This document shows, piece by piece, positions 1 to 64,000 of a DNA stretch of 64,000 nt (position 1 is its first letter; the number at the start of each line of letters is the position of its first letter). A model generated the notes under the pieces. That model worked only from the letters and a program-made list of their open reading frames with translations, had not been told where the DNA came from and did not search any database. Made by a program: the position numbers and the translations under genes. Origin of the DNA: a virus (lineage: Duplodnaviria > Caudoviricetes); the IMG/VR virus record IMGVR_UViG_3300012973_001074, positions 51,532-115,531 of that record; one strand, written 5' to 3'.

Positions 1-83
1 TTTCGTGCGGATGCGAGCGCGTCCGCGGAGTCGTCGGGCCCCGGTGTTGTCAGTTGGCAATTCGGTCGGCTAGCGTGGATCGA

Positions 84-707
84 ATGAGAATTGTCACTCT
101 CGTCGGATTCGTCGCTCTGGTCGGTGCGTGCTCCAGGGGGAACGCCATTGGTCCCGATGACCGGCACCCGGACGGGCAGCAGAACCAGGACCCTTCGAAG
201 GACGATCCCTCCGACCCTTCGAAGCCGACCCCGTCAGACCCTTCGAAAGCCGGGACGAGCGGTTCGCGGTTGAAGGCGCGCTACTACGAGGGCGAGGACG
301 GCTCGAAGCAGTTCATCGGCTGGTGGGACTCGCAGCGGCAGGAAGACTGTGTGATGGTGCCAGCCAAGGATGGGAAGCTGCGCTGCCTACCGGCGGCAAA
401 TGTCGCCATCACTGGCTACGCAGACGCGAACTGCAGCGTGCCTGTCGTGACGGTCCGCAAGGGCTGCGCTGCGCCGTCGGCGGCAATCGTTATGGAAACG
501 TCAGGGAACGTATCCTGCAGCCTGGGATACGCGTACGCCGCGTACGGTGTAGACCCTGCGAAGTTCACCGGGACGTTGTACGGAGGCTCGCCTTCGACCT
601 GTAAGGTCACAACGGGCGAACCGTACGCCGAAACCATGGATTTTCACCGACTCAGCTCGGAAATTCCTCCGACCTCGTTCGTAGCGGTGAACCAGACGCA
701 CGACTAG
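84..707 (+). CDS. Cys-rich lipoprotein, myxobacterial type (moron)
   Basis: Lipobox LVGAC, Pro/Ser/Asp linker, SGSRLKARY..WDS..C motif. ATG at 84. Confidence 0.75.
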   Translation: MRIVTLVGFVALVGACSRGNAIGPDDRHPDGQQNQDPSKDDPSDPSKPTPSDPSKAGTSGSRLKARYYEGEDGSKQFIGWWDSQRQEDCVMVPAKDGKLRCLPAANVAITGYADANCSVPVVTVRKGCAAPSAAIVMETSGNVSCSLGYAYAAYGVDPAKFTGTLYGGSPSTCKVTTGEPYAETMDFHRLSSEIPPTSFVAVNQTHD

Positions 708-1606
708 TTGAGGCCGACTTCTTCGAGCTCGGGGAGGACGGGGTAGGCGATGCATCGGCAGTTGATGGGCTCGCCCGGGTGGCCCTCTTCGGGGTGACCG
801 TCGGCCCACGTGAAGCGCGCGCCTTCGAGGTCCTTGTGCTCGGGCCGCACGCGCTCGTCGTTGCTCGTCGTCCAGATGTACTCATCGATGCCCGCAGCGG
901 TTTGGCGCTCGCGGGTGATGTTCGCGTTGAGCGTGAGGATCTGGTCCCGCGCGAGCGCCTCGGCGCGCGACAGCGTGACATCGTCGAGCTGGCGCGCGAT
1001 CTCCTTGGCGAGCGTCTGCGCCGTGTGGCCTCGGCCCTCGCGAAGGATCCTCTCGATCTTCGCGAGCTGGTCCTTCTGCATGCCCGTGATGCGGGCGACG
1101 TTGTCCTTCCGCCAGCCGTCGATGAGCCACTTGAGGTGGGGCTCCTTCTCGACGTTGATCCCGAGGCGGGAGAACTCGCGCTGCGAGTGCTGCACGACGC
1201 GCTTGGCTGCGCGGTTCGATGTTCGTGAGAAGCCGGGTTCGTTGAAGGCATCGAAGCCTGCGAACTCCAGGTCCTCGAGAAGCTCGTCGAGCTCCGAGTC
1301 CTCGAGCAGCTCCAGGTCGAGATCCTCGAGCTCGTCACCCGGTGCATCGAGCCGCTCGGCAGCGTCGGTCTTCGTGACGCGGCGCTCAGCGGCGGCGGCG
1401 AGTTTTGGAAAGACGACCTTCCCGACGGCTCGTGCGAAGGCGGCCGCGATGCGGCGAAGCTCCAGCACCATCATCAGCTCGGCCCCGCGCGGCAGTTGAG
1501 GTGAGCGGGTGCGGCGGACGGCGTTGCTGGGAGGGCGTTGGGTCCTCTTCGGGAGCCTCGGTCGGCGAGGCCTTCGCGGCGGATGGCGCAGTGCTGCGCG
1601 AGCCAT
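704..1606 (-). CDS. Phage minor head morphogenesis protein (SPP1 gp7 / MuF family)
   Basis: RAEALARDQ, YIWTTSNDERVRPEH and HPGEPINCRC motifs; downstream of portal. Confidence 0.92.
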   Translation of the reverse strand: MARAALRHPPRRPRRPRLPKRTQRPPSNAVRRTRSPQLPRGAELMMVLELRRIAAAFARAVGKVVFPKLAAAAERRVTKTDAAERLDAPGDELEDLDLELLEDSELDELLEDLEFAGFDAFNEPGFSRTSNRAAKRVVQHSQREFSRLGINVEKEPHLKWLIDGWRKDNVARITGMQKDQLAKIERILREGRGHTAQTLAKEIARQLDDVTLSRAEALARDQILTLNANITRERQTAAGIDEYIWTTSNDERVRPEHKDLEGARFTWADGHPEEGHPGEPINCRCIAYPVLPELEEVGLN

Positions 1607-2107
1607 TCATGCCTGCGTCGGCTCGTCGTCGTTGTTCGCTGCAGGCTCGTCGGTGTTTGCTGCAGGTTCGTCGCCTGGCGGCGCGGGGAGCGCTTCCGGC
1701 GGCGGCGGCAGAGGAGGGATCGGCGGCGGCTCGGGCTCTTCGGGCTCGCTCGGCTGTTCGGGCTGTTCGGGCTCAGGGTCGGGATGCTGGGCAAGCATCT
1801 CGTCGTCCACGCCTTCGAGCATGATCAGCGCGAGATTGTCGACCGGGTCATACGTCAGCGTGACCATGCCCGACGGTGGCTCGATCCCGCGCGCGCGCAG
1901 CACATCGACCAAGCGGGCAGCGTCGGCGAACGCGGCGGGCGAAACGAGCGTGTTCAAGAGCACGAACGGCTCGGTCGATTCGTCGCCTTCGGCGCTGCCC
2001 GTCGTGTCGAACGCGTTGCGACGCAGCCATCGCACGGTCTCACGAATGCCGGGATCGAGCGCGTCATAGTCGATCGGCGGCAATCCGCCGGGGCTTGCAG
2101 GCATCAT
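1607..2107 (-). CDS. Hypothetical phage protein with acidic Pro-rich tail
   Basis: GGGAG RBS before ATG 2107; stop abuts the MuF start; DPGIRETVRWL..FDTTGSAEG. Confidence 0.65.
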   Translation of the reverse strand: MMPASPGGLPPIDYDALDPGIRETVRWLRRNAFDTTGSAEGDESTEPFVLLNTLVSPAAFADAARLVDVLRARGIEPPSGMVTLTYDPVDNLALIMLEGVDDEMLAQHPDPEPEQPEQPSEPEEPEPPPIPPLPPPPEALPAPPGDEPAANTDEPAANNDDEPTQA

Positions 2108-2234
2108 GGATCGTGCTCCCTTCGAGGTCGGCGCTGACTCCCAATTGAACGTCGATTGAATGTCGAAAAACGAAAGAAAGTTCGATGGTTGACTGTGTCT
2201 GGCCTCGTCGGCCATCATCTGCGTCACGACGAAG

Positions 2235-2768
2235 ATGACGAGCAAGACGAAGACGAAGACGAGGCCGAAGACGAAGACGAAGGCGAAGGCGAAGGCGAAG
2301 GACCCGTTCGACGACTTCCCGGCGCGCCTCAAGGCGGCGCGAGAGCGGTGCGGGTATGGAGTGAACGAGCTAGACCGGCTCGTGGGCGTCTCCGTCGGGC
2401 AGACCTCGCGGCTCGAGCTCGGTGCGCGGCCGCGCGTGAGCATAGAGACCGTCGCGAAGTTCGCGCGCGTTCTCGATGTCACCATCGACTGGCTGTGGAA
2501 CGGACCGGTCCCTTCGGGAGGAGTGAAGGTCCTGCAGCGGGGGGCTCGGAGGGAGCCGCGTTACGTGCCCTCGACCCTGCGGCGAGCCATCGGGAGGCCT
2601 CTTGAGGAAGTCGCCGAGAAGGCGGGTATCGGACTGACCAATGTGGCGCGCGTCGAGGCCGGGGAGAACGCGACCCTCGCGGACCTCGCGGGCTTCGCCA
2701 AGGGTATCGACATGAAGCTTGAAGTCGCCTTCGTCGCAGGCGAGCGGCGCTACCGCATCGACGTGTGA
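2235..2768 (+). CDS. XRE-family regulator with two HTH domains
   Basis: RLKAARERCG..ELDRLVGVS..SRLELG and a second LEEVAEKAGIG..VARVEAG. Confidence 0.85.
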   Translation: MTSKTKTKTRPKTKTKAKAKAKDPFDDFPARLKAARERCGYGVNELDRLVGVSVGQTSRLELGARPRVSIETVAKFARVLDVTIDWLWNGPVPSGGVKVLQRGARREPRYVPSTLRRAIGRPLEEVAEKAGIGLTNVARVEAGENATLADLAGFAKGIDMKLEVAFVAGERRYRIDV

Positions 2769-2985
2769 GCCGGCTCTTGCGCGACCGCGATGGCGTTCGT
2801 AGGTTGCGACGCCTCGGAGCCCACACGCAAACTGTCCTCGGTAGGCGAGGGCTGCTTTAGGGAAGCAGATGCGCCGGTGCGACTCCGGCCTCGCGCTCCG
2901 AGCACTCGGTCCCGCTGGCAGACGCTGGCGGGGCCGTCGCGTGTCGGGGTTGAGTCCGCCTGGAATTCGCGATGGACTTGCGGCA

Positions 2986-3636
2986 ATGGAGTCCGCCGTC
3001 ATCACTGCTCTCGCTGCGATCGGCGGCGTGGTCCTTGGTGCATACCTGACACGGAAGAACGCCTTGGCCGTCGCCGAACTGTCGGCGAAGACGGCACGGG
3101 AGCAGGAGCTTGAGCGCGAACGGAGAGCGCTCGCCCGCGACCGGCTGGAGCGGCAGTTCGAAGCAAGGCTCGCCGTGCAGCGATTCGTTCTGAACAACTT
3201 GAACGGCCCTGGTTGGTCGGACCCGGGCGTCCGAGAGGAGGCAGCTCAGATTGCGGGACGGGTAGCATCCGCCTTCACTGCGCCACGCTTCGCAGCGTTC
3301 CTCTACGAGGTGCTCTTCTACGAAGTCGCGCTCCCGATCCGTCCTGGAATGTTCCAGAAGGCGCCACGAACGATGACGGAGAGCCAGCTCTTGGCGCTCT
3401 GGAACCGAAGCGACAAGGAGATGTTGCGCGTCATCGAAGAGACGGTGCGCGTGTCCGGCTATGGCGAGCTGGAGATCCCGAAGGTTCCTTCGAAAGATGA
3501 GGCAGTCAAGGAAGCGCCGCGGACGCGAATCGCGTCCCTGTCCGCGGCGTCCGCGAGCGAGCCAACTGCAGCAGACCCGGAGGCTTCGGAGGAGGCGGCA
3601 GCGCTATCGGACTCGCGGCGCGCTCGGGGCGGCTGA
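2986..3636 (+). CDS. Membrane-anchored hypothetical protein (moron)
   Basis: N-terminal TM segment AVITALAAIGGVVLGAYL followed by a coiled coil. Confidence 0.7.
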   Translation: MESAVITALAAIGGVVLGAYLTRKNALAVAELSAKTAREQELERERRALARDRLERQFEARLAVQRFVLNNLNGPGWSDPGVREEAAQIAGRVASAFTAPRFAAFLYEVLFYEVALPIRPGMFQKAPRTMTESQLLALWNRSDKEMLRVIEETVRVSGYGELEIPKVPSKDEAVKEAPRTRIASLSAASASEPTAADPEASEEAAALSDSRRARGG

Positions 3637-3663
3637 GCCGGGCTGTCATGCTGGCGCTTCGCT

Positions 3664-3682
3664 TTCGGACGCGGTGTCTGAA
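3664..3682. promoter_or_regulatory. Palindromic operator copy TTCGGAC-GCGGT-GTCTGAA
   Basis: Matches the seven other copies of TTCGGAC-N5-GTCCG(T/A)A in the window. Confidence 0.65.
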
Positions 3683-3775
3683 ACCGAAAGCGGCCCAGAA
3701 AGCCCGTCATTTCGCCGTGTAGCGCGACCGGTCGCCGCGCGGTACACTTCTAGTGGACCCGGAAGGAGGGTCTGG

Positions 3776-3967
3776 ATGAATGCGAAGTCCCCGAAGACGG
3801 TAGAGGCACCGAAGCCAGGCAAGTCGAGCCTGGACATGTTCAACGAGGCCTACGCGAAAGCGATGGCCGAGGAAGCCGAGGAGACCGAGAACCTCCCGAA
3901 GGCCTTCACGCCGGAGGAGAGCCTGGTCGAGGTCGTGGACGACGACGACAAGCACTTCGGCGTCTAG
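3776..3967 (+). CDS. Small acidic protein (63 aa) convergent on the zeta-domain gene; candidate antitoxin
   Basis: Strong AAGGAGG RBS; stop overlaps the stop of 3964..5916. Confidence 0.65.
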   Translation: MNAKSPKTVEAPKPGKSSLDMFNEAYAKAMAEEAEETENLPKAFTPEESLVEVVDDDDKHFGV

Positions 3968-5916
3968 CCGCCGCGTTTCCTCTGCAGCTTGACCTTGTGG
4001 CCGTTGGCCGCGTCGTAGACCGTGAGGTTCGGCGCGGCCGCGTGAATTTTGTCGCGGGCCTTTTCGATCTTCGCGTACGTGCCGCGGATGACGTGCTCGG
4101 GCACGTAGCGCCCTGAGCCCTCGGCGCGCGAGGCGGCGCGCCGGACGCCCTCGTCCGGGTTCAGGTCAGGGTGGTGCACGTGGACGTCGTAGCCCTTCGC
4201 TTCGAGGTGGTTCATCAGCGCGATGAACTTGTCGGCGTTGCCGCCCGTGCCGTCGATGATCACGTGGTGCCCGCGGTCGACGGCGCGGTCCCGGATCTGC
4301 TTGGCGACGGCGCTCGACTCCTCGTGCACCTGCGCGGCCGCGCCTCGGAACGTCGGGCCGGCGCTCGGGTCCTTCGGAACGCTCGCCTTGTACTCGGGGA
4401 GCTGGGACTTCACTTCGTCCGGATCGACGTGGACGAAGCGCGACGTGTCGAGACCGTGTTTCGCGAGCTTGCCGAGCACGACGCCTTTGCCGCTCGCCGG
4501 TCCGCCCATCGTGAGGATCGCGATGGGCTTCTCGCCGAGCTCGCCGGCGGTCTTCTTGCCATCGAAGGCGGGCGCGATGAGCTCGCGTTCGTGAAAGGCG
4601 GCGCGCTCGGGCGAGGGCTTGCCGCCTTCGTCCGGGTGCTTGTCGTAGTGGTCCTTCCAGGTCTCGTTGCTCTTGCCCATCAGCTGGCCGGACCACGAGC
4701 CGTCGGGGTTCTCGGTGCCGACCCAGGTGCGACCGGGCTTGAGCGGTTCGTCCTTCGCCGGGGCGGGCTGCTTCTGCGCGCTCGGCGGGACCTTGTCGTG
4801 CGTGCTCGAGAAGTCCCCCGCGGGCCCGCCGCTGCCGCCTCTACCACCGACCTTGTGCAGGCCCGGGCCGGGCGGTCCCTCGCGGTCGCTGCCGCCGCTG
4901 CCGGAGCCGATGCTCGTCCAGCGTCCCTCCTCGTCGCGCGGAACGCCTTCCCACTCGTCCGCGTCCGTGCGCTCTTCACCCGCTTCGAGACCGAATTGCG
5001 CGGCGAGCTGCCTCCACGCCCATTCGAGCTGCTTGTCGGTGAGCTTCGGGTTCTCGCGCTTCGCCTCGGCGAGCCACTGACCCTTGTACTTGCGTGGGTT
5101 CGCTGCGAGCTCGTCGAGGAACTCGTCGCGCGCACGCTTTTCCGTGTCGCTCACGCCCGGCTTCGCATCGGTGCGCGTCTTTTCGAGGCGCATCGTGACG
5201 TAGTCGGGGTGATCGAACCGGTCGTAGTCCCAGTCGGTCGCCGCGTACTCAGAGTTGAACGCATCGCGCGTCGCCTCCTTGAAGCCGACCTTCTCGTAGA
5301 GCTTGTTGAGGGTCGGCCCGTAGCACTCGACGTAGTTGACGCCGTAGTTGTCGACGACGTGACGAAGGAGCTCGACGCCGATGCCCTTCTGGCCACCCTG
5401 GTTGAAGAGCGCTGTCGCCTCGATGCGCCCGTCACCGTGGTCTTTGACCGCGACGCCGGCCTTGCCGTCGGGGCTCATGACGCAGCTCATCTTCCCCAGG
5501 TCTTCGACCCCATAGTGCGAGACGTGATGCTTGAACGGGGAGTCCTTGAACGCAGAGTCGAAGGCCGCCTTGAACTTGTCGGCCTTCTCGCGCACGGGCG
5601 AGACCGCGGCGCGCGCGCCCTCGGCGCTCTTCCAGTCGCCCGAGCTCGAGCCGCCGCCCTTGCCGCCGGGACGGTGCACACCGATGCCCGCGTCGGTCCC
5701 CGCTGAGGTGTCGCCGCCGCTGCTCGTCCAGAGGCCCTTCTCGTCGCGCGGGACCTCCTCCCAGCCTTCGGCGTCCGTGCGTTTCTGCTGCTTGTCGCGA
5801 GAGCCGGTGAGCCCTTCCTGCTCCTTCCTGGCCGCCGCGCCGGGCTCGGGCTCGTCGCCGTCGAAGACGAAGCCGCCGAGCTCGGACGAGATGAACCGGT
5901 CCGCGCGCGTCGTCAT
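3964..5916 (-). CDS. Multidomain virion-associated protein: GNAT-like acetyltransferase + zeta-toxin-like P-loop kinase
   Basis: GNAT: ALFNQGGQKGIGVELL..ECYGPTLNKLYEKVGF. Zeta: MGGPASGKG, DPDEVK, HEESS, IIDGT, SGRYVP. Confidence 0.85.
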   Translation of the reverse strand: MTTRADRFISSELGGFVFDGDEPEPGAAARKEQEGLTGSRDKQQKRTDAEGWEEVPRDEKGLWTSSGGDTSAGTDAGIGVHRPGGKGGGSSSGDWKSAEGARAAVSPVREKADKFKAAFDSAFKDSPFKHHVSHYGVEDLGKMSCVMSPDGKAGVAVKDHGDGRIEATALFNQGGQKGIGVELLRHVVDNYGVNYVECYGPTLNKLYEKVGFKEATRDAFNSEYAATDWDYDRFDHPDYVTMRLEKTRTDAKPGVSDTEKRARDEFLDELAANPRKYKGQWLAEAKRENPKLTDKQLEWAWRQLAAQFGLEAGEERTDADEWEGVPRDEEGRWTSIGSGSGGSDREGPPGPGLHKVGGRGGSGGPAGDFSSTHDKVPPSAQKQPAPAKDEPLKPGRTWVGTENPDGSWSGQLMGKSNETWKDHYDKHPDEGGKPSPERAAFHERELIAPAFDGKKTAGELGEKPIAILTMGGPASGKGVVLGKLAKHGLDTSRFVHVDPDEVKSQLPEYKASVPKDPSAGPTFRGAAAQVHEESSAVAKQIRDRAVDRGHHVIIDGTGGNADKFIALMNHLEAKGYDVHVHHPDLNPDEGVRRAASRAEGSGRYVPEHVIRGTYAKIEKARDKIHAAAPNLTVYDAANGHKVKLQRKRGG

Positions 5917-8834
5917 TGGACCTCCTCGGCATCGATGAGAAGACGCGGCGGGCGACCGATCTCGAGGTCGACCTGCGCGTAGCTTTCGCGCTTCACCGAC
6001 CTGATCCGGAACCGTGTTCCCTTCGGGAGGAGGACCTCGGCTTCGTTCTGGTACTCGGACGCGCCGGAGACCGTGACGCCGCTCTTGTGCTGCACGCGAA
6101 TCACGGCATCGAATCCGTGGGGCAGGACCGCTGCGGTGGCGCCGCGATCGAGGTCCTCCTTTTCGAGGCTCGCGAACTGGGTCGCGACGTCTCGGTGATC
6201 GGAGAAGCTCGTCATCGAGTCGAGCGTGAACGTCTGCGAGTTGAGCATCTTCTCGACGACGCGCGGCGGGACCTGCTTGAGACCGCGGTAGACGGTCCCT
6301 GGCGTTGGGGGCACGTCGCGGAAGATGCCGTTCAGGTGCTCGATCGCCTGCTGCGCGCGCTCGGTGTGGTCCGCCGCGGACGAGGCCCCGTGCAGGAACT
6401 GCTTAGCGAGCTCCTCGGGCGTGCGGACGTGCTGGTCGCCATAGCGATCGGGCTGGGAGCGATACAGCGTCCCGGCTTCGTTCAGCGTGTAGCCGGACTC
6501 GGCGATCCGCTGGTCGAGATGCGCCTGCGTCGCGCGCGTGACCTCTTCGGGATCCGCTCCCGATTCGAGCTTGCGGATCGAAGTGTCGTAGCCCTTCGTG
6601 TACTGCGAGAGCGCATCGTAGTGCTCATCGCGGAGCTTGCTCGCGACGGCCTCCGCAGCGTCGAGGTGAGCGCGCTCGTTGAACGTGTTGCGCGTGTCTT
6701 CCTCGGTTGCGGCCTGCGAGCGGATGACGCGCGCGAGGGCCGCTCTCTCGCTCGCTCGCTCTGCAATCGGAGGCGGCTCGCCATTCTTGAAGAGGTGCTC
6801 TTCGTCGAAGTCTGCGAGCGCCTTCGCCTGCTCGCGCGACAGGCCGCGTGACTCGAGGCGATCGATTCGCTCGGCGACGTCGCCTGATACGCCCTCGCTC
6901 TCGACGATGCTGCTGATGCGCGCGCTCTTGTCGCCAGACCGAGGCTCAGAGCTCGAGTCACCGTCCTTCGGCGTGAACCGGCCCCCATCGGGCTCGCCAG
7001 CCGGCACGCGTTCGACGTTCGCCTCGTCCCAGTCGTCGGTGCGGACCGCGTCGTCGAGGAAGCGGATCTCGGTCTTGCCGCCGTGTCCGTGGATCTCGCG
7101 GACCTCGTCGAGCGAGTCGAAGAGCGTCGTCGAGCGGTGCTTCGTGAGCCAGCGCATGGCGACGGTGCCGTCCTCGAAGACGGCTCCGTGAGCGACGACG
7201 CCGGTACCGGAGACGCCGGTCTCGTCCTCGATGCGGTAGAGCTCGAAGAGGCGCGGACCGCTCGTCGCGTCCGTGCGCACGCGCGCGCGCTCGTAGTCGT
7301 CTTGGGTCGGCTTCGGCTTCTGCGCGACGCCGGGCGGAAGCTGCGGGGGACCTCCCTGCTGGGGGCCTCCCTGCTGCGGGGGACCTCCCTGCGGGGGCGG
7401 ACCTCCCATGCCCGGAGGGGCGCCCGGTCCGCCCATCTCCGTCGGGTCGGGCGGGTTCTCCATTTGCTCGAGGTCGGCCTCGAGCACGGCCTGGCGCGCC
7501 TTGATGGCGTCGTCGGAGAGCCGGACCTCGTCCTCGAAGCCGCCGGCGATGCCGAAGCGCGCGATGGCGACCTCCTCGGGCAGCAGGACCTGGGCCTGGA
7601 TGTACGTCGAGTCCCGCTGCGCGATCGCGCTCTGGCGCTGCGCCTGCACGAGCGGTGTCTCGGTCCAGAGCGGGGTGAACTTGACCGTGAGCGACTTTGG
7701 CCGCGTGCGCGTCGGCGACGCCTTCGACTGCAGCCAGATGACGAGCAGGCGCCGGATCTTCGGCGCGAGCATCGTCGTCTGCTCGGCGCGGATGCGGTCG
7801 TAGAACCAGCGGAAGTCGCTCTCGCCCGTGGCGTTCATGCCGGCGGGCGACTGGCCCATCAGGATGGTGACGGGGATCTGCACCGCCGCGGCGAGGCGGA
7901 GCATGAACTTTTCGAGCGTCGCGGGGATCTCGCTGAACGAGACGGAGTGCCGCGTGAACTCCTCCTTCGCGTCAGCATCGACGACGATGGCGCGCATCAC
8001 CGAGCGGTAGAGCTCGATGATCTGCAGGCGCGCCTGGAGCTTCGCCTGCTCGTTGGCGCCGATCATCTCGGCGAGACCGGTCATCTTGAAGATGGCCTGG
8101 TTGCCGTCGGTGAGCAGCGTCTCGACGGCCGCCCATCCGGTGTTGAACGAGCGCAGCACGTTGTACGCGCGCTGCAGGACGGACATGTCCCAGCCGAAGA
8201 GCTGCTGCCGCTCGCGGATGCCCGTCGATGCTCCGCGGAAGAGGATGAGCCGCGACTCGTGGACAAGCATCGTCGGCGACGACTTGGCCCCGGCCGCGGT
8301 GACGGCGTACGTCTTGGGCGTGCCGAACTTCGGGCCCGGTTCCTCGTAGAAGTCGACGGGCCAGAGAAGTCGGCGATCGAGCGGGTAGAGCCACTCTACG
8401 TCGTTCGCGCGCGCGGGCTTGAGCGGCTTCCAGGCCTCCTGGCCGTCGTCGGCACCGATGAGGACGGCGCCGCCGCCGTAGCAGCGGCCCCACTTGGACC
8501 CTTCTTGGAAGTTGCCGCGGACGTCGAGCGCGTCGAACTTCTCCTGGATGACCTCGTCGAGCTTCGGGTCGCCGGTCTCGATCGAGAACGGCTCGCGAAG
8601 CATCTCCTGCGGGACGACGTCGACCATGCGCGCCGCCATGTCGTCTGCGTGATAGAGCGCGGAGAGCTCGACATCCTCGAGCATCCGGTTCGGTAGGACG
8701 TAGCCGTAGGTCGTCTTGTCGCGCGCGGTGCCGAAGCCGGTGACCTCGTTGATCCACGCGTCGAAGCGCGACGTAGCGCGTGCGCGGAAGGCGCCGAGCG
8801 CCTCGCGCATCTTGATCGACGCGGAGTTCAGCAT
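5913..8834 (-). CDS. DUF1073/HI1409-type phage portal fused to a small beta domain and a C-terminal VIP2-like ADP-ribosyltransferase
   Basis: Portal: LSALY..MAARMVDVVPQEMLR, IPVTILMGQSPAGMNATGESD. ART R-S-E triad: VYRGL, MTSFS, QNEAEVLLPKG. Confidence 0.9.
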   Translation of the reverse strand: MLNSASIKMREALGAFRARATSRFDAWINEVTGFGTARDKTTYGYVLPNRMLEDVELSALYHADDMAARMVDVVPQEMLREPFSIETGDPKLDEVIQEKFDALDVRGNFQEGSKWGRCYGGGAVLIGADDGQEAWKPLKPARANDVEWLYPLDRRLLWPVDFYEEPGPKFGTPKTYAVTAAGAKSSPTMLVHESRLILFRGASTGIRERQQLFGWDMSVLQRAYNVLRSFNTGWAAVETLLTDGNQAIFKMTGLAEMIGANEQAKLQARLQIIELYRSVMRAIVVDADAKEEFTRHSVSFSEIPATLEKFMLRLAAAVQIPVTILMGQSPAGMNATGESDFRWFYDRIRAEQTTMLAPKIRRLLVIWLQSKASPTRTRPKSLTVKFTPLWTETPLVQAQRQSAIAQRDSTYIQAQVLLPEEVAIARFGIAGGFEDEVRLSDDAIKARQAVLEADLEQMENPPDPTEMGGPGAPPGMGGPPPQGGPPQQGGPQQGGPPQLPPGVAQKPKPTQDDYERARVRTDATSGPRLFELYRIEDETGVSGTGVVAHGAVFEDGTVAMRWLTKHRSTTLFDSLDEVREIHGHGGKTEIRFLDDAVRTDDWDEANVERVPAGEPDGGRFTPKDGDSSSEPRSGDKSARISSIVESEGVSGDVAERIDRLESRGLSREQAKALADFDEEHLFKNGEPPPIAERASERAALARVIRSQAATEEDTRNTFNERAHLDAAEAVASKLRDEHYDALSQYTKGYDTSIRKLESGADPEEVTRATQAHLDQRIAESGYTLNEAGTLYRSQPDRYGDQHVRTPEELAKQFLHGASSAADHTERAQQAIEHLNGIFRDVPPTPGTVYRGLKQVPPRVVEKMLNSQTFTLDSMTSFSDHRDVATQFASLEKEDLDRGATAAVLPHGFDAVIRVQHKSGVTVSGASEYQNEAEVLLPKGTRFRIRSVKRESYAQVDLEIGRPPRLLIDAEEVQ

Positions 8835-8911
8835 GCGAAGCCCTCGACGGGAGATGGAAGGGACCTGCGCACGCCCAAACTGGTAGGGAGGCGCGCGCGA
8901 AAGCCGCGGAA

Positions 8912-9223
8912 CTATTTCGGCGCGTTCAGCGGGCGGCGGCGCATCCGCTCGATGCGTCGCCGCGTCTGTTCGAGTCCCCGCGAGATAGCCCTCCGCCGAT
9001 CGTCAGGGCTGAGAACGCGAAAGGAGGCAGCACCGGTCGGCGGAGGAGTCTCAGAGATGCGCCGCGTCGGCGGTGGCTCGTCGTCGTCGCGGCAGCCGAC
9101 GAGAGCGCGGAAGCCTGGGGTGCACGGGTCGCGCGCGTCGCACGAGAGCGCGAAGCCTGCGCCGCTTTCCGGCCCGCACGTGCAGTCCTCGCCCATGTCG
9201 CAAGTGAGCGCGTGGACCTTCAC
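8912..9223 (-). CDS. Small Cys-containing hypothetical protein
   Basis: GTGA overlap with the TerL stop; fills the gap before portal. Confidence 0.4.
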   Translation of the reverse strand: MKVHALTCDMGEDCTCGPESGAGFALSCDARDPCTPGFRALVGCRDDDEPPPTRRISETPPPTGAASFRVLSPDDRRRAISRGLEQTRRRIERMRRRPLNAPK

Positions 9224-10608
9224 GTGCCGGTCCTCTTGCCCAGCGCTTCGACCATCGGGTTGACCGTCGAGCAGGCATGCAGCGCCAGGGCGAGGGCCCA
9301 GGCTCGGTCGCCGTGCCCTTCGCTCGTGCGCGGCGTCTCGTACTTGACGTTGCCTGCGCTCGTAATGACGCGCTTGATCGACGCGAGCTCCTTGCGGAGA
9401 AGCTCGGCGGTCTTCGGCTCGGCGAACGGAAGGACCTTGTCCTCGGCGGGGAGCCGGACGTTCTTCGCCGCGGTCGCCGCGTACAGGCCCGTCGCGAGCT
9501 CCTCTTTCATGTTCGGAGTGAAGTCGACGAGCTCGACGCGCGGGCGACGGTGCGGGACGTCGATCCTCTCCGAGTGCTTCCTCTTGATGCGTTCGGCCGG
9601 GAAGTAGCCGAGGCCCGTAGAGTCGATGCAGAGGCGCTTGAGGTGGTACTTCTCGAAGGCGCGCGAGACCATGGCCTCGAGCCCCTCGGAGTCGGTCCGC
9701 TTCATCGTCTCGACGTGGACGACGTAGCGGACGCCTCTCACGAGACGGACGACGAGCAGGACGGACAGGTCGACCTCGCGGCCGATGTCGAGGCCTGCGT
9801 AGTAGTCGCCGTACGCGAGGCCCGGAACGTCGTAGCTGACGCTGCAGGCCTTGATCTGGTCGGTCGGGATGTACTGCAGCTCGTTGTCGAGGAACGAGCA
9901 GCGGAACATCTGCGCGAACAGGCGCGGGTCGCCCTTCGCCAGCTTCCAGCACTTGCGGAGATCGACTGGGTAGCCCTGCGAGATCGCGAGCTCGATCGGA
10001 ATCGAGTGCGGGGCCCATCCGCTGTTCGGCTCGAGGGCCTTTTCCCAGAGGACATGGAAGTCGTTCCCGATGCCGTTCGGCGTCGAGACGACCCGCATCT
10101 TGTAGCCGAGGAGCGTGACGGGCGCGGCCGCGTCCCAGACCTTGGCGGCGTGCTCCTGGTAGGCGAACTCGTCGAGGAAGACGTTGCCGGTGAAGCCGCG
10201 GCCACCGGAGGAGGGGAGCGCGAGGATCCTTCCGCCGCTCGCGAAGGTCAGCTCGTTCGAGTTGTCCTTGCGCCCGAAGCGCGCCATCTCGGAGCCCAGG
10301 GCCTGCAGCACCTGCGCGTGCTTGCGCGCCTTGTCGAGGACCTCGACGGCCTCGCGGTCGCCGACGGAGATGACCGTGGTGAGCTCGCCGTGGAAGGCGC
10401 CCCAGAGAACGCCGACGGCGCTCGTCGTGTGCGAGGTGCCGATCTGGCGAGACTTGTTCGCGATCGCCGCGTCGTTCTGCTCGAACAGCCAGTCGCGCTG
10501 GAACGGGTAGAAGCTGCCGGCCCAGGCGGCGAGCGCCGAGAACTCACTCTCGGGGAGCGCTTGCTGGTACTTCGCCAGCGCCTGCGCCGCTTGACTCGGA
10601 AGCCTCAT
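9220..10608 (-). CDS. terL: Terminase large subunit
   Basis: ANKSRQIGTS (Walker A), VFLDEFAY (Walker B), VSTPNG, YAGLDIGR and HGDRAWALALA nuclease motifs. Confidence 0.93.
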   Translation of the reverse strand: MRLPSQAAQALAKYQQALPESEFSALAAWAGSFYPFQRDWLFEQNDAAIANKSRQIGTSHTTSAVGVLWGAFHGELTTVISVGDREAVEVLDKARKHAQVLQALGSEMARFGRKDNSNELTFASGGRILALPSSGGRGFTGNVFLDEFAYQEHAAKVWDAAAPVTLLGYKMRVVSTPNGIGNDFHVLWEKALEPNSGWAPHSIPIELAISQGYPVDLRKCWKLAKGDPRLFAQMFRCSFLDNELQYIPTDQIKACSVSYDVPGLAYGDYYAGLDIGREVDLSVLLVVRLVRGVRYVVHVETMKRTDSEGLEAMVSRAFEKYHLKRLCIDSTGLGYFPAERIKRKHSERIDVPHRRPRVELVDFTPNMKEELATGLYAATAAKNVRLPAEDKVLPFAEPKTAELLRKELASIKRVITSAGNVKYETPRTSEGHGDRAWALALALHACSTVNPMVEALGKRTGT

Positions 10609-11164
10609 CCGGTGGTCCCTGCTGCTCGGGCGGCGGCGGCGGCGGTTGCTCGAGCCACGCGGGATCGATGGGCGCCGGCGGGACCGTGACCTCGCCGACG
10701 GCGGGGCCTCGCGCGCCGTGCTCGCCGAAGAGCTCCCGCACGAGGCGGGCGGCCTCGACGACCGTGGGCGCGTCGCCCATGAGCGGGCCGCCGTTTGCGC
10801 CGGTGAGCTGCTGCTGTTTCGGCGCGTCGAGCCCGAGGTACGCGGAGATCCGCGTCTGGATGGCGAGCATCCGGTCGATGGCGGCGAGCTCGCCACGCTG
10901 AGCGCGCTGGTAGAGACCGCCGCGCAGGACCGCTTCGAGCCTCGCGACCTCGATCCAGCGCTGCTCGTCGACCGTCTCGTTCGCCTCCTGCCGGAGTCGC
11001 TCGACTGCCTTGCGGAACACCTTGAAGGGACCGGACGCGTTCGCGTAGCCGAGCTCCTTCGCGATCATCGACCACGTGAGCCCGGCGCGCCGGCGCTGGA
11101 TGATCGACTCTTCGAGCTCGAGGTTCGCGACCTCGCCCGCGTCACGCTTCGACGTGTTGCCCAT
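10544..11164 (-). CDS. terS: Probable terminase small subunit (HTH)
   Basis: RRRAGLTWSMIAKELGY HTH, LGLDAP..LTGANGGPL tail; directly upstream of TerL. Confidence 0.75.
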   Translation of the reverse strand: MGNTSKRDAGEVANLELEESIIQRRRAGLTWSMIAKELGYANASGPFKVFRKAVERLRQEANETVDEQRWIEVARLEAVLRGGLYQRAQRGELAAIDRMLAIQTRISAYLGLDAPKQQQLTGANGGPLMGDAPTVVEAARLVRELFGEHGARGPAVGEVTVPPAPIDPAWLEQPPPPPPEQQGPPDEASESSGAGAGEVPASAPRE

Positions 11165-11798
11165 CGGTTCGCTCGCGGTGCGCGGCGCCGAGTCCTTCGA
11201 AGACTATCGCCGTATACGTCTGCTTGTTCGAGCCCTTGCCCGTGCTGCCGCCGCTCGCGTTCCAGGCCTGCAGCGGGTGGACGTTCGAACGCGCGAAGAA
11301 CGAGCGGATCGCCATCGGCGTGATCGCGACGTCGGCCTTGCGCCCGACCTTCAGCGACCCGAGACCGGACAGGCTCGCGAGCGCGTGGCTCGCGAAGCCC
11401 CAGCGCGTCTTGAGGTCCGACCACGTGAGGATGACCGCGCCGCGTTCGCCCGCTTGCCAGGTGCGGCGCACGCTGAGGATCGTGAGCTGCTCCCACGGCT
11501 CGCCGAACGCGTCGAGGTCGAAGACGTTGTACGCCTGGAGATCGATCGCGCGCATGACCGTGCGGTTGTCGCCGACGAAGCGCCGCCGCGGATCGAACGG
11601 CTCGTAGACCTCGTCGCATCCGACGTACGAGGCAGCGCGCTTCCAGACGGCTCGCCACATCTCGCCGCTCGGGCCGCAGTACGCATCGAACACATGGGCC
11701 GGCTTCACGTGCTCGAGCACGCTCATGCGCATGCCGACCTTCGCCCTGAGCGCGAGAGCGCCGTTGTGCTCTCCCTTGATCCGATCCGCGCGGCTCAT
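11142..11798 (-). CDS. SAM-dependent methyltransferase-like protein
   Basis: VFDAYCGPSG (motif I-like), YVGCD, FDLDAFGEPW. Confidence 0.65.
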   Translation of the reverse strand: MSRADRIKGEHNGALALRAKVGMRMSVLEHVKPAHVFDAYCGPSGEMWRAVWKRAASYVGCDEVYEPFDPRRRFVGDNRTVMRAIDLQAYNVFDLDAFGEPWEQLTILSVRRTWQAGERGAVILTWSDLKTRWGFASHALASLSGLGSLKVGRKADVAITPMAIRSFFARSNVHPLQAWNASGGSTGKGSNKQTYTAIVFEGLGAAHRERTDGQHVEA

Positions 11799-12493
11799 CC
11801 GGTACCGATCTGGACCTCGACGCCGTCGATGCCCGAGAGGTGCTCGCGGAGCGCGTCGAGCACGTCGGGCTGAGCGGGCAGGGGACCGCGCACGCTGATC
11901 CAGAACGTGACCCGTTCGAGCGCCTCGATGTCAACGGCGTGGACCTCGAGCTCGGAGGCCTCGACCTTCTCCGGTTCGAAGCCGGCGATCGCGCGGTCCT
12001 CGTCGTCGTAGCGCGCGAGGACCTCGTCGAGCCGCTTGCCGTCCCAGTCGGACAGCTCGTTCAAGCGGTTGTCGGCGAGCGCGTAGAGGTCGGCCTCCTC
12101 CTCGCTCGCGAAGTCGTGGAAGACGACGCGCACGAGCCCGGGGCCGGGTGCGCCCTTCGCCGTGAAGCCCGGTCCGTGCTGCTCGAGCAGCAGCCGGAAG
12201 GCGAGCAGGCGGGTGTCGCCGGCGACCATCCGCCCGGCCTTGCGCCAGACGACGATCGGATTGACGAAGCCGAAGCGCTCGATGCTCGCGGCGACGCGGG
12301 GGACGTTCGCCTCGTTGTCGCGCGGGTTCGACTCCCATCGCTTCAGCTCGGCGTGGGGGAGCCAGACGCTGTCGGAGTCCTGCACGGCCTTGGCCACGTT
12401 GGCGGTCTTGCCGCTCGGCGGGGCCACCACGTCGGGCGGGGTTGCCGGAGCGCCGCCGTTTCCTGCCGTACGCTTTTCCGCCGCTCTCGCCAT
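11795..12493 (-). CDS. ParB/Srx N-terminal domain protein
   Basis: NPRDN..VAASIERFGFVNPIVV..MVAGDTRL, YALADNRLNELSDWD. Confidence 0.88.
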   Translation of the reverse strand: MARAAEKRTAGNGGAPATPPDVVAPPSGKTANVAKAVQDSDSVWLPHAELKRWESNPRDNEANVPRVAASIERFGFVNPIVVWRKAGRMVAGDTRLLAFRLLLEQHGPGFTAKGAPGPGLVRVVFHDFASEEEADLYALADNRLNELSDWDGKRLDEVLARYDDEDRAIAGFEPEKVEASELEVHAVDIEALERVTFWISVRGPLPAQPDVLDALREHLSGIDGVEVQIGTG

Positions 12494-12864
12494 GCGTGCG
12501 CTCGCTTGCGCTCTCGGTTCTCGCTGCAATGTCGCCAGGTTGCACTGCGACAAGGAGCCGGTGGACGGCGCCGCTGCATCAGCTCGGTCGTTTCCGACCT
12601 AAGCGCGACTCTGCGACGCCGCCCACCGAAGGAGAGGACCGTGAGCAATCGTGACGTGCCGTCGCAGCGGTGACGACGAACCGGCGGGCGCGGCCTTGCG
12701 ACCGTGCCGGCTGCGCCCTTGCGAGCGCCCATATAAGAGAGCTGCGTCGAACGGCGCTAGTTGACCCTAGTTGCACTTATCACGCATCTCGGTCGCGTCG
12801 CTTTCGCGCGCGGGCTCGCGAGGGAAAACGCGGAGTCGGGCACATAGGAGCGCGAGCGCTTCGG

Positions 12865-12897
12865 GAACGGTTCGCCGAACGGTTCCCGGAACGGTTC
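12865..12897. repeat. Three GAACGGTTC palindromic units at 12-bp period
   Basis: Copies at 12865, 12877 and 12889 in the divergent intergenic region. Confidence 0.8.
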
Positions 12898-13073
12898 CGG
12901 AGTCCCCGCAGAACCCGAAGAGCGCGCCCTTCGCGAAGAGGCGCCGTTCGCTTCTCAAGCGGGGAACACGCACCGCACCGGTCGCGCGTCAAGCTCCCTG
13001 CGTGCTCTCGCTTCCGTGTCTGGCGACGAGAAACCGCGCACTTTCCAATGGTTGCGGGTGAACACCCACCTAT

Positions 13074-13126
13074 TTCGGACGTCCCGTCCGAATGTCGCTC
13101 GACATTGCCAATTAGCAACCCATAAT
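13074..13126 (+). promoter_or_regulatory. Perfect operator TTCGGAC-N5-GTCCGAA followed by a TCGACA/CATAAT promoter with a TTGCCAATTAGCAA palindrome in its spacer
   Basis: Read directly; upstream of the 13176 gene. Confidence 0.7.
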
Positions 13127-13175
13127 GCTCAGTGTCTCCGGCGCGGAACGCCGGGGGCGAGGAGAAGTGAGCGAT

Positions 13176-14150
13176 ATGGCACGCAGGAAGTTTGCAGACA
13201 TCAAGGCCGCCAACGACGCCGCGCGAGAAGCGCTCATCCAGGCCGCGGGTAAGCCCGGCCTCGCGAAGACGAGCGGCGACCATCTCGGTGACCTCGCGTG
13301 GTGGGACCCGGTGTTCGGTTGGAAGGGCCCGGTCGCGGACGTCGCGGCCGTCTTCCGCAAGCACGGTTTCGATCCGGACCAGGTCCTGCCGGCGAGCCCG
13401 GACTGGCCGGTGGCCTTCGGCCGCGCGGTGACCCACGTGCGCGGCGGTCTGCGCGATCGCGACTACCTCCTGACCGATGCGGCCAACGGTCCGAATGGCG
13501 AGCGGCGCGTCGCGGTCGTGAAGGTCGAGCGAAACAGCAAGGTCTCGACCACGCACGAGGGCTCGATCGTCTGCCCGAAAGACGGCGCGAAGCCCTACGT
13601 CGAGCAGGAAGATCCGGCCGGCATCGCCTCCGAGGTCATCGCGGCGGCGGGCAACTACTTCGGCCGCTACATCTCGGACGACGTTCGAACAGCGGTCGTC
13701 GAGACCTTCGAACGGCACGCGGCGATGCCTTGCCGGGCACGCATCCCTTACATCGTTTACTGGATGCCTCCGTCGGGCGGCGACGTCCTGCGCCGGCTCG
13801 CGGACGCGGTCGAGGAGTGCGGCTGGGGCCGCATCGAGCTCTTCGCCGGGTACGTCAGCGACGAGCGCTCGAAGCGCGCGTGCGTGAACGCGGTCAACGA
13901 TGGCCTGGAGAGCAAGCTCAAGGCCTTCGGTGAGGAGGTCGCGAAGTACGCCGGCCAGGACCCGGAGCGGACCCGCGCGAAGACGATCGAGGCGAAGCTC
14001 GACGACGCCAAGAAGCTCCGCGCCCAGGGCGCCCTCTACCGCACGATCCTCGGCGCGGCGGTCGAGAGCATCGACGAACGCATGACCGCGATCGAGAACT
14101 CCCTGAAGGAGACACTCGGTCTGGTCGAGGCGGCCCACGCCGCGGAGTGA
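13176..14150 (+). CDS. DUF6744/DUF3150-like protein (usual partner of AAA + vWA)
   Basis: HLGDLAWW..HGFD..LP..AFGRAV N-terminus; coiled C-terminus. Confidence 0.65.
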   Translation: MARRKFADIKAANDAAREALIQAAGKPGLAKTSGDHLGDLAWWDPVFGWKGPVADVAAVFRKHGFDPDQVLPASPDWPVAFGRAVTHVRGGLRDRDYLLTDAANGPNGERRVAVVKVERNSKVSTTHEGSIVCPKDGAKPYVEQEDPAGIASEVIAAAGNYFGRYISDDVRTAVVETFERHAAMPCRARIPYIVYWMPPSGGDVLRRLADAVEECGWGRIELFAGYVSDERSKRACVNAVNDGLESKLKAFGEEVAKYAGQDPERTRAKTIEAKLDDAKKLRAQGALYRTILGAAVESIDERMTAIENSLKETLGLVEAAHAAE

Positions 14151-14184
14151 GGGGGCCCGGCTCGGGCCGCGCGGGGTGCGCGGC

Positions 14185-14230
14185 CCCTGAGGTCGACCGG
14201 GAAGCGGGCGCTTCGCGGTCGACCTCAGGG
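14185..14230 (+). other. Long intergenic hairpin (15-bp perfect stem)
   Basis: CCCTGAGGTCGACCG ... CGGTCGACCTCAGGG, overlapping the next RBS. Confidence 0.75.
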
Positions 14231-14239
14231 AGAGACCCA

Positions 14240-14605
14240 ATGGCAACAACGAGAAGTGAAGAGCTGACTCACGAGGTCACCACGATCGCGACTCAGCTCG
14301 CGAAGGCTCGGTCGGACGTCACGCTTCGCGAGGTCCTGAACCTCGTGGTGCGCTCCGACGGCGGAATGCGCCGGGAGTTCTTCCGGGTGCGCCTCGTCAT
14401 CCGTTCGAACAGCTACCGCGACCAATGCTCCGCGCAGATCGATGTCTGGCGCGGCCAGTGGCACGAGGTGCATTCGATCGAGCCCGAATGCATGAACACC
14501 GCGGCCAAGCTCAGTAGCGACGCCTCGGTCAGAGGCGAGGCCTTCGCCCTGGATCGCGCCGAGCTGCTCCGCGTGGCGGCGGCGGTCCTTCACGTGGAGC
14601 GCTGA
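14240..14605 (+). CDS. Hypothetical phage protein
   Basis: GGGAGAG RBS; operonic spacing. Confidence 0.65.
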   Translation: MATTRSEELTHEVTTIATQLAKARSDVTLREVLNLVVRSDGGMRREFFRVRLVIRSNSYRDQCSAQIDVWRGQWHEVHSIEPECMNTAAKLSSDASVRGEAFALDRAELLRVAAAVLHVER

Positions 14606-14607
14606 CC

Positions 14608-15000
14608 ATGAACGCCGATCGCAAACAGCTCGAATCGCTCGTCTGGCGTCACACGCATCGGGACTTCAAGGGCAAGCGCGAGGACGGCACCCGCTGCGTC
14701 AATCATCTCGTGCCGGAGTACGGGACCTGCTCGGTCCCGCTCGCGTCGCTCACCGATGCCGAGCTGCTCGGAAAGCTCCCGGCGCGTGTCCGCGCTGAGG
14801 TACGCGCGGAGCCCGACCGGCTCGAGTACCAGGAGCACGATCGCGAGCGCGCGATCGCGGACGTCGCCCGGATGCTCCGCTCGCCGATGCTCATCGCGTC
14901 CTCGCCCGATCGCCATGTCGCAATCGAGCTGGCGTACTTCCACAAGGTCACCGCGGCCGAGCTGCTCGAGCACGCCTGTGAGAGGGGAGGGCGCGCATGA
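14608..15000 (+). CDS. Hypothetical phage protein
   Basis: Tight operon spacing. Confidence 0.6.
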   Translation: MNADRKQLESLVWRHTHRDFKGKREDGTRCVNHLVPEYGTCSVPLASLTDAELLGKLPARVRAEVRAEPDRLEYQEHDRERAIADVARMLRSPMLIASSPDRHVAIELAYFHKVTAAELLEHACERGGRA

Positions 15001-15332
15001 AGCGGATCCGCGTCGCGCTCTGGATCGACGTTCCGAGCGAGTATGACCGGAGCGAGGCGGCCGCCGACCTCGCGCGGCTTTTGCCCGAGGGATGGTGCGC
15101 CGTCTCCGGTGAGACGGCCGACGCTCCGTGGTACCGGACCGAGGACGAGGTCGACAGCATCTGCCCGAGCTGCGGGTTCACGGTGCCCGAGCACGGGCCC
15201 TCGTGTCTGACGCGACGGCGCCCGACGCCCGAGCCCCCGGCGGGGCGCGTGGTGCTGGAGTCGCCGATCTCCTGCGGACGCTGCGAGGACCCGCTCTGCC
15301 AGGGCGGGCTCTGCCAGGCCCAGGCCCGATGA
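14997..15332 (+). CDS. Hypothetical Cys-rich (zinc-binding) protein
   Basis: ATGA overlap, GGGAGG RBS, CxxC motifs. Confidence 0.55.
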   Translation: MKRIRVALWIDVPSEYDRSEAAADLARLLPEGWCAVSGETADAPWYRTEDEVDSICPSCGFTVPEHGPSCLTRRRPTPEPPAGRVVLESPISCGRCEDPLCQGGLCQAQAR

Positions 15333-15469
15333 GCGCGCTCTGCAGCTGCGTCGGCTGCGCCGGAGACGCGGCCCGGGGCGGGGTGTGCCGGCGCTGCGCC
15401 TCTCGCGGCTGCGGGCCAGACGAGCCGCGGTGCGGTGAACCATGGGACCGAGAACCAACGGAGGATCGA

Positions 15470-15985
15470 GTGAGCAAGCTGCGCGTCGTCGTCTGCAATT
15501 CCGGAGAGCTCCCTGTCGAGCGCGAGATCGAGCACTCGCTCGAGTCGCTGCAGGCCATCGTCGGAGGCAGCCTCCAGCTCGTTCCGCTCGCCGGCGGTGG
15601 GCGGCTGCGAGGGCTCGACGTCTTCGTGAACGAGGAGGGCCGCTATCTGGAGCTCCCGTTCAATCGCGTCGTCGGCGGCCACGTCATCCTCGGTCCGATC
15701 CTTGTCTCGAAGGCGAACGCTCGCGGCGACCAGATCCCGCTAACGCCGGACGACGTTGCGAGCGCCATCGCGGCGCTCGGCGCCGAGCAGGTCGCGATCG
15801 TCGACGCGGAGGGCGCGCTCCTCGCGGTCCGCGCGCGCGGCCAGTGGCTCTGCCCCTACGGCGGGACGTTCACCGCGCGAGAGCTGCGCAACCTGGATGC
15901 GCTCGTCGCCGGCGAGATCGACGCGGCGAGTCTCGGGCTCCGCGTCCACCGCACGCCGACGATCGCTTCTCCAGTCACGTCATGA
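15470..15985 (+). CDS. DUF3846-like protein (could start at in-frame ATG 15329)
   Basis: LESLQAIVGG..VFVNEEGR..LPFNR..ILGPILV. Confidence 0.75.
   Translation: MSKLRVVVCNSGELPVEREIEHSLESLQAIVGGSLQLVPLAGGGRLRGLDVFVNEEGRYLELPFNRVVGGHVILGPILVSKANARGDQIPLTPDDVASAIAALGAEQVAIVDAEGALLAVRARGQWLCPYGGTFTARELRNLDALVAGEIDAASLGLRVHRTPTIASPVTS
15926..15951 (+). repeat. 26-bp direct repeat, left copy
   Basis: GCGAGTCTCGGGCTCCGCGTCCACCG, identical at 20297-20322. Confidence 0.85.
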
Positions 15986-16159
15986 CGTTCTTCGCCCATG
16001 GCCGACCAGTCGGCCGGCAGGCAGCTCGGCTGCGTGAAAAGAAGCGTTCGACACTCCGTGCGCGCGAGGCCGGTCCTCGCCACCGACCGCACCCGCAGTC
16101 GCATCCAACGGTGCCGCACCCCCGACTGCACGACGGATGCAGGCTCGACGTGATGCGCT

Positions 16160-17269
16160 CTACTGCAGCTTCACGACTGGATGAGCGCGTGGTTGAGGCG
16201 CACCAGGAAAGGCCGCGAAACACACGCGATCGCCGACAACGACCGTATCCCCGTACACGCTAACCGTGTGGAAGAAGATCTCTCGCCCCTTGGCATCGTT
16301 GATGAACCCGAACGCATACGGGCCGAAGGGGAGGCTGCGGACGACTCCTTCTTGCCGAGGAGCAGACGAGTAGCAAAGCGCACTGCACGCTGCGCTTAGC
16401 TCGTCTGCGGTCAAGCGCGCCTCGGGATCGACCACGACGCACTTCAGAACGAGCTGATACAGCTCGTCGATGAGCGGAGCGAATTGGGGCTTACGGCGCG
16501 CGAGGGGAAATGGCGGGACCTTGCCTTCGAGGATGAGCGGGACAGCCTTGAGACCACTGCCAAATGGCTTCGTCCCCGTGAGCAGTTCGTAACAGATCGC
16601 CCCCAGGGCCCAGACGTCAGTCGGTTTCCCGCTCTTGCTGGGGGTCTTGATCATCTCGGGAGACATGTACGGGAGCGCTCCAACCGCCGTCTGGCTCGCC
16701 GTCAGCGATTGGTCGTCTTCGGCCGCTGCCTTCAGCTCTTCTTCGGCCATCTTCGCGATACCGAAGTCGGTGATCTTCACGACGGCCAACGACAAGCCCG
16801 GCGAGACCATGATGTTGCTCGGCTTCAGGTCGCGATGCACGACGTCGACGTGGTGCGATGCGGCAACTCCGTGCGCGAGGTAATGTAGAATGTGCGCGAC
16901 GAGGTACGGATCCATCAGGGGCAGCCGAACGCGCAGGTCATGCAGGTCCTGTCCCTCGATGAACTCTTCAATGAGGTACGAACGTCCGCCGTCCTCAAAG
17001 TAATCGAGGGTCTTGGCTGCGTTCGGGTGGTTCACCTTGGCGCTCAGCAACGCGCTTCGCTTGAAGCGGCGCTCCGCCGAAGCATTCTTGGGCACCTTGA
17101 GCGCGACCACTCGATCCAGCGTCTGATCGAGCGCCTTGTAGACCTCCTGCATGCCGCCGGCCCCGATGGAGCCAACGACCTCGTACCGACCACCGAGAAC
17201 CTCGCCGACCTGATGGATCGCGTTCTCGCGTCGGCGCGCAGGGGGGATGTTGGGCGGAGTCGTGCTCAC
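16160..17269 (-). CDS. Ser/Thr kinase with C-terminal cold-shock domain (KKP module)
   Basis: GAGGMQEV, VALK, HRDLKPSN, DFG, YMSPE; CSD FGFI..EIFFH..GDRV. Confidence 0.92.
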   Translation of the reverse strand: MSTTPPNIPPARRRENAIHQVGEVLGGRYEVVGSIGAGGMQEVYKALDQTLDRVVALKVPKNASAERRFKRSALLSAKVNHPNAAKTLDYFEDGGRSYLIEEFIEGQDLHDLRVRLPLMDPYLVAHILHYLAHGVAASHHVDVVHRDLKPSNIMVSPGLSLAVVKITDFGIAKMAEEELKAAAEDDQSLTASQTAVGALPYMSPEMIKTPSKSGKPTDVWALGAICYELLTGTKPFGSGLKAVPLILEGKVPPFPLARRKPQFAPLIDELYQLVLKCVVVDPEARLTADELSAACSALCYSSAPRQEGVVRSLPFGPYAFGFINDAKGREIFFHTVSVYGDTVVVGDRVCFAAFPGAPQPRAHPVVKLQ

Positions 17270-18369
17270 GGGACGACGACCTCCGGGCGCGAGATGTCGA
17301 CGGTGACGAAAAGGCGCTGGTTGCCCGGCCCGACGCTACCGAGCGTGAGGACGCAGCTCTCGGGTATGCGCATGTTGACTGTGACGGGGACGTTGTTGAG
17401 GTACACGTCTCCCGCCGCCGCGGTGACGAAAAAGCCGAGGCCGTCATAGTTGATTGTGACGGTGCCGAGACCTGGCTTCTGCACGACTACGGAGCGACGG
17501 GTCGCATCGCACGTGTAGGAGCCACCCGTGTGCGTCAGCAATGCGCGGTGCTGGCCTTCGACGAGGTGAGCCTCGAGCAGCGCACGGACGTCACGCATGT
17601 TCGGTCGGCTAGCCGGGTCCGAGCTGAGGCACGCGTCGAGCAACGGGCAGACTGCCGCGGGGATCGACATCGCGAGTGTTCCGAACCCTCGCGCTTGCAC
17701 CCATGCATCGGGCCGCGGTGGTCTCTCGAGCAGCTCCGCGGATGGCTTGCCCTTCGCGAGACAGATCGCGGTGACAGCGAATGCGTACACATCCACGGCC
17801 TTGGTGAACCGCACGATGCCGGTCGTGTGTAGCTCCGGCGCCGTGAAGCCGTCCGTCCCGACGTAGCCACGCGTTTGCGCGTCCTGGTCCTCGTCCGCGC
17901 GCGCGAGGCCGAAGTCGAAGATTTTGAGGATGTTCTCTTGGTCGTAGCGAACGTTGTTCGGCTTGATGTCGCGGTGGATGCGGTCCTGGGCGTGGATGTC
18001 CTCGAGGCCGCGCGCGAGCTGATAGAGCACGCGCAGGAACTGCTCCGGCGTTGGCGCCGTCTTCCAGAAGCCGGAGAGATCGTTCCCAGGAAGGAACTCC
18101 TGCACGATCCCGATCTGGTTCCCGGGTTGGTGGATCACCACGTCGTAGAGCTGCACGACGTGCTTGGACCGGATCGCCTGCAGCGCGCGAACCTCGTCGA
18201 GAACGCGACGTTTGTCTCGCCCCGGCAGGAGGAATTTGATCGCGACCCTGCGCTCGAGCTGCGGGTCAATGCAAAACTCGACGGAGCCCATCCCGCCCGC
18301 AGCGGACGGCGTCCCGTCCGGAATGTATCGCCCCCCAAAGGCGGCCGTGTTCGACGCGATGCTGGTCAT
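17266..18369 (-). CDS. Ser/Thr kinase with C-terminal FHA-like beta domain (KKP module)
   Basis: HRDIKPNN, DFGLAR, TAPE; C-terminal GDVYLNN..SCVLTLG. Confidence 0.9.
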   Translation of the reverse strand: MTSIASNTAAFGGRYIPDGTPSAAGGMGSVEFCIDPQLERRVAIKFLLPGRDKRRVLDEVRALQAIRSKHVVQLYDVVIHQPGNQIGIVQEFLPGNDLSGFWKTAPTPEQFLRVLYQLARGLEDIHAQDRIHRDIKPNNVRYDQENILKIFDFGLARADEDQDAQTRGYVGTDGFTAPELHTTGIVRFTKAVDVYAFAVTAICLAKGKPSAELLERPPRPDAWVQARGFGTLAMSIPAAVCPLLDACLSSDPASRPNMRDVRALLEAHLVEGQHRALLTHTGGSYTCDATRRSVVVQKPGLGTVTINYDGLGFFVTAAAGDVYLNNVPVTVNMRIPESCVLTLGSVGPGNQRLFVTVDISRPEVVVP

Positions 18370-19637
18370 TCTCCCGACTTCGGCGTGCGCGGCGTGTTCG
18401 GATTGTCGTCGACGTCAGGGGCAGGCCCGATGATGACTTCACCGTCTCGCCCTTGGGGGCGCGGTACCTGGTCGCGTCGCTTCTTCCCAGCCTTCGTGCG
18501 CGATTGCTCAGAGCGGAACGGGATATCACGCGCGACACTTGCGTCGCGCGGGACGTCACGTGTGGAGGGGGCGGCGTTTGGTACCTCCTTCACGACCGGG
18601 CGATCGTCCGAGGCCACACGGTACGCAGGCGGCCTGTTGGCGCGCGTCTGGACGACGATGGCCGACTCGCGAGCGACGAGACTCGCTCCACCATGCATGA
18701 ATACGTTGCGTACTGCTCGCGCTGCGTGGACGTCGATGAACATGTGCATCGAGCTGTTCGCCACACCCCATAGAACAAGCGTTTGCGCCGCGAGGTTGTT
18801 GTGCGGTGTGCTTTCGAGGAACTGACTGGCGAACGTGGCGGCGGTCGCGTCGTCGCCCACTCCGAACCACTCGGCACATTCCAGCAAACGCTCTACAAGC
18901 TGTCGCGCGGTGGTCGCGTTCCGCGCAACGAGGGCGGCTACCCCGGATGGAAGCCGGTACGCTCCGTCGGTGCAGACGAGGAAGAAGCGCGCCTCAAAAG
19001 CGTCACCGAAGGAGGCGAGATGGGGTTCGACGTCCGGCCCCATGCCGATGAACTGCAGGAGTTTGTGATGTTCCGGACTGGGCTCGGTGCCTTTCTGCCC
19101 GAGTGCGTCGAGTGCGCCTTGCAGCGTGTCGTCCGGAGTCAGCTGCTCAAGGTCAGCTCCGGTGGCGGGCGGGGACGCGTCGCGCACGGCGAAGACACGC
19201 GTATCGCCGACGGAACAGATGAAGGCGTCGTGAGCGTGTACGACGACAGCGGCAAGAGTCGTTCCGCCGTGCCCCCCGAACAGTTCGTAGACTCGTTGAT
19301 TCGCGTACTCCGCAGCCGCGCGCAGCGAGACCCTTAGCGGGACGCCGGACGACGTCATGGCTGCGAGCACCAGCACGAAGGCCGCGATGGCAGTTTCGGC
19401 GCAGTCCGCGCCATGCTCCAAGCCTCCGATCCCGTCGCAGACGACAAACGCGTCGGCTGCGCCTCCGTTGCCATCAGAGAAGCGTGCGCAGAGCACTCGA
19501 TCTTGGTTGTGCTTCCGGAGCGTTCCTACGCGCGTGCCGATGCAGGTGAGCTCGGTCAGCGGGCTTGCGATCCCTCGCGCTTGGGGTCGGAGCCACGACG
19601 CGATTGCCAGCTCGCGCTGTTGCAGCTCCCCGATCAT
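18366..19637 (-). CDS. PP2C-family Ser/Thr phosphatase (PfpC-like, KKP module)
   Basis: HNQDR, VCDGIGG, GGTTL, VGDTR, CTDG, GDDAT. Start at 19637 preferred (alternative 19739). Confidence 0.88.
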   Translation of the reverse strand: MIGELQQRELAIASWLRPQARGIASPLTELTCIGTRVGTLRKHNQDRVLCARFSDGNGGAADAFVVCDGIGGLEHGADCAETAIAAFVLVLAAMTSSGVPLRVSLRAAAEYANQRVYELFGGHGGTTLAAVVVHAHDAFICSVGDTRVFAVRDASPPATGADLEQLTPDDTLQGALDALGQKGTEPSPEHHKLLQFIGMGPDVEPHLASFGDAFEARFFLVCTDGAYRLPSGVAALVARNATTARQLVERLLECAEWFGVGDDATAATFASQFLESTPHNNLAAQTLVLWGVANSSMHMFIDVHAARAVRNVFMHGGASLVARESAIVVQTRANRPPAYRVASDDRPVVKEVPNAAPSTRDVPRDASVARDIPFRSEQSRTKAGKKRRDQVPRPQGRDGEVIIGPAPDVDDNPNTPRTPKSGE

Positions 19638-19842
19638 TGCCGTTCTTTCGCACCCGCGGTTCGTCGCGCCCGTCTCACGGGCCAATCTTAGCGCCGACAG
19701 TAAATAACGTAAGGCCACTTTCGTCAACGAAGTCTCCATCTTGACGCGCGCCCTGGCGCTTCGGCGACGACCACGCGCCGTGGACGTGGCGTCACTCCGT
19801 AGGTCGCGACGCCATAGCGTCGCCAACAGACAGAGGACCACG

Positions 19843-20050
19843 ATGACCAGGAAGCCGAGGAAGCGGACGGGACAGAAGCCAACCGAACCCTCCGCCGCTG
19901 CCGCGCGATCAATCTGAACGTCCGGGTGACGCCCGAGGAGCTCGCGAAGCGCCACGCCCTCGCTGCCGATCGCGACCTCACGGCGCGCACGTTCGTCCGG
20001 CACGTCGTGCGCGACGCGTATGCAGCTCGCTTCGGCAACGCGCCGCCGCC
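19843..20050 (+). pseudogene. Frameshifted ribbon-helix-helix regulator remnant
   Basis: ATG 19843 with GAGG RBS stops after 24 codons. Another frame reads INLNVRVTPEELAK..LAADRDLT..FVRHVV. Confidence 0.35.
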
Positions 20051-20296
20051 GGCGTCGAGGGACGTAGCCAGGCTGCCGCCGGGGCGGGCGAGCTGCGGAA
20101 GCTCGAGACGGGATGGGAGGCGCGCCGTGCGGATCGACGGGAGCCGAAAGGGCTTCTTCCTCTCGACGATCGCGCCGAACGATGAGCCAGTGGCGCGCGA
20201 GCCGCTTGTCTCTCTCGGTCAGGTCCGGAGGAGAGCATCGCAAGACACACGGACGTCATCACGCAGCCTTCCCAGTCTCGATCTGCCTCCGAAGCT

Positions 20297-20322
20297 GCGA
20301 GTCTCGGGCTCCGCGTCCACCG
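20297..20322 (+). repeat. 26-bp direct repeat, right copy
   Basis: Identical to 15926-15951. Confidence 0.85.
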
Positions 20323-20333
20323 AACGCCCGGGC

Positions 20334-20552
20334 TCAGTCCGTCATGCGGTAGAGGACGTCGGGTCGCTCGAACGCCCCATGGGCCACCCCGTCGAGCTTC
20401 TCCCACGACGCATTCGGCATTGCGCGCTCGAGCCGCCCCACAATGTCTATGGTCCACTTCCACCGATCTGGAGCTCTGTGTCTGGCCGCCCAGTAGTAGG
20501 CCTTCTGCACGAGCCTCGCGCGTATCGCGGGATTGCCCACTCGCTCGCTCAC
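20334..20552 (-). CDS. Small hypothetical protein
   Basis: GTGA overlap with the upstream ORF; protein-like composition. Confidence 0.45.
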   Translation of the reverse strand: MSERVGNPAIRARLVQKAYYWAARHRAPDRWKWTIDIVGRLERAMPNASWEKLDGVAHGAFERPDVLYRMTD

Positions 20553-20904
20553 TTGCAGCCTGCCTTGGCCCTGCAGGCGTTGAACTGGTCGCGGCAGTCG
20601 CGCTCGATCTCGCGGATGATCTCGTCGTCGCCCGGCTCGGGAATGATTCGAAGCGGTCGCCGACGGTCGGAGGCCTTACAGACCTCGAACCCGTGCGCGC
20701 AGGTTGCGCACGGCGAGGGCCCCTTGCTCCTCCGTGCGTGCTCGCGCGTTCGTGTACTTTCACGCACGACTCGTAGTCCTTCGAATACGGGCAGTGCTGC
20801 GCGAGGTACGCCTCGCGTGCGAGCTGCTCCTTCGACTTCGACTTGCATCCGATCGCCGCAAGCGCGCCGAGCACGACGAGCGCCGCCAGGTAGCCCTTGC
20901 CCAT
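20549..20904 (-). pseudogene. Cys-rich lipoprotein, apparently frameshifted near 20730
   Basis: Lipobox LAAIGC in one frame; the Cys-rich C-terminus (CATC..C..C..C..CK) is in another. Confidence 0.45.
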
Positions 20905-21142
20905 GTTCGCAGTATGCGGGCTTCGGTTGTCGGAGCGCAATCCGTTCCGCCGCCCGTCAAGCTCTCCGCGCGCTGCCGCTTGCGGATTTGTCGGGCGGGG
21001 CGGTCGGCGCTCCTCCGGCGGACGGCCTCGGCGGTGGCCGCTCCTCCGCGTACGCGGCTCCTCCGCGCATCCGCGGAGCGAGGGCCCTACCAGCGCCTTC
21101 GGCGCGCTTCGGGCCGCCCACGAGGCGTTTACGCGGACTCAC

Positions 21143-21202
21143 GAAGATCCCGAAGAATCGCGGCGGGTGCCACTTAACTTTCGGACGCCGTGTCCGTATC
21201 TT
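21143..21202 (+). promoter_or_regulatory. Bipartite promoter module 1
   Basis: GAAGATCCCGAAG, TTAACT, 17-bp spacer carrying operator TTCGGAC-GCCGT-GTCCGTA, TATCTT. Confidence 0.8.
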
Positions 21203-21223
21203 TTTGTTGTGGGAGGCACGGCG

Positions 21224-21523
21224 ATGGCGAAGCGATTCTGGTTCAAGACCTCGGAGCTCTACATGAAGGGGCCGTTCACACTTGTGGGCGTGCTCGCCTC
21301 GTCCTGGGACGAGGCAAAGGAGGTCGCGATCCGCGAGCCGGCCTCGCGCGCGCTCCTCTGCCTCCCGTGCGGGTGGCTCCACGCCAACGTCATCGATGTC
21401 GGCGTCTTCCCCTGCTCGGAGACGGCGACGGTCGTCGTCCGTCTGCCGGAGCCGGAGACCCGAAAACCGGGGCTGAAGTGTGCTCCCAAGCGCACGCGCA
21501 CAAAGGCCCGGAAAGCGGCCTGA
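21224..21523 (+). CDS. Hypothetical phage protein
   Basis: GGGAGG RBS after promoter module. Confidence 0.6.
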   Translation: MAKRFWFKTSELYMKGPFTLVGVLASSWDEAKEVAIREPASRALLCLPCGWLHANVIDVGVFPCSETATVVVRLPEPETRKPGLKCAPKRTRTKARKAA

Positions 21524-21531
21524 GCGCTCCC

Positions 21532-21591
21532 GAAGTTCCCGAAGAATATCGGGTGTCACACTTAGGATTTCAGACACGGCGTCCGGAACAT
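21532..21591 (+). promoter_or_regulatory. Bipartite promoter module 2
   Basis: GAAGTTCCCGAAG, 24 nt, TTCAGAC-ACGGC-GTCCGGA. Confidence 0.7.
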
Positions 21592-21612
21592 ATCAACGGA
21601 AGGCGGGACGAG

Positions 21613-22038
21613 ATGATTGAGATGAAGCCGTTTGCACGACATGACTGGTACGGGTTCGCGGGCGCGGAGCGCTTCGCCGACGGCAGCGAGCCGCTGATTG
21701 GCTCGGCCACGGTGGTCTCGGAAGGGACCGAATTCGGCGCGATCGTCGTGCTCGACGCGGTGGGCCTCTTCGTGGAGGTCATCTGCGACGAGGGGAACCG
21801 GCTCGCCTACGTGGTGTTCGAGGGCTCGTACGCCGCGCGCTCTCTGGCGATGCTCGGCAAGAGGGTCGAGTGGCCGGTCCTGCGCGCCATGCCCGGTGCG
21901 GAGGTCCTCGACCACGAGGTGCCGAAAGGGCGCGAAGACGAGCTCGTGTGCGTCGAGTGCGAGCACGGCTCGCACTACGGCATGCCGGACGACGGCGTGC
22001 CCGCCTTCCCGACGGTCTCGACCCTGGCGGCGCACTAA
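21613..22038 (+). CDS. Hypothetical phage protein
   Basis: Follows promoter module; DWYGFAGAE motif. Confidence 0.65.
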   Translation: MIEMKPFARHDWYGFAGAERFADGSEPLIGSATVVSEGTEFGAIVVLDAVGLFVEVICDEGNRLAYVVFEGSYAARSLAMLGKRVEWPVLRAMPGAEVLDHEVPKGREDELVCVECEHGSHYGMPDDGVPAFPTVSTLAAH

Positions 22039-22041
22039 CGC

Positions 22042-22100
22042 GGAGTCCCCGAAGTTTCTTTCGGGGAGCCACTAGACTTTCGGACACGGCGACCGATACT
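22042..22100 (+). promoter_or_regulatory. Bipartite promoter module 3
   Basis: GGAGTCCCCGAAG, TAGACT, TTCGGAC-ACGGC-GACCGAT, GATACT. Confidence 0.78.
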
Positions 22101-22121
22101 AAAGGTGTGAGGGAGACGACA

Positions 22122-23282
22122 ATGGCAAACGTGACCAGCATCAGCAGCAAGAAGTCCACGACCAACGCGAGCGGCCTCGTCCAGCTCGTCGCCGAATTGA
22201 ACGCCGCGTTCCCGGAGCGCTCCGAGGTCGTCGCGGCCCTCGTGACGGTGGCTGTCGCCGGCGAACATGCGGTGATGCTCGGTCCGCCCGGTACCGCGAA
22301 GAGCGCGCTCGCTCGAGCCCTCTCGGCGGCCTTTCAGACAAAGAGCTACTTCGAGCTTCTGATGACGCGGTTCACGACGCCCGAGGAAGTCTTCGGGCCG
22401 GTGAAGCTCTCGGGCCTGCAGCAGGACCGCTTCTCTCGCGCGACGGCGGGCTACTTGCCGACGGCGGAGGTCGCGTTCATCGATGAGATTTTCAAGGCGA
22501 ACAGCGCCATCCTGAACGCGCTGCTCACGGGCCTGAACGAGCGCGTGTTCCACGACGACGGCAAGCCCGTCAGCATCCCGCTCGTCACGTGCATCGCGGC
22601 GAGCAACGAGCTTCCCGAGGGCCCGGAGCTGGACGCGCTCTACGACCGGTTCCTCGTTCGCGTCGTCACCGACTACATCGCGGACCGCGACACGTTCCGT
22701 GACCTCCTCGCCAACATCGCGGGCGGAAAGCACACGAAGGTCGCGGCGACGGTCGACATTCGCGCGGAACAGGCCGCGGCCAAGAAGGTCACGATCACGG
22801 ACGAGACGATCGACGCTCTCACGGGCCTCCGCGACGCGGCTCGCACCGCGGGCCTCACGGTCTCGGACCGCCGGTGGGTCCAGTGCCTCGCGCTCGTTCG
22901 CGCCGCGGCCCACGTCGACGGCCGGGCCTCGACGCTCCCGGATGACCTCGAAATTCTGGAGCACGTGCTCTGGCGCAAGCCGGACGAGCGAGTCTCGGTG
23001 GCGCGGACCATCCAGACGACGGTGAACCCGGCAGGCGCGAGGGCGGTCGAAGAGCTCGACGCCGCGCGAGAGCTTCTCGCGAAGCTCCCGGTCCACGGCT
23101 CGGTCGACCCGGGCTCTTACATGGCCGCGATCGGCAGCGCGACGAAGGACATCAGCGAGATCCTCAAGCGGGTCTCGGGCCTCCCGTCGGGCCGCAAGGT
23201 GGACGCCGCGAAAGCGGAGATCGCCAAGATCAAGCAGGACATCGGCAGGCGGGCAATGCGCGCGGCGGGCATTGAGCTGTGA
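22122..23282 (+). CDS. MoxR/RavA-like AAA+ ATPase
   Basis: LGPPGTAKS, TRFTTPEEVFGP, FIDEIFKANSAILNALL, ASNELP, ALYDRF. Confidence 0.93.
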   Translation: MANVTSISSKKSTTNASGLVQLVAELNAAFPERSEVVAALVTVAVAGEHAVMLGPPGTAKSALARALSAAFQTKSYFELLMTRFTTPEEVFGPVKLSGLQQDRFSRATAGYLPTAEVAFIDEIFKANSAILNALLTGLNERVFHDDGKPVSIPLVTCIAASNELPEGPELDALYDRFLVRVVTDYIADRDTFRDLLANIAGGKHTKVAATVDIRAEQAAAKKVTITDETIDALTGLRDAARTAGLTVSDRRWVQCLALVRAAAHVDGRASTLPDDLEILEHVLWRKPDERVSVARTIQTTVNPAGARAVEELDAARELLAKLPVHGSVDPGSYMAAIGSATKDISEILKRVSGLPSGRKVDAAKAEIAKIKQDIGRRAMRAAGIEL

Positions 23283-23414
23283 GGTCGGTCGCGGAGGCCG
23301 CCTCCGGCGCTCCTCTGGCCCTCCGGGGCCGGTTCGGGCGCCGGTGCTCCCCGGACCCTTCGGCCGGGGCTCGAGCCCTCCCGCGGGCGCTCTACGCAGC
23401 GCACGGACCGCACC

Positions 23415-23474
23415 GAAGTTCCCGAAGTTACTTTCGGTCGCGGTCGACACGTTCGGACGCGGCGTCCGTATGTT
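23415..23474 (+). promoter_or_regulatory. Bipartite promoter module 4
   Basis: GAAGTTCCCGAAG, 24 nt, TTCGGAC-GCGGC-GTCCGTA, TATGTT. Confidence 0.78.
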
Positions 23475-23504
23475 CTATGGGTGTAACGGAGCTGAACGGA
23501 GGAG

Positions 23505-24962
23505 ATGACGATGGATCGCGCGAACTGCTACGACGTCCCGAAGCACCACCGAAACCTGTGGCGCGACTACTCGACGGAGACCCGCGAGCCGGCGCGCGTC
23601 GCGGAGACCGGCGACAAGCGCGCGTCGGGCTTCGGCGAGGGCTTCATGCCGGAGCTGTTTCACCGACTGTACGCGGAGACGCCGCGCGAGGTGGCGGACG
23701 ACTCCCGGTCGACGGCGGCGGCGGTTCGGTCGAAGCTCCACGGCCTCGTGAGCGAGCTGCCGGAGTTTGAGACCCTGCGCAAGCAGACCGTGCGCGACGC
23801 AATGTGGTCCGGGATGGCGGCGACGGCGCTCGCCGACCACGTCACGCGGGTGATGCCGGACCTCTCGCCCAACACGCCGGACGCGGACCGCGCGACGGCG
23901 CTGCTCGAAGGCCTGCAGCAGCTCGCCGGCGACACGCCGGAGGCGGCGCTCGCGTTCGCCTCGCACGTTGCGAAGGCCAAGGCCGCAGCGGAAGCCGCGG
24001 ACGCGGCGGTGAGCGCGCAGGCCGCGAGCCTCGACGAAACGGCGCTCCGGCAGGCGATGCGCGCGGGCATCAAGGCCGCGGCGGACGCGATTGACGAGGC
24101 GGAGGCGGCGCTCGCGTCGCTCGGTTGGGGAACGTCGGTCTCGGGCGGCGGAGCGAACAAGGCCCCGGGCGTCGCGGTCGAGCTGGCTCGCCGGGTGCGC
24201 TCGTCGGAGACCTTGAAGCGGATCATCGAGCTTGCGGGTCGGCTCATCCTGACCGCGCGGCAGAAGCGAGCCACGCGAACCGAGTATGCCCGCAGCGAAA
24301 TCGTGGGCGTCGAGCAGACCGGGAACCTCGCGCGGATCCTCCCGAGTGAGCTCGTCTCGCTCGCCGACCCGATGATGACCGCGAGCCTCTACCGGCGAGT
24401 CCTCGAGCGCGCGGCGCTCGGGTACAAAATGGCCGGCTCGGAACGGTCGGCGAAGGGACCGATCGTCCTCCTGCTCGACCAGAGCGGCTCGATGCTCGAC
24501 GACGGAAAGGACGAATGGGCGAAGGGCGTCGCGCTTGCGCTGCTCGACGCGGCCCGCGCGGAGAAGCGAGCCTTCGGGATCATCCTCTACAACGGCGGCG
24601 TTGCTGAGGCGAAGCTCTTCCCGGTCGCCGCGGACGCCGACCCGCGCGCCATCCTCGACCTGCTCTCGCGGTCGCCGGACGGCGGAACGAACTACGCTCC
24701 CGCGATGAAGCAGGCCCTCGACTGGATCTCGACGGCCGGGACCTTCAAGCGCGCGGACGTGGTCCACATCACCGACGGCGAGGCTGACACGAAGGAGGCA
24801 GCGGCCGCTCGGACCCGCGCGAAGGACCTCGGCGTCCACATCTTCGGCATCGGAATCGCGGGCGGTGGCCGGGCTCTGGAGGCCTGGAGCGACGAGGTCC
24901 GGACCATCCGCGACGTCAAAGCGGACGCCCCGGCGGTCGACTTGATCTTCGATTCGATCTGA
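23505..24962 (+). CDS. ViaA-like vWA domain protein
   Basis: GNLARILPSEL, GPIVLLLDQSGSM (MIDAS), GGTNY, ITDGE. Confidence 0.92.
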   Translation: MTMDRANCYDVPKHHRNLWRDYSTETREPARVAETGDKRASGFGEGFMPELFHRLYAETPREVADDSRSTAAAVRSKLHGLVSELPEFETLRKQTVRDAMWSGMAATALADHVTRVMPDLSPNTPDADRATALLEGLQQLAGDTPEAALAFASHVAKAKAAAEAADAAVSAQAASLDETALRQAMRAGIKAAADAIDEAEAALASLGWGTSVSGGGANKAPGVAVELARRVRSSETLKRIIELAGRLILTARQKRATRTEYARSEIVGVEQTGNLARILPSELVSLADPMMTASLYRRVLERAALGYKMAGSERSAKGPIVLLLDQSGSMLDDGKDEWAKGVALALLDAARAEKRAFGIILYNGGVAEAKLFPVAADADPRAILDLLSRSPDGGTNYAPAMKQALDWISTAGTFKRADVVHITDGEADTKEAAAARTRAKDLGVHIFGIGIAGGGRALEAWSDEVRTIRDVKADAPAVDLIFDSI

Positions 24963-24983
24963 GTCGCTCGGGGGGAGCGACTC
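24961..24983 (+). terminator. Hairpin after the vWA gene
   Basis: GAGTCGCTC-GGGGG-GAGCGACTC; no U-tract. Confidence 0.4.
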
Positions 24984-25145
24984 GGTCGGCCGCGACCAGA
25001 ACCTACACCTCACATCGGCCGACCCTTCACCAGAAAAGAAACAGTTTGTGCTCCAAGCATCTCCTTTGCCGTTGCCCCTGCACAACTAGTTTCGCTTACC
25101 AGCAACCTGAGCACTCGCAAGACGAGCGAGAGACGCGGTAGAATC

Positions 25146-25361
25146 ATGTCGACGCGGGGCAAGTACGAAGTTCTGATCACGGTGGCCATGCGGTTCGACG
25201 ACCAAGATTCGGCCGTCGAGACCGCGGCCGCCTACGGGGTCGCGACGCGCGAGATTGCGCACGCCGACAGGATCCCCCTTGAGATGCAGTGTCAGCTTCG
25301 CGTGTGCGACGACGACGAGCCAGCGCTGACGACGGCGCCGAGCTTCAGCAAGGCGAACTGA
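25146..25361 (+). CDS. Small hypothetical protein
   Basis: ORF composition only. Confidence 0.4.
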   Translation: MSTRGKYEVLITVAMRFDDQDSAVETAAAYGVATREIAHADRIPLEMQCQLRVCDDDEPALTTAPSFSKAN

Positions 25362-25439
25362 TGATGAGCGCCGGCAGGCGCGTGAAGGCCTGCACCGGAG
25401 CGAGGCCATGGTCGAACGGCTTAGGAAAGAGGCTTCCCG

Positions 25440-25913
25440 ATGACCGACGCAGGCAAGAAGGGTCGTCGCGTGTACCGCGTCCTCTACGAGGGTGTTCACT
25501 CATCGATCGAAGTTGTCGCGGTGGAGCACGACGAGTTTGCCGGTACTGGGATGACCTTTGCCGAGGCAAAGCGCGAGCTCTGCCGGTACCTTCGGCGCTG
25601 CCGCGACGAATGGGCAGAGGCGGCTCGAGCCGCCTCGCAGCTCGAGCCGGCGCACGTGAGCAACAGTCTGCTCCGCGCGGAGTCGGTCGCGAAGCGCGTC
25701 AAGAACAGGATGGTCGGTCCGTGGGAGTACCACCGGTGTGCGGCTCACGGGGTCGGCAATCAGTTTCGGTGGACGTGGCCTGCGAACGGCACGGTCCGAG
25801 ACGCGGTCGTCGAGTACGCGCGGTCCGGATGCACCGAGTGCAAGGCGGCCTGGCAGAAGCACAGCGCCGATAGAGACGTCGCGAGAATGCTGTTGGAGCT
25901 TGGCAGCGGCTGA
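25440..25913 (+). CDS. Hypothetical protein with possible Zn site
   Basis: GAGG RBS; CxxH and CxxC. Confidence 0.5.
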   Translation: MTDAGKKGRRVYRVLYEGVHSSIEVVAVEHDEFAGTGMTFAEAKRELCRYLRRCRDEWAEAARAASQLEPAHVSNSLLRAESVAKRVKNRMVGPWEYHRCAAHGVGNQFRWTWPANGTVRDAVVEYARSGCTECKAAWQKHSADRDVARMLLELGSG

Positions 25914-26025
25914 CGTGCGCCGCGACGACTAGCGGCAAACCACCATTGCATGCCCGAGCGGCGGATCGTCTTCTGGACCGATCGCGTTGGCGTCGGCGCG
26001 CGAGAAGAGGAAGAGGAGAGAGAAC

Positions 26026-26622
26026 ATGAATCAGCAGTACCCGCAGTACCCTCAGGGCCAGTACCCTCAGGGCCAGTACCCCCAAGGCCCATACGGGCAG
26101 CCGCCAAAGCGCGGGCTCGGAACCGGGGCGACCATCGCGATCGTGCTCGCGTGCCTCTTCGGCGGCTGCATGTTCCTGGGCGGCGTCGGCAAGGCGCTCG
26201 GGCCGAAGCAGCCGACGAGCTCGACGTCGACCGCGACGCCGGCGGCGAAGGCGGCGGCCCCGTCGCTCAAGACGGACGAGGACGACGAGTCCACCTACGT
26301 GCATACGCCAGTGACCGCTGGGCAGCTCATCGCCGACTACGAAGGCAACGAGGTTCGCGGCGACAACGCGTGGAAGGGCCAGCGTGTCGCCGTCACGGGC
26401 GTCGTCCGCTCGGTTGACAAGGGACCGCTTGGAGGGCTCTACGTCGTTGTCGTGCCGGAGAACGCGTCGCCCTATCAGTTCCACTCGGTCCACGTGAATC
26501 TGAAGAAGGGCGAGGAGAGCAGCGCCGCATCGCTCAACAAGGGCGAGAAGCACACGTTCAAGGGCAAGGTACAGGGCTTCATCGTCGGCTCGGTCTCCGT
26601 CCGCGACGCCGTGATCGACTAG
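26026..26622 (+). CDS. Membrane-anchored OB-fold (tRNA_anti-like) protein
   Basis: QYPQG repeats, TM helix, VTAGQLIADYEGNEVRGD..KGQRVAVTGVV. Confidence 0.8.
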   Translation: MNQQYPQYPQGQYPQGQYPQGPYGQPPKRGLGTGATIAIVLACLFGGCMFLGGVGKALGPKQPTSSTSTATPAAKAAAPSLKTDEDDESTYVHTPVTAGQLIADYEGNEVRGDNAWKGQRVAVTGVVRSVDKGPLGGLYVVVVPENASPYQFHSVHVNLKKGEESSAASLNKGEKHTFKGKVQGFIVGSVSVRDAVID

Positions 26623-26883
26623 CGCTCTCACGCGCATCCCACCGCACGCCGATAGAGCGAGTGTCAAGCTCGCTGACCCGAGGCGTCGCTGAATTGTAGG
26701 GGGTTCCGCGCGTGAATGCGCCGCGCGGGACCTCTACTGCACCGCTGCCCCTTCCCGGGCCTTGGGAGTCCTCGGCACCCTCGCCACGGCCGGCGCGCAA
26801 CGCGCGGTCCAAAGGCCGGTTCCGGCGCTCCTCGGGCCGGTCGCGCGCGGACCGCACGAATCGCGCGCCGTCGGGCTCCGGTC

Positions 26884-26943
26884 GAAGTCCCCGAAGTTTC
26901 TTCGTGGCCAGGTCTTCACTTTCGGACTCGGTGTCCGTATGTT
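26884..26943 (+). promoter_or_regulatory. Bipartite promoter module 5
   Basis: GAAGTCCCCGAAG, TTCACT, 17-bp spacer with TTCGGAC-TCGGT-GTCCGTA, TATGTT. Confidence 0.8.
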
Positions 26944-26963
26944 CTTTGTGTCGGGAGATGGCG

Positions 26964-27317
26964 ATGAAAACGACTCACTGCGTGATCGAGGAAATCAACG
27001 GCGTGCGTACGGTCGACTCGTGGTGGTGCCACGAGCACACCGCGAAGGAGCACGCCCAGCAGGCCGCGGGCATCCGCTCGCGATTCGGCAAGCCGGACGG
27101 CCGGACCCGCCGATACCTCGTGGTCGGGGACGAGCCCGGCGTGGCGCTCGCCGATATGACCGTGCTTCACGCCTTCGATGTGAGGCCGCCGTGCACGAAG
27201 TGCGGTGCGCTCGGGCACGCTGCGCAGGACCACGCATGGGATCCGGAACTGCGCGGAGTTCCCGAAGTTTCTTCGGTTCTACGCTCGACAATCGGACATG
27301 GTGACCGTAAGTTCTGA
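26964..27317 (+). CDS. Hypothetical phage protein with CxxC-x4-H knuckle
   Basis: GGGAG RBS; CTKCGALGH. Confidence 0.55.
   Translation: MKTTHCVIEEINGVRTVDSWWCHEHTAKEHAQQAAGIRSRFGKPDGRTRRYLVVGDEPGVALADMTVLHAFDVRPPCTKCGALGHAAQDHAWDPELRGVPEVSSVLRSTIGHGDRKF
27255..27313 (+). promoter_or_regulatory. Bipartite promoter module 6
   Basis: GGAGTTCCCGAAG, TCGACA, 17-bp spacer with ATCGGAC-ATGGT-GACCGTA, TAAGTT. Confidence 0.78.
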
Positions 27318-27335
27318 CGCGAGAGGGAGATGGCG

Positions 27336-27683
27336 ATGGAGACGAAGGATGCGAGGTACGAGGTCCTGGCGGCGCGCGCGGCGGAGCTGGCGCTTCCGAG
27401 GTGCTTCGAGACGGACCTTACGATGCACGACCGCGCGTGCCTCGCGTCGAACCCGGTGGGCCGGCGCTTCCTCTGGGCCATCGGCGAGTCGGGCACGACC
27501 CTCGTGTGGCTCGACCCGGCGCGTCTCGTCACGGAGCGGCTGGACATCGCGGTCGGCAACCCGGTCAAGGCTCGGTCGCTCGTGCGGACGCTCGCCGAGT
27601 TTCGGCCCGAGCTGCACTACTGGGACGGCGAGAAGCTCGAGCCCATCACCGCGGAGCGCGCTGTCGCGCTGCTCGCGGCCTGA
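27336..27683 (+). CDS. Hypothetical phage protein
   Basis: GGGAG RBS; DLTMHDR..FLWAIGESGT. Confidence 0.65.
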   Translation: METKDARYEVLAARAAELALPRCFETDLTMHDRACLASNPVGRRFLWAIGESGTTLVWLDPARLVTERLDIAVGNPVKARSLVRTLAEFRPELHYWDGEKLEPITAERAVALLAA

Positions 27684-27803
27684 GGAGGACGACATGAAGA
27701 CGACGAAGGCATCGCGCGCGAGCAAGGTGCCGCGCGCTACGCGCAAGGGGCTCGCAGCGCACGACAAGCTCATCGCTCGCGTGCGCCGCATCGGGAGGAC
27801 GTC

Positions 27804-28013
27804 GTGATCTCGATCGGTGGCATGACGTTCGACGAGGCGGGACCGCCGGAGCCGGCTGCGCCGGAGACGTTCGAGCCGGTCGAGGTCGCCTACCGCGTCC
27901 CGGGTCACGCCCCGAAACGGAAGGTCTGCAAGACGCGGCGGGCGCTCGACGCGCTGCTTGCCAAGCTCGAAGACGAGGGCGGCGAAACGCTCGCGTTCGC
28001 GAGGCTCTCGTGA
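27804..28013 (+). CDS. Small hypothetical protein
   Basis: GGAGG RBS; GTGA overlap with a 37-aa basic ORF at 27694-27807. Confidence 0.5.
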   Translation: MISIGGMTFDEAGPPEPAAPETFEPVEVAYRVPGHAPKRKVCKTRRALDALLAKLEDEGGETLAFARLS

Positions 28014-28133
28014 TGACCGACGAACAGCTGCAGCTGCTCGCCTCGCTCGGCGAGGCGAGGTCGGCGCTCGCGGCGCTTGCTCGTCGCAGCGCGGAGGTGG
28101 CGGATGAGGACGAAGACACGGAGAACCCCGACG

Positions 28134-28937
28134 ATGAGTGACGAGACGACGACGGCGCGAACGCCGAACGCCTGGGAACAGAAGGTCGCGGCGCGGCTCG
28201 ACCGCCTCCGCGCGTACGCCGAGCGAAAGCGGGCCGAAGGCACCGCGCTCGTCGAGCGCGCGCACAGGATGGCGGAGGTGATCCCGTTCGGACAGCCGAT
28301 CCTGGTCGGCCACTACAGCGAGCGCCGCGATCGGCGGTACCGCGGACGCATCGAGGGGAAGTTTCGTAAGGGCTTCGAGACGCTCGCGGAGGCGCGGGAC
28401 ATCGAGCGGCGCGTCGCTGCCGCGGAGGCGAACACCGCGATCTCCAGCGACGACCCGAACGCACTCGACAAGCTGCGCGCGAAGCTCGCGGAGCACGAGA
28501 GGCAGCACTCCGTCGTGCTCGACGTCAACAAGCGGCTCCGCAAGGGCGCCACGATCGGGGACGTCGCACCGCTGCTCGATTGGTGGGAGGCGCCCGAACG
28601 ACGGCTGCAGATCATCATGTCGATGGGGCACCGGACCATCCCGGTGACCAACAGCAGCGCGGAGACGCGGCGCATCAAGGCCCGCATCGCGGAGTTGGAA
28701 GCCCGAGCAGTGCGCGCGCCGCGCGAGCCGCAGCACTTCGGTTCGGTGACGGTCGAGGAGGGCGACAATCGCGTGCGCCTCGTCTTCCCGGGCAAGCCTC
28801 TCGCCGAGGTCCGATCACTGCTCAAGTCTCATGGCTTCCGGTGGTCGCCGACGGCGGAGGCGTGGCAGCGCCGCGCGTCACCCGGTGCATGGGAGCTCGC
28901 TGTCACGCTCGCAAAGCAGATCGGAGGTGCAGCATGA
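28134..28937 (+). CDS. DUF3560 domain protein
   Basis: IPFGQPILVGHYSERRDR, AISSDDPNA, NRVRLVFPGKP..LKSHGFRWSP. Confidence 0.88.
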   Translation: MSDETTTARTPNAWEQKVAARLDRLRAYAERKRAEGTALVERAHRMAEVIPFGQPILVGHYSERRDRRYRGRIEGKFRKGFETLAEARDIERRVAAAEANTAISSDDPNALDKLRAKLAEHERQHSVVLDVNKRLRKGATIGDVAPLLDWWEAPERRLQIIMSMGHRTIPVTNSSAETRRIKARIAELEARAVRAPREPQHFGSVTVEEGDNRVRLVFPGKPLAEVRSLLKSHGFRWSPTAEAWQRRASPGAWELAVTLAKQIGGAA

Positions 28938-29212
28938 CGCGCCTGCTCGTCGTCCTGGAGTTCGACGACGGAGACCCTCTCGACGCGTACGACGTGGTCG
29001 ACCGCGTGCTCGACGCGGGGACCTTCCAAGACGCGATCGCCGAGTACGCGGAGGACGCGGGCCGACCCGTCGCGGTGACGTCCGCCGTCGTCAGCTTCGC
29101 GCCGGACGAGCCGGAGCCCTCGCACGACGGCGGCTGCGGCGCGTTCATCGGGGCGGTCCTGCACGATGCCGCGCTTGAAGCGAAGGAGCGGGGAGGGGGC
29201 GATCGCGAATGA
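28934..29212 (+). CDS. Small acidic hypothetical protein
   Basis: ATGA overlaps at both ends; GGAGG RBS. Confidence 0.6.
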   Translation: MTRLLVVLEFDDGDPLDAYDVVDRVLDAGTFQDAIAEYAEDAGRPVAVTSAVVSFAPDEPEPSHDGGCGAFIGAVLHDAALEAKERGGGDRE

Positions 29213-30132
29213 ACGCCAGCACCCTGCGAGACATACGCCTGCGCGCGCTGCTCGGGCAGGCGCTGCCGGTCGAGGACCTCGTGCCCGTGCTCGAAGATGT
29301 CGAGGACGCGTTGAACGAGGCCAACGTGGACGAAACCGATGACCTCGTCGGCGCCGTCGAGAATGTGAGGGAGCTTCGCGAGGAGCGCACGAGGCTCGAG
29401 GTTCAGATCGAGGCGCTAGAAGCGGACATCGACGAGCTGAAGGCGCGACTCGCGCAGCTCTCACCGACGGCGGCAGGCGAGACCACGCCGAAGCTCGCGC
29501 CGGTCATCGCGCTCGACAGTCGGCGGCCGCTCGCTCGGCCGTCGGCGCCGTACCGCGGTAAGCCTGCGCCGGTGATCCGCGTCTCGTTCGGAAGCGGGCA
29601 CCGCGCCTACTCTCAACGTGCGGCCCGTCAGACCGCGTACGCGCTCTACCAGCGGGCCTCGGACCTCGACGAGGACCCGGAACGTCTCGTCGAGGCCGAG
29701 CACATGTACCTTGAGGCGATCGCGCTCGACCCGAGGCTCGCGTGCGCGCTAACGAACCTCGGCAACGTCCGGTACCGCAGGGGGTTCCTGAGCGAGGCGA
29801 CGGACCTATACCTGCAGGCCCTCGCGCTCGACGACAACCAGCCCGAGGCCCACTACAACCTGGGCTACGTCTCGATCGAGCAGGGCAAGCTCGACGCCGC
29901 GGTGAAGTGCCTCCGCAAGGCCGTCGCGCTCGACGCGGCTTTCGCCGACGCACACTTCAATCTCGCGGTGGCGCTCGATCAGCTCGGGCGACGTCGCACC
30001 GCGCGCCAGCACTGGAAGCGCTACCTGGACCTCGAGCCGGTCGGCGAGCACGGCGACTTCGCGCGAGACCAGCTTGGAAGGGTCCGCGTCGTCCGCGGGC
30101 GCTCACGCAAGACGAAGCAGACCGCAACCTGA
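29209..30132 (+). CDS. Coiled-coil + TPR protein
   Basis: Four TPRs (ALTNLG, AHYNLG, AHFNLA). Confidence 0.85.
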   Translation: MNASTLRDIRLRALLGQALPVEDLVPVLEDVEDALNEANVDETDDLVGAVENVRELREERTRLEVQIEALEADIDELKARLAQLSPTAAGETTPKLAPVIALDSRRPLARPSAPYRGKPAPVIRVSFGSGHRAYSQRAARQTAYALYQRASDLDEDPERLVEAEHMYLEAIALDPRLACALTNLGNVRYRRGFLSEATDLYLQALALDDNQPEAHYNLGYVSIEQGKLDAAVKCLRKAVALDAAFADAHFNLAVALDQLGRRRTARQHWKRYLDLEPVGEHGDFARDQLGRVRVVRGRSRKTKQTAT

Positions 30133-30142
30133 AGGAGAGACC

Positions 30143-30832
30143 ATGTTCACGATCACCACGTCGACGACCGACTTGATCCGCTACCTGAAGACCGCGCTCA
30201 TTGCGGCGAGTAGGGACGAAACGCGTCAGCCGCTCTGCGCCGTCCAGCTCTTCGTCACCGCCGACAGCAAGGCCGCCGTCGCGGCGACGGACGGACACTG
30301 CGCCGTCGTGATCCAGCTCCTGGGAGCCCAGGTCGACGGCTCGGGGCAGGCGCACTTGCTCCGGTCGGACATCGAACGCCTCGTGAAGAGCGCGCCGAAG
30401 AGAGACGACCCGAACGCGCGCGAGACCAAGATCGAACGGACTGCGGACATCGTCACGGTCACCATGGGGGCGTCGACGATGCAGCTTCGCGTGCCGGACG
30501 TGCAGTCCCCGCCGCTTGCCGAGGTCCTGCCGCGCGAGGTCTACCAGGAGATCCCGCCGCCGGTGCTCTCGCACGACATGCACGAGCAGATCGCGAAATC
30601 ACTCTCGGCGATCTCGCCGCGGGCGAAGGACTCGGCCATCCAGGTGTACGCGACGAGCGCCGACGACCCGAGGCACGCGCCAGCGGCGATCATCGCGTCA
30701 GACATCCCCGAGCTGCTCTTCGTTGCCATGCCGATGCGCGAGCCCAAGAAGCGTCCCTGGCAGCTGCCGCGGCTCGGGAGCTTCCGAGAGCTCCTCACTC
30801 CTCCGTCGAAGAGCGCAGCGAAGGCGGCCTGA
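30143..30832 (+). CDS. DNA polymerase III beta-clamp-like protein (short)
   Basis: AASRDETRQPLCAV..ATDGH, C-terminal VAMPMR. Confidence 0.7.
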   Translation: MFTITTSTTDLIRYLKTALIAASRDETRQPLCAVQLFVTADSKAAVAATDGHCAVVIQLLGAQVDGSGQAHLLRSDIERLVKSAPKRDDPNARETKIERTADIVTVTMGASTMQLRVPDVQSPPLAEVLPREVYQEIPPPVLSHDMHEQIAKSLSAISPRAKDSAIQVYATSADDPRHAPAAIIASDIPELLFVAMPMREPKKRPWQLPRLGSFRELLTPPSKSAAKAA

Positions 30833-30881
30833 CGAAATGCGCAACCAGGGAGCTCACCGCTCTCTTTTTTGCGGCGCTCGC

Positions 30882-30917
30882 GTTGACAATCGTCAACACT
30901 AAATGCCAATTGGCATT
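30882..30917. promoter_or_regulatory. Two adjacent palindromes: GTTGAC-AATC-GTCAAC and AATGCCAATTGGCATT
   Basis: Contains TTGACA; upstream of an RHH gene. Confidence 0.65.
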
Positions 30918-30932
30918 CGCGCGGAGTCTCCG

Positions 30933-31151
30933 ATGAGCACGAAACAGATCACGGTGAAGGTCAGCACGAGCATCGTCGAACGCGCGGACGACCTGCGCGA
31001 ATACCTCACTGAAGAGAGCGGGATCGAGATGCGGCGCGCGGACGTGCTCCGGCGCGCGCTGTCTCTCGGCCTGCGCCAGCTCGCGCAGCGACGTCGTGAT
31101 GGGGCACGCGCGCTGCAGCCTGGCGAAGCAGACGACGAGGCCGCCAGCTAG
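30933..31151 (+). CDS. Ribbon-helix-helix regulator
   Basis: KQITVKVS..VERADDL..RADVLRRAL. Confidence 0.7.
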   Translation: MSTKQITVKVSTSIVERADDLREYLTEESGIEMRRADVLRRALSLGLRQLAQRRRDGARALQPGEADDEAAS

Positions 31152-31234
31152 CGCGGCCTCCGCACGAGAGACGAGACAACGCCCATCACCGATTGGTGAT
31201 CGTGCGCCATGGGGCGACGGAGGAAAGGTGTATC

Positions 31235-33100
31235 ATGCAAGAGACGAAGATTAACTGGACCGAGCATTCATGGAACCCGGTCAGCGGCTGCACGAAAGTG
31301 AGTGAGGAGTGCAAGCACTGCCTCGACCCATCGACACCGATTCTCTACGCCGACTTGACGTGGCGACCAATCGGCGATGCGCGCGTCGGGGACGAGTTGC
31401 TCGCCTTCGACGAACATTCGCTCGACGGTCAGCAGCGCGCGTTCCGAACGACGCGTATCAAGGCGGTATGGGCGTCCACAAGACCGCGCGTCCGCATCGT
31501 CACGCGCCAGTCCGACATTGTTACGACCGGCGAACACCGCTGGCTTGTGACGAACGGAGGCCGGACCCCGTGGCGGGACACGAACCACCTGTACCGCGGG
31601 AACATTCTGCGCTGGCTCGGCGACAGCGAGAGCCCGAAAGAGACCAGCGATTATCGGCGCGGCTACCTCGCCGGCATGACGATGGGCGACGGGACGTACC
31701 GCTTCGACCCGAGCCGCGCACGCTCGGAGCAACCGCAGCCGTACTGGCGAGTCGCGCTCATCGATCACGAGGCGATCGGTCGACTCGTCTCGTACCTGGC
31801 GTCGTTCGGCATCGAAGCCCATTCGCGGCCGTTTACGCAGAACATGTCGTGCGTCGAGCTTCGGAGCATGGGCAAGCTCGCGTTGATCGACCCGCTTCTG
31901 ACCCACGACGACCAGACGACGGAGTTCGCGCGTGGCTACGTAGCCGGCTTCTTCGACTCTGAGGGCTCTTTCAGCGCGGGCAACATCCGCCTTTGTCAGA
32001 AGGACCCGAACGTCCTCGCCCGCGTGACGCGCTACATCGCGCGTCTTGGGTTCGCCTGCTGTCTCGAGAGTAACGGCACGGCGGAGGGCGGACCGATCAA
32101 CATCATTCGCGTTCCGGGCGGAATCGTCGACCAGATGCGGTTTCTGTCGACCATCCAGCCGGCGATCAGGCGCAAGCTCGCGCCCGCGCTCGACGGCGCG
32201 AAGCTTCGGTCCGACCTGACTGAGGTGATCCTTACCGAGAAGGCCGGTACCGGCGACGTCGTGGACATCGAGACGGAGAGCCATACGTTCTTCGCGGCCG
32301 GAGTCGCGACGCACAACTGCTACGCCGAGACGCTCGCCGAGAACCGCCGCGGGACGCCCGCGTTCCCGAACGGATTCGACATCACGCTGAGGCCTTGGAA
32401 GCTCGGCGAACCGCGGAAGATCAAGCGCGGCTCGCTGATCTTCACGAACAGCACGTCGGACCTGTTCCACGAAAAGATCCCCGACGAGTATCGCGACCAG
32501 GTCCTCGACGTCATCGAGTCGACGCCGCATCACCGCTATCAGGTCCTCACGAAGAGGCCCGAGATTGCCGCGCGCTTCGCCAAGCGCCGGGCGCTCCCGC
32601 GCAACATCTGGCTCGGCGTCACCGTCGGCCACGCCAAGCGCGTCGAGCGGATCGACATCCTCCGGAGCATCGACGCACACGTTCGCTTCATCTCGGCGGA
32701 GCCGCTCCTCACGGACCTGCCGAAGCTCGACCTCCGCGGGATTCACTGGCTCATCTCGGGTGGCGAAAGCGGCGCGCACCTGAGCGACGCGAAGGTGATG
32801 GCGCGCCGCGGGCTCGTCATGCGCGGAGAGGTGGGCGAGCCGCGTTGGGTCCCGAGGCTCGATCGGTACGGCTGGATCGCCTCGCTCCGCGACCAGTGCG
32901 TCGCCGCGGGCGTCGCCTACTGGTTCAAGCAGTGGGGCGGACCGCGGCCCGAGTCCGGCGGGCGGGTGCTCGAGGGCCGGACCTGGGAGGAGCTGCCGAC
33001 GTTCATCGCGGGCGCCATGCCGGACAACTACCAACATCGGGCCGAGCTCAAACGAGACCACGTGAAGGCGGGCAAGCTGCAGCTCCCGCTCGTGCAGTGA
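31235..33100 (+). CDS. DUF5131 (phage Gp37/Gp68, radical-SAM-like) protein interrupted by an intein
   Basis: INWT..WNPVSGCTKVSEECKH/CYA, SDLFH, QVLTKRP, ISAEPLL, GGESG, FKQWGG. Confidence 0.92.
   Translation: MQETKINWTEHSWNPVSGCTKVSEECKHCLDPSTPILYADLTWRPIGDARVGDELLAFDEHSLDGQQRAFRTTRIKAVWASTRPRVRIVTRQSDIVTTGEHRWLVTNGGRTPWRDTNHLYRGNILRWLGDSESPKETSDYRRGYLAGMTMGDGTYRFDPSRARSEQPQPYWRVALIDHEAIGRLVSYLASFGIEAHSRPFTQNMSCVELRSMGKLALIDPLLTHDDQTTEFARGYVAGFFDSEGSFSAGNIRLCQKDPNVLARVTRYIARLGFACCLESNGTAEGGPINIIRVPGGIVDQMRFLSTIQPAIRRKLAPALDGAKLRSDLTEVILTEKAGTGDVVDIETESHTFFAAGVATHNCYAETLAENRRGTPAFPNGFDITLRPWKLGEPRKIKRGSLIFTNSTSDLFHEKIPDEYRDQVLDVIESTPHHRYQVLTKRPEIAARFAKRRALPRNIWLGVTVGHAKRVERIDILRSIDAHVRFISAEPLLTDLPKLDLRGIHWLISGGESGAHLSDAKVMARRGLVMRGEVGEPRWVPRLDRYGWIASLRDQCVAAGVAYWFKQWGGPRPESGGRVLEGRTWEELPTFIAGAMPDNYQHRAELKRDHVKAGKLQLPLVQ
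31319..32317 (+). mobile_element. Intein (333 aa) with LAGLIDADG homing endonuclease
   Basis: Starts CLDPSTPI, block B TGEHRW, YLAGMTMGDG and YVAGFFDSEG, ends THN followed by C. Confidence 0.93.
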
Positions 33101-33278
33101 TGGCCGGTGCTCACGAGCACGAAAGCCAGGGCGGAGACGCCTGCAGAGCAGGCGACGACGGCACGTGCGCTGAGTGCGGGGTCGCGCTCGTCCGCTGCGA
33201 GGCCTGCGGCGGCACGGGCTACCACCGCGACGACTGCGAGCTCGGCGACGAGGAATCAACCAGGACGAAGGAGACATC

Positions 33279-34832
33279 ATGGGAATCACGCGACTTGAGA
33301 TCAGAAACTACCGGGGCGTTGCCGCACTTGAGGTCCAGGTGCCCGAGCACGGGGCCGTGGCGAGCGGCGCGACGGGAAGAGGGAAGACGACCATCCTCCG
33401 GGCCATTCGCGCCGCGCTCGAAGCGCAGGACATCGGAGCGGATGCGATCCGACAGGGGACGGACCGCGCCGAGATCACGGTCGACCTCGATGACGTTAGC
33501 GTGCGCCGAGTGATTGGACCGCTACGCTCGTCTGTATCGGTCACGAGGCACGGCGCCGACGGCAAGGACTCGAAGGAGAAGCCGAAGGAGTTCCTCCAGA
33601 ACCTGCTCGGAACGAGCTCGCTCGATCCGTTGGAGCTCTACGTCGCGAAGCCGAAGGAGCGGCGCGCGAGGATCCTCGGCGCGCTCCCGATCACGGTCAC
33701 GCTCGCCGATCTCCAGAAGTACGCCCCGGACTTGCCAGCCGACTTCGACGTCTCCGGCCATGGGCTTGAGGTCCTCGAACGCGCGCGCAAGCGCTACTAC
33801 GATCTGCGGACGGTCGCGAACCGTGAGGCCACCGACGCGAAGCAGGCGGCGGCGGACTTCGCAGCGCAGGTCTCGAAGGCTACGCCCGACGTGCCCGGGG
33901 TCACCGTCGACGGAGCGCGAACGACGGCAGACGAGGCGAACGCGAAGCTCGTAGCCCTCCACACGCAAGCGCAGAACGCCGCGGCCGCCGAGGCTCGGTC
34001 GCAGGCGACCCGGGCGCGCATAGACAAGCTCCGCGCCGACGCGGCATCGATCGGTGATCCGGACGGGCCGACCGAGGAAGCCGTCGCAGACGCGAAGAAG
34101 GACTTCGACGAACGCGCCGCGCGCGTCCTCGCGCTCGAGGCGGCGCTGGCCATCGCACGCAGTGAGCAGGCGTCCGCCCGCATCGCCTACGAGCAAACGC
34201 TCGGGGACCGGCAGGCGGCGGCGGCGGCGAAGGAGAAGGCCGGCGCGCTGAGGGCCCAGGCCGACGAGCTCGAAGCGGCCATCGGCGCCCTCGCTCCCGC
34301 GCCGGCACCCGAGGCCATCGCGCACGCGGAGGCGCAGCTCGCCGAGGCCCAGGCCGCGGTCGAAGTGGCGAAGGAGATCGAGCGGGCGCGCGCGCTCCGC
34401 AAGATGGCGCTCGACGCCAGCAAGGCGCTTGCCGAGGCCGAGGCGAAGGCCGAGGCGCTCGACAAGACGGTGAAGGCGCTGACGGTAGAAGCTCCCGCGG
34501 AGCTCCTCGCGACCGGCAACGCGATCCCGGGCCTGTCGCTCGAAGGCGACGAGGTCCTGCTCGACGGCAAGCGGCTCGACGCGCTCTGCGGGGCTGAGCA
34601 GCTCGAGTTCGCGGTGGAGATCGCGCGACGAGCGAACGCGCGCTCGAAGATCCTCATCGTCGATGGGCTGGAGCGCCTCGATCCGGAGGCTTACGCGCGG
34701 TTCGTGCGGAAAGCGACCGCGGATGGGTACCAGCTGATTGGCACGCGGGTCGCCGCCGGGGACATCGTCATCGAGGCGATCACGCCCGATACGTTGGAAT
34801 GCGAGATCGAACGAGACGTTGCGGCAGGATGA
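33279..34832 (+). CDS. SMC/Rad50-like ABC ATPase
   Basis: LEIRNYRG, GATGRGKTT, long coiled coil, LCGAEQ signature, ILIVDGLERLD. Confidence 0.88.
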   Translation: MGITRLEIRNYRGVAALEVQVPEHGAVASGATGRGKTTILRAIRAALEAQDIGADAIRQGTDRAEITVDLDDVSVRRVIGPLRSSVSVTRHGADGKDSKEKPKEFLQNLLGTSSLDPLELYVAKPKERRARILGALPITVTLADLQKYAPDLPADFDVSGHGLEVLERARKRYYDLRTVANREATDAKQAAADFAAQVSKATPDVPGVTVDGARTTADEANAKLVALHTQAQNAAAAEARSQATRARIDKLRADAASIGDPDGPTEEAVADAKKDFDERAARVLALEAALAIARSEQASARIAYEQTLGDRQAAAAAKEKAGALRAQADELEAAIGALAPAPAPEAIAHAEAQLAEAQAAVEVAKEIERARALRKMALDASKALAEAEAKAEALDKTVKALTVEAPAELLATGNAIPGLSLEGDEVLLDGKRLDALCGAEQLEFAVEIARRANARSKILIVDGLERLDPEAYARFVRKATADGYQLIGTRVAAGDIVIEAITPDTLECEIERDVAAG

Positions 34833-35416
34833 CGCTATACAGCGGCACGGTACAAATGCACAAGGCTCGGCCCCGCCATCTCCGTTGGTTCACGCTCTTC
34901 ATCCTGTCGATTGGCTGCAGTCGGTCGCCCACCTCTGCAGCTGACGCGTCCGCCTCGTCGTCCGCGGATGCCGACCCGAGACTGCGCTCCTATTCGAACT
35001 CGCTGGCGTACTTCCAGAACGACCGACTCCTACGTTGTGCGGACATCAAGATGGAGGTCCGCCTTAATGACGATGCTGGGCTCGAGTTCTGGGAGACCAT
35101 CGAAGCCGAGCGAAAGGCGTCCCTCGAAGGGCTAGAGAAGGGGATCGGAGGGACGCCGATCAAGGGCACCTGCGCCGAGAACTTCGGTGACCGAGTTGTG
35201 CTCGGCGAGTGCACGATGGAGAAGAGCGGGTCGAGTACTGCGCGCACCGGCACCATGAACATGCACATCGCGGAGTACACGTTTGCCCGCGTCGGCGCCT
35301 CCGATCAGGGCATGCAGGAGTGCCTCAAGCTGAAGGGGCAGTGGAAGGCGACGGTCAGCCGCGGATCGCCGGAATGGGCCAAGGCGAAGGCCGAGCACGA
35401 GAACGTGCCCAAGTGA
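34829..35416 (+). CDS. Cys-containing lipoprotein
   Basis: FTLFILSIGC lipobox; start 34829 or 34856. Confidence 0.65.
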   Translation: MTLYSGTVQMHKARPRHLRWFTLFILSIGCSRSPTSAADASASSSADADPRLRSYSNSLAYFQNDRLLRCADIKMEVRLNDDAGLEFWETIEAERKASLEGLEKGIGGTPIKGTCAENFGDRVVLGECTMEKSGSSTARTGTMNMHIAEYTFARVGASDQGMQECLKLKGQWKATVSRGSPEWAKAKAEHENVPK

Positions 35417-35744
35417 GGAGCATGTGGCGCGCGCAGCGTTCCCCCGGCGGGGGAGCTGCGGTGCATCCTTACTTGACGATGTCGGGCGCCGGCGCGGGAA
35501 CGCCCGCCAAGCGATCCAAGGTGGTGCGTTGCTTGGCAGGGATCGTTCTCGGAGACCGCAACAAGCTGCGCCGTGCGCGCGGATGTGGGCGAGCCTGATC
35601 CGCAATGCGCCGCAATGCGTGGCAGCCGACGGTTGCCGGCGAAGCAGAGCGAGTGGTGTGAGATTGGTGTTCACGACGCGCCGATCTCGCTGCTCTCGCG
35701 CTTTTCCTCGGGCGGGTGGGCGCGGGTGCCGTAGCATCGGAAGC

Positions 35745-36248
35745 ATGCGGGGATGGCTTGTCGGCGCGCTGGTCGCAGTAGTCGTCGGGTGCAGCAAGTC
35801 GGACGCGACCACGAAGGCTGCGCCGTCGGCCACTTCGGCGCCGGTCACACCGGGACCGTCCCTCTCCGCGGTACAGGCCGAGACTCGCGCTGCTCAGGCG
35901 ACGACGCCGCCGATCGAGAACTTGAGGGCCGACGTTCGGAAGCTCCTTCCGGAACTGCGACAGCAGCTCGCCGCCGGGAAGGTGAAGGCTCGAGGGAGCG
36001 ACGCGACTTGCACGCGCGACCTCGTCGCGCGGCAGAGGCGACTTCATGAGCTTCGGGCGTCCGTCTTGCCCACAACCGAAACGTGGGGGGCGTGGGACGC
36101 ACCGCAGTTCGAGATCGCCGGCAAGTGCGATGAGGCGATCGTGGAGCTTTTGATCTGCGTCTCGTGTGATGAGCGCCAAGGTCCGCGGTCGTGCGGTAGC
36201 GCCGCCAGGGCGCTCGGAGAGCTCGAGGGGATGCTCGCCGCCAAGTAG
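35745..36248 (+). CDS. Cys-containing lipoprotein
   Basis: LVAVVVGC lipobox. Confidence 0.65.
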   Translation: MRGWLVGALVAVVVGCSKSDATTKAAPSATSAPVTPGPSLSAVQAETRAAQATTPPIENLRADVRKLLPELRQQLAAGKVKARGSDATCTRDLVARQRRLHELRASVLPTTETWGAWDAPQFEIAGKCDEAIVELLICVSCDERQGPRSCGSAARALGELEGMLAAK

Positions 36249-36388
36249 CCCGCCGGCTGAGGTGACTTGGGCGCGAACTCAGGGACTTCCTTCCCGTGTG
36301 AACCAGCCTAGCTGGGGCAGAGCGCTGCGCGGTAGCGGCGCTGGATCCGCAGTCTCCTCCGCGCCGTCCCGTGGATGGCCGTTGCGCG

Positions 36389-37669
36389 CTAGTGCGAGTG
36401 CGCCTTCCAGAGGAAGTACATGTCCGAGAGCATGACGTCCCTTCGTGTGGTGAGATAGCCCTCGACCGCCCTGGTAACGGATGCTCCGGCGAGGGCGACG
36501 GCTCCGCCGATGGCCACGCCAGTGCCGAACGGTGTGGCGCTGAGTAGGCCGACCGCCGCGGTCGCCGTTCCAAGCGCAACCCCAGCCGCTGAGCTGCGAG
36601 TGGCGAGCCAGCGTCCTCCCGCAAGACGATCTTTGATCTTCCGAAGCTCGGGCTCGATTAGGTCCTCCTGAACCTCGCGACTGACCTTCTCTACATCGCT
36701 CGCGCCAGAGCGAACCTTCTCCAGCAGCGCCTTCTTCAACGACCGCTGAAAGCGCTCGAACGCTTCGGCTTCTTCGTGACGAAGCCTGATCAGCGATGCG
36801 ATCGTCGCGCCTTGAGACACGGGAAGCGTCAGGTTGAACGCGATGTCTTCCACTTGAGGGGCGACCTTCTTCGCGAGTAGCCGCCTGTACAACGCAACAG
36901 TGCTGCCGAGTGCGGCGCCAGATACTTTGGAAGCGCTTGCGTCCGCGCTGAGTTCGGCGAGATATCTGAGCACGACATCTTTTGCGATGGCCCTTCGAAT
37001 CTCGGCTTCCTCTCGTGGGACCTGTCGTTCCATAAAGCAAAGCGCTCCCCAGCACGTGTGTTCAAACCACGCGTGGCTAAGCGAATATTCGATGTCCTCG
37101 TGATCCTCCGTGGCAAATTGATTCCACTCGATGTCGCCCGCGCTGGCGATGTCGTTCGTCAGAATTTCTGTGTTGTCGACTGCGTGCTCGATTCCCGCCT
37201 CGCGCGCATGCTCCACATAGTGGGCGCGGCAGCTCGGACGGCGAACCTCGAATTCAACTAGGGGCAACGCGCCGAGGGCGTCCAAGTGCCCAAGCACGTC
37301 GACGAACGGAGCGAGATCCGTCACTAGACTTGATACGTCGCGATGTGTCTCGAACCGCATCAAGCTTTCAAGCGCCTGATCGGGAAGCAGGATCCGGTCG
37401 AAGTAGTGCCAAGCGTGTCTGAACAGCGAGTCGATCTCTCGTTTCAGGCATTCAGGCGCGCGGCAGCCAAGTCGGCCGGTGAGGTCTATCCCTTTGCCGG
37501 CCGTGAGAAGAACGCCATCGCTCACGGGACGCGTCGTGAGCTCGGGCTCCGGTGCGGATTGGAGGAGAGCATCGAGAGAGCCTGCACGACTCAACGCCGC
37601 CGGAAGAAACTCCGGGCGGTCGGCTGCGTGTTGGCGCGCCCACTGAAGAAACCAGTATGGGGGTACCAT
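36389..37669 (-). CDS. Hypothetical protein with C-terminal Gly/Ala-rich membrane hairpin (DUF6236-like)
   Basis: AWHYFDRILLPD, coiled region, GVALG..GVAIGGAVALAG, YFLWK end; lower GC. Confidence 0.75.
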   Translation of the reverse strand: MVPPYWFLQWARQHAADRPEFLPAALSRAGSLDALLQSAPEPELTTRPVSDGVLLTAGKGIDLTGRLGCRAPECLKREIDSLFRHAWHYFDRILLPDQALESLMRFETHRDVSSLVTDLAPFVDVLGHLDALGALPLVEFEVRRPSCRAHYVEHAREAGIEHAVDNTEILTNDIASAGDIEWNQFATEDHEDIEYSLSHAWFEHTCWGALCFMERQVPREEAEIRRAIAKDVVLRYLAELSADASASKVSGAALGSTVALYRRLLAKKVAPQVEDIAFNLTLPVSQGATIASLIRLRHEEAEAFERFQRSLKKALLEKVRSGASDVEKVSREVQEDLIEPELRKIKDRLAGGRWLATRSSAAGVALGTATAAVGLLSATPFGTGVAIGGAVALAGASVTRAVEGYLTTRRDVMLSDMYFLWKAHSH

Positions 37670-37674
37670 GCGGT

Positions 37675-39519
37675 TCAGCGATGCCCTCGACGTTGAATGA
37701 GCTCGTACGCCCGCGCGTATCTCTCCCCCTCGTTCGTGAGTCGAAGGGCGCCTTCCTCCAGAGTGAGGAACGACTTGTATCGCGAGTACGTTGCCCAGAC
37801 GTCCACGTTGATATCGCGGGGAAAGTTCTTGCGAATCTTATCCCAGACGGCTGGTGCGGTGAGCGGCTCTTCCTCTCCAAGCAACGTGAGGAGCACACGT
37901 GCGATCGCGGGCGGGCTCGGCATTCTCACGGGCGCGAGGCGAGAGAGGCGAAGGTCGTGGACCTCTTTTTCGTAGCAGCATTCTTGCCATGCACGCATCC
38001 ACGCCCGTGCCTCCGAGACCTCCGCGGACGTGTCGAAGTCACCCAGATCAGTGTGAAGCTGTCCGCTGCTTTCTCTTGTCGAGAGCCCGAGCCGGTACAC
38101 GAAGGCATCAGGGATGACAGAGGAGGGGATAGCCGTAATCGTTCCGCCACCTCTCTTGAGTGAGGCGAGGAGCCGAACCTCTTGCAGATGGTAGCGTCGA
38201 CGGTCTGTCCCAATTCGCTCGCGCACGAGCGTGAACAACGCCGGGCGGAAGAGGAAGTCATTGCGATGCTTCAGATCGGCCACACCGGTGGGTTCCCGAC
38301 CGTCGCGATCTTTCTTCGACGAGACGCGCAGTCGGACGCCCGGGAATATCGTGATCTCCAGCTTTCCAAAGTCATCTAGCAAGCCCGACTGATAGCCTAG
38401 AAGCGTCAGCGGTTCGGAGTACTTCTGTCCAACAACGACCTCGGGCTCCGGCGCGCCGTCGACGTCGGGTTGCTCGACGTGGTGGAACTCTTCGTCCGTC
38501 AGCCGTTGATGCTGAACGACCGTATTGAGGCCTGGGTTGACGATCTTTTCAACCGCTTCAAGAACTTGAACGTTCTCCCGGATACGCTCCGGGACCTTGC
38601 CGTCCACGGCATCCTGGAACATCGAGAGCGAGAGATAGCGAGCGATGCTATCGCCTAGCGGCTCGCCTTCGACTTCGGGTGCGAAGTGGAACACGGCACT
38701 TCCGACGGCAATCTGCTCAAGGCGGCTCGAGGGGACGTTCGTCAAGAACGAGAACTGGTCGCGAAGCGCTGCCTGTGCATGATTCTCGAAACGCTTTACG
38801 GAGCTCAGGAACGTGAGAGCGTTGCTCACGTCGATACCGCCACCCTGGGCGACGCCTTCAGCGTACCGGATCTTGTAGCTGTCCTTCTTTGGCTTCTGCC
38901 GCTGCTCTTTCACGGCGAGAGCCGCGCGTAGAAGTGTGTCAAAGCGTGAGGTCTCTTCCTCAGAGCGCAACGTTGCGCGAGCCATCTGCGATCGGAGCTT
39001 GCGCTTGTCGGCTGGAGCCAAGGTGACCTTCAGCGCATTCAGAGCACCGCTTCGCGCGTGAACGATCAATCCTGTGTGGACCAGCCGCTCCAGCGTGCTG
39101 TCGTCCAGGCCATCGGGATAGAGGAACCTGCGCGCGACCTTGTCGGCAAGCGCGGCCCGGAAAGAATCGAACGCCTTGAGGTTGCGAAAGACGTAAATGC
39201 GTCTCTTCGCCATCGAAATGGTGGCTTTATGACCTGCCGGTGGCCGAATCTCATTCAAGTTCGCGAGCGCGACGAACTCTTCGGAGAGGTCCACAACGAT
39301 CGGGCGGTCGGGCGCACGTAGCGAGATCGCGATGTTCTCAGGCAGACGAGTCAGCGCGCCACGGGCCTCGAGCGCGGCCGCTTGTTCGTCCGTGTATGGG
39401 ACGCGCAAACGCGTAGCCCCGTGCATGAGGTCGTCTGCGTCACGAACCGCGGCCGCACCCCACGAGGCCTCAGCACGATGATCGCGTCTGCCTTCGTAGC
39501 CGATGACAAGGACGTCCAT
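37675..39519 (-). CDS. Hypothetical multidomain protein with C-terminal winged HTH
   Basis: 614-aa ORF; PLTAPAVWDKI..LRLTNEGERY; lower GC. Confidence 0.75.
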   Translation of the reverse strand: MDVLVIGYEGRRDHRAEASWGAAAVRDADDLMHGATRLRVPYTDEQAAALEARGALTRLPENIAISLRAPDRPIVVDLSEEFVALANLNEIRPPAGHKATISMAKRRIYVFRNLKAFDSFRAALADKVARRFLYPDGLDDSTLERLVHTGLIVHARSGALNALKVTLAPADKRKLRSQMARATLRSEEETSRFDTLLRAALAVKEQRQKPKKDSYKIRYAEGVAQGGGIDVSNALTFLSSVKRFENHAQAALRDQFSFLTNVPSSRLEQIAVGSAVFHFAPEVEGEPLGDSIARYLSLSMFQDAVDGKVPERIRENVQVLEAVEKIVNPGLNTVVQHQRLTDEEFHHVEQPDVDGAPEPEVVVGQKYSEPLTLLGYQSGLLDDFGKLEITIFPGVRLRVSSKKDRDGREPTGVADLKHRNDFLFRPALFTLVRERIGTDRRRYHLQEVRLLASLKRGGGTITAIPSSVIPDAFVYRLGLSTRESSGQLHTDLGDFDTSAEVSEARAWMRAWQECCYEKEVHDLRLSRLAPVRMPSPPAIARVLLTLLGEEEPLTAPAVWDKIRKNFPRDINVDVWATYSRYKSFLTLEEGALRLTNEGERYARAYELIQRRGHR

Positions 39520-40277
39520 CAGGCAGCCTGCTCGTCCTTGAGACGTTCAACCAGCAGTCCCACGCCACCCTCTTCATAGGTTTCCGCAAGCCTCAGGAGC
39601 CACGCTTCGTCTTCCCCATACCTCCGTTCGGCGCTGTCGATAATGCGGGCATGCATCGACGGCGAGCACGTCCAGTGGCGGAGCGTCGCTACAAGGAAGT
39701 GCTCGGGTTCCGCACGACCTTCCCACGTCCAAGCTCGCCAGTCAGTGTTCGATGTCCAGATCGGATGCTGCGGCCCACCAGGCCAATGGTGATGCGGCCC
39801 GTCGCCGTCGTGAGGCCTCTGCGCCTCCAAGTAGTGCTTCACGAGTTCCGCACTCGTCGATGGGTACCGCTCCAACACCGCGCCTTTCTCCGTCGCGAGC
39901 TGGAACGAGAACGCCGCAAGGTAGACGCACTTCTCGTTGTCGACGAGCTGCGAGACCGGCGCGATCTTGTTGATCAGTCCGCCCGTATCAAAGGGGGACA
40001 TTTGACCGCCGATCAGACCGTTGGGCGGGAGCACGATCGCGTTGTCGCCGAAGGCCTCGAGGGTCCGGCCGAGATAGGCGTAAACGCGGTGCGGAGTGAT
40101 GTTCAGTCGCTGCTCGTATTGTCGTGTCTCGCTCGCGGGATTCGGGTGCGGTCGCGGGCCTTCTCGAAGGACCCTCACGACCGCGTCTTCGTCCGTGAGG
40201 GGCTCCTCGTTGTCGTCGTCAGAGTCCAGCTTCGGGTGATGCCTGTTGAACGCGTGGAACCAGAACAGTTGCGCCAT
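39519..40277 (-). CDS. Hypothetical protein, possible ADP-ribosyltransferase fold
   Basis: FWFH, VLREG, VYAYLG, AFG, PFDTGG, WTWEGR; GAGAGG RBS; 1-nt overlap with the next gene. Confidence 0.7.
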   Translation of the reverse strand: MAQLFWFHAFNRHHPKLDSDDDNEEPLTDEDAVVRVLREGPRPHPNPASETRQYEQRLNITPHRVYAYLGRTLEAFGDNAIVLPPNGLIGGQMSPFDTGGLINKIAPVSQLVDNEKCVYLAAFSFQLATEKGAVLERYPSTSAELVKHYLEAQRPHDGDGPHHHWPGGPQHPIWTSNTDWRAWTWEGRAEPEHFLVATLRHWTCSPSMHARIIDSAERRYGEDEAWLLRLAETYEEGGVGLLVERLKDEQAA

Positions 40278-40734
40278 CCAACCTCTCGTACTTTCGCCTC
40301 GGCGCGCGCTGCTCTAGAGGGTAGCCGTTTCGGACTGGGACATAGAAGCGCGCGACACCGATTGCACTAAGAACCAGCACGCGGTGGAGGATGGCGGCAT
40401 CACCCCTAGGGGTTACCATCTATACCCAAAGGCACAGCTTGATAGACGCGTTGCGTCATGGCGGTGGCGGCGGGAGCGACGTTCGTCCCTCGCAACCCAA
40501 CAAATGTGCTTCTCCAAGACGTCTCCACGACGCGCGACGATTCACGTGGACTCGTGCGGACTGGAGTGGAACCGCTTGACCACTGGTTCCGGCGCGAATC
40601 CGAACCCTTCCGAGTGAAAGACGAGCGACCTCGCCACGTTGGCTAGAAGCTCTCGGCAGAGTTCGACTCCCTGTGCCGAAACCTCTGCGGGGCTGGAAAC
40701 ATGGCCTCTCGTGAGCGACCTGGGGCGTTCACTG

Positions 40735-41002
40735 GGCCAAACGAGGTTGCCGGGCACGTCGAGGAAGGGCGAGCCAACGGAGCCGCTCACGTCCTCGGCG
40801 GACTTCACGTAGCCCATGGTCGTCTGGATCGTGTCGCGGCGGCGCGCCGCTGCATCTTCATGACGTCGACGCCCGCGAGCGCCAGCCACGTGATGCCCGT
40901 ATCGCGCCACGAGCGGAAGCCGATCGGCATTTGCGTCGCGTCGTCGGTGAAGAGCCGCGCGTGGGTGACGCCCGCCGTTCGCAGGTGCGCGCGCATGAGC
41001 AC
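40735..41002 (-). pseudogene. Tyrosine integrase C-terminal relic, frameshifted
   Basis: HLRTAGV..LF..FRSWRDTGITW..KMQRRA, then a frame change to TTMGYVK; the GH motif is lost. Confidence 0.7.
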
Positions 41003-41306
41003 TCTTCTGCGTCCTGACGAGCACGCTGGGGGCTTGGGGTTCCCGCGGCGGCGACCGCCGGCTTGCTTCCCCGGACGCTCGCCGCCGTGGCTCGCTGCCG
41101 GAGTCCGTCGACCCCATCGTCCTCAGCATCCTTCCCCGAGCGCTGGCCGGTCGTGGCCGACGGTTGAGCCTACATGCTGCAGATGCGACCGAGCATCACT
41201 CCGAAGGTCCGAAGGGTTATGCGGGGATGTGCGTCATCCTTGCCGGAACGACAGGGTACCGGTCGATTTCCAGCAACTGGTTCCGTGAGGGGCCGACACG
41301 TCGGAG

Positions 41307-42212
41307 ATGTCGATCGATGCCGTATACCGCTCGAGACGGTACGAACCGCCGACCGAGCCCGAGGCCGCACCAGTCAATCCGGCGGCACGACCATCAAAGC
41401 GCCGGGAAGCATCGGAGCTCGAGCACCCCATCCGCTACCCGCGCGAGCTGTTCGAGGGCGGCGCTGCGCGTGAGGCCGGTCTCTCGTTCGAGAAGAAGCC
41501 GGGAGTGTTCGGCAGGACGGCCCCTCATCGCGCCGACGGGTACGAGCGGATCACGCACGAGCGTCCGCCCGCCGTCGGCGGCACGACGACCATCACCGGC
41601 GCGAAGGTGTACACGAACGCGACGACCGAGATCGGCGTGGCGAAGACGAAGCTCTCGACACCTGAGATGGTGGCGCTCATCCGAAAGCACTGGTCCGATC
41701 TGACCGAAGAAGGTGCCCGGACCCTCGCGGCGCAGTGGGCCGCGGAGACTGGCTTCGGCCAGAACTGCTACTCGTTCAACTTCGGGAACGTGAAGTGCAT
41801 CGACCCGAAGCAAGGTCACATGTACCTGGCCGGTGTCTGGGAGGTTCCGAAGACGGATGCCGAGGCCGCGAAGATGCGAGCTGCTGGCGGACGGGACGCA
41901 GATGACGCCTTCAAGAAGAAGCTCGGCTTGCCGCCAAACATGCGCGTCATCGTGTTCGAACCCCCGCATCCGGCGAGCCGCTTCCGAGCATTTATGAGCG
42001 CGGACGAAGGGATGGCCTTCTGGGTCGGGTTCAAGAAGAACATCGCCGCGAAGCATCCGGAGTACCTCGATGCGCTCAACCGCGGCGACATTGCGACCGC
42101 CGCGCACGTGCTCGCAAAGGCGAAGTACGCGACCGCTCCAGAGGCCATGTACCGTGACGCGATGATTCGTTGCCGTAGGACGATAGACGGCCAACTTGGA
42201 GCGGCGTCGTGA
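41307..42212 (+). CDS. GH73/FlgJ-like peptidoglycan hydrolase
   Basis: AQWAAETGFG, NFGNVK, FRAF.S..EG, YATAP..Y. Confidence 0.75.
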   Translation: MSIDAVYRSRRYEPPTEPEAAPVNPAARPSKRREASELEHPIRYPRELFEGGAAREAGLSFEKKPGVFGRTAPHRADGYERITHERPPAVGGTTTITGAKVYTNATTEIGVAKTKLSTPEMVALIRKHWSDLTEEGARTLAAQWAAETGFGQNCYSFNFGNVKCIDPKQGHMYLAGVWEVPKTDAEAAKMRAAGGRDADDAFKKKLGLPPNMRVIVFEPPHPASRFRAFMSADEGMAFWVGFKKNIAAKHPEYLDALNRGDIATAAHVLAKAKYATAPEAMYRDAMIRCRRTIDGQLGAAS

Positions 42213-42694
42213 AGCGCGCCATCGTCTTCCTGGCACTCGCGCTGGTCGCCTGCAGGAAGGACAAGGGCAAGAACGTCCCGCCCGTACCCGTCGCGGCAAG
42301 TTCGGCCAGCGTGGCGGTCGAGAACCTCATCCCGTTCGAGACTCCGCTGGGGGTACGCATCGACGTGCCGGAGGGGTTCGGCGTCGAGCAGTTCAAGGAC
42401 GACGACATCATCGTCCGCACGCCGGAACGCGCGAAGCTTCAATTGACGGCCATGGGATCGTGCGGGCGTTCGCTGAAGCGTGTGTGCAGCGAGGGGAAGG
42501 TCGTGGGGGACACCTGCGAGGAGAACGGCAGCCTGACCCGCATCTCCGACGGGGTCGTTCACACGCTCAGCTTCGAGGGAAAGGTCTCGCCCTCAGTGCT
42601 CCGGTCGTGGAAGGTCCCCGCATCGACCCCGGTGGGGGTCGGCTTCTACTGCTCGCCACGCGAGATCGTGGAGAACATGGCCGCCGAGCAGTAG
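42209..42694 (+). CDS. Lipoprotein; candidate immunity protein
   Basis: LALALVAC lipobox; GTGA overlap with the hydrolase. Confidence 0.7.
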   Translation: MKRAIVFLALALVACRKDKGKNVPPVPVAASSASVAVENLIPFETPLGVRIDVPEGFGVEQFKDDDIIVRTPERAKLQLTAMGSCGRSLKRVCSEGKVVGDTCEENGSLTRISDGVVHTLSFEGKVSPSVLRSWKVPASTPVGVGFYCSPREIVENMAAEQ

Positions 42695-42949
42695 CGCCCA
42701 TCGTGCGCCGAATGAGAGCACGCTTACGGTTTGCCCCTTGGCGTGCGCGTTCGCATTCGTGGACATTGTGGAGGCGATCACCAGCGGCGCCTGATTCCGA
42801 TGGGCATGGTCGGCACCACGGAGTGCCTCGCGGTAGGGCTCGCAGGCAATGGGCTGGCTGGCCACGGTTCTGAAGCGCCCGAGACACGTCGAACGGAACA
42901 CCGATCGCCGCTCGGACACCCGGTCGACGGAGAGCGGAACGGCCTTCCT

Positions 42950-45900
42950 TCACGCTCCGTCGGCTGCAGCTTGCTCCTCGAGGAGATCGAGCTTCGGCAG
43001 TGCGCGGACGATCTTCATCGTCTCGAGGCTGACCGTGATGACGCGCAGCAGAAGCGAGAGCGGGTAGCGTGGGTCCCCGACGGTCTCGGTGGCCCAGGCG
43101 TTCGCGTCCTTTACGATGCCGCTTGCCTTGTCGGTCGTGACGCTCTGCCGCTCCATCACCCATTCGATCGCGGGCTTACCGTTGACGACGTAGTCGTATG
43201 CGTCGAGCGGGATGTCCCGGACGGTGAGGAGGTCATTGTAGTGGATGATGGTCTTGTCCTTGCCCTTGCCGAATTTCATCTTCTCGACGCGGTACTGCGC
43301 GGCGGTCGGCTTGGCGGGGCCCTCGATGCAGGCGGGGTGCTCGGGCACCTTCTCGTAGCCGACGTGAAGCTCGCCGAGCGCGCGACCGGCCTTGCTGAAG
43401 GCCCAGAAGTCCGCGGCCGTCTTCACGCGCGGGATGCGTGGCAGCTCCTTGCCGAGATTGTCGGCGTAGCGCTCGCGGTAGTCCGGCGAGTGGAGAATGC
43501 CGTAGACGTAGTAGAAGACGTCTTCCTTCGTGATCGTTTCGCCGGGGTAGGCGGACTGGAAGTGGGCAAGGCCGGCATCGGTGATGCCGTCGCGGCGCCC
43601 GATCAAGGTCGGATCCTTCTTCGGGGTGGCGAACAGGGACGCTCCATCCTCATCCTCATCCGCCTCTCCGTCGTACACGTAGAGCGGGAAGAACTGGGAG
43701 CCGACCATGTCCACTGCCTTGAGATTGGGGTTCACGTCGGTCATCAGGACCGAGTAGACGCCCATGGACTCACTCGCCGACACGCCGATAGCGCGATTCG
43801 CAACTCGTTCTGCAAACGGAAAGATGCGCGGGATCTGGTAGACCCTCTCGTTCAGCTTGCGGTCGAAGTAGAGCCAAGACTTCGTAAACGGACGATAGAG
43901 ACTCGGAACGATGTTCTTTGTGTCGAATCTAAGGACTGTCCCTTTTACGAGGTCGTTCTTCAGCGCTCCCGTCCAAGCGATCTTGCTTGGGTCAGTGTCA
44001 ATGAACCTGTCGATGACCGACTCTCTCTGCTTCTTGTCGAGCCCTGGATGCGTCCTGGCCAAGCGCGTCAGCTCGGAGTTGTAGAACTCGATCATCCGGC
44101 CCATCGCGTCGGCGACACCGTCCCTTGATGGTCCGTACGCCCACGCGTCTCGCTGAGACTTGAGCCCGTTGGAGTAGAGGTCGCACAGGGCCAGCTGAGC
44201 ACCGCTCTTGTCGCCGAGCGCAATGAACCGGCCGAAGCTGTCGTCACGCTGTCTAAGCCAGTCGCCATGCGCGTCGGGCACGATGGTCGTCCACCCGTTC
44301 GCTTCCGTGATACCGGCTATGCTGCCAAACTCCGAGACGGCGCCAAGCTTCTCCTCGCGCGAGAGGTAGTCGCCAATGTCACGAAAGTGGATCCGGCCGC
44401 GCTCTTCAGCCTTCGGACTCTTGACGAGGAGCGAGATGGCGACGGGCGCGCGGCTGCCGCTTCCGAAGACCTTGCCACCTTCCTTCCTTGAACGCTCGCC
44501 GGCCGTACGTTGGTTGCCGCGGAGGTGGAAAACATAGAGACTGGTAAATTCTTCGGCGAGGCACTTGCGCAGGCCGTCCGCCGTCGCTGCTTCGACGAAA
44601 TTCGCGTTCGTTACAAAACCGACTATTCCGCGAGCGCCTACGCGGTCACTGGCCCATCGGATTGCACGAATGTAACTGTCGTAGAGGGCCTTCTTGTTCG
44701 TCGCATCCGACCGCAGCGAGTAGGTCTCGGCGATGCGAGCGTCCAGGAGCGGGTACTTCACGTTCGCGTTGTTGTCGTTCTCGCTGTCCTGCCCCACCGA
44801 GTACGGTGGATTGCCGATGATCACGCGGATGTCGAGCTTCTTCTGCCGCGTTCTCCGCGCACTGTTGTCGACGAGCACGCGCGAGACGAGGTCGTCCTTT
44901 TCATACAGCTGGAATGTGTCCGTGAGGCAAATCCCCTCAAACGGCTTGTAATCGCCCCCGACGATGCCGTGGTATGCGGCCTCGATGTTGATTGCGGCGA
45001 TGTAGTATGCGAGCAGCACGATCTCGTTGGCGTGGATCTCCTTGGCGTACTTCCGCGGGAGCTCCTCCTTCGAGATGAGGCCGCTCTGCAGCAGCCGCGT
45101 GATGAACGTGCCCGTCCCCGTGAACGGGTCGAGAATGTGCACTCCCTCGCTGCCGAGCGTCTGCCCGAACTCGGTGCGCAGCAGCTGGTCGACGCTCTTC
45201 AAGATGAAGTCGACGATCTCGACAGGCGTGTAGACGATGCCGAGCCGCTCGGACATCTTTGGGAACGCGTTGCGGAAGAACTTGTCGTACAGCTCGACGA
45301 CGATCTTCTGCTTCCCCTCGGCGCTCTCGATGCCCGAGGCGCGCATCTTCACCGATTCGTAGAAGGCGTTGAGCGTGCTCGCTTCCTTGTCGAGCCGGTG
45401 CTCGTGCAGCGCGTCGAGCACGCCCTGCATGGCCCGGCTCATCGAGTTCTCGGTCGCGAAGGACTGGCCGGAGAAGAGCGCGTCGAAGACCGGCTTCGTC
45501 ACGAGATGCTGGGCGAGCATCTCGATGATTTCGTCGCGCGTAATGCTGTCGTTCAGATCGTCGCGGAGCTCCTCGGCGAAATGATCGAACGCCTCGCGCT
45601 CGTTCACGTTGTCCGGGTTCTCGAGGATGGTGGTGATCCGGTCGATGTGCGTCCGGGCGATCTTGGCGATGTCCTTCGCCCAGTCCTCCCAGTGGTGACG
45701 GTTGCCGACCTTCTGAACGAGCTTCGCGTAAATTGCGCGCTCGATCTCGCCGATCTCGAACTCGAGCTCGCGCTGCTCGGGCTTCGCGAGATTCTGGGGG
45801 CCCCCGATCGTCCGCCCTGCCTTCGCGGCGCGCTTCGCCGTCTCCTTCTTCTTCCCGTCTCCCTTCTTGCCGCCCGAGCGCTTCGCGATCTTGTCCGTGA

Positions 45901-47902
45901 CCGCGATGACCTCCATCTTGCTCGGGTCCCTCGCGTCGAGCTCGAGCTTGTTTACCATCGCATCGAAGCGATCGTCGTGCGAGCGGAGGGCCTGTAGGAC
46001 CTGCCACACGACCTTGTACGTCTGATTGTCGTTGAGCGCTTCATGGGGTTCGACGCCGGCCGGAATGACGACTGGAAGGACGATGTACCCGCGCTTCTTC
46101 CTCCGATCAGGCGTCTGCCGCATGACGCGCCCGACGGACTGCACGACGTCGACCTGCGAGTTGCGAGGCGTGAGGAACAGGACTGCGTCGAGCGCGGGGA
46201 CGTCGACGCCCTCGGAGAGGCACCGCACGTTGCTGAGGATCCGGCACGTGTCGTCTCCCGTGTCGGCCTTCAGCCAGGCGATCTTCGCTTCCTTCTGCGA
46301 GGCGTTCATGCTGCCGTCGACGTGCTCGGCCTCGCACCGGAGGCGCGGCCGGTCTTCGGCCTCCTCCTCGGTCTCGCTCTCCTGATAGGCCTCGACGACG
46401 GCCTGGAACATCTCGGCGATGTGCTTCGAGCTGACCTTGTGCACCCTCGCTCCTTTCTGCCGCTCGATCACCTGGCAGAATGCGACGGCGCGCTTCATCG
46501 GCGCGTGGTCGCCGAGCAGCTCCTCGGCGAGGCCCTTCTTCGCGAGCGCCTTCCAGCAGCCAACGATCTTTGCGGCGTCATCGACGCGTAGCTCGTTGTT
46601 TTTGTCCGCAAGCAACGCTTGCAGGCGTCGGTGAACGTGCTTCTCCTCGACGGCGAGCACGATGACCTTGTAATCGACGAGCAGCTCACGCTTCACGGCT
46701 TCAGAGAACGTGAGAACGTAGAGATTGGGGCCGTAGAGGTTGTCGTCGTCCATCGAGCAGAGGACGACGTTGTCCTTTTCGGCCGACGCCTTCGCCATGT
46801 CGCCGAAGATTCGCGGCGTCGCCGTCATGTAGAGGCGCTTCTTGCCGCGGACATACTCCGCGTCGTGCACCCGGACGAACTGGCTCTCGTCTTCGCCCTC
46901 GAACGTGGCGCCGGTGGTGCGGTGGGCCTCGTCGCAGACGATGAGGTCGAACTCGGGGAGCTCGTGGTTCTTTTGCGCCCGATGGACGACGTCGATCGAG
47001 TGATAAGTCGCGAAGACGACGCTCATGTGCTCGCCGTCGTGGCGCGCGCCCACCTCGGCGGCGAGGCGCTTGGGATCGGTGGTCGCCGGGTACTGGAGTT
47101 CGTGGACGAAGGTTTGGACGGTGTCGTCGTCCCTCTGGCGCTTCTTGCCGACGTCGCTGTCGGAGCAGACGGCGAAGCTCTGGAGGCGGAGCTCGCTCTC
47201 CTGCGTCCACTCGGTGAGAGTCTGCGAGAGGAGGGCAAGGCTCGGCACAAGGAAGAGGATCCGCTTGCCACGGCCCGCCAACTCCTCGGCGATCTTGAGG
47301 CTCGTGTACGTCTTTCCCGTCCCGCAGGCCATGATGAGCTTGCCGCGGTCGTTCTCGCGCAAGCCGGCGATGACCGCCGCCCGCGCATCGCGCTGATGCG
47401 GCCGGGGCTCTTTCTTGCCCCGGACGGCGGGGGCCTTCTTCGGCGCGAACTTCGACCAATCGAGGACGCTCGCCTCGAGCGCGGAGAGGTCGATCTTCGT
47501 GACGGGCGGCTGCTGGTTGGTGAGCGCGTCTTCGGCGTGATCGCTCCAGAGGTCCGTCGTGCTGACGATGATGCGGCGCGCGAAGGGCTTCTTGCCTGAG
47601 GCCGTGAAGAAGCTGTCGATGTCGGCCTTCTGGACGCGGTAGTCCGCCGCGTACAGCTTGCACTGAATCGCGTGGACCTCGTTCGTGAACGTTTCCGCGA
47701 CGAGGTCGATGCCTGCATCCCGCTTGTCCAGTCGCTGCCGCTCCGCCCACTTGGCGTACGGCATGACGTCCCGATAGAGCTCGCGGTAGGCAGGCTCGTT
47801 CTTGAAGTAGCAGACGGTCAACTCCTCGAAGTAGGTGCCCGCCTCCCGGTTGGTGGCGGCTGCTGCTCGGTAACTGGCGAGGAGATCCTGGAGAGCGGTC
47901 AC
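42950..47902 (-). CDS. Type ISP restriction-modification enzyme (LlaGI/LlaBIII-like)
   Basis: Mrr nuclease GIDLV..IQCK; SF2 helicase MACGTGKT, DEAH; MTase DPFTGTG, GNPPY; C-terminal TRD. Confidence 0.95.
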   Translation of the reverse strand: MTALQDLLASYRAAAATNREAGTYFEELTVCYFKNEPAYRELYRDVMPYAKWAERQRLDKRDAGIDLVAETFTNEVHAIQCKLYAADYRVQKADIDSFFTASGKKPFARRIIVSTTDLWSDHAEDALTNQQPPVTKIDLSALEASVLDWSKFAPKKAPAVRGKKEPRPHQRDARAAVIAGLRENDRGKLIMACGTGKTYTSLKIAEELAGRGKRILFLVPSLALLSQTLTEWTQESELRLQSFAVCSDSDVGKKRQRDDDTVQTFVHELQYPATTDPKRLAAEVGARHDGEHMSVVFATYHSIDVVHRAQKNHELPEFDLIVCDEAHRTTGATFEGEDESQFVRVHDAEYVRGKKRLYMTATPRIFGDMAKASAEKDNVVLCSMDDDNLYGPNLYVLTFSEAVKRELLVDYKVIVLAVEEKHVHRRLQALLADKNNELRVDDAAKIVGCWKALAKKGLAEELLGDHAPMKRAVAFCQVIERQKGARVHKVSSKHIAEMFQAVVEAYQESETEEEAEDRPRLRCEAEHVDGSMNASQKEAKIAWLKADTGDDTCRILSNVRCLSEGVDVPALDAVLFLTPRNSQVDVVQSVGRVMRQTPDRRKKRGYIVLPVVIPAGVEPHEALNDNQTYKVVWQVLQALRSHDDRFDAMVNKLELDARDPSKMEVIAVTDKIAKRSGGKKGDGKKKETAKRAAKAGRTIGGPQNLAKPEQRELEFEIGEIERAIYAKLVQKVGNRHHWEDWAKDIAKIARTHIDRITTILENPDNVNEREAFDHFAEELRDDLNDSITRDEIIEMLAQHLVTKPVFDALFSGQSFATENSMSRAMQGVLDALHEHRLDKEASTLNAFYESVKMRASGIESAEGKQKIVVELYDKFFRNAFPKMSERLGIVYTPVEIVDFILKSVDQLLRTEFGQTLGSEGVHILDPFTGTGTFITRLLQSGLISKEELPRKYAKEIHANEIVLLAYYIAAINIEAAYHGIVGGDYKPFEGICLTDTFQLYEKDDLVSRVLVDNSARRTRQKKLDIRVIIGNPPYSVGQDSENDNNANVKYPLLDARIAETYSLRSDATNKKALYDSYIRAIRWASDRVGARGIVGFVTNANFVEAATADGLRKCLAEEFTSLYVFHLRGNQRTAGERSRKEGGKVFGSGSRAPVAISLLVKSPKAEERGRIHFRDIGDYLSREEKLGAVSEFGSIAGITEANGWTTIVPDAHGDWLRQRDDSFGRFIALGDKSGAQLALCDLYSNGLKSQRDAWAYGPSRDGVADAMGRMIEFYNSELTRLARTHPGLDKKQRESVIDRFIDTDPSKIAWTGALKNDLVKGTVLRFDTKNIVPSLYRPFTKSWLYFDRKLNERVYQIPRIFPFAERVANRAIGVSASESMGVYSVLMTDVNPNLKAVDMVGSQFFPLYVYDGEADEDEDGASLFATPKKDPTLIGRRDGITDAGLAHFQSAYPGETITKEDVFYYVYGILHSPDYRERYADNLGKELPRIPRVKTAADFWAFSKAGRALGELHVGYEKVPEHPACIEGPAKPTAAQYRVEKMKFGKGKDKTIIHYNDLLTVRDIPLDAYDYVVNGKPAIEWVMERQSVTTDKASGIVKDANAWATETVGDPRYPLSLLLRVITVSLETMKIVRALPKLDLLEEQAAADGA

Positions 47903-48204
47903 GCATCTTCTTCGCACGCCATCGCCAAGCGCTGCAAGGCGTCCGTTGCCAGCCAGGGACCGCCGTCCGGAGAGGCCCTCAGAGAGCTGCTCGGCGCGCG
48001 CCGGGTCGGGCCGATGTGGGCGAGCGCACGACCGGAACGCGTCACGATTCGTCGCTGCCGACAGAGCCGGTGAAGCGGCGAGAGTAGTGACGACGACCTC
48101 GGGGATCGAGGTGCTCACGCCGGACGGCGCGGGGAAGGGCCACCGAATGAGGCCCGCGGCGATCGCGGTTGCCGCACAGGCATTGATGCGATAGGCGATC
48201 GAAA

Positions 48205-48576
48205 ATGCGCCCCATGTTTGCCGGTCTACTTCTCGCGCTCTCGCTGCTGATACCCAGTCGTGTTCAGGCGGACGAGCCAGACTCTCGGTGCGCCGCCAAA
48301 CAAGCTCGCATTGAGGAGCTGAAGGCCGAGCTTGCCGAGGCGGTTACTCGCCGCGAGGCCTGGGTGAAGGACCACTGCAAGCTTGTCCACAACGGGAAAG
48401 ATCCAAAGAAGCCCGCCGCCGGGCGCCACTGGGTCTGCGACGGCAAGTTCGCCGGCAACGAAGGCACCATCATCAAGAGCCCCGAGGAGATCCGGATCGA
48501 GAATCGGCTCTCGAGTGTCTCCGCGTGGATCACGGTCTGTTGCGGCGGTGACCCGCCGAGCATGTGTCGTCGCTAG
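48205..48576 (+). CDS. Secreted Cys-rich protein
   Basis: Signal peptide ending VQA; six Cys. Confidence 0.6.
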   Translation: MRPMFAGLLLALSLLIPSRVQADEPDSRCAAKQARIEELKAELAEAVTRREAWVKDHCKLVHNGKDPKKPAAGRHWVCDGKFAGNEGTIIKSPEEIRIENRLSSVSAWITVCCGGDPPSMCRR

Positions 48577-48623
48577 CAGTGGCATGATTGGCATGCGGCC
48601 CGTCGAGCGCGTAGGACCTCGAC

Positions 48624-48947
48624 GTGAGCTACTCGATCGACGAGGGCGTCGAGGAGGCGAGGAAGCGGCTGGCCGATCTCGAGGTCATCGCCGAACGCTT
48701 CCCCGACGCGACGATGACGGGCCTGCCCGACGGGCGGCAGGTTTGGTGCTCGTCGAGCATCGAACCGACCGACTTCTTGCTCGTGCGGGCGAAGGACTCG
48801 GTGGTGCTCTGCCCGTACGAGCTCGTCGGCGGCACGGCGGTATTCATCGCGCCGCCGGGCTGGGAAGACGCCTCGGTGTTCTTCCGTTCGATTGCGCGGC
48901 AAGACACCGTGCTGCACAAGCAGCTGCTCGCGAGGTTCGGCGGATGA
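48624..48947 (+). CDS. Hypothetical protein
   Basis: AGGA RBS; overlapping operon. Confidence 0.55.
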   Translation: MSYSIDEGVEEARKRLADLEVIAERFPDATMTGLPDGRQVWCSSSIEPTDFLLVRAKDSVVLCPYELVGGTAVFIAPPGWEDASVFFRSIARQDTVLHKQLLARFGG

Positions 48948-49231
48948 CGTTCCGCTCGGACCTCTCGAGCGTCGAGAGATCGCGCCTGCACCGGCTCGCC
49001 GGCGGTCCGATCGGCGACTGGACGACGGATCGCCGAGACGTCGTCGACAGCCTCGTGAGCCGTGGGCTCGCCCGCATCACGACGGACGTGCCGGCGCGCG
49101 CGCTCTGGTCGGCAGTGATCACGCCGGATGGGCGAGAGCTCCACATGCAGCTGTTCACCACGGGCGGGCTCTCAGCGGACGAGAAGCAGGGACGACACCG
49201 CTCGTGTGTGTGCCGCAAGTGCGGCCCGTGA
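48944..49231 (+). CDS. Hypothetical wHTH-like protein with Cys tail
   Basis: SLVSRGLA..ITPDGR; ATGA overlap. Confidence 0.5.
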   Translation: MTFRSDLSSVERSRLHRLAGGPIGDWTTDRRDVVDSLVSRGLARITTDVPARALWSAVITPDGRELHMQLFTTGGLSADEKQGRHRSCVCRKCGP

Positions 49232-49617
49232 GCGCCGGCTACCTCGCGATCGGATTCGACCCTGCTCGAGGGGACGATGAGAGCGTGGAGGTCATCTGTC
49301 GCCGTGAGGCGGATGGCTCAACTACAGTGATGTCCGTCCGTGTGATGCCGAAGTACCCCGACCACGTGCGCGACCTCGCGGCCCGGGCGCGCTCCCGCGT
49401 GCGCGAGGACTTCGTCGATCTGGTCTTGTCGGACTGGCTGGAAGAGCAGGGGCGGCTCGACGATGCCATGCTCCTCCGGCCGCCGCTCGCGAAGGAGTCG
49501 ACGTACGAGGAGCGAGAGCGTCGGCGAGCTCGCATGCAGCTGCTCTGCGAGATCGCGGGGCTGGACTGCCCGCTGTGGGCGCGCGTGAAGTCGACACCGC
49601 CGCGGCGGCTTCGTTAG
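49228..49617 (+). CDS. Hypothetical protein with a TIGR02996-like DWLEE motif
   Basis: LVLSDWLEEQGRLDDA. Confidence 0.5.
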   Translation: MSAGYLAIGFDPARGDDESVEVICRREADGSTTVMSVRVMPKYPDHVRDLAARARSRVREDFVDLVLSDWLEEQGRLDDAMLLRPPLAKESTYEERERRRARMQLLCEIAGLDCPLWARVKSTPPRRLR

Positions 49618-49649
49618 CGGAGCGCGCCGCTGGGCTGCAGGCTCGGCGC

Positions 49650-50000
49650 GTGGACCCAGTCGAGCACGCGTTTCACCTCTGGTGCTGGTACTACCTCGAG
49701 ACCGAGACCTACGACCGGATGGTATGTACCGGGCCGATCGAAGGCGGGTGCATTCACCCGATGAATCCGGAGGAGATGGGGCGCATCCAGCGCAACGCGG
49801 CGCTGACGGCGCGTCTCGTTCTCGCTGAGGAGCACCGGCTCGGCATCACGCCCGAGGAGTCGCGTCGCGGTAAGGAGCAAGCGCAGCTGTTCGAGGGACG
49901 GCTGGAGGACCTTCGCCGCTACGCCCAGGCGCCCCATCGACCCTCGTCGCTGCCGCCGGTGCTGAGCTTCGGGCGACCGAAATTCGGCAGGCGGCGCTAA
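49650..50000 (+). CDS. Hypothetical protein
   Basis: ETETYDRMVC; start uncertain. Confidence 0.45.
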   Translation: MDPVEHAFHLWCWYYLETETYDRMVCTGPIEGGCIHPMNPEEMGRIQRNAALTARLVLAEEHRLGITPEESRRGKEQAQLFEGRLEDLRRYAQAPHRPSSLPPVLSFGRPKFGRRR

Positions 50001-50093
50001 TGCGGCGAGGCCATCGCTGAACGTGCGGGCGGCGCGAAGGTCAGCGGAATGAATGGAGGAAGTGAAGCGGCTCATTCCCGCGGCACATCGGCG

Positions 50094-50129
50094 TTGTACG
50101 CTTGACGTACAACGTACAGGCCTCATACT
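50094..50129 (+). promoter_or_regulatory. higBA promoter/operator
   Basis: TTGTACG-N5-CGTACAA palindrome over TTGACG; CATACT -10. Confidence 0.7.
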
Positions 50130-50140
50130 GCTAGCAGTCG

Positions 50141-50422
50141 ATGGCGATCCGATCGTTCAAGTGCCCCGACACCGAGGCCGTGTATCGCGGAGAGCCATGC
50201 CGGCGCTTCGCAGCCATCCGCCAGATTCTTGAACGCAAGCTTCAGATGCTCGACAACGCGGTCACGCTGGGAGACCTCGGGTCTCCGCCTGGCAATCGGC
50301 TCGAACCCCTGAAGGGCGACCGAACCGGACAGCACTCTATCCGCGTAAACGGTCAGTGGAGGCTTTGCTTCGTCTGGACGGCATCGGGGCCCGAAGACGT
50401 TGAATGCGTCGACTATCACTGA
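50141..50422 (+). CDS. higB: HigB (RelE/ParE family) toxin
   Basis: IRSFKC..PPGNRLEPLKGDR.GQHSIRVNGQWRLCF..VDYH. Confidence 0.95.
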   Translation: MAIRSFKCPDTEAVYRGEPCRRFAAIRQILERKLQMLDNAVTLGDLGSPPGNRLEPLKGDRTGQHSIRVNGQWRLCFVWTASGPEDVECVDYH

Positions 50423-50434
50423 GGAGTTTTCACG

Positions 50435-50746
50435 ATGGCCACCCTCAAGAACAACATGCGGCCCATTCACCCGGGCGAGATCCTCCGAGAGGAGTACCTC
50501 GGCCCGATGGAGCTGAGCGCGAACAAGTTCGCAGAGGCGATCGGCGTCCCGACGAACCGCATCTCCGAGATCCTTCGTGAGGAGCGCGCCATTACCGCTG
50601 ACACGGCGCTGCGTCTCGCGCGTGCGCTCAACACCACGCCCGAGTTCTGGATGAACCTCCAGCAGTCCTACGAACTGCGCAAGGCTGAGAAGGGGAGCTC
50701 GCGGGAGCTGAAGGCGATCAAGCCGCTCCTCAAGACGGGCTCATGA
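50435..50746 (+). CDS. higA: HigA antitoxin
   Basis: PIHPGEILREEYL..ITADTALRL..FWMNLQ. Confidence 0.95.
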   Translation: MATLKNNMRPIHPGEILREEYLGPMELSANKFAEAIGVPTNRISEILREERAITADTALRLARALNTTPEFWMNLQQSYELRKAEKGSSRELKAIKPLLKTGS

Positions 50747-50801
50747 CCGCCGTTGCGAGCGAGCGAAGCGCCGTGCTTCGCGCTCGCTCACTGAGGCTAG
50801 G

Positions 50802-51275
50802 ATGAAGTGCATCAATTGCGACGGCTCGACGGCTGCCGGCACCACCGACCACGAGTTGAACGTCGGCATCGGGCGGCAGTTCGTCGTTACGATGCCGGCT
50901 TCGGTCTGCGAAGGATGTGGCGACGCGTACGTGAATCTCGACGTGCTCGGGGAGGCGGAACACGAGGTCGCGCGACGTCTCGCTGCATCAGGCGAGCCCA
51001 CCGGCGCATCGTTCCGCTTCATGCGCAAGACGCTCGGCATTCCGGCGGAGACGCTGGCAGCGGAGCTGGGCATCACTGCCGAAACGATCTCGGCATGGGA
51101 GAAGGACGATCGGCCGGTCGACGCAGCGACGTGGCTCCTTCTCGCGGGAATGGCTCGCGAGCCGAACGGAGAAGACGGGGAGATCCGACGACTGCTTCGC
51201 GCGCACGCCAAGTGGCGGTCGGGGGAGATGCCGCCCGAGCCGAACCCGATTCGACTCGAGCTGAAGGGCGCATGA
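50802..51275 (+). CDS. MqsA-like antitoxin (Zn ribbon + HTH)
   Basis: MKCINC..VCEGCGDAY; FMRKTLG..LAAELGIT.ETISAWE. Confidence 0.8.
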   Translation: MKCINCDGSTAAGTTDHELNVGIGRQFVVTMPASVCEGCGDAYVNLDVLGEAEHEVARRLAASGEPTGASFRFMRKTLGIPAETLAAELGITAETISAWEKDDRPVDAATWLLLAGMAREPNGEDGEIRRLLRAHAKWRSGEMPPEPNPIRLELKGA

Positions 51276-51808
51276 CGGGAGAGGCGAGCACGATGAGCGA
51301 ACAAGGGGCGCGGGATCCGGCAACGCGCTGGCGATTCACCGTCTTCGGTCTCGACGCGCGGGCGACGGTGCAGGACAACAAGGTCACGACCGTCGTCGGC
51401 GTCGGCAGCACCGTCGACGAGGTCCGGCGCCGCGCGGAGGAGCTTCTCCGTCAGGGGGGCTACGGGCGCGCGACCATCCACTTCAGCCCTAGCGATGCTG
51501 TCGAGGTCGAGTTCTTCCTCGAAAGGCCGTGCGCGCTCGACGCGCTTCGCATTCGCTTCTTGGCGCAGGGCATTCAGCACCTAACGGGCCAGGATATTGC
51601 TCACATCCTCGACGTAGACCTTCGCGACCTTCACGCTGCGCTGAAGCCGCTGGTCGACCGGCAGATGCTCGAGATCATGGACCAGGGCGAGGTGAACGAG
51701 ACCTGGGTGCTCGGCCTGCAGATGCGGAAGCTCGACGAGCTGCTGGAGCTCGCGAAGCGGCACGGCATCACGCTCGACGCGCCTCTGCGCCGTCGGCCTG
51801 CAACGTGA
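51272..51808 (+). CDS. Hypothetical protein with wHTH
   Basis: LTGQDIAHILDV..LKPLVDR. Confidence 0.55.
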   Translation: MTGEASTMSEQGARDPATRWRFTVFGLDARATVQDNKVTTVVGVGSTVDEVRRRAEELLRQGGYGRATIHFSPSDAVEVEFFLERPCALDALRIRFLAQGIQHLTGQDIAHILDVDLRDLHAALKPLVDRQMLEIMDQGEVNETWVLGLQMRKLDELLELAKRHGITLDAPLRRRPAT

Positions 51809-52075
51809 TCGTGTCGGTCGTCCGATGCCGCCGTGGCCGCCGCATCTCCTCCGCGTCCGCAAGTACCTGATCGAGGCGATGCGGATCATGCACCTTCACG
51901 GGCGCATGCGATGCGAACCGAAGCCCGGCATCAACGGCGGCCACACGATCACGATCGTTATCGACGTACCCGCTCCCGATGCGCCGCGGTCCGTTCGCGA
52001 CGAGAAGAGGGAGCAGGAGCGAACCCGGAGGTAGAGACCACCGGGCGCTGAAATCGACGCACCGAAGGAGGGACC

Positions 52076-52420
52076 GTGGCGCTCATCTTTTGCCCCGACT
52101 GCACCGGAGAAGTCTCCGACCAGGCACCGTCATGTCCGCATTGCGGCCGGCCGATACAGGGGTTGGTGTCCGCTCAAGCCTTGCCGGCCGCACAGATCAT
52201 GTTGCGCCTGAAACAGATCATCGGCTTCGGCGTGCTCGCGTACATGGCCTGGTTCCTCGTCAGCCTCTACTCGGCGCATCAGCAAGGCTCTCCCCCCGAT
52301 GCGAAGTTCTGCAGCGAGTGGCTGAACTACTACGAGACCTTCTGCAAAGCGTACCCGTCGCACTGTGCCGAGGGGCCGCGCAAGAAGGCTCGCTGCGACC
52401 AGGGATGGGACAAGCGCTAA
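52076..52420 (+). CDS. Zinc-ribbon membrane protein
   Basis: CPDC..VSDQAPSCPHCGRP + TM helix; AAGGAGG RBS. Confidence 0.75.
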   Translation: MALIFCPDCTGEVSDQAPSCPHCGRPIQGLVSAQALPAAQIMLRLKQIIGFGVLAYMAWFLVSLYSAHQQGSPPDAKFCSEWLNYYETFCKAYPSHCAEGPRKKARCDQGWDKR

Positions 52421-52498
52421 AGCGCGGCGGTGGAAGGTCGAAGCTACGAGCTCCGGGCGAAGTTGCCGGAGCGAGCCGCATCCACCGCCGCCAGTGAG

Positions 52499-53032
52499 TC
52501 AGCGCTTGTCGTCGTCCTTGCGTTCGCCGCTCTGCTGCTCGCCGGACTTCTGCTGCTTGCCGGTGTCGCCCGTGAAACCGGGCTGACCCGGGCCCGGCGG
52601 CGTCGGCGTCGCGCCGGGTTCGCCGGCCTTCGGCTCGCCCTGCTCCGGCGACATCGGCTTCGGAATGATCCGGTTCGGATCGTCGGGGTCGCGGTTCGCC
52701 GACAGGACGTCATCGGTCGTGCGCTCCACGGCGTTCGTCGCCATCTCGGTGGCCGAAGGCTGCGTGAAGTTGTGGGTCTGAGGAACGAACGGCGGGCTGC
52801 CGACCACCTTCGGGTGGATCGGCTCGGGCTTGCCGTCCTGCTGCGGCGCGAACTTCGGATGCTCCGGCTCGCCGGTCATCGCTTCGCGCGCGCGCTGCAG
52901 GTCCTGCTCGGTGCGCGTCGGCGTCGTGCCTGTGGTCGTGGTGGCCGCGCCGGCGCGACGTGCAGCGGCCGCGGCATCCGCCGGAGCCGGGGTCGGCGGC
53001 GGCGACTTCGGGGTGATTCCATCGTTACGCAT
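52499..53032 (-). CDS. Pro/Thr-rich low-complexity protein
   Basis: AGGAGG RBS; composition. Confidence 0.6.
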   Translation of the reverse strand: MRNDGITPKSPPPTPAPADAAAAARRAGAATTTTGTTPTRTEQDLQRAREAMTGEPEHPKFAPQQDGKPEPIHPKVVGSPPFVPQTHNFTQPSATEMATNAVERTTDDVLSANRDPDDPNRIIPKPMSPEQGEPKAGEPGATPTPPGPGQPGFTGDTGKQQKSGEQQSGERKDDDKR

Positions 53033-53149
53033 GAGATGCCTCCTGAGGCGAAAGGCGGCGATGGTGCAGGTTCGTCAACCTGATGGACGCATCATCGCCG
53101 CGGTACGTGCGTCCAGTTCTACGGTGCAAGCGAGCAGCCACGCCAAGCC

Positions 53150-53518
53150 TCACCCGGCTTTGCGCGGCGCGCTCACGCGTGCGAGAGCGACGATGTTCTT
53201 GTGCTGCAGCTCGACGCGCTTGCTCAGGATCGCGAGCTTCTCGCGCGCGTCCTCGAGCTCGCTCGCGAGGAAGTCGATCTGTCGCTGCAGCGACTCGGGG
53301 TCGAGGAACCACTGTGGCGCGATCGCCTGCAGGGCCGATAGCGTGATCGTCCAGCGCGGTCGCCGCGTGCCGCGCGACACGTTGCGGAGCAGACCTCCGT
53401 CCAGTTCGCGGTGTTTTGCGAGCAGGTGACGACGCATCCGCGTCGTCGTCCAGCCCGCCATCTTGGCGACCTGCGGGATGGTGAAGACGGTGCCGAGCTG
53501 CGCCTCCTTCGGCGCCAT
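53150..53518 (-). CDS. HTH (MerR/excisionase-like) + coiled-coil protein
   Basis: FTIPQVAKMAGW..MRRHL. Confidence 0.6.
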   Translation of the reverse strand: MAPKEAQLGTVFTIPQVAKMAGWTTTRMRRHLLAKHRELDGGLLRNVSRGTRRPRWTITLSALQAIAPQWFLDPESLQRQIDFLASELEDAREKLAILSKRVELQHKNIVALARVSAPRKAG

Positions 53519-53532
53519 CCGCGTCCCTCCGA

Positions 53533-54279
53533 TCACGCGACCCTCTTCGAAGGCGCGCGCAGCTTCGCCTCGAAGAGAGCACTGTCCCGCAGCTCGGCTT
53601 CATATCGGAGCCGCTCGAGGTATTCGCGATTCGGTCGGCGCTCGTCGTCGATGCGCGCGCGACGGAGCTCGTCGTAGTGGACGATGGCCTCGGTCTCGCG
53701 ACGCTCGGCGGCCCAGAGCGCGGGCTGAAGCTTGTGCCCCGACGGGAACGCCTTGCCGGGCCGCACGTCCTCGTTGCGGAGCGCGTCGACCTCCTCGCAG
53801 ACGAAAGCGAGCAGGTCGGCGAACGTCCCGGGCACGTGTCGGCGCTGCTTGCGTCGCGTCCGCTCGTACGCGCCGAACATCTCGTCGGTCGAGAGCGCGA
53901 GCGGCAGCAGCTGGCGGCCCTTGACGGAGAACCGGCAGTACACCGCCCAGTTCGCTCGGTCCTTCTCCTTCACGGTCCGTCCGTCGATCCGTCCCCAGCC
54001 GAAGGGCCGATAGGCAAGCTCGAGGTCGGTGCGGTGCAGCGGCGAGAGCTTGGCGAGCGTCGAGCGGACCTTCTCGTTGCGCGCCACGTCAGCTCGGTGC
54101 CCGATCGACCGGCGCGCTGCGTGCGCTCGCGCGATCTTGGCGTCGTCCCAGATGCCGGAGGACGAGGAGTCGCCGATGCATTGTGCATGGAGGCCCATCG
54201 CTGCATCGGCGGCCGCGAAGTACCAGCCGACCTCGTCCCTCGCGGCTCGCAGAAGATCCGTGTGCTCGTGCAGATCCAT
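53533..54279 (-). CDS. Hypothetical protein at the late-regulator position
   Basis: GAGGAGG RBS; after the RusA-like gene. Confidence 0.6.
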   Translation of the reverse strand: MDLHEHTDLLRAARDEVGWYFAAADAAMGLHAQCIGDSSSSGIWDDAKIARAHAARRSIGHRADVARNEKVRSTLAKLSPLHRTDLELAYRPFGWGRIDGRTVKEKDRANWAVYCRFSVKGRQLLPLALSTDEMFGAYERTRRKQRRHVPGTFADLLAFVCEEVDALRNEDVRPGKAFPSGHKLQPALWAAERRETEAIVHYDELRRARIDDERRPNREYLERLRYEAELRDSALFEAKLRAPSKRVA

Positions 54280-54421
54280 GTCCACTCCTCCTCGGGTCCG
54301 AGCCTGCTCGGGCCCGTGCTGCTATGGTCCTGAGTGAGGAGAGGCCGTCGGGGTCTCGAGTCAGGGGCCTCGGCGGTGGTCAGACCGCCGAGGCCTTCGT
54401 CATCCAACGCGCGTGCCGGCG

Positions 54422-55093
54422 CTACCTTCGCGCGCGCTTGCGCGGTCCGCCAAGGATGGCCTGCGTCATCGGGCCCCCTTGGAAGACGATCGGCTCGACG
54501 CGAGCATCGTGCGGATCGCCCTCGGGAACCGCCTCTTGCGAGACCTCGAACACCTCGACCAGGACGTGCGTGTTACCTCGCTCGGTCTTCGCGACGATCG
54601 CTTCGCGCTTGAGCAGCGCCGGCGTGTCGCCGGCGAGCACGCCACACCGCACCAGGGCATCAACGGGCATCTTCCCGCCGATAGCATCGACCGCGGCGTC
54701 GTCCACACGCTTGGGCTGCGTCGTAAAGCGCGTGACGCGGACCCATCGCTGCTTCTGCGCGCCGTAGAGGCTCAAGCCCGGGGTCGTCGCGACCATCGCG
54801 TGCAGCTGCTTGTCGAGCGCCTTGCAGATCTCCTTGCGCTGCCACGGCTTCATGTACGTGTACTCGTTCATCGACGGCGCCTCGTACTTCGGCCGGAGCC
54901 GCCATTCGAGGACCTTCGCCCCGCGCTCGATCGCGCCTGCGTGCGTCGCGATCATCACTTTCGTCTTGTCGATGAGCTCGCTGACGTCGACGACCTCCTC
55001 GGCGTTCAGCGGGCGGCCTCCCGGCGGAAGCAGCCGCGAGAGGTGACCGAAGATCTTCCGGAGCTCGTTCTTTGTGTACTCGGGCGCCTTCAC
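54422..55093 (-). CDS. RusA-like Holliday junction resolvase
   Basis: PSMNE..VRVTR..DDAAVD..GGKMPVDALVRCGVLAGDT. Confidence 0.7.
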   Translation of the reverse strand: MKAPEYTKNELRKIFGHLSRLLPPGGRPLNAEEVVDVSELIDKTKVMIATHAGAIERGAKVLEWRLRPKYEAPSMNEYTYMKPWQRKEICKALDKQLHAMVATTPGLSLYGAQKQRWVRVTRFTTQPKRVDDAAVDAIGGKMPVDALVRCGVLAGDTPALLKREAIVAKTERGNTHVLVEVFEVSQEAVPEGDPHDARVEPIVFQGGPMTQAILGGPRKRARR

Positions 55094-55260
55094 TGCGGGC
55101 CTCCCATCGAGGGCAGGCAGCGCGACGGCACCGCGGTAAGCGGTAGCCAGCCGAACCACGAGCACGGCGCGACGCACGTCGAGAGCAGCCAGCCGAAGAG
55201 GAGCACGACGCCGAGGACGACGACCGTAATGTGAAAGGTGCTTTCGACCTTCGGGTTCAT
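55090..55260 (-). CDS. Small membrane protein
   Basis: Overlaps both neighbours; hydrophobic stretch. Confidence 0.45.
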   Translation of the reverse strand: MNPKVESTFHITVVVLGVVLLFGWLLSTCVAPCSWFGWLPLTAVPSRCLPSMGGPQ

Positions 55261-56807
55261 AGGTCCTCCGTCGTGAAGAATTCGCGCTGCTCGTTGTCCA
55301 CCTCGCGGTCCGCGTTCTTGACGTACGGCTCGCCGTCGTCCTGTGGCGGGGGGTTGTCGTCGAAGTCGGCGAGGTTGAAGAAGCGCGTCCAGTGCTTGTC
55401 GAAGCCGAGCTTCACGACGCCCGTTTCGCCGTTGCGCTGCTTGCCGATGATGACCTCGGCGAGGTTCGCCTCCTCGGAGTCCTCGAAGTAGTAGTCGTCC
55501 CGGTAGAGGAGGATGATGTTGTCCGCGTCCTGCTCGATCTCGCCCGAGTCTCTGAGGTCACTCATGACCGGTCGCTTGTCCTCGCGCCGTTCGACCTCAC
55601 GATTGAGCTGCGAGAGGACGACGATCGGTATCGACAGTTCCTTCGCCGTCGCCTTCACGTCGCGAGTGATCTCGCCGATGAGCTCGGACCGCGTCTCGCC
55701 CTTGCTCCGCGGACGCGTCTTCATCAGCTGCAGAAAGTCGATGATCGCGACGCCGAGCTTCTTGTCGTGCCGCTCGCAGTACGCCTTGTGTCGTCGGAGC
55801 TTCGTCTTGATCGTGCCCCACGACTGATTTGGCGTGTCGTCGATGTGGATCCACTTCGGCCAAACCTGATCGGCCTCGAAGGTGAGCTTCTGCCAGTCGG
55901 TGGCGTTCAGCTCACCGGTTCGGAGCTTCGCGAGGTTCACGCGTCCGCGCGTGCAGAGCAGGCGCGTGACGAGCTGCTCCTTCGGCATCTCGAGGGAGAA
56001 GATCGCGCCCGCGTAGTCGCGCTCCGTGACGTTGTCGCAGATGCCCATCACGAACGCGGTCTTGCCGAGGCCCGGACGTGCGGCGACGATCGTGAGGTCG
56101 CCGTCGTGAAGGCCACCGGTCTTCTTGTCGAGACGCGCGAAGCCCGTCGCGATGCCGACGATGCCTCCGCCCTTCGCTTGATGGTCGCGGAGCTTGCGCA
56201 TCGCCTCCTTCGCGATCGGACCGACAGCGACGAGCTCGCCCGTGTGCCGAGTCGAGGTGATGGTGCCGATGTCCGATTCGAGCTCGCCGAAGAACTCGTC
56301 GGCGTGCTCGTCGGCGACGCCCTGATAGAGGCGCAGGGTCGCGATCCGGAGCTTGTGCGCGAGCCGGCGCATGCGCGCTCGGTTCGCGACGCGCCTCGCG
56401 TAGCCCTGCAGGTGCGCCGTCGTCAGGACGGGAGCCGCGTCGAGGATCTGATGCAGGTACGGCATGCCGCCGACCTGCGCGAGCCTCTGGCGCTCCTTCA
56501 GCCAGGCGGCGACCTGCACCGAGTCGATCGGCTGCCCCTTCGAAGCGAGCTCCGCGATCGCCTCGAAGATGCGCCGGTGCGCCTCGGAGTAGAAGTCCTC
56601 CGCCGTCACGAGCGCCGAGACTTCGTCGTATGCCTCGCTCGTCCCGCGAAGGATGCACGCGGAGAGCACGGCGGCCTCGGCATCGAGGTCGTGCGGCGGC
56701 ACCTTGCCCTCGACCTGGGCGGCGAGCTTTTGCTGCTCGCGCTGGTCGTTCTCGGGACGCTCGGGCTCGCGCGGCCGGCTCTGCCCGCCGCTCGGCGCGG
56801 CGCTCAT
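55257..56807 (-). CDS. dnaB: Replicative DNA helicase
   Basis: PPHDLDAEAAVL, AARPGLGKT, FSLEM, IDFLQL, LSQLNR, SDLRDSGEIEQDAD, KQRNG. Confidence 0.96.
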   Translation of the reverse strand: MSAAPSGGQSRPREPERPENDQREQQKLAAQVEGKVPPHDLDAEAAVLSACILRGTSEAYDEVSALVTAEDFYSEAHRRIFEAIAELASKGQPIDSVQVAAWLKERQRLAQVGGMPYLHQILDAAPVLTTAHLQGYARRVANRARMRRLAHKLRIATLRLYQGVADEHADEFFGELESDIGTITSTRHTGELVAVGPIAKEAMRKLRDHQAKGGGIVGIATGFARLDKKTGGLHDGDLTIVAARPGLGKTAFVMGICDNVTERDYAGAIFSLEMPKEQLVTRLLCTRGRVNLAKLRTGELNATDWQKLTFEADQVWPKWIHIDDTPNQSWGTIKTKLRRHKAYCERHDKKLGVAIIDFLQLMKTRPRSKGETRSELIGEITRDVKATAKELSIPIVVLSQLNREVERREDKRPVMSDLRDSGEIEQDADNIILLYRDDYYFEDSEEANLAEVIIGKQRNGETGVVKLGFDKHWTRFFNLADFDDNPPPQDDGEPYVKNADREVDNEQREFFTTEDL

Positions 56808-57970
56808 GCTCGCCCTCCGGGGAGCTGTTCGGACGGCGGCGGCTCCGCGGCCCTACGCGGGGCTTCCGGGGCGGTCGGGCATCCGTTGCCAGTTGTCGAC
56901 GCCAAGGGGCGTCTACGGGGCGGTTCCGGGGCCTCCCGAGGCCGATTTCGGACCGGCGCCGGCTCGTCGCCGAGGACCTTGTGGATCGCCGGCTTACGCT
57001 GCGTCGCGTTGCCAGTCGGCGCTGCGGCGGAAGCTGCCAGGGACGGCGCCGATTCGGTCTCGGACGGCCGTCCGCCGTTCAGCCAGCGCAGAAAGCCGTC
57101 GGGCCCGAACGACGACCAGAACGTCGCTCGCGGTCGCACGGCTCGGACGAAGGCGGCGACCTCGCGACGGATCCACGCGTCGCTCTCGCCCGGCGTGGTG
57201 CAGTGGCCCTCGACGGCGCGACGCAAGCCCGAGAGCTGCTTGTCCGGGAACGCCCACGGTGCGCCGAGCGTCTCGCGGACCGTCTCGGCGTAGGCGTCGC
57301 GCCAGAACGGATCCTCCATCCGCGAAAACCTAGGCGGCGATGAGCTCGCCGGTGGCGGTGCGCTCGCGAGCGGGACCGGGGGACCGGTCCGGAAGTCCTC
57401 GGGCGCAGCGGCGGCCGGCGGAGGCGGGGGCGGCGGCGGCTCGGACGGCTTTGCTTCGCCCGGTTTGGGGGCCCCGGGGGTCTTTGTCTCTCTGGGGATC
57501 GGGATCGGGATCGGGATCGGGGTTCGTTCCTGCTCCGCCGTTGCTTGCCCAATTGCTTCGCCGCTTGCTTCGCCCTCGTGAAGCAATTGCTTCGTGCTTT
57601 GCTTCGCGTGGGCTTTTGCGCGACGCGTGGCCCCGCTTCGCAGGCCGCCTCGTCGACCAGCCTCGGCGCGCGTGGCGCGGCGATCGAGGACCTCTTCGAT
57701 CGTCGGGTTGTAGTCGAGGAAGTCGTGGATCTGGAAGTCGTCGCCGACGGGCTCGACCAGCCCGACAGTCGACCTGCCCTTCGCCTCGATGAGGCGCTGC
57801 CAGACCTTCGGGCCGGCGATGAGCATGGCGGTCGCTCGCGGGATGAAGCCTTCCGTCCCTCGCGAGCTCGACCACTGCCCCGCGCGGACCCACGCGCCGT
57901 AGGCCTCGTTGCCGGCTTGGATGACCTTCTCGTGGAAGGCGCCTTGATCATCGAGTCTGAACCACGGCAT
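56804..57970 (-). CDS. Phage replication initiator
   Basis: MPWFRLDD..HEKV, IHDFLDYN, RAEAGRRGG; upstream of dnaB; internal iterons. Confidence 0.8.
   Translation of the reverse strand: MPWFRLDDQGAFHEKVIQAGNEAYGAWVRAGQWSSSRGTEGFIPRATAMLIAGPKVWQRLIEAKGRSTVGLVEPVGDDFQIHDFLDYNPTIEEVLDRRATRAEAGRRGGLRSGATRRAKAHAKQSTKQLLHEGEASGEAIGQATAEQERTPIPIPIPIPRETKTPGAPKPGEAKPSEPPPPPPPPAAAAPEDFRTGPPVPLASAPPPASSSPPRFSRMEDPFWRDAYAETVRETLGAPWAFPDKQLSGLRRAVEGHCTTPGESDAWIRREVAAFVRAVRPRATFWSSFGPDGFLRWLNGGRPSETESAPSLAASAAAPTGNATQRKPAIHKVLGDEPAPVRNRPREAPEPPRRRPLASTTGNGCPTAPEAPRRAAEPPPSEQLPGGRA
57541..57606. repeat. TTGCTT(CG) iteron cluster, putative origin
   Basis: Five to six copies, including palindrome GAAGCAATTGCTTC; extra copy at 57451. 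Confidence 0.65.
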
Positions 57971-58154
57971 CACGCACGCTCCTCTCGCCAGACGCGCGCC
58001 CCCACAGCGCGGAATTCTCCTTCGACCTCGGAGCGCAGCTGTCCGAGGTCCCAACCACGCCGCGACGTCCGCGGCTGCTCCACCGTGCGTCGCTCGCTCG
58101 GAGCGGCCGCGTGTTCGGCACTGTTGCTGGCCGGCGATCGGCGGCGACGGATGA

Positions 58155-58394
58155 TCATCGCGGATCGGCCTCCACCGTCGTGACGATGTCGATCCAGTGC
58201 TCGATCCCATCTAGCAGCCGCTGCGCGCTCACGACGTCGCCGAGCTCGCGCGCCATGCGGTAGCAGGTCTCCATCTCGCGGACGGTTCGGTGCAGCCGCT
58301 CGCTCAACCTGGCTCGGACGTGAGGGCGTGCCTCCGGAGGGCAGCTCGAGACGTCGGTGGGCGGTGCTTCGACGCGAAGGCGGGTCGCGCTCAT
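58155..58394 (-). CDS. Hypothetical protein
   Basis: ATGA overlaps. Confidence 0.5.
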   Translation of the reverse strand: MSATRLRVEAPPTDVSSCPPEARPHVRARLSERLHRTVREMETCYRMARELGDVVSAQRLLDGIEHWIDIVTTVEADPR

Positions 58395-58894
58395 CGGCCG
58401 TACTCCGTGAGCTTCGCTGTTCGGTAGGCGACGTGCCTCGGGTCGTCGCCGCGCTCGTAAACGCCGCCCTCATCGTTGACGATTCGGTCGGCCTCCTCGA
58501 ACGGCAGAACGCTGCGGTAGCTGTTGTGATTGACGCAGACGATCCAGTAGCCGTTCGCGACCATGTTCTCGCGGAGGATGCGTTCGCTCTCCGCGTTGCG
58601 AGCGATGACGTCGTCGATGGTGTTGAGGTGGCCGCCGAGGAAGTAGATCCCCGAACGCTTCACCGTCTTCGGCATCACGGTGAGCTCGCCGCCCTCTCCG
58701 TCTGGGACGTTGTCGACGATGATGCGCGTTTCGAAACGGAATCCGTAGGGACGGGCTCCGTACCGTTCGACGACCCGCTTGGCCATCGACGTCGCGAGCA
58801 TCGTGTCCCAGCTCGGAATCGGGAGCGTCGACGTCTCGGAGACGAAGGTGCCCGGGCTCAGGTACGTGACGAAGTCCCTGCGAGCGGGCTTCAT
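58391..58894 (-). CDS. Hypothetical phage protein
   Basis: YLSPGTFVSE..RYGARPYGFRF..SGIYFLGG. Confidence 0.65.
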   Translation of the reverse strand: MKPARRDFVTYLSPGTFVSETSTLPIPSWDTMLATSMAKRVVERYGARPYGFRFETRIIVDNVPDGEGGELTVMPKTVKRSGIYFLGGHLNTIDDVIARNAESERILRENMVANGYWIVCVNHNSYRSVLPFEEADRIVNDEGGVYERGDDPRHVAYRTAKLTEYGR

Positions 58895-59529
58895 GCTGCT
58901 GCTCCTGTCGCGAGGGTGTACGCGCGCGCGATCCGGGCGAACGTCACCGGATCGCCGCCAGCGTCCGGGTGATGCGTCTTTACGAGCGCGCGATACGCGG
59001 CCTTGACGGTCTCCGGATCGGCAGCGCGGGGAACGCCGAGCGTGACCCACCACGGGGGCTCCACCTCGGGCCCCGAGGCCGGAGGCAGCGCGGCGAAGCC
59101 GGTGAACGCCTGCTCGAGCAGCGATGTCGACCCGTGCCGCTCGATCGCGCGCAGTGACTCGACCGTGACGCCGACGGCGCGCAGATTCCACTTCACGCGC
59201 TGGTAGCTGTCGCAGGCGATGACGAACGGCGTGTAGACCCGCTGCTGCTTCTTCCGGTCGTAGCTTGTGCTTCGCTCGAAGTAGACCGCGACCGCCGGAT
59301 CGTTCGGTTCGCGCGCGTCGGCGAGCGGCAGACCGTCGCGACGGACCGGCACGTTCGACGAGATGATGATGTTCTGCGCTCCGAGCAGCTTCAGCTCTCG
59401 GAGCAGCTCGTCGCGTGCCTTGACGAGCGGATAGGTGAACTTCGCGACGCGACGTCGTTCGGGCGGCGTGCGTGCTTGCCGCTCGGGCCACGTCAGCGGG
59501 TATGCCTCTCGCAGATACTCTCCAACCAT
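58891..59529 (-). CDS. Phage J-domain protein
   Basis: AYPLTWP, ISSNV..DGLP, IACDSY, AYRALVKTHHPDAGG. Confidence 0.85.
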   Translation of the reverse strand: MVGEYLREAYPLTWPERQARTPPERRRVAKFTYPLVKARDELLRELKLLGAQNIIISSNVPVRRDGLPLADAREPNDPAVAVYFERSTSYDRKKQQRVYTPFVIACDSYQRVKWNLRAVGVTVESLRAIERHGSTSLLEQAFTGFAALPPASGPEVEPPWWVTLGVPRAADPETVKAAYRALVKTHHPDAGGDPVTFARIARAYTLATGAAA

Positions 59530-59542
59530 TAGCTCCTCCTCG

Positions 59543-60031
59543 TCATGCGGCGTTTCTGCGTGCGCGCTTCGCGGCCTTGATCGCGGCGAGGCCTTCGGGC
59601 TTTCCGCGCAGGACCACGCGGCGGAAGGCCTGCGCGACCTCGCGCGCGAACGCGCGGCTCGTGACGCCATCGAGCTCCGGGTCGATGACGCGATCGTCGC
59701 TCTCGGGTGACGCCCAGCCGTCACGGAACGCCTCGACGAGGCCGTTCGCGAGCAGCCGAGCGCGTGCGCGCTGGACGACGAGGTCGACCAGCTGCCGGGA
59801 TATGCCGAGCAGTTCGGCGATGGCCTCGTTCGTGAGGCCGCCCTTGTCGGCCACGTCGAGCGCACACGTCTCCGGCAAGGCCGTGAGACCTCGCTGCTGA
59901 AACGAGAGCGCGCCGTGGCGCGAGACGTCGGTGAGCAGGTGGTAGCGGCATCCGACCCACGGACAGGGGCGGGGACCGCGTTCGCATTCCGCGCGCGTGC
60001 GCGGCCGCGCGATCGGGAGCGAGCGCTTCAT
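59543..60031 (-). CDS. Cys-rich sigma-70 region-4-like HTH protein
   Basis: RPCPWVGCRYHL, TCALDVA..GLTNEAIAELLGISRQ. Confidence 0.75.
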   Translation of the reverse strand: MKRSLPIARPRTRAECERGPRPCPWVGCRYHLLTDVSRHGALSFQQRGLTALPETCALDVADKGGLTNEAIAELLGISRQLVDLVVQRARARLLANGLVEAFRDGWASPESDDRVIDPELDGVTSRAFAREVAQAFRRVVLRGKPEGLAAIKAAKRARRNAA

Positions 60032-60663
60032 GCCTCCTCCGGAAGGCGTCGGAAGGACACGACCCAGACGAGCGGGTCCTTCTCCCAGTCGGCGCGGCTA
60101 CCGTTGATGCCGTCCCAGGCGAACGCAAACGCGCGTCGCGCCGTTTCGAACTGCTGGCCTTCGATCTCGTAGACCGTCGGCTGCCCCGGAGCGAAGTACG
60201 TGGGGCCGGTGATGGGCTTGATGCCTTCGGCGAGCGCGTCCACCTCCGTCAGCTCGTGGAGTCGCTCGGTCCGCACGTCCGTGACCTCGAGCGAGATGCG
60301 CGAGAGCGCGCGGACCATGAAGATCGACGGACGCCACTGCTCGACGCGGATGCGTGAGATCGAGCCGTCCGCTCCGACGTAGTCGAACGTGTCCTTTGGA
60401 CAGGACGCGCGGTACGCGACGACGGCCTCCTTGCGGCTGATGAGGAGAGTCGCGAATGTCTCGCGGACCCAGAGCCGGTCACCCGGCCGCCCGTACGGGC
60501 ACTTGGTGAGGCGCTCCTTTGGTTCGAGCTTCGCGTGCTCGGGCCGAACGATGCGCCGCGTCTGCGTCTTTCGGTCCTCGAGAATCGCGAGGACCATCGG
60601 CGCAGAGAAGAGGATGGGGCGCTCCCTGCCCGCAGGCAGGGAGCTGCGCGCCACCTCAGCCAT
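60028..60663 (-). CDS. ASCH/PUA-like conserved phage protein
   Basis: PILFSAPMV.AIL..RKTQTRR, CPYG.PGDRLWVRET, WRPSIFM, VWVVSF. Confidence 0.8.
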   Translation of the reverse strand: MAEVARSSLPAGRERPILFSAPMVLAILEDRKTQTRRIVRPEHAKLEPKERLTKCPYGRPGDRLWVRETFATLLISRKEAVVAYRASCPKDTFDYVGADGSISRIRVEQWRPSIFMVRALSRISLEVTDVRTERLHELTEVDALAEGIKPITGPTYFAPGQPTVYEIEGQQFETARRAFAFAWDGINGSRADWEKDPLVWVVSFRRLPEEA

Positions 60664-61470
60664 CTACTTCTTGCCCTTCCGCGTGGAGCGCTTGGCGGGC
60701 TTGCCATTGCGACGATTCACCGGCCGGCTCGGCGGCACCGCGGGCGTCGGCGAAGCCGGATTGTCTCCGGCTCCGACGAGGGCTTCGGGATCGGTGATGT
60801 TCGTTGTGTCGTCGGGCTCGGCGACGGAGGAAGTCGGATTGTCCTCGATCAGAGAAGGCGGATTGTTGTCGAGCTCGTCGTTGACGTCGGCCTCGGAAAC
60901 CGAGGTCACAAGCTCGTCGTCCTCGTCGAGCTCCTCTACTACTTCTTCTTCCTCGTCTTCCTGCTCGTCCGGGTCGTCGCTGCCGGCGTCCGTCGCCGGG
61001 GTTTCGTCCTCCGCGTCCGCCTTCGTCTCGTCGAGCGGGAGCGAGCGCTGCCGCTCGGCATTCGAGAGCGGCACCTCGGCGATCTCTTCGTTCGTGTCGA
61101 GGCGGACCTTGTACTTGCGGTTCTGCGCGAACGAGGTGAACTCGGCGCAGCGCACTTCTCGCATGACGCGACCCGTGCGCGTCGCGTCTTCGTACTCCTT
61201 CGCCGTCGCCTGGAGCTTCGCCTTCGCGGCCTTGCGCTCACTGGCGATCGCCTTCGTCTCGGCGTCGAAGTCATCGATGCGGTTGCGTGCATCCGCGTAC
61301 TTGATGGCAACCTGAACGCGCTCCCTCTCGGTGAGCATCACCGGAAGTCGCTCGGTGAAGTAGCGGGGCTTCGGGTCCTCCGGCCGCTGGGCCTCAGCGC
61401 TGGCGGCGGCGGCTTGCTGCCATCCGGCGGCCTGGTCCTTCGGGGCGTTGTCGGTGGTCGTCTCGCTCAT
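60664..61470 (-). CDS. Hypothetical protein with coiled coil and acidic tail
   Basis: VRLDTNEEI..ERQRSL; GGAG RBS. Confidence 0.7.
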   Translation of the reverse strand: MSETTTDNAPKDQAAGWQQAAAASAEAQRPEDPKPRYFTERLPVMLTERERVQVAIKYADARNRIDDFDAETKAIASERKAAKAKLQATAKEYEDATRTGRVMREVRCAEFTSFAQNRKYKVRLDTNEEIAEVPLSNAERQRSLPLDETKADAEDETPATDAGSDDPDEQEDEEEEVVEELDEDDELVTSVSEADVNDELDNNPPSLIEDNPTSSVAEPDDTTNITDPEALVGAGDNPASPTPAVPPSRPVNRRNGKPAKRSTRKGKK

Positions 61471-61492
61471 GGTCTTCTCGCTCCTTGCTCGG

Positions 61493-61894
61493 TCAGGTGT
61501 GCACGCCGTTGACGTGCGTTCCGTTCAGCACGCCGGTCGGGGCGTGAACGCGGTTGGCGTGTCCGTTCGTGGCGCTGCGGGCGGCGGCCTTCGCCTTCGC
61601 CTTTGCGGCTCTCGCCGCCGCGGGTAATGCGCGCTTCATCTCGCGGAGCTGCGCCCGCGAGAGTGTCTCGCCGTCGTCGCCGAACCCGATGCGAGGGTGG
61701 CGGATATAGAGGGCGTGCTCGCCGTCGTCGTCCGTGATCCACGCCTCGAAGCTCGGCTCGTTCGCAGCGAGCGCGCCGCGGAAGGTCTCGCGATTGGTCG
61801 CGATCCAGAAGCGCGCCTGCCGGAGTGACGGATGCGTGCGCGTGACGAGGACGCGGCCGCCCCCCGGGACGACCACGGTGACCTCGTAGCTCAC
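61493..61894 (-). CDS. Hypothetical protein
   Basis: GTG start overlapping an upstream mini-ORF. Confidence 0.5.
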   Translation of the reverse strand: MSYEVTVVVPGGGRVLVTRTHPSLRQARFWIATNRETFRGALAANEPSFEAWITDDDGEHALYIRHPRIGFGDDGETLSRAQLREMKRALPAAARAAKAKAKAAARSATNGHANRVHAPTGVLNGTHVNGVHT

Positions 61895-61973
61895 CGTGCC
61901 CTCGCGCTCTTCCTCTCGCTCAGCTCGGCGAGGAGCATCACGACGAGGAGGAGCCCGACGACCGTAATGGACA

Positions 61974-62486
61974 TCAGGCAGCCTCCCTTCGTACGTCCGT
62001 CGCCGCTCGGTGGACGCGCTGCGCGAGCGCGAGCCGGTCTCGACTGATCCGCTGCGCGCGGGCGTTCGTGCACCCGTTCGGTCCCGATGCGTACCACGCG
62101 ATCGGATGCGCCGAGCACGACCGGAAGGAGGTGCGGAGCATCGCGAGCCCCGTCCGGATGCACTTCTCGGGATCGTCATTCAGCGCGGGAGTGCCGCCCG
62201 AGGTGTCGTGGATCTGCATCGTGCAGAACGAGTGAGGCTTGGCGATGCAGATGCCGGCCTCCGTCTTCTCTTCGCAGTCGCCGAGCACGCGCGTGCGAAG
62301 CGATCCCTCGCGCCACGCGACGGCGAGCACGAGGCTCGCGGTGCGGCGCTTGTCCTGGTCGTCAGCGAAGAGCGGACGCTCTGCCTCGACGACAACCGTG
62401 ATCGCCTCCGCGATCGCGGTGTGGTCGTGCGTCGGGTCGAGGTAGTGCGCACCCGCGAGGACGAAGGCCAGAAGGGAAGGGCTCAT
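61974..62486 (-). CDS. Lysozyme/lytic-transglycosylase-like protein
   Basis: LAVAWREGS..GD..SFCTMQI..C..G..L..YASG; hydrophobic N-terminus. Confidence 0.65.
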   Translation of the reverse strand: MSPSLLAFVLAGAHYLDPTHDHTAIAEAITVVVEAERPLFADDQDKRRTASLVLAVAWREGSLRTRVLGDCEEKTEAGICIAKPHSFCTMQIHDTSGGTPALNDDPEKCIRTGLAMLRTSFRSCSAHPIAWYASGPNGCTNARAQRISRDRLALAQRVHRAATDVRREAA

Positions 62487-62589
62487 GGATCGATCTCCTG
62501 GGTTGGTGCAGGGTCGAGCCGGCTCCGAAGAGCGAAACCTGCGCGTCAGCGACGCATTGGGGGGTCATGGTTTCGAGGGTAGTGAAACT

Positions 62590-62931
62590 TCAATGCGTGT
62601 TGCGTACTGGCAACGCTGCGCGCGTGCGAGAACCCGCTCGGGCTCGCTTGCGATCTCCTGCGGCGAGCGGTCGGCGATCGCGAGGTTGCTCTCGCTCGTC
62701 CGAGGTCACGTGCGCTCGCTCGTCGACGATGACGAGAGGGGAGCCGAGCTCGACGAGACGCTGGGCCTGCGCGACGATCGCGTCCTTCGAGGCTCGTACC
62801 GCCGCCGTGCGCGACCCGAACGGCAGGCGTTCGTCGTAGAGCGCCCACTTGCCATCGGTGCGCGTGAGGACGCGATACGGACCGACCGTGATGTTCGGAT
62901 CGGGGACCGGCTTTCGCTCGACGAAGCTCAC
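62590..62931 (-). CDS. Hypothetical protein
   Basis: GTGA overlap. Confidence 0.4.
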   Translation of the reverse strand: MSFVERKPVPDPNITVGPYRVLTRTDGKWALYDERLPFGSRTAAVRASKDAIVAQAQRLVELGSPLVIVDERAHVTSDEREQPRDRRPLAAGDRKRARAGSRTRAALPVRNTH

Positions 62932-63557
62932 GCGGCCCTCCGATGCGCGGAGCGGCGACGACGGACCTCGCGAACGAGACGCGGGAGGAAGTTGCACGCG
63001 TCGCGCACGAACCGCTCGAACGCGCCGTAGTAGCCGCGGGCGATCGGAGCAGAGAGGAGATCGGCGAGCGCGAAGTCGCGACGGTCGCGCAAGAGGGTCG
63101 AGCTTGTGGAGTTGTTGTAGAGCCTGAGCGGCAGGTGGTCGGACACGCCCTCGGACAAAGACATGAGTCGTGCCAGGTCCGCCTCCGAGACGTCGTCGTC
63201 CGCGGCATGGTCGCTTCGACAGCTGCTCTGCGAGTCGAGCGAGCGGAGGCGACGCAGCTCCTCGAACAGCGCGAGCGACTCCTCGTACGAGAGCCCGCGG
63301 CGGTCCGCTTGGAGGATGCCTTCAAGCACGTCGAGGTCGACCGGGTAGGCGGTGCGCTGAAGCTCGGCGAGGTCACGGAGCGCGGAGCGCGCGAGCCAGT
63401 GCGCGGTCTCGGCGGGACCGGTGGAGCACGAGCAGGCGACGCCTTCGTCGGCCTCGCAGTCGTCGTAGTGCGGCCCGTCGACGGCGCGTCGGGTCGCCTC
63501 GACGATCTCGCCTAGGCGGAGTCGGAGGAACGTCGTGGGAGAGAGCCCGAGCGTCAC
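62928..63557 (-). CDS. Hypothetical protein
   Basis: GGAGG RBS; GTGA overlap. Confidence 0.5.
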   Translation of the reverse strand: MTLGLSPTTFLRLRLGEIVEATRRAVDGPHYDDCEADEGVACSCSTGPAETAHWLARSALRDLAELQRTAYPVDLDVLEGILQADRRGLSYEESLALFEELRRLRSLDSQSSCRSDHAADDDVSEADLARLMSLSEGVSDHLPLRLYNNSTSSTLLRDRRDFALADLLSAPIARGYYGAFERFVRDACNFLPRLVREVRRRRSAHRRAA

Positions 63558-63889
63558 TTGGCCTCCTTTGCTGGTCGGACGATCGAGAGGACGGTGCCGA
63601 GCTTCTCTTCCTTGGCGTCTTTCTCGCCGTCGTCGACGAGCAGCGCGAAGAGCTTCTTGGCGCGAGACGTCTGCTTCTTCTCCAGCGCCTTCTGGAGAGC
63701 GGCACGGAGGAGGGCGTCGTCGTCCTCCTCCTCTTCGTCCGGCTCCGGTGCGGCAGGGGGTGCCGGAGGGGCTCCCGTTGGGACCGCCGCTGGGGGCGGC
63801 GCGAACGGTTTCGGGCGGTTCGTTTCGGTCGCGGTCTGGTCGCGGTCTTCGTCGCCGTTCGAGACGGTTGGCGACGACTCGCGCCGCAT
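63554..63889 (-). CDS. Acidic/Pro-rich hypothetical protein
   Basis: Operonic overlap; start uncertain. Confidence 0.45.
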   Translation of the reverse strand: MRRESSPTVSNGDEDRDQTATETNRPKPFAPPPAAVPTGAPPAPPAAPEPDEEEEDDDALLRAALQKALEKKQTSRAKKLFALLVDDGEKDAKEEKLGTVLSIVRPAKEAK

Positions 63890-64000
63890 GGGGACGGATT
63901 CGACTCCCTCCTCCGGCACTATTGAGGTTGGACCGCTTCGCGGTCCACCTCCACTGGTCGGTCGTCTGTTCTCGGTGCACTCCGTCCACGGCGTGGACTC

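Follow-up and report, generated by a model that had tools for sequence, protein, structure and literature searches.

The head module described here encodes two polyvalent cargo proteins, one built on the portal and the other a separate 650-aa protein, which between them carry four enzyme modules (Acb5-family, ADP-ribosyltransferase (ART), GNAT-like and zeta-type kinase), and we consider it probable that the prohead protease cuts both at shared [RK]-x-D sites, freeing the modules. The stretch of DNA analysed (the window) is 64 kb of a 115-kb contig, over which GC3-based gene calls amount to 31,900 aa. The locus holds the head genes of a tailed phage or a prophage, in families shared with T1-like phages, and runs on the minus strand from the large terminase through the DUF1073 portal and the cargo polyprotein to MuF. 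Leftward past the window edge lie a gene combining Peptidase_S78, DUF2213 and scaffold regions, a cement protein and a PF09950 capsid protein; a sequence-only reading of the window had pointed to this side for a DUF2213-type protease-scaffold and a capsid gene with the same motif, and a predicted DUF2213 protein and a motif-bearing capsid gene are both present there. Morons, an Xre-type regulator among them, share the operon with the head genes. The genes concerned are the following.

9220..10896, minus strand: large terminase, first head-module gene, with Terminase_6N and Terminase_6C matches
5913..8834, minus strand: 973-aa portal polyprotein, from translation, Pfam and motif map
3964..5916, minus strand: 650-aa stand-alone cargo polyprotein, from ORF coordinates and translation
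704..1606, minus strand: MuF head protein (Phage_Mu_F, E 8.5e-21), MuF core at 749-1033
L001:15715-18294, left of the window: protease-scaffold gene, Peptidase_S78 plus DUF2213 plus scaffold

Every R/K-x-D-A/D motif that the sequence-only reading had listed in the head proteins was found at its position on the minus strand. The portal fold contains one further match that it had not listed, K-F-D-A at 8529-8540, and the motif scan gave no R/K-x-D-[AD] match in the large terminase.

8757-8768, minus strand: R-F-D-A in the portal-ART gene, aa 23-26, opening the conserved portal core
7266-7277, minus strand: R-T-D-A in the portal-ART gene, untagged; predicted cut freeing the Acb5-family domain from the portal
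7032-7043, minus strand: R-T-D-D in the portal-ART gene; predicted cut separating the Acb5-family domain from the tagged ART module
5770-5781, minus strand: R-T-D-A in the 650-aa gene, following a 45-aa N-terminal leader
5164-5175, minus strand: R-T-D-A in the 650-aa gene, bordering the GNAT-like domain on its C-terminal side, with no tag after it
4960-4971, minus strand: R-T-D-A in the 650-aa gene, preceding the tagged zeta module
1361-1372 and 1343-1354, minus strand: K-T-D-A and R-L-D-A in the MuF gene; predicted cuts removing the MuF N-terminal region

The strict form, R-T-D-[AD], occurs nine times in the six frames of the window, and five of the nine are inside the two cargo genes. Counted over the called proteins, as had been proposed for head versus non-head genes, it is found five times in the portal-ART and 650-aa proteins and not at all in the other ~30,000 aa. 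The number expected in these 1,623 aa is 0.098 (Poisson P(>=5) = 6.9e-8), and none of 20,000 shuffles gave five. The loose pattern [RK]-x-D-[AD] is common, with 65 matches in the 31,900 aa called, and the weight of evidence lies in the position of the motif and its conservation in homologues, not in the loose pattern alone.

The portal polyprotein consists, in order, of a leader, the portal core, a P/G/Q linker, the Acb5-family domain, a tag, a linker and the ART.

7608..8669, minus strand: portal domain (Phage_portal_3 / DUF1073), aa 56-409, E 8.5e-72, TIGR01555 200.5 bits
7041..7268, minus strand: Acb5-family domain, 76-78 aa, untagged, from homologues, PF26761 and a structure match
6972..7031, minus strand: leader tag of the R-V-P-A-G-x3-G-G-x-F subtype, ahead of the ART
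5961..6542, minus strand: ADP-ribosyltransferase domain, with R, S-x-S and E-x-E motifs in the translation

The ADP-ribosyltransferase module is of the Arg type and matches ADPrib_exo_Tox at 28.9 bits (cutoff 23.4) and ART at E 2e-4. The sequence-only reading had held that the non-enzyme segments lack the tag, and here it fails, the untagged portal segment belonging to the Acb5 family. This segment has 135 homologues that stand free, 64-130 aa long (E as low as 9e-22), with PF26761 on all 120 among the matches listed; the insert is 50-68% identical to free PF26761 proteins, keeps R12, W40, H60 and H62, which are invariant across the homologues, and matches an Acb5 cluster in structure (TM 0.89). 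Tested members of this family are anti-CBASS 3'3'-cGAMP nucleases, normally free proteins of ~70 aa that are active as tetramers (bioRxiv 10.1101/2025.07.12.664507), and because of this family membership the portal insert is probably an enzyme.

The 650-aa gene is translationally coupled to the portal gene, its ATG overlapping the portal stop (ATGA), and the domain calls on its product include no portal, MuF or scaffold domain.

5725..5763, minus strand: leader tag W-E-E-V-P-R-D-E-K-G-L-W-T, followed by a Gly/Ser linker and the GNAT-like module
5176..5634, minus strand: GNAT-like domain, aa 95-247, from a weak sequence match and a structure match
4972..5166, minus strand: helical spacer of ~65 aa, ending in a helix ahead of the next site and tag
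4915..4953, minus strand: leader tag W-E-G-V-P-R-D-E-E-G-R-W-T, then a long Gly/Pro-rich linker and the zeta module
4003..4536, minus strand: Zeta-toxin-type P-loop kinase domain (Zeta_toxin, E 7.2e-27)

The GNAT-like domain scores 16.5 bits with Acetyltransf_7, under the cutoff, and by structure resembles GNAT clusters (TM 0.68-0.70) and a viral cluster that is 99% MuF-fused (TM 0.80). The Pfam scan gave no match in the spacer; a helix ahead of the motif is also seen in other tag-bearing proteins. The tags ahead of the ART, GNAT-like and zeta segments have the sequences first quoted for them, are 13-20 aa long and stand 0-2 residues after three of the five R-T-D sites. Of the three enzymes originally proposed, all are tagged as described, but with the Acb5-family domain the count becomes four.

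The idea that the motif should be kept while the cargo varies was borne out in 23 related viral contigs, where alignment of the homologous loci shows the motif columns retained in MuF, capsid, protease-scaffold and portal extensions while their surroundings and the cargo differ. The MuF core and the major capsid protein each have an [RKH]-x-D-[AGS] column at their N-terminal edge; the motif also flanks DUF2213 on either side, and portal cargo junctions bear it too. In MuF, a conserved basic N-terminal region is followed by K-T-D-A and R-L-D-A and then by the core, and the motif column, which is placed in an otherwise unconserved linker of variable length, has D in 21/21 aligned proteins, followed by A in 19 and G in 2. 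The N-terminus of the major capsid protein in relatives reads [RHQ]-x-D-A, with D-A in 15/15. Portal extensions with differing cargo have K-L-D-A and R-Y-D-D (L004), R-F-D-A (L011) or N-F-D-A and R-L-D-A (L012) at their junctions, the R-Y-D-D of L004 standing at the equivalent position ahead of an Acb5-family domain. At the R-F-D-A near the portal N-terminus, D is present in 20/20 related portals and R/K in only ~13; this site may be structural, because it is fused to a conserved D-x-W-x-N..T-G-x-G-T block, and as a possible N-terminal processing site it is the least certain of all. Structural constraint could account in part for the conservation of D-A at the N-termini of the capsid and portal proteins.

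The mature capsid protein of phage TLS begins A-S-D-M-G-I-W by Edman sequencing (PMC11447400), and the TLS capsid gene reads ...A-K-N-D|A-S-D-M-G-I-W, which places this N-terminus directly after K-N-D. By BLASTP the D-A of the TLS cut aligns exactly with D20-A21 of the present phage's capsid protein. The TLS head module includes MuF and has DUF2213 as its only protease-like domain, in a protein with K-x-D-A sites in the scaffold part and R-F-D-S at its N-terminus. The proposal that the prohead protease cuts after R-x-D is well supported by homology, because of the conserved columns and the Edman N-terminus at the aligned K-N-D|A; for the cargo junctions, cleavage is an extrapolation from this single site in the TLS capsid protein, a protein 24% identical to the one here.

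These data bear on the alternative that R-T-D and the tag are a duplicated linker cassette from domain shuffling, the proteins remaining uncut and the ART and Acb5-family domain tethered to the portal ring. The closeness of site and tag would suit such a cassette, as would the 71% DNA identity over 90 nt between the two best tags and the lack of R-x-D enrichment beside the tag in tag-bearing proteins elsewhere. However, the R-T-D-A sites at 7266-7277 and 5164-5175 are untagged, the motif column is kept in MuF, capsid and scaffold of relatives without any tags, in TLS the capsid protein is cut at the aligned position, and a permanent 12-fold tether fits poorly with normally free, tetrameric Acb5 proteins, so that we regard a cassette as very unlikely.

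The candidate protease is encoded by the protease-scaffold gene. Its DUF2213 domain models as a T4 gp21-like prohead protease of the gp21/assemblin fold (pLDDT 83; best match T4 gp21, 5jbl, probability 1.0, TM 0.56-0.64), with Ser132 and His162 invariant in the alignment, and the T1-like counterpart is treated in the literature as a protease plus scaffold with a catalytic Ser. The S78/DUF2213 junction has [RK]-[TF]-D-x in 8/8 aligned relatives (seven two-domain proteins and L024), the DUF2213 end has R/K-[LV]-D-[SAT] in relatives (D-N in the present phage, D-F in L032), and more motif sites lie close to the scaffold C-terminus. The cutter might instead be the N-terminal Peptidase_S78, with DUF2213 a non-catalytic scaffold or assembly domain, given that S78 appears intact here, at 24.5 bits against a Pfam cutoff of 21, and retains its H-D, S-I-G-Y and E-V-S blocks. 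This is quite unlikely, since 9/17 related protease-scaffold proteins and TLS are DUF2213-only yet keep the motif, TLS is cut at it, and DUF2213 has the gp21 fold with the invariant Ser and His.

In the mechanism that we favor, the modules would enter the procapsid as polyproteins, the portal fusion being built into the portal ring. The DUF2213 serine protease would, judging from homology, cut after Asp at [RK]-x-D|[A/G/S/D], one type of site serving the capsid protein, MuF, the protease's own scaffold and every cargo junction. Cutting would free the enzyme modules inside the head to exit with the DNA, and at the Acb5-family domain the cuts would leave margins of just 5-8 residues. The enzymes might not be virion cargo at all but effectors or toxins expressed late or in lysogeny from the head operon, on the model of MuF-type polymorphic toxins in inter-bacterial competition: zeta and ART are classic toxin domains, the operon holds morons with an Xre-type regulator, and phage-borne polymorphic toxins have been proposed (Jamet et al. 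2017, PMC5576092). We judge this highly improbable, as the ART and Acb5-family domain are fused covalently to the module's sole identified portal, the ATGA overlap couples the 650-aa gene to the portal gene, and the motif that occurs three times in the 650-aa protein is one seen elsewhere at sites where head proteins are matured.

By its sequence, the tag is this lineage's form of a leader motif, P-R-D-[ED]-x-G-[RK]-W-T with a Gly-rich linker (full form K-Y/F-D-P-D-Q-P-R-D-E-x-G-R-W-T-S-G-G-G), that is widespread among phage polyvalent proteins. We found no description of this motif in the literature, and P-R-D-x-x-G-R-W is absent from Iyer et al. 2017 (PMC5512222). A profile built from 10 tags (hits kept at E <= 1e-3) recovered 97 representative large phage proteins with 351 motif copies; the subtype ahead of the ART recurs in P0033, P0036, P0069, P0074 and P0093. 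Domains in the 55 scanned include MuF (in 10), ART-PolyVal, Zeta, ADPrib_exo_Tox, NUDIX, Acb1 and S78_2. Nor is the tag confined to cargo enzymes, a fourth copy that the sequence-only reading had not listed preceding DUF2213 at about aa 400 of the protease-scaffold protein. In the 96 other proteins that bear the tag, [RKH]-x-D-[AGS] shows no enrichment upstream of it (6.0% against 5.4% expected), so the pairing of site and tag is lineage-specific and the function of the tag cannot be read from it. The tag could be a processing signal, either an exosite recruiting a protease to the adjoining linker or a cut site for a different protease of phage or host origin: copies occur at the junctions of modules and are spaced by about a domain's length (median 241 aa), a Gly-rich linker always follows, in the present phage the tag comes directly after a predicted cut site, and P0014 and P0061 contain H-E-x-x-H zincin-like modules of the kind proposed by Iyer et al. 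for polyvalent processing. We think this unlikely, because the first copy falls within the first 60 residues in 50/96 proteins, leaving no upstream module to remove, the tag occurs with differing protease and portal families (S78_2, DUF2213, PF04860), and in the 55 proteins scanned no family of peptidases is common. Our best guess, a tentative one with the odds somewhat against it, is that the tag serves encapsidation or exit as a docking or tether peptide; the wide spread of the tag in polyvalent proteins fits an address function.

The T4 prohead protease cuts after an acidic residue, at L/I-x-E. With T4 (gp21, capsid-targeting sequences, internal proteins and Alt) the present system shares the protease fold, on the DUF2213 model, and the plan of a protease whose maturation substrates are the capsid, the scaffold and enzymes packaged in the head, among them an ART delivered with the DNA. 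It differs in that P1 is Asp ([RK]-x-D|A), in that the cargo forms polyproteins on the portal and a neighboring gene whereas T4 cargo consists of separate small proteins, and in that the tag lies after the cut and would stay on the released cargo, whereas in T4 the targeting peptide is removed. Iyer, Burroughs, Anand, de Souza and Aravind (2017, PMC5512222) described polyvalent proteins as multi-effector polypeptides fused to or beside portal and MuF and proposed zincin-like metallopeptidase domains as their processors; the domain repertoire is shared (ART, zeta, GNAT, NUDIX), but no such metallopeptidase domain is present here and the junctions bear the head protease's own site. TLS gp31-gp36 (T1-like, Drexlerviridae) share the portal, MuF, DUF2213 protease-scaffold, cement and PF09950 capsid families but are without cargo fusions, S78 domain or tags, and the TLS paper (PMC11447400) states no general cleavage consensus. 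As in the MuF polymorphic toxins of temperate phages (PMC5576092), toxin-type domains are tied to head-morphogenesis proteins, but here MuF lacks a C-terminal toxin, effectors being carried instead by the portal and a separate polyprotein, and we identified no obvious immunity gene. In contrast to the free genes of Acb5 nucleases (bioRxiv 10.1101/2025.07.12.664507), the domain here is embedded in the portal between two predicted protease sites. The locus is a variant of the known polyvalent or T4-style cargo systems.

The window makes up bases 51532-115531 of a single 115.5-kb contig, and the start of a phage head module lies on its minus strand (window 704-10896). The sequence-only reading had forecast that a DUF2213-type protease and a capsid gene would lie left of the window, as they do. 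The protease gene lies past a plus-strand lipoprotein gene and encodes Peptidase_S78, DUF2213 (E 4.1e-34) and a scaffold-like tail in one protein; further left the operon continues with a cement protein, a PF09950 major capsid protein and then neck, sheath and tape-measure genes. The main features are as follows (L001 is the contig of the same record, including the part left of the window).

9220-10896, minus strand: large terminase of the head module
5913-8834, minus strand: 973-aa fusion of a DUF1073/Phage_portal_3 portal (N-terminal, E 8.5e-72) to an ADP-ribosyltransferase (ART, C-terminal)
3964-5916, minus strand: 650-aa protein with a C-terminal zeta-toxin-type kinase (E 7.2e-27), its ATG overlapping the portal stop
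704-1606, minus strand: MuF (E 8.5e-21)
L001:15715-18294, minus strand: protease gene left of the window, tandem Peptidase_S78 then DUF2213

Three plus-strand or small genes are inserted between the 650-aa gene and MuF. A gene for a small, very acidic, Pro-rich protein (1607-2200, minus) abuts the MuF start, genes for a double-HTH Xre regulator (2235-2768, plus) and a putative membrane protein (2869-3636, plus) lie inside the head operon, and a DUF7481 lipoprotein gene (54-707, plus) stands between MuF and the protease gene. Possibly the inserted head-operon genes provide immunity or antitoxin functions for the zeta or ART modules. Elsewhere in the window are a 1,722-aa Type ISP restriction-modification enzyme (42950-48118, minus; Mrr_cat_2, ResIII, ISP_coupler, N6_Mtase and Type_ISP_C), which shares the contig with the phage module, a bpMoxR AAA ATPase and, after it, a VWA-domain protein (21870-23282 and 23505-24962, plus), paired as in MoxR-vWA ternary systems, and a DUF5131 (phage Gp37/Gp68 family) protein split by a LAGLIDADG_3 domain (31193-33100, plus), probably an intein.

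All eight R/K-x-D-A/D motifs that the sequence-only reading had placed in the portal, the 650-aa protein and MuF were found at their positions. Nine instances of the stricter R-T-D-[AD] occur in the six frames of the window, five of them within the two cargo genes. Across the gene calls of the whole contig (31,900 aa), all five instances fell in the two cargo proteins; in these 1,623 aa 0.098 would be expected (P = 6.9e-8), and none of 20,000 shuffles reached five. The loose form [RK]-x-D-[AD] is common, and the case therefore rests on position and conservation.

Conservation was assessed in 23 related viral contigs retrieved via the portal core, with genes sorted by BLAST and each family aligned. 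In MuF, a single conserved block, [RKH]-x-D-[AG], stands in a variable, otherwise unconserved linker between the basic N-terminal region and the core (D in 21/21 aligned sequences, A in 19/21). The capsid protein carries [RHQ]-x-D-A at the start of its conserved core, 20-30 residues from the N terminus, with D-A in 15/15. For the protease-scaffold protein, each of the eight aligned relatives has [RK]-[TF]-D-x where S78 meets DUF2213; in relatives DUF2213 ends with R/K-[LV]-D-[SAT] (D-N in this phage and D-F in the related contig L032), and further sites lie near the scaffold C terminus. Portals carrying different C-terminal cargo also have such motifs at their junctions: a related portal with the same small domain as here (L004) has K-L-D-A and R-Y-D-D at its cargo junctions, one with a P-loop protein as cargo (L011) has R-F-D-A, and a third (L012) has N-F-D-A and R-L-D-A. 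The portal N-terminal R-F-D-A is a weaker candidate for a cut site, its D being universal and its R/K present in only ∼13/20 sequences, with the motif running into a conserved portal block. MuF residues 1-80 are Arg-rich (R-R-R-P-R .. P-x-R-A-x-R .. P-P-R-x-A, conserved across 21 relatives) and, because they lie upstream of the predicted cut, may form a removable assembly or DNA-binding propeptide. A related MuF (L009:1609-3420) has a ∼300-aa insert exactly within its C-terminal Cys motif. This insert, with Cys at its start and Asn-Cys at its end, resembles an intein, here within a head-morphogenesis gene.

An experimental anchor for the cleavage site comes from T1-like phages, to which we were led by PDB matches of this phage's capsid protein. 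Edman sequencing of the mature capsid protein of phage TLS gave the N terminus A-S-D-M-G-I-W (PMC11447400), and in the TLS record this string directly follows A-K-N-D, so that the TLS cut is K-N-D/A (the slash marks the cut). The estimate in the same paper of 45 residues removed disagrees with the current record, in which the string starts at residue 28, and we relied on the Edman string. In BLASTP (E 2e-27) the D-A of the TLS cut site aligns with D20-A21 of this phage's capsid protein, suggesting by homology that cleavage after Asp at the capsid-protein site carries over from TLS to this phage. TLS has the same head families, DUF2213 is its only protease-like domain, and its protease-scaffold protein has several K-x-D-A sites in the scaffold part and R-F-D-S at the N terminus. 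A tblastn search with this phage's protease-scaffold protein matched mainly T1-like and Vibrio phages. The Pa193 paper could not tell whether the Pa193 scaffold is cut, and the Rogue1 paper does not give the exact N terminus.

The protease-scaffold protein of this phage has DUF2213 (PF09979) at residues 440-593, followed by a K/E/A-rich C-terminal region, a layout that fits the T1-like prohead protease-scaffold proteins; the T1-like counterpart has been treated as an N-terminal serine protease with a C-terminal scaffold (bioRxiv 10.1101/2023.05.21.541620). An AlphaFold model of DUF2213 built from an 18-sequence alignment (pLDDT 83) has T4 gp21 (5jbl) as its only significant PDB match in Foldseek (prob 1.0, TM 0.56-0.64). 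Ser132 and His162 are invariant in 18/18 aligned sequences; the domain combines a modelled gp21/assemblin-type fold with conserved Ser and His. T4 gp21 cuts after Glu, so an Asp-cutting relative would be unsurprising; on cleavage specificity itself we found nothing in the DUF2213 literature. Peptidase_S78, the other protease-like domain of the protein and of the HK97 prohead-protease type, scores 24.5 bits against a cutoff of 21 as an isolated N-domain and 20.1 in the full ORF. The interval between the two domains holds an acidic stretch, R-A-D-A, a Gly/Ser linker and a copy of the tag, and 9/17 relatives have DUF2213 only. Since these S78-less relatives and TLS nevertheless keep the motif, DUF2213 is the likelier cutter. 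A predicted complex of the DUF2213 domain with residues 300-345 of the 650-aa protein (site plus tag) scored 0.02, a value below threshold that is informative in neither direction.

The 76-aa segment of the portal protein between R-T-D-A and R-T-D-D (7041-7268, minus) has 135 free-standing homologues of 64-130 aa (50-68% identity, best E 9e-22), and its membership of the Acb5 family was established via these homologues, PF26761 (Acb5) being carried by 120/120 of those listed. R12, W40, H60 and H62 are invariant, matching, in an equivalence by position only, the residues R10, W38 and H61 whose mutation abolishes the activity of Acb5A. The domain lies 5-8 residues from its two flanking R-T-D sites, margins that fit its excision from the 12-fold portal ring. 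T1-like DUF2213 protease-scaffold proteins have been reported to trigger type I CBASS (bioRxiv 10.1101/2023.05.21.541620), and for this reason a portal-borne Acb5-family domain is a plausible pre-emptive countermeasure. The zeta module matches PF06414 at 94.6 bits with the Walker A loop G-P-A-S-G-K-G, and the ART matches ADPrib_exo_Tox at 28.9 bits (cutoff 23.4), with Y-R-G, T-S-F-S and N-E-A-E as its R, S-x-S and E-x-E motifs. The GNAT-like domain falls below the cutoff for Acetyltransf_7 (16.5 bits vs 27), and its predicted identity comes from a structure match to GNAT clusters (TM 0.68-0.70). With the Acb5-family, ART, GNAT-like and zeta domains there are therefore four predicted enzyme modules, of which the Acb5-family one is without a tag.

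The tag is a short peptide of the P-R-D-[ED]-x-G-[RK]-W-T type followed by a Gly-rich linker. The three tags in the cargo modules read as had been quoted from the sequence, and the protease-scaffold protein has a fourth, N-V-P-R-E-E-D-G-R-W-T, immediately ahead of DUF2213. Five further viral contigs with the core motif emerged from a scan with a degenerate DNA pattern; one encodes a 1,716-aa protein with two ARTs, a NUDIX domain and three tag copies, and in another the tag precedes the protease domain of a DUF2213 protein. When 1.84 billion representative proteins were searched with a profile built from ten tags, 97 matched at E <= 1e-3. Together these carry 351 copies (∼3 expected by chance, an estimate); a single protein has as many as 11, the median distance between copies is 241 aa, and the consensus is K-[YF]-D-P-D-Q-P-R-D-E-x-G-R-W-T-S-G-G-G. 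The tag of the ART module is of a second, likewise widespread subtype, R-[VI]-P-A-G-x3-G-G-x-[WF]. The first copy lies within 60 residues of the N terminus in 50/96 proteins, which argues that the tag precedes modules rather than merely joining them.

Among 55 tag-bearing proteins scanned for domains, MuF is present in 10 and conjugation families in none; further domains are ART-PolyVal, Zeta, ADPrib_exo_Tox, DUF7178, NUDIX, Acb1, GNAT and Peptidase_S78_2. One tag-bearing protein is encoded downstream of a PF04860 portal and adjoins a zeta gene. A restriction of the tag to phages with DUF1073 portals or DUF2213 proteases is ruled out by the copies beside the PF04860 portal and in an S78_2 protein. 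A general pairing of cut site and tag was also rejected: of 350 tags, 6.0% have [RKH]-x-D-[AGS] upstream and 5.4% would be expected to, so that the site is not enriched outside this lineage. Neither a Pfam or NCBIfam model of the tag nor a paper on it was found; the polyvalent-protein paper of Iyer et al. 2017 does not mention it. The zeta tag region (residues 303-345 of the 650-aa protein) gave no match at E <= 1 in a word-indexed protein search, for which the motif is too short. Two tag-bearing proteins from the profile search, P0014 and P0061, have an H-E-Y-G-H-H zincin-like motif; in P0014, R-H-F-D-A stands before one of the tags. These proteins may combine the tag with a metallopeptidase module.

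Beyond the architecture, motif enrichment, conservation, protease fold and family memberships shown here, we propose that the protease acting at the capsid-protein site would also cut MuF and the scaffold as well as all five junctions of the cargo, that the freed fragments would stay loose in the head and exit with the DNA, and that the tag would aid loading or exit. For the 650-aa protein, which is without a structural anchor, its N-terminal leader and its tags are candidates for the means of procapsid entry. A broader reading is that P-R-D-[ED]-x-G-[RK]-W-T with its Gly linker is a general, portable address label by which tailed phages of many lineages have each polyvalent-cargo module loaded into, or threaded out of, the capsid, and that DUF2213 phages put their own [RK]-x-D/A cut site directly before it. 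The system would then be fully modular ('cut here, tagged cargo follows') and would supply a code from which cleavage could be predicted throughout the T1-like head family; we regard this broader reading as possible but on balance doubtful.

The interest lies mainly in the direct testability of both code and tag. As a testable code, [RK]-x-D/[AGSD] would cover a large phage-head group including the T1-like Drexlerviridae and would let mature virion proteomes and released cargo be predicted from sequence. All four modules (the domain of an anti-CBASS nuclease family, the ART, the GNAT-like enzyme and the zeta-type kinase) seem to be packaged in advance and released by cleavage within the head, and such cargo would be available on DNA entry, ahead of any phage gene expression. 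Should the tag serve as an address label, the handling of giant polyvalent proteins would be accounted for, and laboratory strains would gain a simple handle by which phage capsids can be loaded with reporter proteins.

The overall logic is common to T4, with gp21, targeting peptides and Alt, and to the polyvalent proteins of Iyer et al. As in the latter, several effectors share an ORF, with portal, Acb5 and ART in one and the GNAT-like and zeta domains in the next, coupled ORF. A zincin-like metallopeptidase, the proposed processor, is common but not obligatory in those proteins, and neither the portal polyprotein nor the 650-aa protein has a peptidase M-type match. The T4 capsid-targeting sequence is N-terminal, sufficient for packaging and removed by the head protease; unlike it, the tag of this phage would be retained, because it lies C-terminal to the predicted cut. 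MuF polymorphic toxins carry a toxin domain on the MuF C terminus and have an adjacent immunity gene, whereas this phage's MuF ends 14 residues past the core. What would be new is an explicit Asp-specific site that all head proteins of a T1-related lineage share and that is used again to separate the modules of cargo polyproteins. New as well are the Acb5-family domain carried on a portal and the association of the Asp-specific site with a leader motif that is widespread and apparently undescribed.

Follow-up and report, generated by a model that had tools for sequence, protein, structure and literature searches.

The Alt protein of phage T4 is a free, arginine-specific ADP-ribosyltransferase (ART) that is recruited to the prohead core in about 40 copies, processed, and ejected, and T4 gp21 processes both Alt and internal proteins. 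In the established architecture of phage portals, the C-terminal crown lies towards the inside of the capsid. According to two surveys of polyvalent proteins, which explicitly mention ARTs joined to portal or other head proteins, a head carrier in these proteins is combined with effectors (ART, 2H, Nudix, and PBECR domains) predicted to be packaged and injected (Iyer et al. 2017, PMC5512222; Iyer, Burroughs and Aravind 2022, PMC9503650). MuF toxins combine a conserved head N-terminus with a variable toxin C-terminus (ART, RelA-like, nucleases), occur in temperate phages, and adjoin the portal (Jamet et al. 2017, PMC5576092).

Acb5 is an experimentally characterized anti-CBASS cGAMP nuclease that converts 3'3'-cGAMP to 2'3'-cAMP and 2'3'-cGMP, inhibiting CBASS (bioRxiv 10.1101/2025.07.12.664507). 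In the same preprint, Acb5 is a short stand-alone homotetramer with active sites at the protomer interfaces, and it shares no structural homology with Acb1 or with other phosphodiesterases of immune evasion. Mutation of R10, W38, or H61 abolished the anti-defence activity of Acb5A (bioRxiv 10.1101/2025.07.12.664507; PMC13577500). The text of the preprint does not mention a portal or virion association.

The window analyzed here, a whole stretch of 64,000 nucleotides, comes from a record that is a provirus and on which no terminal repeats were found. The host element is a ~115-kb temperate, myovirus-like provirus. Its 973-aa ORF P0001 and the surrounding features are as follows.

704..1606, minus strand: MuF (SPP1 gp7-type) minor head protein, in its own gene and without an effector domain (Pfam Phage_Mu_F, 8.5e-21)
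3964..5916, minus strand: P0002, 650-aa cargo polyprotein, downstream and translationally coupled, with the order leader, GNAT-like module, leader, zeta-toxin-like kinase
5913..8834, minus strand: P0001, whole ORF, with the order portal, linker, Acb5, leader, ART
5916..6929, minus strand: ART module, residues 636-973, a helical N-terminal part and an R-S-ExE catalytic domain (Pfam, PDB, Foldseek)
6285-6287, 6207-6209, 6042-6044, and 6036-6038, minus strand: ART catalytic residues R850, S876, E931, and E933
6975..7043, minus strand: R-T-D-D mark and cargo leader in degenerate form (RTDDWDEANVERVPAGEPDGGRF), residues 598-620, a disordered stretch of the model
7047..7259, minus strand: Acb5 (PF26761) cyclic-dinucleotide nuclease domain, 71 aa, residues 526-596 (PF26761 label, phrog_7499, key residues)
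7233-7235, 7149-7151, and 7083-7091, minus strand: Acb5 key residues R534, W562, and H582 with H584
7266..7277, minus strand: R-T-D-A junction mark, candidate protease site directly N-terminal to Acb5, residues 520-523
7278..7424, minus strand: Pro/Gln/Gly-rich low-complexity linker, residues 471-519 (sequence)
7425..8834, minus strand: portal domain, residues 1-470, of the Phage_portal_3 / PF06381 / DUF1073 / TIGR01555 type (Pfam, phrog_146)
9220..10896, minus strand: large terminase, upstream of the portal (Pfam Terminase_6C, Terminase_6N), whose true start probably lies further downstream than listed

The original prediction had described a portal fused to an embedded small domain and a C-terminal ART at 5913-7277, which corresponds to residues 520-973 of P0001 plus the stop codon. 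The fusion is real. The ORF is a single unbroken frame without an internal stop over 973 aa, GC3 is high (0.80-0.94) across all segments, and the stop codon shares bases with the start of P0002. The provirus derives from a metagenome, and a mis-assembly, missed stop, or frameshift could in principle join a portal to separate Acb5 and ART genes. We regard such an artefact as hardly credible given the intact frame and uniform GC3, the conserved motifs at the junctions, and the presence of an identical protein in four source collections. Furthermore, the arrangement portal-linker-Acb5 occurs on 40 other listed portals, each representing a different 90%-identity cluster, and in about 16 of these the chain continues beyond Acb5 with a further 140-460 aa.

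Like the polyvalent proteins described by Iyer et al. 2017, P0001 combines at least two effector domains with a virion-structural domain in the portal-terminase module. Effector-portal fusions were already published in 2017 and 2022, and P0001 is a variant of this described design; both surveys predate Acb5. That portals can carry anti-defence C-terminal fusions, which the original prediction had stated, is documented in PMC5512222 and PMC9503650. MuF toxins differ in their carrier, which is MuF itself, whereas the carrier in P0001 is the portal and MuF is encoded separately (704-1606). A MuF domain (PF04233 / PF06152-type) is absent from P0001, and a reading as a portal-MuF fusion was rejected because neither Pfam nor PHROG gave any MuF match. 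Next to P0001, downstream of the portal, lies the head module, with genes for MuF, the protease, and the cement and major capsid proteins; the prohead protease is the S78 domain of an 859-aa protease-DUF2213-scaffold protein.

The portal domain is well defined. Phage_portal_3 matches residues 56-409 (E 8.5e-72, scoring 242.2 bits where the cut-off is 33.8 and covering profile positions 2-356 of 357), phrog_146 matches residues 20-446 (1.8e-93), and the solved, dodecameric Pam3 portal 8hds matches at 1.1e-29. The closest portal of an isolated phage is 34% identical. A single-sequence search of genome contigs with the P0001 portal returned no relatives, and in alignment-based contig scans Acb5 was absent from all 32 closest portal loci fetched. 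The linker, which can also be delimited as about residues 461-513 and includes PPPQGGPPQQGGPQQGGPP, varies in length and sequence at the same position among relatives.

The small domain that follows the linker matches phrog_7499, a 91-aa family, over residues 517-598 (E 8e-27, profile positions 7-89 of 91). It also carries a precomputed PF26761 match, its Atlas clusters bear the name Acb5 (score 0.92), and its identity to PF26761 proteins is 43-64% (49 aligned), with about 60% to free-standing members of the family. A local Pfam scan gave no match, the library version being one without PF26761. R534, W562, and the HGH motif at 582-584 are invariant in an alignment of 50 homologues, and the 28-residue spacing of R534 and W562 equals that of R10 and W38 in Acb5A; equivalence to R10, W38, and H61 is set by spacing and conservation, not by alignment to Acb5A. 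Taken together, PHROG 7499, the precomputed labels, the names of the Atlas clusters, the taxonomic distribution, and the key residues assign residues 526-596 to the Acb5 family, with the functional R, W, and H in place. An AF2 monomer model reached a pLDDT of 83. A PDB sequence search returned nothing meaningful, Foldseek against the PDB gave a best E of 0.2 (SH3, YkuJ), and the best VIA-align wide Z of 5.6 (adenylyl cyclase IV, Med18/20) lies in the noise range of that tool, so that no fold was assigned. A convincing solved-fold match was thus not found, consistent with the preprint on Acb5.

We identified 152 free-standing homologues of 64-156 aa, and tblastn matched 154 phage records, from Streptomyces, Bacillus, Haloarcula, and Mycobacterium viruses. 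The earlier statement that this domain occurs as a free gene in other phages is therefore correct; the original prediction had also rightly set it apart as a separate domain but missed its identity as Acb5 (PF26761). The free-gene distribution matches that in the preprint (Streptomyces, Mycobacterium, and Bacillus phages, Haloarcula viruses). The Acb5 of the preprint stands alone, however, whereas here and on the 40 other portals it is a portal C-terminal domain bracketed by R-x-D marks.

With respect to the C-terminal module, the ART motifs are intact, with R850 in YRG, S876 in SMTSFS, and E931-A-E933, and the triad positions are invariant or at least 90% conserved among 64 aligned sequences. 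Pfam ADPrib_exo_Tox matches at 24.6-28.2 bits (cut-off 23.4), phrog_802/832 match as well, and PDB sequence matches include Vis (8e-5) and Tre1 (9e-4). A single-sequence search of viral contigs with the module returned no relatives. The AF2 model (pLDDT 81.6, below 50 over module residues 1-33) recovered the predicted ART fold, with Foldseek matches to Vis at 2e-9 and to C2-I, Certhrax, CDTa, C3, VahC, and Tre1, all at a probability of 1.00; target-normalized TM scores were 0.55-0.71 for single-domain targets. Fold matches to Alt-type proteins from T4-like phages also had a probability of 1.0. Residues 636-973 form an ADP-ribosyltransferase of the C3/Vis/Alt-like type that carries an ExE motif, as the original prediction of an ART with an R-S-E triad had held.

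The best solved-structure matches, Vis from Vibrio splendidus, C3 exoenzymes, and Tre1 from the Serratia T6SS, share the NAD-binding R, an STS-like motif, and ExE with P0001 but are only 12-18% identical to it, and they are secreted or T6SS-delivered toxins rather than virion components. Both T4 Alt and the P0001 ART are R-S-ExE enzymes of the Alt/VIP2/C3 group. Unlike Alt, the P0001 ART is joined covalently to the portal in a single chain, would be present in about 12 copies, and has a different N-terminal helical region. The ExE motif in R-S-E ARTs indicates arginine specificity, and the P0001 ART is on this basis predicted to be arginine-specific.

The C-termini of related portals, whose survey the original prediction had called for, were compared in 120 listed proteins (the query and 119 relatives). 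Acb5 is present on 41 of these and the ART cassette on one, P0001. P0001 falls into a 97%-supported group of 45 rows, in which Acb5 is present on 40, and the Acb5 label changes 7 times on the tree, against 34 with shuffled labels. Acb5 is thus the regular C-terminal appendage of the P0001 portal clade, whereas the ART counts as one variable cassette, found once. The cassettes behind Acb5 in relatives include RelA_SpoT, Zeta_toxin, and unknown domains; HNH (HNH_3) occurs in three relatives, ahead of Acb5 in two, and a NUDIX cassette is carried by a portal that lacks Acb5. Acb5 forms the extreme C-terminus, with nothing behind it, in about 25 relatives. A clade-wide order of portal, Acb5, and variable cassette was not found in the passages searched of PMC5512222 and PMC9503650. 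Acb5 was known as a small free phage protein (2025); what is new is that a whole portal lineage has it built in.

More distant portals, about 40% identical (P0356 and the portal of locus L004), bear a C-terminal 2H/LigT (Acb1-like) phosphoesterase where P0001 and its relatives bear Acb5. These fusions likewise place a cyclic-nucleotide nuclease at the inward end of the portal, and their fold and chemistry are unrelated to those of Acb5, which cuts both cGAMP bonds at a tetramer interface. Acb5 and the Acb1-like 2H domain are therefore a non-homologous replacement at the same portal position. Their shared place is convergent evidence that a portal-tied cyclic-nucleotide nuclease benefits phages, the benefit probably being that the nuclease is present before CBASS signals.

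The downstream gene product P0002 contains three RTDA sites and a zeta part with a Pfam Zeta_toxin match (E 7e-27). Its modules recur on portal C-termini of relatives at 54-58% (P0248/P0249) and 49-59% (P0270/P0268/P0343) identity. One rival reading is a MuF-type polymorphic toxin logic, in which the ART and the zeta kinase would be growth-arresting toxins that virions bring to non-lysogenic competitors or that serve superinfection exclusion, with immunity proteins shielding the lysogens. Variable ART, RelA/SpoT, zeta, and HNH domains on a conserved head carrier do mirror the MuF toxins (PMC5576092), the record is a provirus, and Tre1, a lethal T6SS ART, is among both the sequence and the fold relatives. 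Yet the constant partner, Acb5, is an enzyme of anti-defence rather than a toxin, the gene directly downstream encodes the cargo protein P0002 in place of a small immunity protein, and a search of the provirus for ADP_ribosyl_GH or Macro immunity candidates found none. We consider this logic very improbable for P0001.

The module boundaries carry recurrent sequence marks. A [RKH]xD[AG] motif lies at the N-boundary of Acb5 in 35 of the 41 Acb5-carrying portals (P0001 included), against 0.05 expected per window. An R-x-D-A/G mark opens every cassette; in most enzyme cassettes it is followed by an RDxxGRF-GGG leader, whose consensus recurs across many proteins; ahead of the P0001 ART the leader is degenerate (VPAGEPDGGRF). 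RTD[AD] occurs five times in the provirus, always at domain junctions of P0001 and P0002, and is absent from the remaining 23.5 thousand residues. A motif of the R-x-D-A type is also found at the N-terminus of the major capsid protein in 55 of 73 homologues; this motif and the conserved R-x-D-x-W at the portal N-terminus could be structural motifs, not cleavage sites. Neither an R-x-D protease specificity nor an RDxxGRF leader was found in our literature search, the passages searched of PMC5512222 and PMC9503650 contained no R-x-D / RDxxGRF-GGG junction code, and the Pam3 structure paper contains no processing data.

Our preferred reading, to which we assign a probability of roughly 0.6, is that P0001 is a portal extended by two enzyme cassettes that are packaged, freed by a protease, and ejected with the DNA. 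With the C-terminal crown inside the capsid, each procapsid would receive 12 copies of each enzyme because the enzymes are part of the portal ring, so that about 12 copies each of Acb5 and ART are probably loaded per virion. The original prediction correctly placed the enzymes on the C-terminus of the portal but located the ART copies at the exit vertex; since the C-terminus points into the capsid, the enzymes would sit inside the head. The R-x-D marks around the modules suggest that cleavage releases the enzymes, which would then not remain on display as 12 tethered copies. Because R-x-D-A/G marks bracket the modules, and by analogy with T4 gp21, we infer that the prohead protease (S78 domain) cuts at RTD(A/D) and that the cargo is ejected. 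Cleavage would free the ART inside the head and release Acb5 to form active tetramers (12 copies making three), and both would leave the head together with the DNA when the next cell is infected. There, Acb5 would destroy 3'3'-cGAMP-type CBASS signals ahead of any phage gene expression, and the ART would ADP-ribosylate an arginine on a host target. A cargo of only ~12 molecules suits an enzyme, unlike a stoichiometric sponge.

Alternatively, the enzymes could remain tethered to the portal and work late in the producer cell, where portal monomers or rings would degrade cGAMP from late CBASS sensing and ADP-ribosylate a host target; the fusion would then ensure only co-expression with the late genes, without delivery to the next host. 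The long flexible linkers would allow tethered Acb5 and ART to act, Acb5 is terminal without a further module in the roughly 25 relatives mentioned above, and cleavage at R-x-D is proposed from the motif itself. Packaging-gene-linked ARTs might also counter portal- or terminase-targeting immunity, according to PMC9503650. However, retention on the portal leaves the mark at the Acb5 N-boundary unexplained, the same cassettes and leader on MuF and head-operon polyproteins argue for encapsidation, and a low-copy portal is a poor vehicle for cytoplasmic activity. We therefore judge action in the producer cell to be unlikely.

Packaging and ejection of the cassettes may be part of a portable cargo code in a wide group of phages with PF09950-type capsids, which we put forward tentatively as a possibility somewhat short of even odds. 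Here, a protease-cut R-x-D-A/G mark would be combined with a (D/W)(D/E)xx(H/Q)(P/E)RDxxG(R/K)F-GGG leader serving to address or mark off each enzyme cassette. Acb5, 2H, ART, zeta kinase, RelA/SpoT, GNAT, and HNH modules would shuffle among carriers (portal, MuF, protease-scaffold protein, and stand-alone polyproteins) and be delivered pre-made with the DNA. If this code holds, the portal-Acb5 clade would be the first virion-preloaded Acb5-family anti-CBASS nuclease. Whether anti-CBASS enzymes are pre-loaded in virions is, with this portal lineage, a specific and testable question.

The leader extends beyond portals. It precedes the ART of the non-portal homologues P0128, P0129, and P0131 in the P0001-type form, with a looser RLDDW copy in P0130, and it is also found in a MuF-ART protein of a Myxococcaceae MAG. 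Through the conserved junction marks, more encapsidated effectors could be found, many of them without a Pfam match, as is the case for the tails of P0250, P0251, P0258, P0283, and P0291. BLAST clustering of the C-terminal tails gave one uninformative component, chained via shared linker segments.

The portal fusion P0001 is encoded by an uninterrupted 973-codon frame, as shown by translation, with GC3 values of 0.94 for the portal, 0.94 for the small domain and 0.82-0.88 for the ADP-ribosyltransferase (ART); the record is 67% G+C, with GC3 alike elsewhere. Its stop codon overlaps the ATG of the downstream protein P0002 (ATGA), and a GAGGAGG ribosome-binding site falls within the final ART codons. 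IMG/VR lists the source as a provirus 115,531 bp long, cut out of a 149,757-bp contig and estimated by CheckV to be 94% complete. An assembly artefact is a very unlikely explanation for the fusion. The gene belongs to a head operon with the following order.

Head operon of the provirus, in operon order
Large terminase, upstream of P0001
Window 5913-8834, minus strand: P0001, portal-Acb5-ART fusion
Window 3964-5916, minus strand: P0002, 650 aa, a two-cassette cargo polyprotein with a GNAT-like module and a zeta-toxin-like kinase
292-aa protein, no assigned function
MuF
Genome 47715-50294 (L001:15715-18294), minus strand: 859-aa ORF, S78 protease, DUF2213 and scaffold-like tail
Cement protein
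Genome 46040-47044 (L001:14040-15044), minus strand, upstream of the window: PF09950 major capsid protein
DUF3383 protein

The 859-aa ORF comprises an S78 prohead protease, an acidic linker, an RADA + VPREEDGRWTS tag, DUF2213 and a coiled-coil scaffold-like tail. Its leading ~150 Arg-rich codons are probably untranslated, with MPKNLL as the likely start.

The Pfam family Phage_portal_3 covers residues 56-409 of P0001 end to end (E 8.5e-72). The closest solved structure to this part is the Pam3 portal (1.1e-29), and the best portal from an isolated phage shares 34% identity with it. A Pro/Gln/Gly linker lies directly behind the portal part. In many relatives, a conserved ~60-aa segment (…VNEARASxGLPPL…FKAKxA…) separates portal from Acb5 (alignment A3; for example, residues ~525-580 of the related portal P0006); this segment is missing from P0001, with the PQQGG linker in its stead. 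Near the N-terminus, RFDA-W (residues 23-26, window 8757-8768, minus strand; clade consensus RxDxWxNxVTGFGT) looks like the R-x-D-x-W opening of cargo leaders and may be either structural or a site of cleavage.

Judged by its sequence, the small domain embedded in P0001 is Acb5. The phrog_7499 family (91 aa, unassigned function) matches residues 517-598 (8e-27). A whole-database search returned 152 free-standing relatives of 64-156 aa, every one labelled PF26761, which carries the name 'Acb5' in the protein Atlas. The anti-CBASS 5 (Acb5) family forms a homotetramer that cleaves both phosphodiester bonds of 3'3'-cGAMP; anti-defence activity of Acb5A requires R10, W38, and H61, and homologues are known from phages of Streptomyces, Mycobacterium, and Bacillus and from Haloarcula viruses (bioRxiv 10.1101/2025.07.12.664507; PMC13577500). 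By tblastn, viruses of Streptomyces, Bacillus, Haloarcula, and Mycobacterium encode the domain in a small gene of its own, the same distribution as published for Acb5. The residues invariant among 50 aligned family members include R, W, and both H of HGHGG, corresponding to R534, W562, H582, and H584 in P0001, where the R-to-W spacing of 28 equals that of Acb5A. The AF2 model of the domain is confident (pLDDT 83), and no convincing solved-structure match to it was found, in agreement with the statement that Acb5 is not structurally homologous to Acb1 or to other phosphodiesterases of immune evasion (bioRxiv 10.1101/2025.07.12.664507).

The last 376 residues of P0001 were modeled with a pLDDT of 81.6. 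This ART model matched the solved structures of Vis, C2-I, Certhrax, CDTa, C3, and Tre1, all with probability 1.00, as well as viral models of Alt-type RNA polymerase ADP-ribosylases, MuF-type minor capsid proteins, and two portal-annotated proteins. R850, S876, E931, and E933 show little or no variation across 64 relatives. In this ART class, an ExE motif is a predictor of arginine specificity, and the P0001 enzyme is accordingly predicted from its ExE to be arginine-specific. The nearest relatives of the module are non-portal proteins of 222-685 aa.

We surveyed relatives of the portal part (535-1703 aa), locating Acb5 in them by HMM. Acb5 is present in 41 of the 120 listed portals (P0001 and 119 relatives). 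In a FastTree phylogeny of the portal parts alone, P0001 falls within a set of 45 rows with 97% support, 40 of which carry Acb5; the Acb5 label requires 7 changes on the tree, compared with 34 when labels are shuffled. Acb5 is thus the standard appendage of a portal clade without a cultured member. It forms the extreme C-terminus in about 25 of the 41, and about 16 have a further 140-460 residues behind it.

Extra domains among the listed portals
RelA_SpoT: 3 portals
Zeta_toxin: 2 portals
HNH_3: 3 portals, between portal and Acb5 in 2 of the 3
NUDIX: 1 portal, itself without Acb5
ART: 1 portal, P0001 only, among the 120 listed
Tails without a Pfam match: several long ones

The zeta module of P0002 is 54-58% identical to that on portals P0248 and P0249, and its GNAT-like module is 49-59% identical to that on portals P0270, P0268, and P0343; portals and an independent cargo protein therefore exchange cassettes. 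Each P0002 cassette has an RTDA + WEE-VPRDE-G-W-TS tag ahead of it. In a Myxococcaceae MAG, an ART cassette is on MuF and the portal of the same phage ends in a 2H phosphoesterase, so the same cassettes are found on different carriers. This locus (SCUS01000049.1, L008:7974-12216, plus strand) encodes a portal about 38% identical with a C-terminal 2H/LigT phosphoesterase, and the next gene comprises MuF, the RTDAGDFKESEHPRDHGQF leader, and ART. A second 2H-ended portal, from a Rhodoferax MAG, is about 40% identical to the P0001 portal. Across related portal lineages, the C-terminal position is thus taken by two unrelated nuclease families, Acb5 and 2H. Acb1 belongs to the 2H family, and by analogy we infer a cyclic-nucleotide role for the 2H domains on portals.

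The sequences indicate that a conserved junction code marks off the modules. Of the 41 Acb5 portals, 35 carry [RKH]-x-D-[AG] exactly at the Acb5 N-boundary (background expectation, 0.05 per window), with the alignment consensus RxDAxxRxFxLxR. A fuller leader opens most enzyme cassettes: R-x-D-(A/G), (D/W)(D/E)xx(H/Q)(P/E)RDxxG(R/K/Q)F, and a glycine run. It is seen on portals, MuF, and stand-alone polyproteins, with 5 copies in one 2407-aa protein. The ART leader in P0001 (RTDDWDEANVERVPAGEPDGGRF) is a degenerate copy, common to the nearest ART homologues. RTD[AD] occurs five times in the provirus, every copy at a domain junction of P0001 or P0002, and zero times in the remaining 23.5 thousand residues. 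Similar motifs are found in MuF and in the stretch that separates the protease domain from DUF2213, and the major capsid protein has an HFDA-type motif near its N-terminus (consensus R-L/F-D-A-N/G-E-T-A). In the capsid protein, HFDA occupies residues 18-21, with [RKH]xD[AGSD] at the same place in 55 of 73 capsid homologues of the fetched loci; it may represent either the cleavage site of a propeptide or a structural motif of the N-arm. A literature search found no publications on R-x-D-type protease specificity. The junction pattern is what would be expected of a prohead-protease site used head-wide, as with T4 gp21, but it falls short of proof.

Alongside the domain identities, conserved active-site residues, clade-wide architecture, cassette exchange, and junction motifs established here, we propose a mechanism. 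The portal C-terminal crown points into the capsid interior. From established portal structure, Acb5 and ART would enter the procapsid as part of the portal ring, with 12 of each per particle. The junction marks suggest that the protease would then free both enzymes, that freed Acb5 may form tetramers, and that Acb5 and ART would exit with the DNA. So small a dose suits a catalytic nuclease better than a sponge. In the main rival reading, the enzymes remain tethered to the portal and act late in infection in the producer cell. A toxin-and-immunity system is a weaker reading, because a search of the provirus for ADP_ribosyl_GH and Macro domains turned up no hydrolase-type immunity gene.

Fusions of effector domains (ARTs, 2H, Nudix, PBECR) to portal and MuF proteins are described by Iyer et al. 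2017 (PMC5512222) and 2022 (PMC9503650), and MuF toxins by Jamet et al. 2017 (PMC5576092); portal-annotated proteins with an ART-like fold are already in public databases. New here are the Acb5 identity of the embedded domain, the conserved junction code bounding the modules, and Acb5 as the regular portal-clade appendage. The preprint text treats the family solely as stand-alone proteins (bioRxiv 10.1101/2025.07.12.664507).

The provirus also encodes the following.

Window 42950-48118, minus strand: 1722-aa Type ISP restriction-modification enzyme (Mrr_cat_2, helicase, coupler, methylase, Type_ISP_C)
Window 16160-18369, minus strand: tandem pair of eukaryotic-type Ser/Thr protein kinase genes, one with a weak C-terminal cold-shock domain match (E 2e-4, under the Pfam cut-off)
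Window 21870-24962, plus strand: MoxR-type AAA+ ATPase (bpMoxR), then a VWA-domain protein
Window 31193-33100, plus strand: DUF5131 (phage Gp37/Gp68-type) protein split by a LAGLIDADG-like domain, apparently inserted as an intein or homing endonuclease
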